In this document: piece by piece, positions 1 to 32,000 of the stretch | Layout of the letters: every line of letters begins with the position of its first letter | How positions within the stretch are numbered: position 1 is the stretch's first letter | Origin: Nostoc punctiforme PCC 73102 | Lineage (GTDB): Bacteria > Cyanobacteriota > Cyanobacteriia > Cyanobacteriales > Nostocaceae | Length of the DNA stretch: 32,000 nt | Direction: 5' to 3' | Assembly: GCF_000020025.1 (NCBI RefSeq) | Contig: NC_010628.1 | Location: 2,520,001-2,552,000, forward strand | Notes under the pieces: generated by a model | The model's database searches: none | Told to the model about the DNA's origin: nothing | What the model saw: the letters and a program-made list of their open reading frames with translations, nothing else | Made by a program: the position numbers and the translations under genes

Positions 1-117
1 ATTTTTATCTAGAATGACAAATTCTATCCCTGCATCCTGAAAAATCTTTGCTGCTGTGATACCTCGAAAACCTGCTCCAATAATGGCAATTTTTTTGGGC
101 TTTGTTAGTTGTTGCAT
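1..117 (-). CDS. FAD/NAD(P)-binding oxidoreductase (flavin monooxygenase-like), first 39 codons only; continues past the window start
   Basis: The reverse complement of 1-117 reads MQQLTKPKKIAIIGAGFRGITAAKIFQDAGIEFVILDKN. It has a Rossmann GxGxxG (IIGAGFRG) followed by an acidic beta-2 end (ILD). ATG is the complement of 115-117. A GGAGAA Shine-Dalgarno is the complement of 125-130, with a 7-nt spacer. It is absent from the ORF track only because the window edge truncates it. Confidence 0.55.
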   Translation of the reverse strand, partial: MQQLTKPKKIAIIGAGFRGITAAKIFQDAGIEFVILDKN

Positions 118-298
118 TGATTTATTCTCCAAAGTAATATTTCACCAATTGAATTGGTATTAGCTGGGTATTTTGAATTTTGTTAGTTAAGCTTTTTCCG
201 GGTTTCCAAATCTCCTTGGAAGGTCACTATTCTATTCATCTATATGTGCAGTGACATCACATAATTTTACTGTATTTTTTGTTGGCAGAAAAGTTTTA

Positions 299-393
299 TA
301 TAGGAATCCCATTTTCTTTTTGAAGATTGACCCTGATTGAAAGGTTGCCAGGGTTCTAAATATATCTAGCAAGTCTCAAATGGGATTCCTATA
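299..393. repeat. 16-bp perfect inverted repeat (TATAGGAATCCCATTT / AAATGGGATTCCTATA) separated by 63 bp
   Basis: The arms are at 299-314 and 378-393, in the 456-bp spacer between the SRPBCC gene and the oxidoreductase gene. Confidence 0.7.
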
Positions 394-426
394 GTTCAAG
401 TTCAATCAGTTCAGTTAAGATTTGTC

Positions 427-487
427 CTCCCTAATCATACTTAAAAAGGAGAGAATTATAGTAAGCTTTTTAAGATGATTAGGGGGA
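427..487. repeat. Imperfect inverted repeat (CTCCCTAATCATACTTA / TAAGATGATTAGGGGG), about 16-bp arms with one bulge
   Basis: The arms are at about 427-443 and 471-486, downstream of the SRPBCC stop. No U-tract follows on the transcribed strand, so it is not called a terminator. Confidence 0.5.
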
Positions 488-573
488 TATTCTCAAGTAA
501 AATACTACTAACATCAAAATCTTTTCTTAGTTTTACATTCGTGATGTTAGTATTAGTTGCACCTGCACAAATC

Positions 574-1023
574 TTATAATGTTGAGGCTCGCTCTACACG
601 GGTTTTTAAGGCTTGATTCATTGCTTCAAAACCAGCCCGTGAATTACCTTCTAAGCTTCTTTTAAACAAGGGTACTAGTAATCCAGAGAAGAATTCACTA
701 TGAAAAAGTTGTACAGAATTTGCTCCAGTTTTTTCGAGATAAAAAACATGTTCTGCATCCAAAAGTTTAGGGAGTAGAAACTTTCCTAACCAACGAAATT
801 CTTTTTGTGGCTCTGCTTTAAGAACTATAGGTGTGAATGTCATACCTTTAGAACCAGGGGGCTGAATAAAAACATTTAATCTGGCTCCAGTCCTAACATT
901 TCCAGTTGCCCGAAGAATGAATGGATTCCACTTAGGATAACTGGCTAAATCTGTAAGTTGTTGCCAAACTTCCTCGGCAGAAGCTTGAATTTCTATTTGG
1001 GTGTGTATTTGCATACGAAACAT
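574..1023 (-). CDS. SRPBCC-superfamily protein (START / polyketide cyclase-dehydrase-like fold)
   Basis: 149-aa ORF. ATG at 1023 is preceded by GAGAGG (complement of 1031-1036, 7-nt spacer). The N-terminal IEIQASAEEVWQQLTDLASYPKWNPF pattern and the size are typical of SRPBCC ligand-binding proteins. Same strand as the cluster, but separated from it by a 277-bp spacer. Confidence 0.75.
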   Translation of the reverse strand: MFRMQIHTQIEIQASAEEVWQQLTDLASYPKWNPFILRATGNVRTGARLNVFIQPPGSKGMTFTPIVLKAEPQKEFRWLGKFLLPKLLDAEHVFYLEKTGANSVQLFHSEFFSGLLVPLFKRSLEGNSRAGFEAMNQALKTRVERASTL

Positions 1024-1300
1024 TTGAATACCTCTCGGATCTAATTAGTGTAAAGGCGGATTTTTCTACACAGTCGTATTAAGGAAAATGGCATTTTTTG
1101 ACATAACATCTGCTGAAGTTGGCTTTGCTACAACCACAAATCTTGATATTTAACTCGTAGAGATTGACTTGCTTTATTTAGGAAAACTTTGGTTTGCAGT
1201 TGTGACTATATTCTACATTAATTTGAAGATAAGAGGCAATTAAGCTGTCAGATGACAATCATCCTCTTTATTTAGATATCAAGAAACCTGTAAAAATACT

Positions 1301-2095
1301 TTATTTTATTGAAAACTGAGGTAATCTGAATGACTCATAGGTATCTTTTGGCTTCCAGTCTGTAATTTCTGATTGAATCAGATTGAACAGCTTACTGACT
1401 TGGTTCTTATTTCTAATATAAAAGTGTCCTTCTGGAAAGAAATGACTTCTGAACTCTTTAGTCGTATGCTGTTCCCAAGCATTAATATCTTGTTGACTAA
1501 CCATTGGATCAAATATTCCTCCAAGGGCATGAATTGGGCAAGGTAAAGCTTCAATTGGACGGGGTTGATAACTCTCGCACAGCAGGAAATCGTCTCGCAT
1601 TAGTGGCAATAAAACTTTCATCCAAGCCTCATCGTTTAACATCGATTCTGGGATGCCACCGAATCGATTTACGAATGATTTAAACTCTTCTACGTTCATA
1701 CTATTGCAAGAGTTATGAGGATAGTGAATATGAGGAGCGCGGTGAGCGCCGAGAAATAAAATGAAGGGTAGGTTTGTATCTTTTTTGCGACATTCATGAG
1801 CTAATTCATAAGCAATTAGCGCACCTAAACTGTGTCCATAAAAAGCATAGGGTTGGTGTAGATATTGTTTGAGTTGACTGTACAGTTCTGGAATTAGAGT
1901 ATTAAAATCGGTGATGCGAGGTTCACCAAAACGGTTCTCTCGTCCAGGTAACTGTACTGAGCATACTTCTACATTATGTTCTTGCAAGGACTCAGCCCAA
2001 CCTCTAAAACAAGAGGCTCCTCCCCCTGCAAAGTGAAAACAAAAAAGATGGGTTTTTGAATTCATGGAAACAGGCTCAGTTAACCAAAGAGTCAT
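1301..2095 (-). CDS. Type II (stand-alone, editing-type) thioesterase
   Basis: 264 aa. Motifs: LFCFHFAGGGASCFRGW, nucleophile elbow GHSLGALIAYE, C-terminal FFPEGHFY. These are hallmarks of discrete PKS/NRPS TEII enzymes. The start ATG overlaps the stop of the upstream hydrolase (ATGA, 2092-2095), implying translational coupling. Confidence 0.85.
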   Translation of the reverse strand: MTLWLTEPVSMNSKTHLFCFHFAGGGASCFRGWAESLQEHNVEVCSVQLPGRENRFGEPRITDFNTLIPELYSQLKQYLHQPYAFYGHSLGALIAYELAHECRKKDTNLPFILFLGAHRAPHIHYPHNSCNSMNVEEFKSFVNRFGGIPESMLNDEAWMKVLLPLMRDDFLLCESYQPRPIEALPCPIHALGGIFDPMVSQQDINAWEQHTTKEFRSHFFPEGHFYIRNKNQVSKLFNLIQSEITDWKPKDTYESFRLPQFSIK

Positions 2096-3192
2096 GCATT
2101 TTGCCCTCTCAATTTGAAGATTCGTTTTGTTTGCAGAACAAATAATACTGTTCGGAAAAGTTGTGCTTTTAAAGCTAAACTATGTCTGTTTTTCAGAAGA
2201 GAGAGGAGAATCCAAAATTTAACTTCTTTCATATGATTAGGTGAGCCATGTACATCATTAAACTGTTTCAAGTTCAGTTTGGAGGTATGGTGTTGTAAAA
2301 AGCTTTTCTCAGAAATGGGAATGATTTCGTCACGCAGACTGAAGATATAGTTTAATGGAATGGCTAAAGTCTTTAATTCGGTTGGGGTAAGTGCCATCGG
2401 CGAAATAGCGGCGAATAAGTATTTGATATCAATACCCATGAGATGTGCGAGAGTTCGTTTTGTGGTAATGGGAACCTGATTCCACCACTGTCGATCGCTA
2501 AAAAAGTGATGAATAGGTGCGCTAGCTGTTGTAATTGCTTGAATGCGTTTATCAGCGATCGCACTTTGAATCGCCATCTGTCCACTAAAGCTTAAAGCAA
2601 CTAAGTAGGTGTTATTCACCTCTGCTAGCTGGCTTAAGCCGTCTAGGAGGGCGGAAAACATCTTCCATGCGGTTGGGCTATACACAATCTCGTTCTCGCC
2701 TACTCCTGGCATTTCGACAAGAGCGATCGCCATTCCCAATGTATCAGCATTTTCAATAAAGGCAGCCCATTGTTCTTTGATGGAAACTATGCCACCACAA
2801 ACTACGAGTAAGGGGCGTTTTTTTTGCTCGGAACCACTGGTGAAATAGGTTTTGAATGTCCCCTGTGGTGTTTTAATTTCGAGTGTTTGTGTGTTTGGTT
2901 TGGTTAGTAACCATTGGTTAAATGAGTTGATACAAGCCTGGTGAGCTTCAATGTGGGCGGGTGATTGAATGAAGGGAAAACGAGCTAGATTATACAGTTG
3001 TGCTGCTTCTAACCATCTGGCTTTTTTGTATAGTGAATGTGCATCTTTTGACCATTCATAAACCCAAGAGCCTGGTTGATTTCCTTCTTCACTAGTAATT
3101 TTTTCTAGGATTGATTTGCTGTATTCAAATGAGATTCCTTGAGCTTGGGTGTGGAGTAAAACTAGTTCTTTGAGTTCATTTAGATATATCAT
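2092..3192 (-). CDS. Alpha/beta-fold hydrolase of uncertain subfamily; candidate off-loading or elimination enzyme
   Basis: 366 aa. Features: RPLLVVCGGIVSIKEQW strand, nucleophile-elbow-like VALSFSGQ, C-terminal DVHGSPNH candidate His. It lies directly downstream of the TE-less terminal PKS and is coupled to the TEII gene. The nested ORFs 2373-2585 (-) and 2609-2848 (+) are treated as spurious. Confidence 0.7.
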   Translation of the reverse strand: MIYLNELKELVLLHTQAQGISFEYSKSILEKITSEEGNQPGSWVYEWSKDAHSLYKKARWLEAAQLYNLARFPFIQSPAHIEAHQACINSFNQWLLTKPNTQTLEIKTPQGTFKTYFTSGSEQKKRPLLVVCGGIVSIKEQWAAFIENADTLGMAIALVEMPGVGENEIVYSPTAWKMFSALLDGLSQLAEVNNTYLVALSFSGQMAIQSAIADKRIQAITTASAPIHHFFSDRQWWNQVPITTKRTLAHLMGIDIKYLFAAISPMALTPTELKTLAIPLNYIFSLRDEIIPISEKSFLQHHTSKLNLKQFNDVHGSPNHMKEVKFWILLSLLKNRHSLALKAQLFRTVLFVLQTKRIFKLRGQNA

Positions 3193-3323
3193 ACTGGTTT
3201 TGGTGGGTGAGTAATGGGATTTTTAGACTGAGTTTGAGGAGTTAAAGAATGAAGGAACGAACCGCAGAGGCGCAGAGAACGCAGAGAGAGAGAAGATAGG
3301 TAATTTTGTATTGGGAAGGATAT

Positions 3324-6300
3324 TTAGGAGTTGACAGCTGAGATGCTACCGCGTTCGATGAGTTGTTTGATGAGTTCTTCGGCGATTTGAATTATGGTGG
3401 GGTTTTCCATGAATTTTTCTACTGATACGACAACTTGAATGTCGGTTTCAATACGGCTATTGATTTCCATGAGCATCATTGAATCGATGCTTAAATCAAT
3501 TAGAGTTTGTTTGGAGTCGATTGTTTTATTAGCATCAAATTTGGCGACTTTGGCAATTTGTTCAATAACATAGGTAGTTAATAGCTGCAATATTTCATTT
3601 TTGTTTGTGGCTTTCTGTAAGTTTTCTAAGATTTTTGATTGCTGTTCTGCTATTTCTGGTAAGTTTTGTTGATGTTGGTTAAGTAAAATTGACAGCAGTT
3701 CTGGCAAAAGTTTGATTTGTTCTGGTGTAAATGTTGCACTTTTCTGGAGATGTTGAGTTAATTCTTCAGTGTTTCCTTGATTAAGGAGGCGGAGAATTGG
3801 TGTCTCAATTATCTGAGAAGATTCTGAAATTTCCGGTTCTTCAGTAGTTTCAATCCAGTAGTGTTGACGTTGCCACGGGTAGGTGGGCAATATGACTTTA
3901 TGTCGTTTATGGTTGCATTCCAGGGCTGACCAATCTACTTTGACGCCGGATGTGTACAAATGCGCCAAACTGGTTAACAAAGTTTGCCGTTCTGAGTCTT
4001 TTAAGGACAAACTGGATAACCAAACTACATCTGCTTTGAGCGATCGCTGTTGCGCCTTTTCTTGTAATGTGGAGCCGGGGCTAATTTCCACAAATAACTC
4101 ATATTTCAAGCGCTGCAAGGTTTTAACGCTAGTCTCAAATTGCACTGGTTCGCCTAGTTGACTCAGCCAATATTCAGGAGTGGCAATTTGTCCATCGGCT
4201 ACTTTTCCCTTGCGATTGGCAATTAGCGAAATGCATGGTAATTGATAGTTGATTTGACGAGCAATTGTTTCAAAGTCTGCGAGTAATGACTCAACTAATG
4301 AAGAGTTGAAGGTTTGGGCAATACTTTCGGCTTGTGGTGCGAGGGGTTTGTAAACTGTTTCGACAGGTTGGGAAAAGGATAAGCTACGCGAACCTTTATC
4401 TGTAGAAATTGCTACTGGCTGCGGTATTTGTGTGGATTCGGTAAAAGCGATCGCACTATTTACAGGTAAAGCTTCCATGAATCGGGCATGAGCGATGGTT
4501 AATTTCAACCCGTCTTCTAAGCTAAATACTCCCGCTACACAAGCAGCAATATACTCGCCAATATTATCACCCAAGACGGCATCTGGTTGAATACCCCAAG
4601 AACGCCACAACTGATACAGGGCGTATTCTAAAGCAAATAAAGCGGGTTGAATATAAATGTATTCGTTCAGCAGGTAGGAGGATTTACCCCAAAGTAGTTC
4701 AAAGAGAGAAACATTTAATTGCTGGTGTAAAATCTCTTCGCACTGGTCAAGGGTAGCGCGGAATGTAGCTTCAGTTTCGTAGAGTTCCCGACCCATGCCT
4801 AAGTACTGTGAACCTTGTCCGCCAAACAAAAAGGCGATTTTAGCTTTGGCAGAACTGGTAGCTGATGGTTTGTGAGAAATACCAGCAACGTTAGTTTCAC
4901 CTGCTACCCAAGCAGCAAGGCGATCGCCAGCTTCACTCGCAGACGAGGCAACAACACCCAAGCGGTAAGGAAAATGAGAACGTCCAGTGTTAGCTGTGAA
5001 GCAAATATCAGCGAAAGACTGTTGCGGATGGGCATTGAAGTGCAGCTGGTAGCGTTCAGCCAATTCCTTAAGAGCTTCCGGCGTTTTCGCAGAAAGAGTC
5101 AGCAGGTGTGAAGACTTGCTCTCACTTCTCCCCTGCTCCTCTGCCCCTCTGCTCCCCTGCCCCTCTGCCTCTTCAACGGGTGCTTCTTCTAAAACAACGT
5201 GGGCATTGGTTCCTACTAAACTAAAAGCACTAACTCCAGCAATGCGAGATTTCTTTCCTCGCCGCCAAGGTGTGCGATCGACTGGGATTTTGATGGGCAA
5301 TTTGTCCCAAGCAATGCGGGGATTGGGTTTTTTAAAGTGAAGGTGAGGAGGGATTTCTTCATTTTGCAGCGCCAGTAAAACTTTCAGCAAGCCAGCAATT
5401 CCTGCTGCTCCTTCTTGGTGGCCAATGTTTGTTTTCACTGAACCGATAACTAGCGGATGGTCTTGAGAATGATTGTTGCCAAATACTTCACCTAAAGCTT
5501 CCACTTCAATGGGGTCGCCGAGGGATGTACCGGTTCCATGAGCTTCAATATAATCGATATCAGCGGCTTCTACATTACTGTTGGCGAGTGCTTGACGAAT
5601 CAGTTTTTTCTGAGCAACTCCGTTGGGTACAGTTAAGGCACTACTGCGTCCATCTTGGTTAACAGCAGAACCGCGAATTAAAGCCAGAATGTTATCGCCA
5701 TCGGCAATGGCATCTGATAAACGCTTCAGAGCGATCGCCCCACAACCTTCACCTCGCCCCATGCCATTTGCACCTGCATCAAAGGTTTTGCAACGACCAT
5801 CGGGCGCTAACATCCTCGCACGAGATTCAATTACACTCATATAAGGATGGAGAATCAAGTTAACTCCACCAGCCAGCGCGAGGTCACATTCTTTCAAGCG
5901 GAGACTTTGACAAGCTAAATGTACGGAGACAAGAGAAGAAGAACAGGCGGTTTCAATAGTCAAAGTTGGCCCCTGTAACCCCAAGAAATACGCTAATCTC
6001 CCAGCACCAGCACACAAACCTAAACCGGTGGCTGTATGAATATCTGCGCTAGTAGGTTCGCTACCTACGACCTGGGTATAATCTTGAGTCATCACCCCGA
6101 TGAATACACCAGTTTGACTATCTCGCAACTTGTCAGGAGATAAACCAGCACATTCCAAAGTTTCCCAAGCCACCTCTAGCAGTAGCCGCTGTTGCGGGTC
6201 TAACATGACCGCTTCACGAGCGGAAATGCCAAAAAATGAAGCGTCAAATTGGTCAACCTGCTCCAGAAAGCAGGCATTGCGACTATAAATTTTTCCTGGT

Positions 6301-6566
6301 GTATTTGGATCTGAGTCGTAGAATTTGTCAACATCCCAACGATCTTGGGGAATTTCTGCGATCGTATCTACTCCATCTTTTAACAATTGCCAAAAAGCTT
6401 CTAAATTATTGGCTTTGCCAGGAAATCGACAACCCGCTCCGATAATGGCGATCGCTTCGCTTTTTTCATTTTCCAGCGTATTGATTTTAGTTTGCAGTTT
6501 TTCTAACTTCAACAAAGCTTTAGCTAATAAAGCCCGATTATCTGTATTGTTTTGATTTGCGTTCAT
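3324..6566 (-). CDS. Type I PKS, terminal module KS-AT0-ACP (degenerate acyltransferase, no TE, no reductive domains)
   Basis: The start is taken at ATG 6564-6566 (MNANQNN...), with GGAGAA (complement of 6572-6577) 5 nt upstream. The track start at 6650 is a GTG lying inside repeat DNA. The KS (approx 5180-6455) is intact: TACSSS, EAHGTGT, KTNIGHQ. The AT-like region is approx 4120-4845. The ACP (approx 3375-3600) has LSIDSMM. There is no TE domain before the stop at 3324. Confidence 0.9.
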   Translation of the reverse strand: MNANQNNTDNRALLAKALLKLEKLQTKINTLENEKSEAIAIIGAGCRFPGKANNLEAFWQLLKDGVDTIAEIPQDRWDVDKFYDSDPNTPGKIYSRNACFLEQVDQFDASFFGISAREAVMLDPQQRLLLEVAWETLECAGLSPDKLRDSQTGVFIGVMTQDYTQVVGSEPTSADIHTATGLGLCAGAGRLAYFLGLQGPTLTIETACSSSLVSVHLACQSLRLKECDLALAGGVNLILHPYMSVIESRARMLAPDGRCKTFDAGANGMGRGEGCGAIALKRLSDAIADGDNILALIRGSAVNQDGRSSALTVPNGVAQKKLIRQALANSNVEAADIDYIEAHGTGTSLGDPIEVEALGEVFGNNHSQDHPLVIGSVKTNIGHQEGAAGIAGLLKVLLALQNEEIPPHLHFKKPNPRIAWDKLPIKIPVDRTPWRRGKKSRIAGVSAFSLVGTNAHVVLEEAPVEEAEGQGSRGAEEQGRSESKSSHLLTLSAKTPEALKELAERYQLHFNAHPQQSFADICFTANTGRSHFPYRLGVVASSASEAGDRLAAWVAGETNVAGISHKPSATSSAKAKIAFLFGGQGSQYLGMGRELYETEATFRATLDQCEEILHQQLNVSLFELLWGKSSYLLNEYIYIQPALFALEYALYQLWRSWGIQPDAVLGDNIGEYIAACVAGVFSLEDGLKLTIAHARFMEALPVNSAIAFTESTQIPQPVAISTDKGSRSLSFSQPVETVYKPLAPQAESIAQTFNSSLVESLLADFETIARQINYQLPCISLIANRKGKVADGQIATPEYWLSQLGEPVQFETSVKTLQRLKYELFVEISPGSTLQEKAQQRSLKADVVWLSSLSLKDSERQTLLTSLAHLYTSGVKVDWSALECNHKRHKVILPTYPWQRQHYWIETTEEPEISESSQIIETPILRLLNQGNTEELTQHLQKSATFTPEQIKLLPELLSILLNQHQQNLPEIAEQQSKILENLQKATNKNEILQLLTTYVIEQIAKVAKFDANKTIDSKQTLIDLSIDSMMLMEINSRIETDIQVVVSVEKFMENPTIIQIAEELIKQLIERGSISAVNS
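4120..4845 (-). other. Degenerate acyltransferase domain (AT0) of the terminal PKS module
   Basis: The N-terminal half is still AT-like (FLFGGQGSQYLGMGRELY). The active-site GHSVGE of the three sister ATs reads GDNIGE here, with the Asn codon at 4563-4565. The HAFHS motif reads QTFNSS (4305-4316). The carboxylate-binding Arg in L-I-A-x-R-x-x-x-M reads His (4488-4490). The small-subdomain segment (approx 4255-4480) has diverged beyond recognition. Confidence 0.8.
5129..5168 (-). repeat. Octamer microsatellite (TCCCCTGC and variants) x 5 in the KS-AT linker of the terminal module
   Basis: Units: TCCCCTGC TCCTCTGC CCCTCTGC TCCCCTGC CCCTCTGC. They encode EGQGSRGAEEQGR. Confidence 0.9.
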
Positions 6567-6660
6567 TATATTTCTCCAATTTGAATTGGGCATTGGGCAT
6601 GGAGGGAAGAAAGATAAGGTGGATTCATCGAGTTCAAAAACTCTGTACACTAAGTTTTTT

Positions 6661-6815
6661 GACCTACACCTTTATTGCATCGACCTGCACCTTTGTTGCA
6701 TTGACCTGCATCTTTGTTGCATTGACCTGCATCTTTGTTGCATTGACCTGCATCTTTGTTGCACTGACCTGCATCTTTGTTGCACTGACCTGCATCTTTG
6801 TTGCACTGACCTGCA
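6661..6815. repeat. 21-bp tandem repeat array, about 7.4 units (GACCTGCATCTTTGTTGCATT on the + strand)
   Basis: Units begin at 6661, 6682, 6703, 6724, 6745, 6766 and 6787, with a partial unit at 6808-6815. Units 3-4 are identical, as are units 5-7. The array lies in the spacer between the module-3 stop (6874) and the terminal-module start (6566). Confidence 0.95.
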
Positions 6816-6873
6816 AAAATTAACTTACCCTACGTTACACAGCAGTTCTAAAAGATTTGTGTGTACACGGTAG

Positions 6874-9800
6874 CTAATCAAGGGCATCAAGTTTCAGAGT
6901 TAATAGTTCAGCAATTTGTGCTTCAGATAACTCTTCCAAACTTTCTGAAAATTCAAGAAGTAAATTCTCGTTATTTGACGCTGATTCAGTCGCAGCCGAT
7001 GGAGTTTCTGTCTCTAACACTTTTTCGGCAATATAATTAACCGCAGCTTCGATTGTTGGGTAATTAAACACAAAGGTGTCGGGAATTTGGCATCCTAAAC
7101 TTTTCTGCAAGCGCTGTTTTAATTCCACTGAAGTCAAGGAATCCATGCCTAAATCAAAGAACCCTTGCTGAGGATTAATTTGTGATGGGTCAAGAGCAAT
7201 AACTTTCGCAACTTGATTACACACATGAGTGGTTAACAATGCTCGTTGCTCGTTAATTGGTGCAGCTTTTAACTGCTGTAAGACATCAAATTCTTCCGCT
7301 TCTGGTTGCTCTAATTTTGGAGTGAAAGCCTCAAAGAACTTTTCATCAATGCCGAAGGATGATTGCTCAAAAAACTGATTCCAATTGATTGGTAGAACAC
7401 CTACCTGGTAAGCTGCTTGTCCTAGCAATTCTCCTAGTACTTGGAATCCCTTTTCGGAAGTAATACCACTAATTCCTTGCGCTACTATTTTACTTTGGCT
7501 GCGGTTTTCCAAACGGGCTGCCATTCCCACCTCTGCCCAAGGACCCCAATTGATGCTTAATCCTGGTAAACCATGAGCTTGGCGATCGCAAACCAAGGCA
7601 TCCATAAAGGCATTTGCTACTGCATAGCTTCCTTGTCCAGGAGTACCAATTAATGAGGCAATAGAAGAGTAACAAACGAAGAAATCTAAAGTCAAGTCCT
7701 GAGTTAGGCAATGCAGATTCCATGCACCTGCAACTTTTGGTTCGAGGACACGGTTAAACCGCTCCCATGAGAGTTGACGCAATGCGCCATCATCTACAAC
7801 CCCTGCGGAATGAATGACTCCTCGTAATGGGGGAAGAGATGAGCGAATAAACTCGAACACCCCAGTGGCGGCTGCTGCATCTGAGATATCTGCTGTCACC
7901 ACAAGCACCTGAGCGCCTGCATTTTCTAACTGAGTAATGGTGTCTTGGGCTGTTGCGGAAGGCTGGTTTCGTCCTACAAGAATTAAATGCTGCGCTCCTT
8001 GTTCAACCAGCCATTCAGCACTCTCAAGACCTAAAGCCCCTAATCCGCCAGTAATTAAGTAACTGCCGTCCTTTGCAACTTTGAAATCCTTGTTTTGCGA
8101 TCGCCCACGATAACGTTCTAATCTAGCAACATGGCGCACCCCTTGATGGTAGCTAATTTGATTTTCGCTGTCAGGGGAGGATAATTCACTCAATAAAATT
8201 TCCATGTCCGCTTCTGCATTGGCAGCTAAATCAACGCAGGTGCAAGATAATTCTGGATGTTCGTGGTTAATTACCCGCCCTAATCCCCAAAGTGCTGCTT
8301 GGGAAACTTGTAGAGGAACTGGATTTTTACTTACGGCTTGAGTTCCCCGTGTCACTATCCAGAACCGTGGAGCTTCTAATCCTGGTGTCTGTACAACTGC
8401 TTGCACCAAATGTAAAGCGCTGGCATAACTCACCGTTTGTGCCTCCCGGAGAGCATTCAATGATACATCTTCTGGGATGGCAGATGCTTCTAGGTAGACA
8501 ACGCCACGCAAAGGCGGTTGTTGACTGAGGCTGTCTTCAAGTAATTGCTGAAAGTCTTCTGGTTGGGTGGGATTAACTTGATAAGTTTCTTGATTTAATT
8601 GTTTATAGCTCGTGCCAACGGTAGCGATGATACAATGCTGAGAGCGATCGCGCAACTGTTGGGCTAATTGCAATCCTTGTTCGTAGTCATGGGCAAAAAG
8701 CAGCCAACTACCCGATTGTGGATGTGTAGGAAGAATTGAAAGTTGCTGGGGTTGCCAATGAACTTGGTACAGCCAGTTTCCAGTTTCCGCTTGAAAATTT
8801 CGCAGTACGGCTTGGCGATTGGCTTTTCTGCCTTCAAAACCTGTGACTTCTGCAATCAGTTGTCCAGTTTGGTCAAAAAGTTGCAAGTCGCCAATAACTC
8901 GATCTGCTTGAATGGTATCTAGTGATCGCAATTTAGCATGACACCATAACAATTCGCTTTCTGGGCGCTGATAAAACTGGAATTTCTCTAAGCTAAAGGG
9001 GATAAAAGTTTCTTCGCCCTCAATTGGCGTGATGGCAAAAAACAGTTGAAAGCAAGAATCAATCAGCGTCGGATGTAATTCATATTCGGCTGCATCCAAA
9101 ATAGTTGTCGGTACTTTCAGACAACCAAGCGCTTCTCGTTCTCCCAAATGAATCGAATTCAGCCAACGAAAACTAGTTCCTAAATCAATATTGCGTTCTC
9201 TGAGAGCTTCGTAAAGTTGAATACTTGCTAATTCCCGTGTGCAGCGCGATTCCACTTCAGAACGGGAGACTGTTGACGGTTTCCCGTAAGCAGTAGTAAC
9301 CTTCCCGGTGGCGTGGACAGCCCAATTATCGGCTTCCTCTTCTTCAAAGCTAATCAGTTTGAATGCAAAGTCTACGTTTTCTGCGGTCAGTGCTAATTGT
9401 ACAATCCGTTCTTTATCTTGGGCGATCGCCAGCGCTTGGGGAAAGACTACGTTTTCTAAGACACATCCGGAATTTTTAAACGTGCTTTTTGCTGCTGCCA
9501 ATAACAGTGACAGGTGACACGCTCCCGGTACAACCACTTCACTGTAAACTAAGTGGTCGCCTAAAAACGGTAGCAATTTGGTGCCAAAACGTGACTCAAA
9601 GAAAATATCTTTGGATAAAGGCGATCGCAACTGTTTATCTAACAGTGGGTGCAACTTGTGTAACGATGTAGCCTTGGCTCTGGATTTGACCCAGCAGCGT
9701 TGGCGTTGCCAGGGATAGGTAGGTAATATAACTTTGGCTCTGGTGTAGTCGCGGTCAAAACCTAACCAATCTACTGTCACGCCGTGGGCGTATAACTGCG

Positions 9801-12492
9801 CTAAGGTTGGCAATATACTATACCAATCAGATTGTCCCGGATGTAGACTGGGCAGCCATACCGCAGAATTTTCTGGCAGACATTGCCGCGCCATTCCCAA
9901 AAGAGTGGGTTTAGTGCTGAGTTCCAGAAATAACTCATAGCCGGACTGCTGGAGAGTTTGAACACTCTTCTCAAATTGCACAGCTTCCCGCACATGTTTC
10001 ACCCAGTATTCTGGGGTGGCAATTTCTCGCTGTGCGGCTTGTCCCGTCAGGTTGGCAATGAGCGGAATCCGGGGTTGGTGGTAGTCAATTTGACGGGCAA
10101 CTACCTCAAACTCTTTGAGCATTGGTTGCATCAAGCTTGAGTGGAAAGCGTGAGAAACATTCAAACGCTTGGTTCTCGCTCCCTGAGCTTCCAAAGTTTT
10201 GCAAACTGCTTCTAACGCCTCCACAGCACCAGAAATCGTAAAGCTGCGCGGGCCGTTGTAAGCAGCAATTACTACCTGTTGTGCGTAAGGAGATAATGCT
10301 TGTAACAATTGAGATTTATCTACCAACACCGCAGCCATCCCCCCGCCACTTGGCAAAGCCTGCATCAATTTGGCGCGGGTAGCAATCAACTTCAGCCCGT
10401 CTTCTAAACTAAACACCCCAGCCACGCAAGCCGCAATGTATTCACCAACGCTGTGTCCAAAGACAGCATTCGGTTGAATTCCCCAAGATTGCCACAATTG
10501 ATAAAGAGCGTATTCAATAGCAAAGATGGCAGGTTGAGTATAGGCGGTTTGGTCGATGAGATGGGAAGAACTACCCCAGAGCAGTTCCAGCAGGGGAATA
10601 TCTAAATAAGAACGTAAAATATCCGCGCATTTATCAAGGGCAGCTTTGAAAGTGGGTTGAGTGGCGTAGAGTTCTCTACCCACCCCTGCACACTGCGAAC
10701 CTTGTCCAGCAAACAAAAAAGCAATTTTGGGTTTAGCAGTAGGTTGTTGACCTTGCCAAATACCAGCAGCGCTGGTTTCGCCAGCCTTCCAAGCATTTAA
10801 GCGATCGCCTGCTTGCTCTCCAGAATCAGCAACAATGCTCAAGCGGTAGGCTAATTGCGATCGCCCAGTGTTAGCAGTAAAGCACGTATCAGTAAAAGAC
10901 TCTTCTGGATGAGCAGCTAGGTGAGACTCATAATTAGAAGCCAGTTGTTTCAGAGCCTCCGGAGTTTTAGCAGAAAGCGAAAGAATATGCAAAGGGCGAT
11001 CGCAAGAAGCAGAAGGGAAAGACTTACTCGAATTTCTCCCCTGCTCCCCTGCCCCTCTGCTCCCCTGCTCCCCTGCTCCCCTGCTCCCCTGCTCCCCTGC
11101 CTCTTCAACCGGCGCTTCTTCTAAAATCAAGTGAGCATTAGTCCCACTGGCTCCAAAAGCACTAACTCCCGCAATCCGCCGTCCTTTTTTCGCCTGCCAA
11201 GCAGTTTGTTTTGTAGGGACAGTAATTGCCAGTTCTTCCCAATTTATATGAGGATTTAGCTGTTTGAGGTGTAGGTGAGCAACAATTTGTTGATGTTGCA
11301 GTTGGAGGATAGTTTTAATGACCCCAGCAACACCCGCAGCTGATTCTAAATGACCAATGTTAGTTTTTACCGTACCAATTTTCAGTGGATCTTCAGGCGA
11401 TCGCTTTTTCCCCAAAACTCCTGCGATCGCTCTGACTTCAATAGGATCACCCAGAGAAGTACCTGTACCGTGAGCTTCAATATAACTAACTTCCGAAAAG
11501 TCTACTTTTGCATTCTTCAGGGCTTGGCGAATTACAGTTTGTTGTGCAGAACAGTTGGGAACAGTAAACCCGCTACTCGCTCCATCTTGATTGATTGCTG
11601 AACCCCGAATGACAGCCAAAATATTATTTTTATCTGCCTGAGCATCAGAAAGACGCTTCAAAACTATAATTCCACAACCCTCGCCGCGAGCAAAGCCATC
11701 AGCATCTGCATCAAAGGTTTTGCAGCGTCCCTCCGGAGAAAGCATCCGGGTTCGACAAAGAGCAACTGTGACTTCTGGAGAGAGAATTAAGTTAACGCCA
11801 CCTGCTAAAGCTTGGTTACACTCTCCATTTCGCAAACTTTGACAAGCTTGGTGAATCGCCACCAGAGAAGACGAGCAAGCGGTATCAATTGACATACTTG
11901 GCCCTTGAAAACCCAAGGTGTATGACAAGCGTCCGGCGGCAGCATTTAAAGTATTTCCGGTAATATAATAGCTATCAATTTGGTCGAGTGCTTGAGATTG
12001 CAACCTGGCGTAGTCGTTTGCGGTGACACCAATAAACACCCCAGTTTGAGAACCAGCTAACTTATCAGGGGCTTCGCCTGCTCTTTCCAAAGCTTCCCAG
12101 CAAACCTCTAAAAGTAAACGCTGTTGGGGATCAGTGCTAGCGGCTTCCCGTGGAGAAATTCCGAAAAACTGGGGTTCAAACTGGTCTATGTCAGATAAGA
12201 AACCTGCGGAACGAACATACATTTTTCCTGGAATATCTGGATCTGGATGATAGAGAGAGTCAATATCCCAGCGTTCTGGGGGAACTTCTCTAGTAGCATC
12301 TAACCCATCGCATAATAACTGCCACAGGGTTTCTGGATTATTAGCGCCGCCAGGGAAACGGCAACCCATGCCGATAACAGCGATCGCTTCATTTTTTGAG
12401 CGTTCCGTTGCCTCAATTTTTGCTAAGGCTTCATCGAGGGCAAAAAGTAATCGTTTCGAGGAAGAAAGTTGATTTTGATCTGCAATAGTCAT
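6874..12492 (-). CDS. Type I PKS module KS-AT-DH-KR-ACP (third extension module)
   Basis: The start is taken at ATG 12490-12492 (MTIADQNQ...). The track start at 12567 is a TTG that would translate the heptamer repeat. Approximate domains: KS 11112-12390 (TACSSS, HGTGT, NIGH); AT 9965-10725 (GHSVGE, HAFHS, so malonyl-type); DH 8800-9660 (HPLLD..GDHLVYSEVVVPGA, DSCFQ); KR 7540-8070 (GGLGALG, VDD variant of LDD suggesting B-type, catalytic Y in YAVANAF); ACP 7040-7260 (LGMDSL). There is no ER. Confidence 0.92.
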   Translation of the reverse strand: MTIADQNQLSSSKRLLFALDEALAKIEATERSKNEAIAVIGMGCRFPGGANNPETLWQLLCDGLDATREVPPERWDIDSLYHPDPDIPGKMYVRSAGFLSDIDQFEPQFFGISPREAASTDPQQRLLLEVCWEALERAGEAPDKLAGSQTGVFIGVTANDYARLQSQALDQIDSYYITGNTLNAAAGRLSYTLGFQGPSMSIDTACSSSLVAIHQACQSLRNGECNQALAGGVNLILSPEVTVALCRTRMLSPEGRCKTFDADADGFARGEGCGIIVLKRLSDAQADKNNILAVIRGSAINQDGASSGFTVPNCSAQQTVIRQALKNAKVDFSEVSYIEAHGTGTSLGDPIEVRAIAGVLGKKRSPEDPLKIGTVKTNIGHLESAAGVAGVIKTILQLQHQQIVAHLHLKQLNPHINWEELAITVPTKQTAWQAKKGRRIAGVSAFGASGTNAHLILEEAPVEEAGEQGSRGAGEQGSRGAGEQGRNSSKSFPSASCDRPLHILSLSAKTPEALKQLASNYESHLAAHPEESFTDTCFTANTGRSQLAYRLSIVADSGEQAGDRLNAWKAGETSAAGIWQGQQPTAKPKIAFLFAGQGSQCAGVGRELYATQPTFKAALDKCADILRSYLDIPLLELLWGSSSHLIDQTAYTQPAIFAIEYALYQLWQSWGIQPNAVFGHSVGEYIAACVAGVFSLEDGLKLIATRAKLMQALPSGGGMAAVLVDKSQLLQALSPYAQQVVIAAYNGPRSFTISGAVEALEAVCKTLEAQGARTKRLNVSHAFHSSLMQPMLKEFEVVARQIDYHQPRIPLIANLTGQAAQREIATPEYWVKHVREAVQFEKSVQTLQQSGYELFLELSTKPTLLGMARQCLPENSAVWLPSLHPGQSDWYSILPTLAQLYAHGVTVDWLGFDRDYTRAKVILPTYPWQRQRCWVKSRAKATSLHKLHPLLDKQLRSPLSKDIFFESRFGTKLLPFLGDHLVYSEVVVPGACHLSLLLAAAKSTFKNSGCVLENVVFPQALAIAQDKERIVQLALTAENVDFAFKLISFEEEEADNWAVHATGKVTTAYGKPSTVSRSEVESRCTRELASIQLYEALRERNIDLGTSFRWLNSIHLGEREALGCLKVPTTILDAAEYELHPTLIDSCFQLFFAITPIEGEETFIPFSLEKFQFYQRPESELLWCHAKLRSLDTIQADRVIGDLQLFDQTGQLIAEVTGFEGRKANRQAVLRNFQAETGNWLYQVHWQPQQLSILPTHPQSGSWLLFAHDYEQGLQLAQQLRDRSQHCIIATVGTSYKQLNQETYQVNPTQPEDFQQLLEDSLSQQPPLRGVVYLEASAIPEDVSLNALREAQTVSYASALHLVQAVVQTPGLEAPRFWIVTRGTQAVSKNPVPLQVSQAALWGLGRVINHEHPELSCTCVDLAANAEADMEILLSELSSPDSENQISYHQGVRHVARLERYRGRSQNKDFKVAKDGSYLITGGLGALGLESAEWLVEQGAQHLILVGRNQPSATAQDTITQLENAGAQVLVVTADISDAAAATGVFEFIRSSLPPLRGVIHSAGVVDDGALRQLSWERFNRVLEPKVAGAWNLHCLTQDLTLDFFVCYSSIASLIGTPGQGSYAVANAFMDALVCDRQAHGLPGLSINWGPWAEVGMAARLENRSQSKIVAQGISGITSEKGFQVLGELLGQAAYQVGVLPINWNQFFEQSSFGIDEKFFEAFTPKLEQPEAEEFDVLQQLKAAPINEQRALLTTHVCNQVAKVIALDPSQINPQQGFFDLGMDSLTSVELKQRLQKSLGCQIPDTFVFNYPTIEAAVNYIAEKVLETETPSAATESASNNENLLLEFSESLEELSEAQIAELLTLKLDALD
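11037..11100 (-). repeat. Octamer microsatellite (TCCCCTGC on the + strand, GCAGGGGA on the coding strand) x 8, translated in frame in the KS-AT linker
   Basis: Eight consecutive 8-nt units; the third is the variant CCCTCTGC. They encode [21 protein letters not shown], whose 8-aa period equals three octamers. Confidence 0.95.
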
Positions 12493-12498
12493 GGTTTT

Positions 12499-12530
12499 AA
12501 TTCGTAATTCGTAATTCGTAATTCGTAATT
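12499..12530. repeat. Heptamer STRR-type tandem repeat (AATTCGT) x 4.6
   Basis: Copies at 12499-12505, 12506-12512, 12513-12519 and 12520-12526, with a partial copy at 12527-12530. The repeat ends 6 nt upstream of the module-3 ATG (12492). Confidence 0.95.
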
Positions 12531-12557
12531 TAAAAAAGCCAGATTTAATCTGGATTT

Positions 12558-12679
12558 CTGATACCAATTTGAAAAAAGAGGCGTTGCCTAGATGCGGGAT
12601 GATCTTATTTACCTTTGCGTCTTTGCGTGATATTTTCTTTTATCCAGCAACGCCTTTTCAAAATCCCAAATGGTATCAG
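12558..12679. mobile_element. MITE-like inverted-repeat element (about 122 bp) overlapping the module-2 stop codon
   Basis: The left arm is CTGATACCAATTTGAAAAAAGAGGCGTTGC (12558-12587). The right arm is GCAACGCCTTTTCAAAATCCCAAATGGTATCAG (12647-12679). They are imperfect reverse complements. The core carries CCTTTGCGTCTTTGCGTG (12612-12629). The right arm includes the TGA stop (complement of 12676-12678). No transposase is present. Confidence 0.45.
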
Positions 12680-15600
12680 TTAGCGTCCTGCAAGAAACTT
12701 TCTAACCTTGCCAGCCTTTGACTAATTGAAGCTTCAATTTCATCTTCGCCAAGCTGTTCTATTTCAAAAAGTGTGTTGACTTGCTCGTGAGTGATAGGTA
12801 ATTCTAAAGTTTCTGTGACTGACGATTCCCAACCTAATACCTCTGTGCTGAGATACGCTACGAGGTCGTTGATTGTCGGGAATTCAAATGCCAGAGTTGA
12901 AGGCAAAGTACAATTCAGACTAGCTGCTAATCGGTTTCTCAGTTCCAAGGTGATGAGCGAGTCCATGCCCATATTGAAAAAGCCTTGTTGTGGATCTGGC
13001 AGATGCGCGGAACCAAGTCCCAATACTTGAGCAACTTCTGATTGCAGGTAAGCAACTAAAAGATCGTGGCGATCGCATTCTTGTGCTGTTTTGAGTTTCT
13101 CCAAAATCTCCGGTTGTTTTACAGTAGCTTCTTCAGGCTCATTCTCGGATGCAACTTCAATGTCTAAAAGTAATCGCCGTTGTTTGTTGGCTTCGTAAAC
13201 CGCTTTGAATTTACCCCAATCAACTTTAGCAACCACTGTTTGCGTAACGTTAGCTGCAAGTAAGAAACCTAAAGCATTAAATCCTGCTTCTGCGGGGAAT
13301 TCTTCAATACCAATCCGAGATAACCAGCGATCGTATTCGGCGTTAACCATGCCACCGGAACCAATTAGCGCCCAGTTGACGCTGAGAGCCGGCAATCCAA
13401 TCGAGCGGCGATAATGAGCAAAGGTATCTAAGAAGTGGTTGGCAGCGTCGTAATCTCCTTGACCTTTGGCTCCCCATACAGAACCAGCGGAGGAGAAGCA
13501 CACGAAGAAGTCTAATTTAATTTCTTGGGTGAGGCAATGCAGTACCCAAGTACCGACTGTCTTGGGATACAATACCGCTTCTAGAGTTTTGCTGTCTAAG
13601 TTCTGTAAAGCTTGATATCCTGGTGTCACCCCAGCAGCATGAATAATTCCTCGCAGAGGTGAATGAATAGTGTGAACCTGTTTCAATGCCAAGGACATTT
13701 GCACTAAATCGCAGACATCAACTACAAGGATTGTGACTTTAGCACCCTTTGCCTCTAGTGCTTGAATCGCTTTAACTTTTCGCCCTTCTTCAGTATTTTC
13801 GCTTAGGCTTGCCCACTGTTGGCGCGGGGGTAATCCTCTACGTCCGGCTAAAATTATCTCTTTTGCTCCCTGCTCAACCATCCACTGAGCAAGTTTCAGC
13901 CCTAAGAAACCCAAACCACCAGTAATTAAATAACTTCCATCGGCTTGGAATTTCAAGTTTTGCAAGTTTTCTGGATGCTGACTGCGAACCAAACGAGCAA
14001 CGTAACGCTGTTGTTGGCGGAAAACAATATGGTCTTCGCCATCAGATTCTAAAATTTCTGCTTGTAATATGCTTGCAGCTTTCTCGCTAGCTAAACCAGG
14101 TTCTAAATCAATCATTCCGCCCCAAGCTTCCGGATGTTCTAGTGAAATCACTTTACCCATACCCCAGAGTGGAGATTGAGCGATGCCGGGGAGTGGAAGC
14201 ACTTGATTAGCGATCGCCTGCGTCCCTTCAGTAACTAACCACAGGCGCGGAAGTTGAGAAGCTTCCGCCTGGAGTATTGCTTGGATTAGATGAAGAATAC
14301 TGCCACAGCCGTTGTGAGTAGCGGTTTTGATGCCTTCCACAGTCAGTACATCGGCATTCGGCGCATCCAAGCCCCAAAGATGCACAACTTTATTAATGGC
14401 AGATTGAGATGTTAGTAACCTTGAGAAATCTTCGAGGCGATCGGGTGCAACAACAAAACTTTGCTCTCCTAGATCCCGGTATTTTTCCCCTTGGAAAACT
14501 AATACACACTCTTGTCCTTGAGAGCGTAACTGATTGGCTAGCTGTTGACCGATACCTTGTTGGTCAGCTAAAATCAGCCAATTTTGGGAAGAATAAGCAG
14601 GAATTTTGGCTACTTGGGCAACCATAACTGCTTGTTCTGGCAGAACGCCGCTATTTTGCGTAATCGAAGGTAACGCTGTAGTTGTGGAAAAACCAACTTC
14701 TTTGAGTAACTTTTGCCATTGCACAGTTGTCAGCAAGGCGTAATCTGGGCGGAGGTCTACATCTTCAAAGCGCCACCAACCATCCAGCAATCCAAAAATC
14801 AGATCCAGCCAGCGTTGACGAGCAGTCACTTCCATTAATACGAGTATTCCACCAGGCGCAAGCAGTTGCCGTGCGTGTTGCATGGTAACACGTAAGTCTT
14901 TAGTGGCATGTAACACGTTAGACGCTACGATAATATCGTATTGTTCGGCTGGAAATCCTTGGGAAATGGGGTCTTTTTCAATATCTAGGGTTTGGTAGCG
15001 CAAGCAAGGATAATCTGGAAACTTTTGCTGTGCTTGACCCAGAAATACCGGAGAAACATCGGTAAATACATATTCAGTCTGTTCTTGTGATAACAGAGGT
15101 AATAAGTGTGCCGTTGTCCCGCCAGTTCCGGCACCGATTTCTAACACTCGCAGTCCGCGCCCAACGGGTAACTGTTGCAAAGCGGAACTGACCGCTTGGC
15201 GCACTAAAATATTCATCACCCGCGCACCTGGAGATTCTTGATAGAACTGAGTGGCGATCGTTGCATCTCCGTCGGGGAAAATCAGTTGTAGTGGGTCGCA
15301 TTTTCCTTGTAAAATCTCAGCTAGATTTGGCCCGCAGTTACCCAATAGAGTTAACTCTGCTTGGGCTGCGGGATATTGATGATGAAGATGTTCAATTTGT
15401 GCTTGTGGGTCGCCCTTTTGTGGCACTTGGGTGACTTCCCATTGAGTGCCTAAACGTTGTACAATTCCTACTTCTGCCAGCATTTCTACTAAACGCTGCC
15501 AAAGTCGGCGGTGTTGGGAAATAACACCTAACTGTTGAGCCAGAGATTCCGTAGAGAAACGCGAACCTATTTGGAAATTCCAGCCCAAATCCTGAAACGC

Positions 15601-18600
15601 CTTAACAACGTAATCGATACTAATAGCTTCTAGTGGCGAAAGAACTTCTTGTCTGTAGCTATTGAGTTCGGGTAGCAACTCAGCGATTTGAGGATTTAGG
15701 TCAGAGCTAATTTGTTCAGGAGTCGGCAGATAATTGGGATAAAGTTCCTTGCCAAAACGAGCCTGAGAACGCCAATTTAACTCGTAGAGCCAATCTTGGA
15801 TAGATTCTGCTGTCACTTGCTGATGATGCTGTTTCACCAACTGGGTTAGCATCTCTAGTAATAGTTCTTGCTGTTCTGGGGAGTAGTTGCTTGTGGTTGC
15901 AAGTTGTTGCAATAACTCCTGAGTATTTCCTTGGTCAATCAGGCGGACAATAGAAGTAGAAGCTGTTGATTGCGATCGCGCTAATTGAGCTTGCTTTTGT
16001 GGGGTTTCTATCCAGTAGCGCTGGCGTTCCCAAGGGTAGGTAGGTAATGCTACTTTGTGACTGGGGCGATTGCTAGACCACTCCACTGTCGCACCAGATA
16101 CATACAACTGCCCTAAACTTGACAGCAAACTTTGCCAATCTGACTGCCCTGGACGCAAGCTAGGTAGCCAAACTCCTGTAGATTCTGGCAGACATTGCCG
16201 AGCCATAGACAACAGAGTTGGTTTAGCACTGAGTTCGACAAATAATTCGTACCCATCTTGGTGCAATGTTTGGATACTCATCTCAAATTGCACAGCTTCC
16301 CGCACATGCCGTACCCAGTATTGAGGAGTAGCAATTTGCCCTCCTGCTACTTGTCCAGTGAGGTTGGCAATAACAGGAATGCGAGGTTGCTGGTACTTGA
16401 CTTGACGAGCAACTGCCTCAAACTCTGCCAGCATCGGTTCCATCAAGGTTGAGTGGAAGGCGTGAGAAACACTCAAGCGCTTGATTTTACCTCCATTAGC
16501 TGATAAAGCTTTGCAAACTGCTTCTAATGGTTCCACAGCACCAGAAATTGTAAAGCTGCGTGGACCGTTATGGGCAGCGATTGCTACTTGTTTTGCATAA
16601 GGAGCCAGTGCTTGTACTAGTTTCGATTTATCAACCAAGACGGCAGCCATCGCCCCGCCACTTGGCAAAGCCTGCATCAGTTTGGCACGACTGGCAATCA
16701 ACTTCAGCCCATCAGCTAAACTAAACACGCCAGCAACGCAAGCAGCAATGTATTCTCCAACACTATGCCCCAAGACAGCATCCGGTTGAATCCCCCAAGA
16801 TTGCCATAATTGATAAAGGGCGTATTCTACAGCAAACAGGGCGGGTTGGGTGTAGGCGGTTTGGTCGAGAAGATGGGAGGAATTACCCCACAGCAGTTCT
16901 AGCAGAGGTACATCTAAATACGGGCGTAAAATTTCCGCGCATTCGTCAAGGGCGGCTTTGAAAGTGGGTTGAGTGGCGTAGAGTTCTTGACCCATTCCGG
17001 CTTGTTGAGAACCTTGTCCAGCAAACAAGAAGGCGATTTTGGATTTAGTTGCGGGTTGTTGACCTTGCCAAATACCTGTAACGTTAGTCTCACCAGCCGC
17101 TAAAGCTGCTAGTTGGTCGCATAGTTGGCTGGAGGAGTTAGCTACCAAGCTGAAGCGGTAAGGAAAATGGGAACGTCCGGTGTTAGCACTGAAGCAAACA
17201 TCGGCCAAGGATAGTTCCGGGTGAGCTTTGAAGTAGAGGTGATAGCGGGAGGCAAGTTTTTGCATCACCTCTGGGGTTTTGGCTGAAAGGGTGAGGAGAT
17301 TGAAGGGTTGCTCAGGGTTTGTTACAGACGATGTTCCAGAAGTGGGGGATTCTTCTAAAACGACGTGGGCGTTAGTCCCACTAAAACTAAAAGCACTCAC
17401 TCCGGCAATGCGGCGATCGCCAGGTACAATCCAAGGTGTAGATTGTGTAGGTACGGTAATCGGTAGTGCTTCCCAATTGATATGAGGATTGGGCTGTTGA
17501 AAGTGCAAGTGAGGAGCAATTTCTTGATGTTGCAATTGCAATACAACCTTAATCAAACCTGCAATTCCGGCGGCGGCTTCTAAATGACCGAAGTTTGTTT
17601 TAACAGAACCAATATTTAGAGGATTACTTGGAGAGTGGTTCTTACCAAAGACAGCACCTAAAGCTCCAACTTCAATGGGATCTCCTAAAAATGTACCAGT
17701 ACCGTGGGCTTCGACATAGCTGACTTGAGCGGGTTCTACGCCTGCGGTTGCCAAGGCGCGTTGGATGACTGCTTCTTGGGATGGGCCGTTAGGGACAGTT
17801 AAGCCACCACTGGGGCCATCTTGGTTAACGGCAGAACCCCGAATCACCGCTAAAATCCGGTCTTGGTCTGTGATTGCATCTGATAAACGCTTCAAGACGA
17901 TGATTCCGCAACCTTCCCCCCGTGCATAACCATTAGCTGCGGCATCAAAGGTTTTACAGTGACCGTCGTCAGCCAGCATCCGAGCTTTCGAGAAAGTTAA
18001 ACTAGCTTCTGGGGAGAGGATTAAGTTAACTCCACCTGCTAATGCTAAATTACATTCGCGCTGGCGTAGGCTTTGGCAAGCTAAATGCACAGAAACTAAA
18101 GATGAAGAACAAGCTGTTTCTACGGCAAAACTTGGCCCGGTTAGTCCGAGAAAATAAGACAAGCGTCCAGCAGCAGCGCTAAATGCTTTACCGGTGCCAA
18201 AGTAGGCATCAATACCTTCGCGTCCCTCTGCATCGAGGAGGCGTTGACTGTAATCGTCAGCACTAATACCGATAAAAACTCCTGTGGGACTGTTAAATAA
18301 GTTTTGCGGAGTTTGATTGGCATTTTCCATCGCTTCCCAAGTGACTTCGAGGAGCAAGCGCTGTTGGGGGTCGAGGCTGATGGCTTCACGCGGTGAGATA
18401 TTAAAGAAGTGGGGGTCAAAACCATCTACTTCAGCTAAGAAACCACCGTTACGAGTGTTGATTTTACCTGGTTTGCTGGGGTCTGGATCGTAGTAAGCAT
18501 CAACATCCCAGCGCTCTTTGGGAACTTCGGTGATAGCGTCTACTCCGTTGCGGAGGAGTTCCCAATATGCCTCGGGGCTATCTACACCGCCAGGAAAGCG

Positions 18601-18726
18601 ACAACCTAATCCAACGATCGCAATTGGTTCTGCTTTGAGTAATTCTAGTTTAGATTCTAATTGTTGAGCTGCGAAGGCTAGTTTGACGGGGGACATCTCG
18701 GAGATGCGTTTAGAAAAGCTGTTCAT
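12676..18726 (-). CDS. Type I PKS module KS-AT-cMT-KR-ACP (second extension module)
   Basis: 2016 aa. Approximate domains: KS 17345-18630 (TACSSS, HGTGT, NFGH); AT 16275-17040 (GHSVGE, HAFHS); C-methyltransferase 14620-15790 (SAM motif LEIGAGTGGTT at about 15115-15153); KR 13380-13945 (GGLGFLG, no LDD motif, Y in DYDAANHF); ACP 12860-13080 (MGMDSL). There is no DH. Confidence 0.92.
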   Translation of the reverse strand: MNSFSKRISEMSPVKLAFAAQQLESKLELLKAEPIAIVGLGCRFPGGVDSPEAYWELLRNGVDAITEVPKERWDVDAYYDPDPSKPGKINTRNGGFLAEVDGFDPHFFNISPREAISLDPQQRLLLEVTWEAMENANQTPQNLFNSPTGVFIGISADDYSQRLLDAEGREGIDAYFGTGKAFSAAAGRLSYFLGLTGPSFAVETACSSSLVSVHLACQSLRQRECNLALAGGVNLILSPEASLTFSKARMLADDGHCKTFDAAANGYARGEGCGIIVLKRLSDAITDQDRILAVIRGSAVNQDGPSGGLTVPNGPSQEAVIQRALATAGVEPAQVSYVEAHGTGTFLGDPIEVGALGAVFGKNHSPSNPLNIGSVKTNFGHLEAAAGIAGLIKVVLQLQHQEIAPHLHFQQPNPHINWEALPITVPTQSTPWIVPGDRRIAGVSAFSFSGTNAHVVLEESPTSGTSSVTNPEQPFNLLTLSAKTPEVMQKLASRYHLYFKAHPELSLADVCFSANTGRSHFPYRFSLVANSSSQLCDQLAALAAGETNVTGIWQGQQPATKSKIAFLFAGQGSQQAGMGQELYATQPTFKAALDECAEILRPYLDVPLLELLWGNSSHLLDQTAYTQPALFAVEYALYQLWQSWGIQPDAVLGHSVGEYIAACVAGVFSLADGLKLIASRAKLMQALPSGGAMAAVLVDKSKLVQALAPYAKQVAIAAHNGPRSFTISGAVEPLEAVCKALSANGGKIKRLSVSHAFHSTLMEPMLAEFEAVARQVKYQQPRIPVIANLTGQVAGGQIATPQYWVRHVREAVQFEMSIQTLHQDGYELFVELSAKPTLLSMARQCLPESTGVWLPSLRPGQSDWQSLLSSLGQLYVSGATVEWSSNRPSHKVALPTYPWERQRYWIETPQKQAQLARSQSTASTSIVRLIDQGNTQELLQQLATTSNYSPEQQELLLEMLTQLVKQHHQQVTAESIQDWLYELNWRSQARFGKELYPNYLPTPEQISSDLNPQIAELLPELNSYRQEVLSPLEAISIDYVVKAFQDLGWNFQIGSRFSTESLAQQLGVISQHRRLWQRLVEMLAEVGIVQRLGTQWEVTQVPQKGDPQAQIEHLHHQYPAAQAELTLLGNCGPNLAEILQGKCDPLQLIFPDGDATIATQFYQESPGARVMNILVRQAVSSALQQLPVGRGLRVLEIGAGTGGTTAHLLPLLSQEQTEYVFTDVSPVFLGQAQQKFPDYPCLRYQTLDIEKDPISQGFPAEQYDIIVASNVLHATKDLRVTMQHARQLLAPGGILVLMEVTARQRWLDLIFGLLDGWWRFEDVDLRPDYALLTTVQWQKLLKEVGFSTTTALPSITQNSGVLPEQAVMVAQVAKIPAYSSQNWLILADQQGIGQQLANQLRSQGQECVLVFQGEKYRDLGEQSFVVAPDRLEDFSRLLTSQSAINKVVHLWGLDAPNADVLTVEGIKTATHNGCGSILHLIQAILQAEASQLPRLWLVTEGTQAIANQVLPLPGIAQSPLWGMGKVISLEHPEAWGGMIDLEPGLASEKAASILQAEILESDGEDHIVFRQQQRYVARLVRSQHPENLQNLKFQADGSYLITGGLGFLGLKLAQWMVEQGAKEIILAGRRGLPPRQQWASLSENTEEGRKVKAIQALEAKGAKVTILVVDVCDLVQMSLALKQVHTIHSPLRGIIHAAGVTPGYQALQNLDSKTLEAVLYPKTVGTWVLHCLTQEIKLDFFVCFSSAGSVWGAKGQGDYDAANHFLDTFAHYRRSIGLPALSVNWALIGSGGMVNAEYDRWLSRIGIEEFPAEAGFNALGFLLAANVTQTVVAKVDWGKFKAVYEANKQRRLLLDIEVASENEPEEATVKQPEILEKLKTAQECDRHDLLVAYLQSEVAQVLGLGSAHLPDPQQGFFNMGMDSLITLELRNRLAASLNCTLPSTLAFEFPTINDLVAYLSTEVLGWESSVTETLELPITHEQVNTLFEIEQLGEDEIEASISQRLARLESFLQDAN

Positions 18727-18762
18727 GGTAGTTAGGTATTGGTGAAAATATGAATTTTTATC

Positions 18763-18811
18763 ACGCAGAGGCGCAGAGAGTATTTAGGGATGGCTTTGCG
18801 TTCCTCTGCGT
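18763..18811. repeat. Hairpin-forming pair of the CGCAGAGG dispersed motif (9-bp stem, 31-nt loop)
   Basis: ACGCAGAGG at 18763-18771 pairs with CCTCTGCGT at 18803-18811. It lies in the spacer between the module-1 stop and the module-2 start. Confidence 0.7.
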
Positions 18812-18828
18812 TTAAAGAAGTTACGATT

Positions 18829-21800
18829 TTAGGCGTGGGATAAATTGACTAATTTGTTTTGGATGTCAAATTCTGACATCTGCTCTAGTTCAGAAAGCAG
18901 TGCTTCTAGTTCATCATCTTGAGCGATTTCCACCGTTGCTGCTGTGGTTGACTCTAAAGCTAGTACTTCCCGCGAGAGATAATCTACCAGTGCTTCGAGT
19001 GTAGGATAATCAAACAGCAGCGTTGTGCGTAGCGAACAACCTAAGCTTGACTCCAAGCGATTCTTTAACTCGATCGCCATCAGAGAATCTACACCCAAGT
19101 CGAACAATCGTTGGCGAGGCTCAACTTTTTCTGGAGAATTCCATCCGAGTATTTGAGCGATTTGTGAACGGACATGAGTTGCTAGGAGTTGTTGACGAGT
19201 ATTAGGTGGGCTATCTTCTAATTGGTTGAGGAATTGCGATCGCTCGTTCACTTTTGTTGAGGTTGGCGCTAGCACCTCGAACAGTTTCAGATTGGTTCGG
19301 CTAGAAAACTGTTTAACAAACAAAGACCAATCAATTGTCATTACTCCGACTTGCGGGATTTGCTGAGTTAATAATTCTCCCAACACCTGCAAACCTTGTT
19401 CTGGGTTAATGGGAACGATTCCCTGGTCTTTCAATCTGGCTTGTTCTCTACTTCCCAAATTAGCTGCCATTCCGGTTTCTGCCCAAGGGCCCCAGTTGAT
19501 AGTTAATCCAGGTAAACCCAATCCCCGGCGATAGGAAGCGAGGGCATCCATGAAGGCATTAGCGGCTGCATAATTGCTTTGACCAACTGAACCGATGAGG
19601 GAAGCAATGGAAGAGAAACAGACGAAGAAATCTAAAGGCAAGTCTTGAGTTAAGGTGTGCAGATTCCATGCTCCAGCTACTTTTGGAGCCATGACGCGGC
19701 TAAAGCGCTCCCAAGATTGTTGCAGGAGGAGTCCGTCATCTAAAACCCCGGCGGCGTGGATGATGCCGCGCAAAGGAGGATGAGATGAGCGAATTTGCTG
19801 GAGACACTGGGCGACTTCTTGAGGATTGGTGATGTCTGCGGTAATAATTGTGACTTCTACCCCAGCCGTTGCTAAACGAGCGATCGCATTTTGAGCGTCT
19901 GTCGAAGGTGAACGGCGACCCACCAACACTAAATGCTTTGCTCCTTGCTGGGCAAGCCATTGCGCTACTTCTAGTCCGAGCGCCCCAAGTCCGCCGGTAA
20001 TCAGGTAAGTACTTTCAGATGTGACTGGGATTGGAGATTTCGTAAATTGGGCGCGGACTTGTTCTAGGCGGGCTACATATCGTTTGCCTTGGCGATAGGC
20101 AATTTGGTCTTCTGTGTCTGTGGAGAATAACTCAGCTAGCAAAATTTGAATATCTTCGGTGGCAGTTAGCGGTAGGTCAAGGCGTGTGCAGTTTAGTTCT
20201 GGATGCTCGATCGCAATTACCCGACCTAATCCCCAAAGTGTAGTCTGTGACAGTTGTAGAGGTTCGAGATTGCTATCAATAGCTTGAGTACCTCTGGTCA
20301 CCAACCACAAGCGCGGTTGAGTTTGCTGCTGGGATTGTACAAGCGCCTGTACTAAATGTAGAACGCTGGCACAACCTAATGTTTGTGCTTTGTCAAGACC
20401 CTGTAGGGATAAATTTTCAGTTGTGTCTTCTGCTAAACCCCAGAGGTGAATGACACCATCTAAGTTAGGAATATCTTGCAGCAGTTGGCGGAAGTGTTCT
20501 GGTTCTGTGGGGTCAAGCTGGTAATGTTGGCTGCCTAACTGGTGGTAAATTTCTCCGACTTCTGCAAGTATACTGTAGTGTCCTTGCTGTTCTAGCTGTT
20601 GAGCTAATTCCAGCCCGTTTTCTGTACCATCAGTGAAAATCAACCAATTTCCTGGTTCGTGGTTGACTGGAGATGCTACATTTTCTTGCAGTTGCCAGTG
20701 GATTTGATATAACGAATCTCGTCCTTCCGATTGCAGACTATTCAGTAAAACGGCACGAGAGGCTTTTCTCGCTTCAAAGCCAATTACTTCTGCTATTATC
20801 TGTCCAGCATCGTCAAATAAGTAGAGGTCGCCAACTCGCTTGTCTTCCTGGGATTCTGTCCCGTGTTGCAACCGCGCATGACACCAAAACACATCACTGC
20901 TGGGACGTTGGAAAAACCGGAATTGTTTGATGCTCAAGGGAATAAATGTCTCGTCGCCGTTGATTGTCCCCGTTGCTGCCAGAATTAAATGGAAACATGA
21001 GTCAATTAAGCCTGGATGCAATTGATATTCAGCAGCATCAAAGGCAGCCGGAGGTGCTTGCAAACAACCTAACGCTTCTCGTTCTCCGAGCCAAACTGTG
21101 TTGAGCCAACGGAAGCTAGCTCCTAATTCAATCTGGCGTTCCCACTGCGCTTGATAAAGGTCTGCGCCTGGTATTTCTTGGTTACAGCGCTTTTGAATCT
21201 CACTCCACGAAACAGGCTTTAGGGTGGTATTATTAGCCGATACTTGAGCGATCGCATGAACAATCCAACTCACCTGTTCTTGAGGATGAGAGGGATTTTC
21301 AAAACTCAAGACTTGTGCGGCTAAGTTACCTGATTCTTCAGGTGTCAGTGCTAATTGTACAGTTCGCTCTTTGCCTTTAGCGATCGCCAACGCTTTCGGA
21401 AAAACGATATTCTCCAACAAACAACCCGGTTTCCCAAATGTTAATTCTGCTGCTGCCAACAACAGCGATAAGTGAGATGCTCCCGGTACCACTATTTCGT
21501 TATAAACTAGATGGTCAGCGATAAATGGCACTAATTCAGTATTAAAGCGAGTTTCAAAGAAAGTTTGTTTAGAAAGGGGCGATCGCAACTGCTTGTCTAC
21601 GAGTGGGTGCAATTTACTAGTTGGCTTTCCAGATAAGCTCTTTAGCCAGTAACGCTGACGTTGCCAAGGGTAAGTAGGTAATACTATTTTGCGACTAGGC
21701 CGATTGCCTGCCCAACCAGACCAATCCACTGTGACACCAGATACATACAATTGCCCTAAACTTGTCAGCAAGCTGTGGGAATCTGACTGTCCTGGACGCA

Positions 21801-24381
21801 AGCTAGGTAACCAAACTCCGGTAGATTCTGGCAGACATTGCCGTGCCATTCCTAAGAGAGTGGGCTTTGCACTGAGTTCGACAAATAACTCATATTTTTC
21901 CTCGTGCAACGTTTGAATACTCGCTTCAAATTGCACAGCTTCCCGCACATGCCGCACCCAATATTCTGGCGTAGCAATTTCCGCTCCTGCTACTTGCCCG
22001 GTGCGATTGGCAATCAGTGGTATTCTCGGTTGGTGGTAGGTAATTGTATTGGCAATTGTCGCATACGCTCCTAGCATTGGTTCCATCAAAGGCGAGTGGA
22101 AGGCATGGGAGACGCTGAGGCGTTGCGTTTTGCCTCCTTGGGCGGCTATGGTTTGGCTAATGGACTCCACAGCAGCAACCGGCCCAGCAATGGTAAAGCT
22201 GCCGGGAGCATTATAGGCAGCAATTACTACTTCATTCTTATAAATATTCAGTACTTCTAGTAGTTTGGATTTATCTACCAACACCGCAGCCATCGCCCCG
22301 CCACTTGGTAAAGCTTGCATGAATCGGGAACGAGCCACGATTAACTTTAGCCCATCTTCTAAACTAAAGACTCCCGCAACGCAAGCGGCAATGTATTCTC
22401 CAACACTATGCCCTAAGACAGCATCGGGTTGAATTCCCCAAGATTGCCACAATTGATCGAGGGCGTATTCAATGGCGAAGATGGCAGGTTGGGTATAGGC
22501 GGTTTGGTCGAGGAGATGAGAGGAATTACCCCAGAGAATTTCTAGCAGAGGGACATCTAAACGAGTTAAGATATCGGCGCATTGGTCAATGGCAACTTTG
22601 AAAATCGGTTGAGTAGCGTAGAGTTCTCGACCCATTCCGACTTGTTGAGAACCTTGTCCCGCAAACAAAAAGGCGATTTTAGACAGTGTATCGCGGACAG
22701 GACTTGTAAGCACTCCAGCAGTTTCGTTACCTGCGTTAAAAGCTGCAAGTTGTTGCTGCAACTCGGCAATTGATTCTGTGGTAATAGCTAACCGATGGTC
22801 AAAATGCGATCGCCCCACATTAGCTGTATAACAAACATCATCAATAGATATCTCCGGTTGCGCCTCCAGAAATTCTTGATAACTTTGTGTTAACTGACGT
22901 AGAGCAACTTCATTTTTTGCGGAGACTGTAAAAAGGTTGCTGCAACTTCTCCCCTGCTCCCCTGCTCCCCTGCTCCCCTGCTCCTCTTCAGAAGGAGCTG
23001 CTTCTAAAATAATATGAACATTAGTCCCACTCATCCCAAAAGAACTGACACCTGCAAACCGTTGTCCTTCTTTAGCTGACCAAGGAGTAAGCGCCGTCGG
23101 CACCACAATCGGCAGTTTTCCCCAAGGAATGTGGGGGTTAGGATTTTGAAAATGCAGGTGCGGAGGAATTTGGCGATTAGATAAGGAAAGAACAACTTTC
23201 ATCAAGCTAGCTACACCAGCAGCGGCTTCCAAATGACCAAAGTTGGTTTTCACTGAACCGATGGCTAAGGCTTCTTCGGCTGAACGACCTTGACCTAAAA
23301 CTCTTTCTAAAGCCAACACTTCAATCGGATCGCCGAGAGAAGTTCCGGTTCCGTGGGCTTCTACATATTGAATTTGCGTCGGTTCTACCCGCGCTTCCTT
23401 TAAAGCTTGGCGAATTAATCTTTCCTGCGCCAAACCATTGGGTGCTGTGAGTCCATTACTTTTACCGTCGTGGTTGACAGCGGAACCGCGAATCAAGGCA
23501 ATGATATTATCACCGTCAGCGATCGCTTCAGACAACCGCTTCAGCACCACAACGCCGCACCCTTCCCCCCGACTATAACCATCGGCGCTTGCATCGAAGG
23601 TTTTGCAACGACCATCGGGAGCTAAGGCTTTCAGCTTACAGAAGCTAATCGTCATCGCTGGCGACAGCATCAAATTGACACCGCCTGCTAAAGCTAAGTT
23701 GCATTCCCCAGTGCGTAAACTCTGACAAGCTAAGTGGATTCCTAACAGTGAAGACGAGCAAGAAGTATCAAGTTGCAGCGTCGGCCCTTGCAATCCCAAA
23801 ACATAAGCAACGCGACCAACGGCAATACTCCGGGCACTTCCCAAGCTACTATAGGCATCAATGCGATTTAAGTCACCAGAATTGACGCTCAAACGCGAGT
23901 AATCATCTGAGCCAATGCCCACAAAAACGCCTGTGCTGCTACCTTTGAGAGACTCTGGAGGTTGACCAGCATTTTCTAAAGCTTCCCAAGCTACTTCTAA
24001 AAGTAAGCGTTGCTGGGGGTCCATACCTTCGGCTTCTCTGGGAGAAATCCCAAAAAACTCCGGGTCAAATTCATCTACTTCATTGATGAACCCACCGTTA
24101 CGTACATACATTTTACCAGGGGCATCATGGTCAGGATGGTAGCAGCGATTAACGTCCCAGCGATCGCTCGGAATTGGGGCGATCGCATCTACACCATCAC
24201 GCAGTAAATCCCAGTAAGCTTGCGGATTTTTGACTCCTCCCGGAAAACGGCAACCCATTCCAATAATAGCGATCGGTTCAGTTTTCTTTTGTTCTACGGC
24301 TTCAAGTTGAGTACGCGCGTCTAGGAGGGCTTGAAGTATGCGTTCTGATGAAGAGAGTGTTTCTGAAGTGTAGTTTGACAT
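18829..24381 (-). CDS. Type I PKS module KS-AT-DH-KR-ACP (first extension module)
   Basis: The start is taken at ATG 24379-24381 (MSNYTSE...), with GGAGAA (complement of 24392-24397) 10 nt upstream. The track start at 24399 is a TTG. Approximate domains: KS 22995-24279 (TSCSSS, HGTGT, NFGH); AT 21920-22680 (GHSVGE at about 22400-22413, HAFHS at about 22094-22113); DH 20750-21615 ([24 protein letters not shown]); KR 19480-20015 ([10 protein letters not shown] suggesting B-type); ACP 18990-19220 (LGVDSL). Confidence 0.92.
22950..22981 (-). repeat. Octamer microsatellite (TCCCCTGC) x 4 in the KS-AT linker of module 1
   Basis: Four perfect units at 22950-22957, 22958-22965, 22966-22973 and 22974-22981. 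They encode [12 protein letters not shown]. Confidence 0.95.
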
Positions 24382-24534
24382 TTTATACCAATTCTCCAAA
24401 ACAAGGCAACAGATTTAAATTTGGAAACCCAGACAAAATGCATATTTGTGAGATGATTTATCTCAGGCAGAAGCATCTACCGTGTATACACAAGTTTTTT
24501 AGAGTTGTTGTGTAATTTAAAGAAAGTTAATTGT

Positions 24535-24710
24535 TGCAGGTCGATGCATTAAAGGTGCGAGTCGATGCATTAAAGGTTCAAGTCGATGCATTAAAGGTGC
24601 GAGTCGATGCATTAAAGGTTCAGGTCGATGCATCAAAGGTGCGAGTTGATGCATTAAAGGTGCGAGTCAATGCATTAAAGGTGCGAGTCAATGCATCAAA
24701 GATGCGTGAC
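24535..24710. repeat. 21-bp tandem repeat array, about 8.4 units (GATGCATTAAAGGTGCGAGTC on the + strand); same family as 6661-6815 in inverted orientation
   Basis: Units begin at 24543, 24564, 24585, 24606, 24627, 24648, 24669 and 24690. The reverse complement of the 6661-6815 unit (AATGCAACAAAGATGCAGGTC) matches these units at 15-17 of 21 positions by hand alignment. The array lies in the spacer between the loader stop (24777) and the module-1 start. Confidence 0.95.
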
Positions 24711-24719
24711 TTTCTTACA

Positions 24720-24740
24720 AATTACGAATTACGAATTACG
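24720..24740. repeat. Heptamer STRR-type tandem repeat (AATTACG) x 3; reverse complement of the 12499-12530 unit
   Basis: Copies at 24720-24726, 24727-24733 and 24734-24740, plus a degenerate copy at about 24764-24774. It lies between the loader stop codon and the 21-bp array. Confidence 0.9.
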
Positions 24741-24776
24741 TTAGCGTAGCGGGGCGTAGCCCATTACGAATTATTA

Positions 24777-27700
24777 TTATCTCCTTCCATTCTTTCCGAG
24801 CAAGTTTTCCAGTTTGGCAAGTTCCTGAGCAATTGAGGTTTCCAAAGGTGTTGTTGTCGGTGGGATGAATTCAAACACAGCTTTTGCAGAAACCTTCACC
24901 GAATCTTGAGGTTCTGGTGTTGTCGCCAGGAATGCTAAATGTTCAGCCAAAGATTTGACTGTGGGAAAGTTCCACAGGATAGTCGATTCCAGTGGATATT
25001 TCAGCCACTCTTCTAAATCTTGGGCTAATTCCACCGCCATCACGGAATCTAAACCGTAGTCAGCAAAGGAGGTATTAGCATTTACAGAACGCGCAGCAAT
25101 TCTTAATTTCTTAATCAGCCATTTTTCTAGCCAATTTTGAATAGAGACGCGATGAATCGCGTCTGTACAAGAGTTAGGAGTAGAGACGCGATTGATCGCG
25201 TCTGTATAAGGGACAAGATTAATCGCGTCTGTTAGCAATTCTTCCCCTGCTCCCTCATCTTCCGCTACTTCCCCTACTGCTTCTAATTGCAGAAGTTCAT
25301 CTAAGTTGTGGTTCTCTCCGGCTGAAGTTTGTACCACATCACCGATCGCTGCAATATAGTCGGAAATTTGAGCGCTTACAGCTTCGGCATCTGATAAAAT
25401 CTTTTCTGCGGGAGTTCCAGTGAGGACGCTAGCGAGTTTTTGCTCAAATTGTAACTTTGCCCAGGTGACAGCACGTTGGAGTTCAGCAGATGGCGATCGC
25501 TCTAATTCTCCTTGAACTGCTGCCAGTAAAATTGCGAAGGTAACTACTTCACCTGTACGAATATAAGCCCAATGTTGTGCTGATTTACTTTCTAAGAAAG
25601 CTGGTTGTACGCTTGTTAAATGCGTTTTAATCTGATCTACAGCTACCACCAGATTTTTAGCTACCGTTGGCGCGCCCAATTCTTCACTTAAAAAGCGGTG
25701 TAACTCTGCGCTTTGATTCATCGCACGAGAACCAAGGAACATATTCAGGGTTTCGGTGGGGCCTTCAAAAATGCGAAATAATCTGGCATCGCGGAGGATT
25801 TGCGGCGCAATGTTGGTTTCGATGTAGCCACGACCACCTAACATTTGTACTAAGCGATCGGCTGCTTGCCAAACTAGTTCCGGCCCCGCTGTTTTACAGG
25901 CGGTGAAGGCTTCTTGAGGAATGGCGCGTCCTTGGTCTAATAAATCGGCAATTTTGAACAGTAGGGTTTCTAAAGATGTAATTGCTGCTGTTAAATCACT
26001 CAGCCAAACCAGAGAAATGGGATTATTAAGTAACCTTCCTGTGGACACAGAACGACGGGAACTGTAGCGCAGCATCAACTGGGCGCAGCGTTTCATTCCA
26101 CCGAGGCTCATCACGCCGATGATTAATCTGCCGTGCATCATCGCATCTTGGGCGACTTCCATGCCGTTATTGAGCGTTCCTAAAAGATTCTCTGGAGTAA
26201 CCAAGACATCTTTGAGGTAAATAGTATTTTGCACCATCCCGCGCACACCCATCGTCAGCGCTTCCGGCCCTTGAGAAAATCCTGGTGTTCCTTGACGAAT
26301 TATAAAGCTGCTAATTCCAGTTGGTTGATTATTCGCATCCAGCGTTTGAGCGAAGACATTAGTTACCCCCGCCCATGAACCATGACCAATCCAGATTTTC
26401 TCACCGCGTATTCTCCAACCGCCAGCATCAGGAATTGCTCGTGTAGCGATCGCTCTCGGATTGGAACCTGCTGTCTGTTCGGTGATGGCAAAACCAGCCA
26501 ACTCGCGCCCACCAGCCAGTAACGGCAGTATTTCCTGACGCACATTCTCTGGTGCATAATTCAAAATCGGGCGAGTACCTAAAACGTGGTGAACCGCCAC
26601 AAAGGACGCTAGGGTTAAATCAATCGCCGCCAATTGCTCGAAAACGCGGAAAGTATCTCGATAACTGAGAGCCAAACCGCCGTACTCTTCGGGAATTTGC
26701 ATCCCCAAAAGTCCGCGATTGCCAAAATCAAGGACAATATAAGGCGGAATACAACGGCGTTCATCAATTAATCGGGAGTTAATGCGATCGCCTGCATAAC
26801 CGCGCAACCACTCAATGATATTATCAGCTTTGGTTTTGCTGACAACTGACTGCACAGGAACTTCTGACTCAGCTTCTGTTTCAAATTTCCACTCGCCCAC
26901 CACCTCTAAAGCATTCTCCACAAACTTGGCTCGACAAGTGCGGCGCTGAATCTTACCACTAGAAGTTTTGGGAATAGTTGCCGTTTTTAGTAAAATTACT
27001 GCATATAATTGCAATTCATGTTGTTGTGATACCGCACGCCGGATTGCTCCTACCACCTCTTCTACATCTAACTTTCGCAAATGTAGCCGTTCTATTTCTT
27101 GAGCCACAATCAACCGTTCCTCGCCCTCAATCTCTACCGTAAAAGCGGCGGTACAAGTCGGTCGAAGTGCTGGGTGGCTCTTTTCAACAGTAAGTTCAAT
27201 ATCTTGTGGGTAATGATTGCGACCACGAATAATAATTACATCTTTAATGCGTCCGGTGACAAAAAGCTCACCGTTATGAACAAATCCTAAATCACCTGTA
27301 CGCAGATATGGCCCTGCTTTGGTATCTTTCAAATAAGCTTGAAAAGTTTCCGCCGTCGCTTCTGGTCGATTCCAATAGCCCAGAGGAATCGTAGAGCCAG
27401 ATGCCCAAATCTCCCCAACCTCGTCATCACCGCGCTGGGTCAAGGTTTCTGGATTAACAATAACAATTTGAGTATCAATTTCTGTCCAGCCACAACCAAC
27501 AAACTGGCGACATCTGGGATGATTGGCGCTCACTTCCACAACCCGATGTTGCTCTAGAGCCTCAGCATCAACATGGAGATAAACAGGTAAATCTTTTGAC
27601 CGCACAGCAGAGACTTTCAAAGTTGCTTCCGCCAAACCATACCCCGGACAGAATGCTCGTCCATCAAACCCAGAGGGTTTAAACGCCTCAACAAACTCTT

Positions 27701-28631
27701 CTAAAACATCTGCTCTCACTGGTTCTGCACCATTCAGCGCCATCCGCCAACTGCTGAGGTCTAACTTAGCTCTTTGTTCTGGCGTTATTTTCTCCGCACA
27801 CAATTTATAAGCAAAGTTGGGAGCGCCACTGTGAGTTCCGCGATAACGAGAAATCGCTTGTAGCCAACGAATCGGCTTTTGGAGAAAGCTTACAGGAGCC
27901 ATCATGTAGCAAGTACAACCTTTGTATAGAGGTTGCAACATTCCATAAATCAGTCCCATATCGTGGAAAGTTGGTAGCCATGTGACAATGACGCTATTTT
28001 CATCATGATCCCAACCTAAATCCAAGTCAGCAGAATTACGTAAAAGGTTATCATGAGTAACCATTACCCCCTTCGGTGTTCCCGTCGAACCGGAAGTATA
28101 TTGCAGAAAAGCTAACGTCTCGCCATTGATTTCCGGCCGAACCCAACTAGAACCATCACCAAGAATTAAATCGTTTGTTGGTAACCACTCTATCTCAGCT
28201 AACGCTGAACTGTACTTGCCTATATCCTTCAAATTAGCCATAACCCCAGATGTAGTCAGCACAATCTTGGCTTCCGCATCCAAGACAATAGCTTCCAACC
28301 GAGAAAGCTTGTGATTTTGTCGGGGAGGATAAGCCGGAATGGGAACGATTCCAGCATATAAACAGCCAAAAAACGCCGTAATAAAATCTAATCCGGCGGG
28401 ATAAAGCATCAAAGCGCGTGGGCTTTGCCCGTCGTAGACATCGCCAGCATTCATTATAGATTGGAGATGAATAGCGATCGCTCTAGCTTGCCGGTCTAAC
28501 TCTTGATAACTAATCTGTATAGATTGAGATTCATCTTCCCCATCAAGGAGAAAAGTATAAGCAATACGTGACGGTTGTTCCTTTGCTCTAGTAAGCAGCA
28601 ATTCAACCAAATCTTTAAACTGATTGTTCAT
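24777..28631 (-). CDS. Tri-domain loading protein: fatty acyl-AMP ligase (FAAL) - acyl-CoA dehydrogenase-like domain - ACP
   Basis: 1284 aa. FAAL, approx 26890-28631: LQYTSGSTGTPKGVMVTH, YLRTGDLGF, GRIKDVIIIRGRNHYPQDIE. ACAD-like, approx 25690-26835: ITEQTAGSNP, and RIFEGPTE, which matches the YEGT catalytic-Glu motif. ACP, approx 24900-25140: ADYGLDSVMAVEL, with the Ser codon near 25044-25046. The linker between ACAD and ACP carries in-frame repeats. Confidence 0.9.
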   Translation of the reverse strand: MNNQFKDLVELLLTRAKEQPSRIAYTFLLDGEDESQSIQISYQELDRQARAIAIHLQSIMNAGDVYDGQSPRALMLYPAGLDFITAFFGCLYAGIVPIPAYPPRQNHKLSRLEAIVLDAEAKIVLTTSGVMANLKDIGKYSSALAEIEWLPTNDLILGDGSSWVRPEINGETLAFLQYTSGSTGTPKGVMVTHDNLLRNSADLDLGWDHDENSVIVTWLPTFHDMGLIYGMLQPLYKGCTCYMMAPVSFLQKPIRWLQAISRYRGTHSGAPNFAYKLCAEKITPEQRAKLDLSSWRMALNGAEPVRADVLEEFVEAFKPSGFDGRAFCPGYGLAEATLKVSAVRSKDLPVYLHVDAEALEQHRVVEVSANHPRCRQFVGCGWTEIDTQIVIVNPETLTQRGDDEVGEIWASGSTIPLGYWNRPEATAETFQAYLKDTKAGPYLRTGDLGFVHNGELFVTGRIKDVIIIRGRNHYPQDIELTVEKSHPALRPTCTAAFTVEIEGEERLIVAQEIERLHLRKLDVEEVVGAIRRAVSQQHELQLYAVILLKTATIPKTSSGKIQRRTCRAKFVENALEVVGEWKFETEAESEVPVQSVVSKTKADNIIEWLRGYAGDRINSRLIDERRCIPPYIVLDFGNRGLLGMQIPEEYGGLALSYRDTFRVFEQLAAIDLTLASFVAVHHVLGTRPILNYAPENVRQEILPLLAGGRELAGFAITEQTAGSNPRAIATRAIPDAGGWRIRGEKIWIGHGSWAGVTNVFAQTLDANNQPTGISSFIIRQGTPGFSQGPEALTMGVRGMVQNTIYLKDVLVTPENLLGTLNNGMEVAQDAMMHGRLIIGVMSLGGMKRCAQLMLRYSSRRSVSTGRLLNNPISLVWLSDLTAAITSLETLLFKIADLLDQGRAIPQEAFTACKTAGPELVWQAADRLVQMLGGRGYIETNIAPQILRDARLFRIFEGPTETLNMFLGSRAMNQSAELHRFLSEELGAPTVAKNLVVAVDQIKTHLTSVQPAFLESKSAQHWAYIRTGEVVTFAILLAAVQGELERSPSAELQRAVTWAKLQFEQKLASVLTGTPAEKILSDAEAVSAQISDYIAAIGDVVQTSAGENHNLDELLQLEAVGEVAEDEGAGEELLTDAINLVPYTDAINRVSTPNSCTDAIHRVSIQNWLEKWLIKKLRIAARSVNANTSFADYGLDSVMAVELAQDLEEWLKYPLESTILWNFPTVKSLAEHLAFLATTPEPQDSVKVSAKAVFEFIPPTTTPLETSIAQELAKLENLLGKNGRR
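25142..25234 (-). repeat. Three copies (two full, one degenerate) of a 26-bp palindromic mini-repeat inserted in frame in the ACAD-ACP linker
   Basis: Copy 1, TAGAGACGCGATGAATCGCGTCTGTA, is at 25142-25167. Copy 2, TAGAGACGCGATTGATCGCGTCTGTA, is at 25181-25206. Copy 3 is degenerate, at about 25211-25234. Each has 9-bp arms, AGACGCGAT / ATCGCGTCT. They translate as TDAINLV.. TDAINRV.. TDAIHRV. Confidence 0.9.
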
Positions 28632-28699
28632 AATTCTAAGCCTCAGCTTAATTCAGAAATTTCCCTATTTAACTTCCGTTTAATACAGTAAAAAACGAC

Positions 28700-28830
28700 A
28701 TAGCAATCCTAAATCACCAGTGAAATCTTTTCTTTCTTCCCTTCGCGCCCTTTGCGCCCTTCTCTGCGAGACGCTACGCGAATGCGGTTCGTTAAAAAAG
28801 TTATTTCCACAAATCGAATAGGATTGCTAT
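28700..28830. repeat. 12-bp perfect inverted repeat (ATAGCAATCCTA / TAGGATTGCTAT) bounding a 107-bp segment with a CGCGCCCTTTGCGCCC core
   Basis: The arms are at 28700-28711 and 28819-28830. The core motif is at 28744-28768. It lies in the spacer between the monooxygenase stop (28836) and the loader start (28631). Confidence 0.6.
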
Positions 28831-28835
28831 CTAAA

Positions 28836-30056
28836 CTAACCTACGAAATCCCTAGCCTGATGCTTGTAATATACAGGCTGCCACATTTTCGCCTTCAGCC
28901 AACCGCTAGAATTAAACAATCTGTAAAAAATTGTCCGCAGAGAAACTGTCAAATTAGTAGAAAGAGTCAACATTTTCTCCTGACGAAGCTGCATATTCCG
29001 TATCGGACGCAAATCTTTTTCTCGAATTGCTTGAAACTCCTTCAAAACACTAGCCTTCACCGGAGAACCAGGATTTTCTGTCAAAGCTTTCGCCACAAAT
29101 GGAGCCAACGTAACAGCGTCAAAAATAGCATGATTCACACCTTGACCAAGAATAGGAGATAAAGTATGTGCAGCATCTCCAATTAATACAAATCCTTCCC
29201 GATACCACTGCGGAACAACAGTCATGAAAATGTCTAAGATAGTCGTATCCGACCAACTTGTTATCGACTTCTTCGCACCCTCAGCTAAATCAGGTTCAAT
29301 TTGAGCAATTTTCTCATGTAAATATTGAATTCCTTGCGCCTTAATTTTTTGTATTCCTCCCTTCGGAATATTAAAACCTACCCGCAATAAATTAGGATAA
29401 CTGGGGATAACTACTGCATGACTATCGCGGTCAATCTTCACACGATAAGATAGTTTTTGTTTCCAATGTTCTGGAATGGGGACTTTAAACCACATAAAGT
29501 CTCTCTCCAACATCCGCTTAACATATTTGCACTTCGCCATGTCACGAGTTTTGCTATAACGTCCATCAGAACCCACTGTTAGGTGAGCATTAATTGTTAA
29601 CTGATCATCTTCAGTTTTACACTTCACACCAACAATAGCTTCTCCATCCTCAATTAATTCCGTACAATTAGCACCACGCAAAATCGTGAATCCTTCGTAT
29701 TGCGAAGCTTTCTGAATTAACGCCTCCAACATGACAGGTTGCGGCACATCAATAGGATATTTAAAATCATATTTGAAATCACTCAAATTGATATGTAAAA
29801 CTCTCTGATTATTTTCAAACAACTCCAACTGACGAGTATAGAGAACATCATGTTCACCAAAACCCTCCATAATTCCCAGCTTATCAAGAATATAAACAGA
29901 ATCCGGCGAAATTGATTCACCTCGAAAAGAGCGCGTATAAGCTTTTGCTTGCTCCAAGACAACAACATTCAGATTTCTTCTAACCAACTCCAAAGCCAAA
30001 GTCAAACCAGACGGTCCGCCGCCAACAATGCACACATCAGTATCAATCGTTCTCAT
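28836..30056 (-). CDS. FAD-dependent (group A, UbiH/PHBH-type) monooxygenase
   Basis: 406 aa. Motifs: DVCIVGGGPSGLTLALEL (GxGxxG), GSDGRYSKTR (DG motif), LIGDAAHTLSPILGQGVNHAIFDA (GD motif). Confidence 0.85.
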   Translation of the reverse strand: MRTIDTDVCIVGGGPSGLTLALELVRRNLNVVVLEQAKAYTRSFRGESISPDSVYILDKLGIMEGFGEHDVLYTRQLELFENNQRVLHINLSDFKYDFKYPIDVPQPVMLEALIQKASQYEGFTILRGANCTELIEDGEAIVGVKCKTEDDQLTINAHLTVGSDGRYSKTRDMAKCKYVKRMLERDFMWFKVPIPEHWKQKLSYRVKIDRDSHAVVIPSYPNLLRVGFNIPKGGIQKIKAQGIQYLHEKIAQIEPDLAEGAKKSITSWSDTTILDIFMTVVPQWYREGFVLIGDAAHTLSPILGQGVNHAIFDAVTLAPFVAKALTENPGSPVKASVLKEFQAIREKDLRPIRNMQLRQEKMLTLSTNLTVSLRTIFYRLFNSSGWLKAKMWQPVYYKHQARDFVG

Positions 30057-30149
30057 GATAATTACTCTTTTGGTGAAATTTGCAATTAAATCCGTTTGTA
30101 ACTTCTTCTTTCTACCTTTGCGCCTTTGCGTGAGATTTCCTCACCCAAT

Positions 30150-30911
30150 TCATTCGCAAAACTTTTCCAGCGATTCTCTAATATCGCTCAAAATATCTGC
30201 CGCCATCGCACCATCAATTACCCGATGGTCAAAAGTCATACTCAAACGCATCACAGGAGCAATTTTAATTTCCTCCTTTTGTACAACAGCCTGCGATTGA
30301 ATTTGTCCCAATCCAAAAGTGAGTGTAGTTCCTCCTACCGAAAAAAAGCTGTTAATTGATTTGTGGCCGAGTGAAGAAACCGAGAATGTACCCAGGCGGC
30401 TTCTCCGTCTTTTTAAATCGGCAAGAATCAAACCAAATATCAATTCTGCTAAGAACAAAGGAAGTTTTTGTAACTTTTTCAGAGCAGCGTATTCCTGAAT
30501 ATTATCAAAATCATTTAATTTGTAATAATCAATGGTGTTTTGAATTCCTTGTAAAGAAATTTGGTTAGCATGAGGAATTAAACCAGGAAGAACTACACGC
30601 TGCTCACCTATTTTTTTGTCCAAAGCAAACTTTGCGCTTACAGTATCAGACTGCGCTAACTTCGGTAATAATCCCCCTAAAAGACTGCTATTAGCTTCTG
30701 GATATTTAGAGAGAACTCGTGCAGCCGCATAGATAAAATAAGTGATGATGCTCAATTTAGTTTGTGCCAGTGTAGCCGAACCTTCTCGTAAATTGAGAAT
30801 TTTCGTCATGTCTACATCTGTATCTATAAAAACAGGACTGCAAGCTCTGGCATAGTTTAAAAAAGCAAAGGTATGTTTCCGTTCATTGGGAAAAGGCAGA
30901 ATGTTAATCAT
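30150..30911 (-). CDS. Stand-alone 2-oxoacid dehydrogenase E2-type (CAT-fold) acyltransferase, catalytic domain only
   Basis: The start is taken at ATG 30909-30911 (MINILPFPNERK...), giving 253 aa. The track start at 31016 is a TTG overlapping the ACP gene. The C-terminal MTFDHRVIDGAMAA contains the HxxxDG catalytic motif of E2/CAT-fold acyltransferases. There is no lipoyl or subunit-binding domain. Confidence 0.75.
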   Translation of the reverse strand: MINILPFPNERKHTFAFLNYARACSPVFIDTDVDMTKILNLREGSATLAQTKLSIITYFIYAAARVLSKYPEANSSLLGGLLPKLAQSDTVSAKFALDKKIGEQRVVLPGLIPHANQISLQGIQNTIDYYKLNDFDNIQEYAALKKLQKLPLFLAELIFGLILADLKRRRSRLGTFSVSSLGHKSINSFFSVGGTTLTFGLGQIQSQAVVQKEEIKIAPVMRLSMTFDHRVIDGAMAADILSDIRESLEKFCE

Positions 30912-30930
30912 AAAGGTTGAATATTCTTGC

Positions 30931-31152
30931 TTACTGAATAGACTCGTAAATGTCTTTGATATTACGTGCTTGCAGCATAGATAAAACAGAGACTTTCTTA
31001 CCTGTGCGGATTTCAATCGAAGTAATCAAACGCAATAGACCAAGAGAATCCCAGCCTCCTAATTGATCAAAAGGAGTATTAATATCTTGTTCGGCAATCG
31101 GTAATTCTAGTACGTCTTGAATGAGATAAACCAAATCTGTAACGTTATTCAC
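30931..31152 (-). CDS. Discrete acyl carrier protein
   Basis: The start is taken at GTG 31150-31152, with AGGAG (complement of 31161-31165) 8 nt upstream. It overlaps the FkbH stop (GTGAATAA). The product is 73 aa with a phosphopantetheine site in LGGWDSLGLLRLI. The track start at 31206 is a TTG inside the FkbH gene. Confidence 0.75.
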   Translation of the reverse strand: MNNVTDLVYLIQDVLELPIAEQDINTPFDQLGGWDSLGLLRLITSIEIRTGKKVSVLSMLQARNIKDIYESIQ

Positions 31153-32000
31153 GAGTAAAACTCCTGTAGTCAGAAGATAAATTGATATGCTTAACAGAAA
31201 GAGCAATATTGTCTGTCAATGAGCGAAGATAAAGTACTCTCTGAGGAGTTTCTTCAACAAGTTCAAAGCCTTGCTTTTTATAAAAATCATGGACTTTCTG
31301 ATTTTTGGAAGATGGAATATACTCTGCGTAAACCTTTTCAATTTTTGCTTCTTTAGCCTGCTGTAAAATATGTTCTAGGCTAATTGTTTCAATCCCTCGT
31401 GAGAAAACCCGACAACTCAGTAGAAAATTATCTATGTAAAGTTCGCGTTCCTTGTCGATAGGTTGGCGAGTAAAGATACAGCCAACAATTCCATTGTCTC
31501 CAAACCGGTCTTGAGACTCAATTCCAATAATTGTGATAGATGAATCATCAAGAAGTTGATTAATTTCTCCCTCTTGATAGCGCTTAGTAGTCATATTGAA
31601 CTGATTGGTGCGTAAAGTGAGTTGAGAAATTCGCACAATATCTGCTTGTTGGGGTGCGAACAACTTCACTTTCAGTTCCAGTTCATTCAAGTAATCATCT
31701 ATGGAATCAAAATTTCCGAGAAATTCTTGGCGTTTAACCTCAGTTTTATATTTTTGAGTCCGGCTGTAATCTTCTTTGGTGATTTCAAGAGTATTGAACC
31801 AACCTCCTGTAAGCAAAGTTTTGGTGTAGCTTGCTGGGTCTTCTTCAAGTTCCAGCACCGTAACATTTGGCTGTTTGGAACGTACAAGATTGCGTTCAAA
31901 TTCACTATCATCAACAAAGACAAAACTATCTAAACCCAAGTTCAGCGATTGAGAAATTTCTTTCAGGTTTTCATGTTTTGGAGACCAGTTGGCGCAGATG
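31145..32000 (-). CDS. FkbH-like glyceryl-S-ACP synthase (HAD-IIIC phosphatase family), 5' end outside the window
   Basis: The reading frame stays open up to base 32000 (ICANWSPKHENLKEISQSLNLGLDSFVFVDDSEFER...), so the Met at 31939 is internal. Features: HAD-type FVDD motif, NQFNMTTKR, the conserved FkbH Cys motif FLLSCRVFSRGIE, and a GNAT-like C-terminal part. Confidence 0.85.
   Translation of the reverse strand, partial: ICANWSPKHENLKEISQSLNLGLDSFVFVDDSEFERNLVRSKQPNVTVLELEEDPASYTKTLLTGGWFNTLEITKEDYSRTQKYKTEVKRQEFLGNFDSIDDYLNELELKVKLFAPQQADIVRISQLTLRTNQFNMTTKRYQEGEINQLLDDSSITIIGIESQDRFGDNGIVGCIFTRQPIDKERELYIDNFLLSCRVFSRGIETISLEHILQQAKEAKIEKVYAEYIPSSKNQKVHDFYKKQGFELVEETPQRVLYLRSLTDNIALSVKHINLSSDYRSFTRE

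Follow-up and report, generated by a model that had tools for sequence, protein, structure and literature searches.

NvlM, the terminal polyketide synthase (PKS) module of the nostovalerolactone cluster of Nostoc punctiforme, combines a ketosynthase (KS) and an acyl carrier protein (ACP) that are intact and strongly constrained with an acyltransferase (AT) whose small subdomain has decayed. Because this AT lacks every catalytic residue, the building block used by NvlM will probably have to be supplied by another enzyme. The reading that we favor, and consider probable, is that NvlM is an elongating module with an AT that is a structural relic (AT0) and an ACP that is malonylated in trans, the AT of NvlL or FabD being the most plausible source.

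Cluster context

The window (the complete 32,000-nucleotide stretch of Nostoc punctiforme PCC 73102 DNA that was analyzed) covers the following parts of the published nostovalerolactone (nvl/pks1) cluster, of which nvlM is the terminal KS-AT-ACP module (PMC9324945):

1301..2095, minus strand: nvlO, type II thioesterase (Pfam Thioesterase, 152 bits)
2092..3192, minus strand: nvlN, Agg5-like alpha/beta hydrolase downstream of nvlM (Pfam FrsA-like; role from PMC9324945)
3324..6566, minus strand: nvlM, terminal PKS gene, KS-AT0-ACP, 1080 aa (open reading frame; Pfam KS, KS-AT linker, Acyl_transf_1 and PP-binding; cluster identity from PMC9324945)
9838..10722, minus strand: malonyl-type AT of NvlL, the module upstream of NvlM, with GHSVGE, Arg and HAFHS (Pfam 213.9 bits; motifs; AF2 control with intact small subdomain)
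30931..31152, minus strand: nvlF, discrete ACP that takes the glyceryl unit (gene for a 73-aa PP-binding protein in L020; open reading frame with GGWDSLG motif)
31145..32000, minus strand: C-terminal part of nvlE, 638-aa FkbH-like glyceryl-S-ACP synthase that extends beyond the window (full gene in L020; TIGR01686 FkbH, 323.9 bits)

The mechanical open reading frame of nvlM spans 3324-6650 on the minus strand, and the true start is the ATG at 6564-6566 (MNANQ...), which is shared by all orthologues and by the called 1080-aa gene, also found in independent assemblies; the original prediction, with 3324-6566, already used this start. An FkbH-like protein, a discrete ACP, a FabH-like protein (matched by fabH-family models below their curated cut-offs), the Agg4-like acyltransferase NvlG (which matches PF00198) and the Agg5-like hydrolase are found around a modular PKS that ends unreduced, the composition of a tetronate-type cassette. 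Alongside FkbH the cluster has two discrete carrier proteins, NvlF and an extra 153-aa ACP-like protein, and NvlI carries an ACAD domain, the fold of the FkbI family.

The gene layout agrees with the published description, according to which the cluster is expressed and yields nostovalerolactone, a delta-valerolactone/oxepane bicycle and not a tetronate (PMC9324945). The published model comprises four extensions, with an O3 linear chain that needs the beta-keto unit of NvlM and a starter-acid length (C8) that is a hypothesis only; labelling at C3 and C7 is unconventional and unexplained, and one extra oxygen is found in the NvlM-derived part of the molecule (PMC9324945). In that paper NvlM is shown as an ordinary extension module, and the dead AT goes unmentioned ('inactive' and 'AT domain' occur nowhere in it).

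Loss of the catalytic residues of the AT

The domains of NvlM were delineated as follows:

5334..6458, minus strand: KS domain, Cys-His-His intact (Pfam PF00109, 313.7 bits; PF02801, 148.8 bits; motifs)
4836..5333, minus strand: KS-AT linker with an insert of degenerate octamer repeats at 5128-5168 (Pfam KAsynt_C_assoc and CurL-like_PKS_C; tandem repeats)
4467..4835, minus strand: AT0 large subdomain, N-terminal half (alignments to paralogues, FabD and CurL 4MZ0; column frequencies; dN/dS; pLDDT)
4317..4466, minus strand: what is left of the ferredoxin-like small subdomain, which is shortened, predicted to be disordered and in near-free evolution (alignment, AF2, dN/dS)
4011..4316, minus strand: AT0 large subdomain, C-terminal half, opening with QTFNS (4302-4316) where the upstream ATs have HAFHS (alignments, column frequencies, pLDDT)
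3816..4010, minus strand: post-AT linker (alignment to CurL and paralogues)
3366..3590, minus strand: ACP domain (Pfam PP-binding PF00550, 36.8 bits; motif)

That the domain is a homologue of ATs is clear from PF00698 (Acyl_transf_1), which scores 133.3 bits at a cut-off of 32.7; NCBIfam fabD (TIGR00128) reaches 115.4 bits at a cut-off of 260.9 and matches model positions 2-123 of 290 only. Alignment to FabD, the paralogues and the closest solved relative, the KS-AT of CurL (4MZ0, E=6e-98), combined with a fold model as the original prediction had advised, brought out both the lost residues and a large-subdomain fold that is predicted to be retained, with 4MZ0 as top Foldseek match of the AF2 large subdomain. 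The N-terminal half keeps GGQGSQ. GDNIGE (aa 694-699, nt 4554-4571), the first five residues of which (4557-4571) stand where GHSxG is expected, has Asn696 (codon 4563-4565, AAT) for the Ser nucleophile and Asp695 (codon 4566-4568) for the His of the GHS motif. In TIAHARFM (aa 718-725), His721 (codon 4488-4490, CAT) is aligned to the Arg of LIATRAKLM, the residue that binds the malonyl carboxylate in FabD-type ATs. Both motifs and their codon positions had been predicted correctly. For the third motif, QTFNSS in place of HAFHS, the assignment stands and the predicted span does not: 4305-4316 covers QTFN only, the full motif (aa 779-784) occupying 4299-4316, with Asn782 (4305-4307) for the catalytic His.

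The four replaced positions are 96-99% conserved among 103 homologous ATs: the nucleophile is Ser in 99/103, the GHS His is kept in 101/103, the Arg in 102/103 and the catalytic His in 100/103. All three upstream ATs read GHSVGE, LIxxRxxxM and the malonyl-type HAFHS, again as foreseen. With the Ser, both His and the Arg gone, the sequence supports the view that the NvlM AT would be unable to act as a FabD-type malonyl transferase.

An old loss rather than an artefact

A sequencing or assembly artefact, or a recent pseudogenizing mutation in a single strain, was considered as a rival explanation of the dead AT, and nothing spoke in its favor. Independent SRA assemblies contain nvlM DNA identical to that of the window, so that neither GHSxG nor HAFH is restored on resequencing. 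The orthologue set comprises four sequences, NvlM and its syntenic counterparts in Nostoc sp. C117, Nostoc sp. ChiSLP01 and Rhizonema sp. PD38, and the reading frame stays open even between genomes with only about 65% identity. The three counterparts have equivalent losses, with GDNVG, GDSLG and GDDMG at the GHSxG site and QTFNS, QAFDS and QAFSP at the HAFHS site. Given these data, and a cluster that is expressed and makes its product (PMC9324945), we rejected sequencing error and recent pseudogenization, the probability of which we put at next to nil.

Decay of the small subdomain and retention of the large one

The small subdomain of ATs normally caps the active site. In NvlM it fills 46 of the 63 small-subdomain columns of NvlL and is about 17-20 residues shorter, AF2 gives it a pLDDT below 50 and predicts no secondary structure, whereas the NvlL control, modeled with the same alignment, scores 94-98, which bears out the earlier description of this part as unrecognisable. 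Among the orthologues it evolves with a dN/dS of 0.33-0.76, and with indels; its identity (18/58, versus 44/70 for NvlL; p=4e-4) makes it the sole NvlM region whose conservation falls significantly short of that in the active paralogue. A folded ferredoxin-like small subdomain is thus predicted to be absent from the NvlM AT.

In conservation, the large subdomain of NvlM equals its counterpart in the active NvlL AT. Its N-terminal half has a dN/dS of 0.08-0.13 among orthologues and a pLDDT above 95; its C-terminal half has a pLDDT above 90 and is 67% identical to that of Rhizonema, compared to 73% for NvlL, a difference that is not significant. The KS-AT linker, modeled over aa 515-605 without the repeat insert, has a pLDDT above 95. 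The open frame, the conserved large subdomain, the pLDDT values and the dN/dS of 0.08-0.13 support the earlier suggestion that the AT remnant is kept as a scaffold.

AT0 might instead have acquired a new noncatalytic or noncanonical role, as a docking platform for NvlD, NvlE, NvlF or a trans-AT or as a binding site for malonyl-CoA or ACP, rather than being a passive scaffold. The active-like conservation of the large subdomain, the largely retained GQGSQ and the invariance of Asp695 and His721 in all four orthologues are in line with this, although selection and shared descent are inseparable with four related sequences. Packing against the KS-AT and post-AT linkers would predict the same conservation of the large subdomain, and the former nucleophile (N/N/S/D across the four orthologues) and catalytic His (N/N/D/S) positions vary freely. 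We therefore consider a new function unlikely, and retain the structural relic as the preferred reading.

Intact KS and ACP and the case for elongation

The KS of NvlM retains, at the motifs that had been predicted, its Cys-His-His residues (TACSSS, 5934-5951, with the Cys codon at 5943-5945; HGTGT, 5526-5540; NIGH, 5418-5429), and the ACP its phosphopantetheine Ser1057 (codon 3480-3482) in IDSMM (3474-3488), which is invariant in the orthologues. At 61-64% identity, the KS is as similar to those of NvlJ, NvlK and NvlL as these are to each other. KS identity among the orthologues is 89-100% with a dN/dS of 0.01-0.07, the Cys and both decarboxylation His being invariant in all four, and the ACP has a dN/dS of 0.06-0.14. 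As judged from these sequence comparisons, purifying selection maintains the KS and the ACP, and likewise the large subdomain of the AT.

A dead AT would also be expected were no extender required, that is, were NvlM a non-elongating transfer module, in which the NvlL-bound chain passes over KS and ACP without condensation and is merely presented to NvlD and the release enzymes. Terminal KS0-AT0-ACP modules do occur among the homologues (P0083), and with the C8 starter being hypothetical, a longer starter could in principle offset one fewer extension. P0083, however, has lost the KS His together with AT function (NGTGS for HGTGT) and is for this reason probably non-elongating, unlike NvlM with its conserved decarboxylation residues. 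Moreover, fusion by a tetronate-type FabH-like enzyme needs a beta-ketoacyl thioester, which only an unreduced NvlM extension would provide, and the published O3 oxygen count includes the NvlM keto group (PMC9324945). A transfer-only NvlM is in our judgment improbable. The intact and strongly constrained KS and ACP, the contrast with P0083 and the published pathway that needs an NvlM extension argue for elongation with trans-loading.

Source of the extender unit

We infer elongation by NvlM, trans-malonylation and the identity of the loader along the following lines. AT0 is a pseudo-enzyme without catalytic residues and with a decayed small subdomain, and its large subdomain and flanking linkers would owe their retention to their part in keeping the KS-AT-ACP architecture together. 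As the AT is dead, the ACP would be malonylated in trans, most plausibly by the malonyl-type NvlL AT docked directly onto NvlM, or alternatively by another nvl AT or the housekeeping FabD. The intact KS would next effect a normal decarboxylative condensation, and NvlD, the FabH-like enzyme, would take over the resulting beta-ketoacyl-S-ACP and fuse it with glyceryl-S-NvlF.

The original prediction had listed three candidate sources for the last ACP, namely a neighboring AT, a discrete AT and the FkbH system. A search of about 8 kb upstream and 10 kb downstream of the cluster returned no discrete AT gene, and the ATs of NvlJ, NvlK and NvlL are complete, so that the assembly line is not a trans-AT PKS. 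The FkbH route is the least likely of the three, because NvlE has a dedicated adjacent ACP in NvlF, as in tetronate cassettes, and because a Cys-His-His KS requires a carboxylated extender. This leaves the neighboring ATs, with that of NvlL as the nearest candidate trans-loader, or FabD.

One could envisage a glycerate-derived non-malonyl unit, supplied by the FkbH system (NvlE/NvlF or the 153-aa ACP-like protein) and used by the NvlM ACP, or by the NvlM KS in concert with a free-standing ACP. FkbH and the two discrete carrier proteins in the cluster, the ACAD domain of NvlI, the unexplained extra oxygen and the unconventional C3/C7 labelling near the ring system (PMC9324945) are compatible with such a route. 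Against it, FkbH adjoins NvlF and the FabH-like enzyme in a standard tetronate cassette, by which the glyceryl unit is accounted for, and the cluster context examined contained no FkbK-type 3-hydroxyacyl dehydrogenase. To our knowledge, moreover, all known hydroxy- and methoxymalonyl-ACP modules use an active cis AT. We therefore deem this route very unlikely. Scarcely more probable is a variant in which NvlM takes no malonate at all, its KS or ACP working with an FkbH-derived or other non-malonyl unit bound to NvlF or the 153-aa protein and AT0 serving as docking site; if true, it would account for the extra oxygen, for the odd labelling at C3 and C7 and for the formation of a delta-valerolactone/oxepane bicycle instead of a tetronate.

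Trans-malonylation of an elongating NvlM, the reading that we prefer, would correct the nostovalerolactone model, in which NvlM is drawn as a self-loading module. By that model NvlM adds the last C2 unit, which lies where cyclization, extra oxygen and labelling are still unexplained and which would be supplied by an enzyme outside the module. For engineers, NvlM offers a natural test case, a cis-AT module with an AT whose inactivation predates the divergence of the cluster between Nostoc and Rhizonema, and it suggests which AT parts are needed for architecture only: the module has preserved the large subdomain and the linkers, and it appears able to do without the small subdomain.

Comparison with known systems

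The terminal KS-AT-ACP modules of RK-682/agglomerin-type tetronate pathways are, like NvlM, last and unreduced and accompanied by a FabH-like protein, FkbH, a discrete ACP and an Agg4/Agg5 pair; NvlM differs from these, as drawn in the published model, in having an AT without catalytic residues and a product that is not a tetronate. Modules of trans-AT PKSs share with the proposed working of NvlM an ACP loaded by an AT from outside the module and the retention of vestigial AT-side linkers, but the remaining three nvl modules carry active cis ATs, the cluster contains no gene for a discrete AT, NvlM keeps a full large subdomain rather than a docking stub, and CurL, its closest solved relative, is of the cis-AT type.

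Degenerate ATs with a destroyed GHSxG were also found in five homologues (P0083, P0033, P0090, P0021 and P0039), three of which have the small subdomain deleted. These are cis-AT-type PKSs, mostly from cyanobacterial MAGs or metagenome contigs, and, being about 40% identical or less and in different contexts, are not orthologues of NvlM. With several such domains around, Pfam-based 'AT' calls therefore over-predict extender loading.

Module 12 of irumamycin (IruF, Streptomyces) has an AT12 judged inactive and purely structural, its ACP being proposed to be loaded by AT11, on the basis of bioinformatics and modeling only (PMC11672594). Like NvlM, it stands at the end of a cis-AT line and has an inactive AT, and it is still believed to elongate with malonate. 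It belongs to an actinomycete macrolide PKS, has DH and TE in the module and has AT11 and AT12 on one polypeptide, whereas NvlM would have its donor AT on a separate docked protein, has a visibly decayed small subdomain and is followed by tetronate-type FabH/FkbH release. Inactive ATs have thus been described before, in irumamycin module 12, and further ones are present in the homologues compared here; NvlM adds one more.

Engineered AT-null DEBS modules regain function when another AT supplies malonyl to the ACP (reviewed in PMC6164871). These modules were made by point mutation in the laboratory, keep the rest of the AT fold intact and are rescued by added trans-ATs, while the inactivation in NvlM is natural and old in evolutionary terms, and the flanks examined contain no dedicated trans-AT gene. 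By analogy, the complemented DEBS modules show that the mechanism proposed for NvlM would be chemically and structurally feasible.

Gene Identity and Cluster Context

All large ORFs in the window lie on the minus strand, in the order listed here by descending coordinates.

ORFs of the window as assigned by Pfam survey
31145–32000, minus strand, C-terminal part of a larger protein
next in order, minus strand, small ACP
30150–31016, minus strand, 2-oxoacid-dehydrogenase-type acyltransferase
28836–30056, minus strand, FAD monooxygenase
24777–28631, minus strand, FAAL-ACAD-ACP loading protein
18829–24399, minus strand, KS-AT-DH-KR-ACP
12676–18726, minus strand, KS-AT-cMT-KR-ACP
6874–12567, minus strand, KS-AT-DH-KR-ACP
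3324–6650, minus strand, KS-AT-ACP (nvlM ORF)
after the KS-AT-ACP, minus strand, FrsA-like hydrolase, then type II thioesterase, then SRPBCC cyclase-like protein

Independent assemblies place an AraC regulator, a 153-aa ACP-like protein, a PPTase, a FabH-like enzyme and a 638-aa FkbH protein (its tail being 31145–32000 of the window) in the upstream flank, and a Baeyer-Villiger-type monooxygenase followed by an ACP, KS, KAS III and PAL set in the downstream flank. Window and flanks together show the layout of the Nostoc punctiforme pks1 cluster, described in the main text of Krumbholz et al. 2022 (PMC9324945) as a nostovalerolactone (nvl) and a nostoclide (ncl) subcluster, and the gene studied here, nvlM, encodes the fourth and final extension module. 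Its start is the ATG at 6564–6566 (MNANQ...), common to all orthologues and gene callers; a GTG at 6650 was rejected, the 28 additional codons (6567–6650) not being conserved in the orthologues. The ORF at 31145–31939, called "GNAT" on a weak match to Pfam Acetyltransf_1, belongs to the 638-aa FkbH-like NvlE as its C-terminal region; NvlE continues past the end of the window, and its FkbH domain proper (TIGR01686) spans residues 271–601 of the full-length protein. Upstream of the window (locus L020, 2164–3458), the AraC regulator and the FabH-like NvlD flank the 153-aa ACP-like protein and the Sfp-type PPTase; the main text of PMC9324945 is silent on what this second free-standing carrier does.

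Several repeats accompany the modules. Tandem arrays of 21 nt occupy the nvlL–nvlM spacer (6659–6815, 7.5 copies) and the nvlI–nvlJ spacer (24540–24706, 8 copies), and since their units are about 70% alike after reverse-complementing one of them, they belong to one repeat family running in opposite directions. In Nostoc sp. C117 and ChiSLP01 the nvlL–nvlM spacers are shorter and hold a GC-rich inverted repeat instead of the array. Within coding sequence, the octamer CTCCCCTG (coding strand CAGGGGAG) is tandemly repeated at 11036–11100, 22949–22984 and 5128–5168, always at the same spot of the KS–AT linker and with a copy number that varies by paralogue (8 in NvlL, 4.5 in NvlJ, degenerate in NvlM); it is translated as (GEQGSRGA)n directly after EEAPVEEA. 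ChiSLP01 NvlM carries another low-complexity insertion at this spot, of 31 aa and rich in Gly, Arg and Asp. Heptamer tandem repeats stand just upstream of nvlL (12498–12530, TAATTCG x4.7, translated in the ORF call as 'ITNYELRIKT') and nvlJ (24715–24740, TTACGAA x3.7). Heptamer repeats of this kind are of the cyanobacterial STRR type.

Loss of the Catalytic Residues

The original prediction held that the terminal AT has lost its catalytic residues next to an intact KS and ACP, and the motifs and codons it cited were all found in place: GDNIGE at 4554–4571 (Asn codon AAT, 4563–4565), TIAHARFM with a His codon (CAT) at 4488–4490, QTFNSS at 4299–4316, the KS motifs TACSSS, HGTGT and NIGH, and the ACP motif IDSMM. 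All three upstream ATs do read GHSVGE, LIxxRxxxM and HAFHS, which by established motif rules is a malonyl-type signature. Alignment of the NvlM AT with these three, with CurL KS-AT (4MZ0) and with E. coli FabD (used as a guide only) bears out every replacement: G-H-S-x-G has become G-D-N-I-G, the carboxylate-binding Arg is His, and H-A-F-H-S has become Q-T-F-N-S. Across 103 homologous ATs the corresponding columns hold Ser in 99, His in 101, Arg in 102 and His in 100, and the NCBIfam fabD model matches NvlM only over the first 123 of its 290 positions with a score far under the cut-off. Fungal SAT domains use an alternative nucleophile, in GxCxG; N. punctiforme NvlM has neither Cys nor Ser at or beside the position. 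In ancestry and large-subdomain fold the NvlM domain is a true AT, a member of the family by homology and not an active one, and every sequence- or model-based test for an active AT gave a negative answer.

Orthologues and Age of the Inactivation

Scanning one genome per species with the AT0-ACP half (AT0 being the degenerate AT) as query gave NvlM orthologues in Nostoc sp. C117 (91% identity over this half), Nostoc sp. ChiSLP01 (80%) and Rhizonema sp. PD38 (65%), all three loci sharing the neighbourhood nvlL-nvlM-nvlN...nvlQ. The nucleophile motif reads GDNVG, GDSLG and GDDMG, respectively, HAFHS is replaced by QTFNS, QAFDS and QAFSP, and the carboxylate-binding Arg is His in each; the Ser of ChiSLP01 was rejected as a nucleophile, its partner His and Arg both being missing. 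Over the four genomes, free variation at the old nucleophile (N/N/S/D) and catalytic His (N/N/D/S) positions is the signature of lost catalytic constraint, and as the catalytic set is missing from all three orthologues the inactivation is older than the divergence of these lineages. The nvlM DNA is identical across independent SRA assemblies. This identity and the three orthologues with the same losses rule out sequencing error or a pseudogene. In the Rhizonema locus (L009, 9057–11109) the stretch between the NvlN and NvlP homologues holds no ORF of ≥150 aa that would encode the type II thioesterase NvlO; NvlO is present at both Nostoc loci.

A word-indexed search with the AT0-ACP half returned only fragments (<900 aa, ≤46% identity), and because its full-coverage matches all have an intact GHSxG there are no NvlM orthologues among them; its matches served as background and for structure alignment only. 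The best 150 matches listed in an exhaustive representative search were giant multi-AT PKSs, the scores, summed across several ATs per protein, being uninformative for NvlM-like proteins. A metagenome scan with the four-orthologue alignment, resting on the unspecific patterns AFLFGGQ and QYLGMG, gave no further orthologues (best match 42% identical over the AT).

Intact GHSxG is missing in 5 of 120 homologues among the matches listed. P0083 (L026, 197–2356), a terminal KS0-AT0-ACP protein followed by a TubC_N-domain protein, has GYGLG; P0033 (L025, 1–2300) has GQDIG and P0090 GDDVG, both with the small subdomain deleted. A sixth case, P0002, keeps GHSVG, has lost the small subdomain and carries the odd ACP motif MDYS. 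These proteins, with P0021 and P0039, rank with the closest AT homologues and have degenerate ATs; cyanobacterial MAGs and metagenome contigs are the main sources of such homologues, and AT decay recurs in this group of cis-AT-type PKSs.

Retained and Decayed Parts of the Module

Pairwise dN/dS is 0.01–0.07 for the KS, 0.06–0.14 for the ACP and 0.08–0.13 for the N-terminal half of the AT large subdomain, versus 0.33–0.76, with indels, for the AT small subdomain. As a control the active NvlL AT was analyzed over the same four genomes; its dS is partly saturated, and amino-acid identity between N. punctiforme and Rhizonema was therefore compared instead. NvlM and NvlL do not differ significantly for this pair in the KS (89% and 90%), the AT N-terminal half (82% and 85%), the AT C-terminal half (67% and 73%) or the post-AT linker (68% and 71%). 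The small subdomain is the only region that differs, with 18/58 identical residues in NvlM versus 44/70 in NvlL (p=4e-4). An apparent threefold omega gap between NvlM and NvlL in the AT C-terminal half was discarded: dS is 0.9 for NvlM versus 3.0, partly saturated, for NvlL at equal dN (0.20 versus 0.19), and with omega thus distorted by dS we relied on identity and indels. Only the small subdomain is clearly relaxed.

AlphaFold2 models, built for NvlM and NvlL from one shared 104-sequence alignment, give the NvlM linker and large subdomain a pLDDT >95, and CurL KS-AT is the best structural match. Local residues 221–265 (aa 735–779) of NvlM fall to pLDDT <50 without secondary structure, whereas for NvlL the small subdomain comes out as a confident beta-alpha-beta fold (pLDDT 94–98). 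Both further proposals, an unrecognisable small subdomain and a conserved N-terminal half kept as scaffold, agree with these values.

Probable Elongation and Proposed trans-Loading of the Terminal ACP

Several points suggest that the module still elongates. The NvlM KS retains Cys-His-His, and at 61–64% identity it is as close to the KS domains of the three upstream modules as these are among themselves. In terminal P0083 the HGTGT His of the KS is also lost (NGTGS), a pattern that would be expected after elongation stops and is absent from NvlM. The pathway published in PMC9324945 calls for this extension: its linear intermediate carries three oxygens and so depends on an unreduced beta-keto unit from NvlM, and NvlD needs a beta-ketoacyl thioester for fusion with glyceryl-S-NvlF.

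The NvlM ACP would then be loaded in trans. Among the sources originally put forward, a neighbouring AT fares best: the NvlL AT is the nearest malonyl-type AT, and NvlL, which docks onto NvlM via terminal docking elements, is a candidate loader, FabD being the other obvious candidate. The flanking DNA, ~8 kb on the upstream side and ~10 kb on the downstream side, holds no discrete AT gene, and the FkbH route is disfavoured, NvlE adjoining its own ACP, NvlF. A trans-AT PKS was likewise rejected, given the active ATs of the other modules and the lack of a discrete AT in the cluster.

Comparison with Known Systems

Nowhere in its main text does the nvl paper (PMC9324945) mention AT inactivity; literature searches on inactive ATs and on NvlM returned noise or nothing, and no tetronate precedent for an inactive acyltransferase was found. 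The dead AT is new for the nostovalerolactone pathway, the phenomenon itself being known and recurrent. A specialist would not be greatly surprised by it. It refines the published biosynthetic model in its still-unexplained region and makes NvlM a natural experiment on the architectural parts of an AT. A direct published parallel is terminal module 12 of the irumamycin PKS, whose inactive AT is viewed as structural and for whose ACP AT11 is the proposed loader; like NvlM, it is terminal and combines such an AT with proposed loading from another module. AT-null DEBS modules, which function when given an AT in trans, parallel the loading proposed here, and NvlM resembles a naturally occurring AT-null module of the cis-AT type.

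What the first reader, a model, noticed from the sequence alone, without database searches (positions are those of the whole stretch)
30150..32000. Tetronate-style glycerate cassette (FkbH, ACP, E2-like acyltransferase, distal hydrolase) attached to a cyanobacterial FAAL-primed PKS, with no FabH-like gene in view
Seen in the sequence: 31145-32000 encodes an FkbH-family protein that keeps the conserved Cys motif (FLLSCRVFSRG). Its stop overlaps the GTG start of a 73-aa ACP (GWDSLG). Nineteen nt further downstream starts a 253-aa protein that is only the catalytic domain of a 2-oxoacid dehydrogenase E2 (DHRVIDG), with no lipoyl domain. The PKS line ends in a TE-less KS-AT0-ACP module without reductive domains, which would carry a 3-ketoacyl thioester, and an alpha/beta hydrolase follows (2092-3192). 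Established knowledge: in tetronate pathways (agglomerin Agg1-5, abyssomicin AbyA1-A5, chlorothricin ChlM/ChlD1-D4, RK-682 RkD/E/F) an FkbH-type enzyme plus an ACP make glyceryl-S-ACP. A FabH-like enzyme then fuses this to a TE-less 3-ketoacyl-ACP to form the ring. An E2-like acetyltransferase plus an alpha/beta hydrolase then acetylate and eliminate to give the exocyclic methylene. Inference: four of the five cassette functions appear to be present, in the D1-D2-D3 gene order. The FabH-like ring-forming enzyme is missing from the window; it could lie beyond base 32000 or be functionally replaced. Tetronates are overwhelmingly actinobacterial, so a fatty-acid-primed cyanobacterial version would be new chemistry. 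Alternatives are that glycerate serves as an ester-forming unit or as a precursor of a hydroxymalonyl-type extender.
Basis: partly seen in the sequence, partly recalled or inferred. Interest (0 to 1): 0.72.

Follow-up and report, generated by a model that had tools for sequence, protein, structure and literature searches.

The report
Known Nostoc nostovalerolactone gene cluster

Summary
They are the C-terminal part of FkbH (31145-32000), a 73-aa ACP (30931-31152), a lipoyl-less E2-like acyltransferase (30150-30911), a FAAL-ACAD-ACP loader, four PKS modules ending in a TE-less KS-AT0-ACP, and an alpha/beta hydrolase (2092-3192).

A contig 100% identical to the window extends it and places a FabH-like gene 10 nt upstream of FkbH, so all five tetronate-cassette functions are present.

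The hydrolase matches the AbyA5 crystal structure (E=5e-71). The FabH-like protein matches 5BY7, which I identify as AbyA1 (E=2.5e-91). All five proteins align over nearly their full length, in the same order, with the abyssomicin abyA1-A5 locus (37-45% identity).

The proteins are exact matches to Nostoc punctiforme PCC 73102 entries (ACC80697, ACC80704, ACC80707). This is the pks1/nvl cluster, assigned in 2022 (Krumbholz et al., Angew. Chem., PMC9324945) to nostovalerolactone and described there as the first tetronate-type pathway in a cyanobacterium. The product carries a delta-valerolactone fused to an oxepane-like ring rather than a tetronate.

The side observations are the dead AT in NvlM and compact related clusters in Microcystis and other cyanobacteria.

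The parts
31145..32000 (-). nvlE, C-terminal 284 codons of a 638-aa FkbH-type glyceryl-S-ACP synthase. The gene starts about 1061 nt beyond the window end.
   Evidence: Open frame with the LLSCRVFSRG Cys motif. The full-length protein from L001 scores 324 bits on TIGR01686. DLDNTLW and SCR motifs are shared with the AbyA2 orthologue. 39.9% identity over 627 aa to the aby-locus FkbH.
30931..31152 (-). nvlF, discrete 73-aa ACP (GTG start, 8-nt overlap with nvlE)
   Evidence: PF00550 E=1.4e-8. Sequence. The gene call in L001 is also 73 aa. 38% identity to the AbyA3 orthologue.
30150..30911 (-). nvlG, 253-aa lipoyl-less E2-like acyltransferase (Agg4/AbyA4 type)
   Evidence: PF00198 only. All NCBIfam E2 models score far below their cut-offs. 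FDHRVIDG and SLGH are conserved with AbyA4. 38% identity over 249 aa to the AbyA4 orthologue. Exact match to ACC80704.1 of N. punctiforme.
28836..30056 (-). nvlH, 406-aa FAD-dependent monooxygenase
   Evidence: PF01494 E=5.9e-40. A homologue follows the cassette in all four compact cyanobacterial clusters examined. The authors propose it as a candidate for the oxidative rearrangement.
24777..28631 (-). nvlI, FAAL-ACAD-ACP loading protein (1284 aa)
   Evidence: AMP-binding, Acyl-CoA_dh N/M/C and PP-binding domains. Described as NvlI, octanoate-activating.
18829..24399 (-). nvlJ, KS-AT-DH-KR-ACP
   Evidence: Pfam. AT has GHSVG and HAFH.
12676..18726 (-). nvlK, KS-AT-cMT-KR-ACP
   Evidence: Pfam.
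6874..12567 (-). nvlL, KS-AT-DH-KR-ACP
   Evidence: Pfam.
3324..6650 (-). nvlM, terminal TE-less KS-AT0-ACP. The longest ORF is 1108 aa; the public gene call starts at window 6566 and gives 1080 aa.
   Evidence: Pfam. KS has TACSS, HGTGT and NIGH intact, while the AT shows GHSVG->GDNIG, Arg->His and HAFH->QTFN. Gene call in L012.
2092..3192 (-). nvlN, 366-aa AbyA5/Agg5-type alpha/beta-hydrolase-fold acetate-eliminating lyase
   Evidence: PDB AbyA5 4YWF/5NO5 E=5e-71 over residues 5-334, against FrsA at 1e-11. LSFSG, RDEIIP and DVHGSP are conserved. Exact match to ACC80697.1.
1301..2095 (-). Discrete type II thioesterase, 264 aa (probably nvlO; the name is inferred from the alphabetical gap between N and Q)
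   Evidence: PF00975 E=3.5e-44. A TEII follows the cassette in L015, L017, L018 and L019 and in the Dactylosporangium locus L011.
574..1023 (-). SRPBCC / Polyketide_cyc2 protein, 149 aa (probably nvlP; name inferred)
   Evidence: PF10604 E=1.6e-11.
1..117 (-). First 39 codons of the FMO-like Baeyer-Villiger monooxygenase (nvlQ, 513 aa), which runs off the window
   Evidence: L012 is 100% identical to window 1-6720. Its gene at 6604-8145 carries PF00743 FMO-like. NvlQ is named as a putative BVMO.

Best explanation
The window is the nvl sub-cluster of the pks1 biosynthetic gene cluster of Nostoc punctiforme PCC 73102, which makes the signalling polyketide nostovalerolactone by a tetronate-like route.

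Shown here by sequence:
- A complete five-gene tetronate cassette is present. It comprises FabH-like NvlD (just outside the window), FkbH NvlE, ACP NvlF, E2-like acyltransferase NvlG and AbyA5-like lyase NvlN.
- A FAAL-ACAD-ACP loader and four PKS modules are present. The last module (KS-AT0-ACP) has no reductive domains and no TE.

Inferred from established tetronate biochemistry (Tmn16/Tmn7a, RkD/E/F, Agg4/Agg5, AbyA5) and from the published model:
1. NvlI adenylates and loads a C8 fatty acid, and its ACAD domain desaturates it.
2. NvlJ-M add four ketide units (one C-methylated), leaving a 3-ketoacyl thioester on the NvlM ACP.
3. NvlE dephosphorylates 1,3-bisphosphoglycerate, or a related C3 acid, and transfers the glyceryl unit through its Cys to NvlF.
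4. NvlD joins glyceryl-S-NvlF to the 3-ketoacyl-ACP, releasing the chain without a TE.
5. Oxygenases (NvlH and/or NvlQ) divert or rearrange the ring into the delta-valerolactone/oxepane bicycle.
6. NvlG O-acetylates the glycerate-derived hydroxymethyl group, and NvlN eliminates acetate to give the exocyclic methylene.
7. Hydration then gives nostovalerolactone.
For: Identity of the locus:
- NvlG, NvlN and NvlD are exact matches to N. punctiforme PCC 73102 proteins ACC80704.1, ACC80697.1 and ACC80707.1. The consecutive accession numbers match the D-to-N gene order.
- Contigs L001 and L012 are 100% identical to the window. They extend it to an AraC-type regulator, an ACP, a PPTase and FabH on one side, and to a BVMO and a PAL-containing furanolide sub-cluster on the other. 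This matches the published pks1 layout.

Cassette membership:
- FkbH TIGR01686 at 324 bits.
- NvlN against AbyA5 structures, E=5e-71.
- NvlD against 5BY7, E=2.5e-91, compared with 1e-29 or weaker for housekeeping FabH. 5BY7 is the aby-locus FabH-like protein (720 bits).
- NvlD shares with it Cys and Asn, with His replaced by Pro in the triad.
- tblastn shows the five genes collinear with the locus holding a 99%-identical AbyA5, at 44.7, 39.9, 38, 38.2 and 36.9% identity.
- Catalytic motifs are conserved.

Published support for cluster, product and model: PMC9324945. Roles of abyA1-A5: PMC3625739.
Against: - The link between cluster and product in the literature rests on regulator overexpression, homology and acetate labelling. 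The main text reports no nvl structural-gene knockout.
- 13C-glycerol and 13C-glucose feeding did not label the product, so the glycerate origin of the C3 unit is unproven.
- The ring system is not a tetronate, and the order of cyclisation and rearrangement is unknown.
- The NvlM AT is catalytically dead, so the fourth extension needs malonyl loading in trans. The main text of the published model does not address this.
- I compared the proteins with Aby orthologues, not directly with Agg, Chl or Rk sequences.
Confidence: 0.92

Rival explanations
1. A canonical 3-acyl-5-hydroxymethyl-tetronate (agglomerin/RK-682-like) is the true first product of NvlD. Nostovalerolactone would then be a later product of Baeyer-Villiger-type ring expansion by NvlH/NvlQ. 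In that case the cassette works exactly as in actinomycetes, and only the tailoring is unusual.
For: All five cassette proteins align over nearly their full length with Aby orthologues and keep their catalytic motifs. Two monooxygenases flank the cluster. The authors report an extra oxygen and a rearranged labelling pattern.
Against: The main text reports no tetronate intermediate. The authors favour a 'non-canonical cyclization sequence'. An NvlH homologue is conserved even in the compact clusters that lack NvlQ, which fits an integral rather than a late role.
Confidence: 0.3
2. FkbH and the ACP make glyceryl-ACP as a precursor of a hydroxymalonyl- or methoxymalonyl-ACP extender unit (an FkbG-K-type pathway), used by the module whose own AT is dead.
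For: FkbH plus a discrete ACP are shared with that pathway. NvlM has an inactive AT, so its ACP must be charged by some other route. An ACAD domain exists in the cluster.
Against: No FkbK-type 3-hydroxyacyl-CoA dehydrogenase and no O-methyltransferase gene lies in the window or in the roughly 6-kb flanks. The only ACAD is fused inside the FAAL loader. The FkbH is flanked instead by the FabH-like, E2-like and AbyA5-like genes that define tetronate cassettes.
Confidence: 0.03
3. Glycerate serves only as an ester-forming or off-loading nucleophile. The E2-like protein would transfer the polyketide onto the glyceryl hydroxyl, and no C-C ring closure would follow.
For: E2-like enzymes are CAT-fold acyltransferases with an active-site His (FDHRVIDG). 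The PKS has no TE domain.
Against: An AbyA1-type FabH-like gene lies directly upstream of FkbH. NvlG and NvlN pair like Agg4/Agg5 (acetylation, then elimination). The isolated product is cyclised and carries the exocyclic methylene.
Confidence: 0.04

Closest known systems
nvl sub-cluster of the pks1 BGC, Nostoc punctiforme PCC 73102 (nostovalerolactone; Krumbholz et al. 2022, PMC9324945)
   Same: It is the same locus. The proteins match exactly, and both the gene order and the flanking genes (AraC regulator, BVMO, PAL/furanolide sub-cluster) agree.
   Different: Nothing differs at sequence level. The main text of the paper does not comment on the dead AT of NvlM or on the TEII and SRPBCC genes.
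Abyssomicin tetronate cassette AbyA1-A5 (Verrucosispora/Micromonospora maris; structures 5BY7, 4YWF, 5NO5)
   Same: All five proteins are homologous over nearly their full length (37-45% identity), in the same A1-A2-A3-A4 order, with conserved catalytic motifs. A TE-less PKS terminus feeds the cassette.
   Different: In Nostoc the AbyA5 homologue sits after the PKS genes, about 27 kb from the E2-like gene. The chain is FAAL-primed. The product is not a spirotetronate and has no tetronate ring. An extra FAD monooxygenase follows the E2-like gene.
Agglomerin (Agg1-5) and RK-682 (RkD/E/F) linear acyl-tetronate pathways
   Same: A fatty-type acyl chain is combined with a glyceryl-ACP unit. Acetylation and elimination by Agg4/Agg5 give an exocyclic methylene. 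The authors state the homology.
   Different: I did not compare these sequences directly here. Those pathways give true tetronates from simple 3-ketoacyl thioesters, whereas nvl has four type I PKS modules and an oxidative rearrangement.
Compact cyanobacterial clusters (Microcystis wesenbergii MAG, Xenococcaceae MAG, metagenomic contigs L015, L017, L018, L019)
   Same: They share the core FabH-FkbH-ACP-E2-FAD monooxygenase-TEII, and three of the four (all but L019) also have the AbyA5-like hydrolase. Their E2-like proteins are 61-66% identical to NvlG.
   Different: They have only one KS-AT-ACP module, with an intact AT, and two stand-alone ACADs plus an ACP instead of the fused loader. They lack the SRPBCC protein and the BVMO. 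One has a CylC-like halogenase. I know of no assigned products.

Membership tests
Tetronate biosynthesis cassette (Agg1-5 / AbyA1-A5 / ChlM+ChlD1-D4) | FkbH-type glyceryl-S-ACP synthase with a HAD DxDxT phosphatase motif and a catalytic Cys | tested here: met
   TIGR01686 at 324 bits against a cut-off of 146.65. DLDNTLW and LLSCRVFSRGI are present and aligned with the AbyA2 orthologue. 39.9% identity over 627 aa.
Tetronate biosynthesis cassette (Agg1-5 / AbyA1-A5 / ChlM+ChlD1-D4) | Dedicated discrete ACP encoded next to FkbH | tested here: met
   A 73-aa PF00550 protein, translationally coupled to FkbH, 38% identical to the AbyA3 orthologue.
Tetronate biosynthesis cassette (Agg1-5 / AbyA1-A5 / ChlM+ChlD1-D4) | FabH-like (KASIII-type) ring-forming enzyme of the AbyA1/RkD subclass | tested here: met
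   It lies outside the window, on the 100%-identical contig L001 at 3720-4754. E=2.5e-91 to 5BY7 (the aby-locus protein), against 1e-29 or weaker to FabH. It shares the His-to-Pro change in the triad. It scores below all NCBIfam FabH cut-offs.
Tetronate biosynthesis cassette (Agg1-5 / AbyA1-A5 / ChlM+ChlD1-D4) | Stand-alone E2 catalytic-domain acyltransferase (Agg4/AbyA4/ChlD3 type) | tested here: met
   PF00198 only, 253 aa. 38% identity over its full length to the AbyA4 orthologue, which lies next to AbyA5. The best 120 homologues listed are all stand-alone proteins of 222-330 aa; the named ones are cyanobacterial or actinobacterial. I did not compare it with Agg4 or ChlD3 directly.
Tetronate biosynthesis cassette (Agg1-5 / AbyA1-A5 / ChlM+ChlD1-D4) | AbyA5/Agg5-type alpha/beta-hydrolase-fold acetate lyase | tested here: met
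   E=5e-71 to AbyA5 structures 4YWF and 5NO5 over residues 5-334. The Ser, Asp and His motifs are conserved.
Tetronate biosynthesis cassette (Agg1-5 / AbyA1-A5 / ChlM+ChlD1-D4) | TE-less terminal PKS module presenting a 3-ketoacyl-ACP | tested here: met
   NvlM is KS-AT0-ACP with no KR, DH, ER or TE domain. A discrete TEII is encoded downstream.
Tetronate biosynthesis cassette (Agg1-5 / AbyA1-A5 / ChlM+ChlD1-D4) | Product contains a tetronate (4-hydroxy-2(5H)-furanone) ring built from a glycerate-derived C3 unit | not testable with these tools
   Literature only. The product has a delta-valerolactone fused to an oxepane-like ring, not a tetronate, and 13C-glycerol/glucose feeding gave no labelling. 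At the level of the product, membership is therefore 'tetronate-like'.
nvl/pks1 BGC of Nostoc punctiforme PCC 73102 | Sequence identity with the published locus and its flanks | tested here: met
   Exact protein matches to ACC80697.1, ACC80704.1 and ACC80707.1. The flanks hold an AraC regulator, a BVMO and a PAL sub-cluster, as published.
Methoxymalonyl/hydroxymalonyl-ACP extender pathway (FkbG-K) | FkbK-type 3-hydroxyacyl-CoA dehydrogenase, a stand-alone FkbI ACAD and usually an FkbG O-methyltransferase next to FkbH/ACP | tested here: not met
   None of these is present in the window or in the roughly 6-kb flanks. The only ACAD is a domain of the FAAL loader, and the only methyltransferase is the PKS cMT.
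2-oxoacid dehydrogenase complex E2 core | N-terminal lipoyl and subunit-binding domains, and a score above the equivalog cut-offs | tested here: not met
   It is 253 aa with the catalytic domain only. NCBIfam E2 models score 68 bits or less against cut-offs of 378-722. PDB E2 matches are local, at E of about 1e-10.

The most novel reading that the evidence does not exclude
The nvl-type cassette is not a one-off. A conserved, compact cyanobacterial cluster family occurs in Microcystis, a Xenococcaceae MAG and further metagenomic contigs. Its layout is two ACADs, an ACP, one KS-AT-ACP, FabH-like, FkbH, ACP, an E2-like protein, an FAD monooxygenase, usually an AbyA5-like lyase, and a TEII. This family may make an undescribed class of short acyl-tetronate or valerolactone signalling molecules. 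In N. punctiforme itself, the dead AT of NvlM and the failed glycerol labelling may mean that the last condensation and ring assembly differ mechanistically from the actinobacterial paradigm.
Probability: 0.35. Interest if true: 0.45.

Novelty: already known. Interest (0 to 1): 0.12.

Why it matters
As a discovery it does not matter, because the cluster, its product and its tetronate-like logic were published in 2022.

Three questions remain open for this known system:
- the source of the C3 unit;
- how a tetronate cassette produces a valerolactone/oxepane bicycle;
- how the AT-dead last module is charged.

Related compact clusters in bloom-forming Microcystis have no assigned product that I know of.

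Tried and rejected
- The supplementary Table S7 of PMC9324945 (homology table) is not held as text. I therefore re-derived the homologies myself.
- I spent the single genome-contig scan on the AbyA5 sequence to fetch the aby locus. As a result, Agg (Pantoea), Chl, Kij and Rk proteins were not compared directly.
- The best structural relative of NvlH is PDB 8UIU ('Flavin monooxygenase', E=2e-45). A literature search for that code returned only clinical papers containing '8 uIU', so its biology remains unidentified here.
- An Rfam scan of the window at gathering thresholds found nothing.
- I rejected the hydroxymalonyl/methoxymalonyl extender idea because the accessory FkbK/FkbG/FkbI-type genes are absent.
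- I rejected the 'genuine E2 of a 2-oxoacid dehydrogenase' reading because there is no lipoyl domain and the scores are sub-threshold.
- I rejected FrsA-esterase as the identity of the hydrolase, because AbyA5 matches 60 orders of magnitude better.
Full report
**1. What is in the window**

All long ORFs lie on the minus strand. Read in the direction of transcription, Pfam and NCBIfam give the following genes.

| Window coordinates | Gene product |
|---|---|
| 31145-32000 | FkbH, C-terminal part |
| 30931-31152 | 73-aa ACP |
| 30150-30911 | 253-aa protein that is only a 2-oxoacid-dehydrogenase E2 catalytic domain |
| 28836-30056 | FAD monooxygenase |
| 24777-28631 | FAAL-ACAD-ACP |
| 18829-24399 | KS-AT-DH-KR-ACP |
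| 12676-18726 | KS-AT-cMT-KR-ACP |
| 6874-12567 | KS-AT-DH-KR-ACP |
| 3324-6650 | KS-AT-ACP |
| 2092-3192 | FrsA-like alpha/beta hydrolase |
| 1301-2095 | type II thioesterase |
| 574-1023 | SRPBCC protein |

- The FLLSCRVFSRG motif is present.
- The GTG start of the ACP overlaps the last codons of FkbH, and the gap to the E2-like gene is 19 nt.
- DHRVIDG is present.
- The last AT is degenerate: GHSVG has become GDNIG, the conserved Arg is His, and HAFH is QTFN with internal deletions. The KS keeps Cys, HGTGT and NIGH.

**2. The missing gene**

An exact-protein look-up of the E2-like protein returned contigs that are 100% identical to the window over 6.7-6.9 kb and that run on past base 32000. 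On L001 the full FkbH gene is 638 aa. Ten nucleotides upstream of it ends a 344-aa KASIII-like gene. Before that come a HetI-type PPTase, a 153-aa ACP and a response-regulator/AraC gene.

On the other side, L012 (100% identical to window 1-6720) shows that an FMO-like Baeyer-Villiger monooxygenase begins at window position 117. It is followed by a second sub-cluster containing an ACP, a KS, another KASIII and an aromatic ammonia lyase.

**3. Is it really a tetronate cassette?**

- **Hydrolase.** It matches the crystal-structure sequences of AbyA5 (4YWF, 5NO5) at E=5e-71 over residues 5-334, against 1e-11 for FrsA.
- **FabH-like protein.** It matches PDB 5BY7 at E=2.5e-91, against 1e-29 or weaker for housekeeping FabHs.
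- **The aby locus.** Using the AbyA5 sequence I fetched a Micromonospora gifhornensis locus (L007) whose hydrolase is 99% identical to AbyA5. Its FabH-like ORF scores 720 bits against 5BY7, so 5BY7 is AbyA1 or its orthologue.
- **Collinearity.** tblastn of the Nostoc proteins against L007 finds five collinear genes in the order FabH, FkbH, ACP, E2, hydrolase. Identities are 44.7, 39.9, 38.0, 38.2 and 36.9% over nearly the full lengths. This matches the published abyA1-A5 sizes and order.
- **Conserved motifs.** FkbH keeps DxDxT and SCR. The E2-like protein keeps SLGH and FDHRVIDG. The hydrolase keeps LSFSG, RDEIIP and DVHGSP.
- **A shared derived character.** In alignments with genuine FabHs, NvlD keeps the Cys and the Asn of the triad but has Pro where FabH has His (lpPqls against vpHqan). 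5BY7 has the same change.
- **E2-like relatives.** Outside cyanobacteria, its relatives are stand-alone 243-330-aa proteins of Micromonospora, Streptomyces, Dactylosporangium, Actinomadura, Kutzneria and others, at about 41-48% identity. Real E2 cores match only locally, at about 1e-10, and all NCBIfam E2 models are far below their cut-offs.

The hydrolase falls with AbyA5 and the E2-like protein with its neighbour AbyA4, and a KASIII-like gene is adjacent.

**4. Identity of the locus**

The E2-like protein, the hydrolase and the FabH-like protein are exact matches to ACC80704.1, ACC80697.1 and ACC80707.1 of Nostoc punctiforme PCC 73102.

A full-text search found Krumbholz et al., Angew. Chem. 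2022 (PMC9324945). That paper describes exactly this cluster as the nvl part of the pks1 BGC:
- NvlI is FAAL-ACAD-ACP and is proposed to activate octanoate.
- NvlJ-M are four extension modules.
- NvlD/E/F are homologues of RkD/E/F.
- NvlG/NvlN are homologues of Agg4/Agg5.
- NvlH and NvlQ are candidate oxygenases.
- AraC_PKS1 is the regulator, and the neighbouring ncl sub-cluster holds the PAL.

[quoted passage not shown] A 2025 review still lists the FAAL substrate as a hypothesis. I found no later mechanistic paper.

**5. Mechanism, and what remains open**

Section 3 gives the sequence evidence for the cassette. The chemistry rests on established tetronate enzymology and on the published model. 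FkbH loads a glyceryl unit on the ACP. The FabH-like enzyme condenses it with the TE-less 3-ketoacyl-ACP. Acetylation (NvlG) and acetate elimination (NvlN) install the exocyclic methylene.

The product is not a tetronate. It is a delta-valerolactone fused to an oxepane-like ring, with an extra oxygen and a rearranged acetate-labelling pattern. 13C-glycerol and 13C-glucose feeding did not label it. The main text reports no structural-gene knockouts.

The main text also does not mention that the NvlM AT is dead. NvlM is 55% identical to NvlL and only about 36% identical to the single-module homologues elsewhere. It therefore looks like an internal duplicate whose AT has decayed, and its ACP would need malonyl loading in trans.

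**6. Relatives in other cyanobacteria**

E2-like homologues at 61-66% identity lie in compact clusters in a Microcystis wesenbergii MAG, a Xenococcaceae MAG and two metagenomic contigs. The layout is two ACADs, an ACP, one KS-AT-ACP with an intact AT, FabH-like, FkbH, ACP, E2-like, sometimes a PPTase, an FAD monooxygenase, an AbyA5-like hydrolase and a TEII. One cluster has a CylC-like halogenase. The FAD monooxygenase and the TEII travel with the cassette in all four. L019 lacks the hydrolase within the fetched stretch.

**7. Verdict**

The finding is already known, so interest is low. The modest remaining value lies in the side observations: the AT0 of NvlM, the compact cluster family, and the unresolved C3 source and ring chemistry.

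Noticed in passing
window 4026-4832 (AT domain of NvlM; active-site pentapeptide at 4557-4571): The AT of the terminal module is catalytically dead: GHSVG has become GDNIG, the conserved Arg is His, and HAFH is QTFN with deletions. The KS triad is intact. The ATs of the single-module homologues in other cyanobacteria are intact, and NvlM is closest to NvlL (55% identity), which suggests an internal duplication followed by AT decay. The main text of the nvl paper does not mention this.
   Followed up: partly
L015 1-16365; L017 1-14967; L018 1-14014; L019 1-13672: Compact nvl-like clusters occur in a Xenococcaceae MAG, a Microcystis wesenbergii MAG and metagenomic contigs. They hold two ACADs, an ACP, one KS-AT-ACP, FabH-like, FkbH, ACP, E2-like, an FAD monooxygenase, an AbyA5-like hydrolase (absent from L019) and a TEII. 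L015 adds a CylC-like halogenase and an ABC/RND exporter. I know of no assigned product.
   Followed up: partly
window 24540-24706 (and 24725-24745): Eight tandem copies of a 21-nt unit (GTCGATGCATTAAAGGTGCGA, 88% matches) lie in the 377-nt nvlI-nvlJ intergenic spacer, next to three heptamer repeats (TAATTCG type). These are probably STRR-like Nostoc repeats. Any regulatory role is unknown.
   Followed up: no
window 1301-2095, 574-1023 and 1-117: A discrete type II thioesterase, whose start overlaps the hydrolase stop, an SRPBCC/Polyketide_cyc2 protein, and the start of an FMO-like BVMO follow the hydrolase. A TEII also follows the cassette in the compact cyanobacterial clusters and in a Dactylosporangium locus (L011 11103-11780, 40% identity). 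The 2011 abyssomicin paper listed N. punctiforme as the best hit of the AbyT thioesterase.
   Followed up: partly
L001 3720-4754 (about window-equivalent 33072-34106): The tetronate-type FabH-like proteins (NvlD, AbyA1/5BY7 and the cyanobacterial and Dactylosporangium homologues) all have Pro in place of the catalytic His of the FabH Cys-His-Asn triad (LPPQLSG against VPHQAN), while keeping Cys and Asn.
   Followed up: partly
window 28836-30056: The closest solved structure to the FAD monooxygenase NvlH is PDB 8UIU ('Flavin monooxygenase', E=2e-45), far ahead of PyrE3, MtmOIV-like or PgaE-type enzymes (about 1e-13). I could not find out what 8UIU is.
   Followed up: partly
window 3900-4850, 9760-10730, 16070-17040, 21720-22680: The four PKS modules share long DNA repeats in the KS-AT region. 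They are 72-87% identical among NvlJ/K/L and 61-74% identical to NvlM, consistent with module duplication within the cluster.
   Followed up: no
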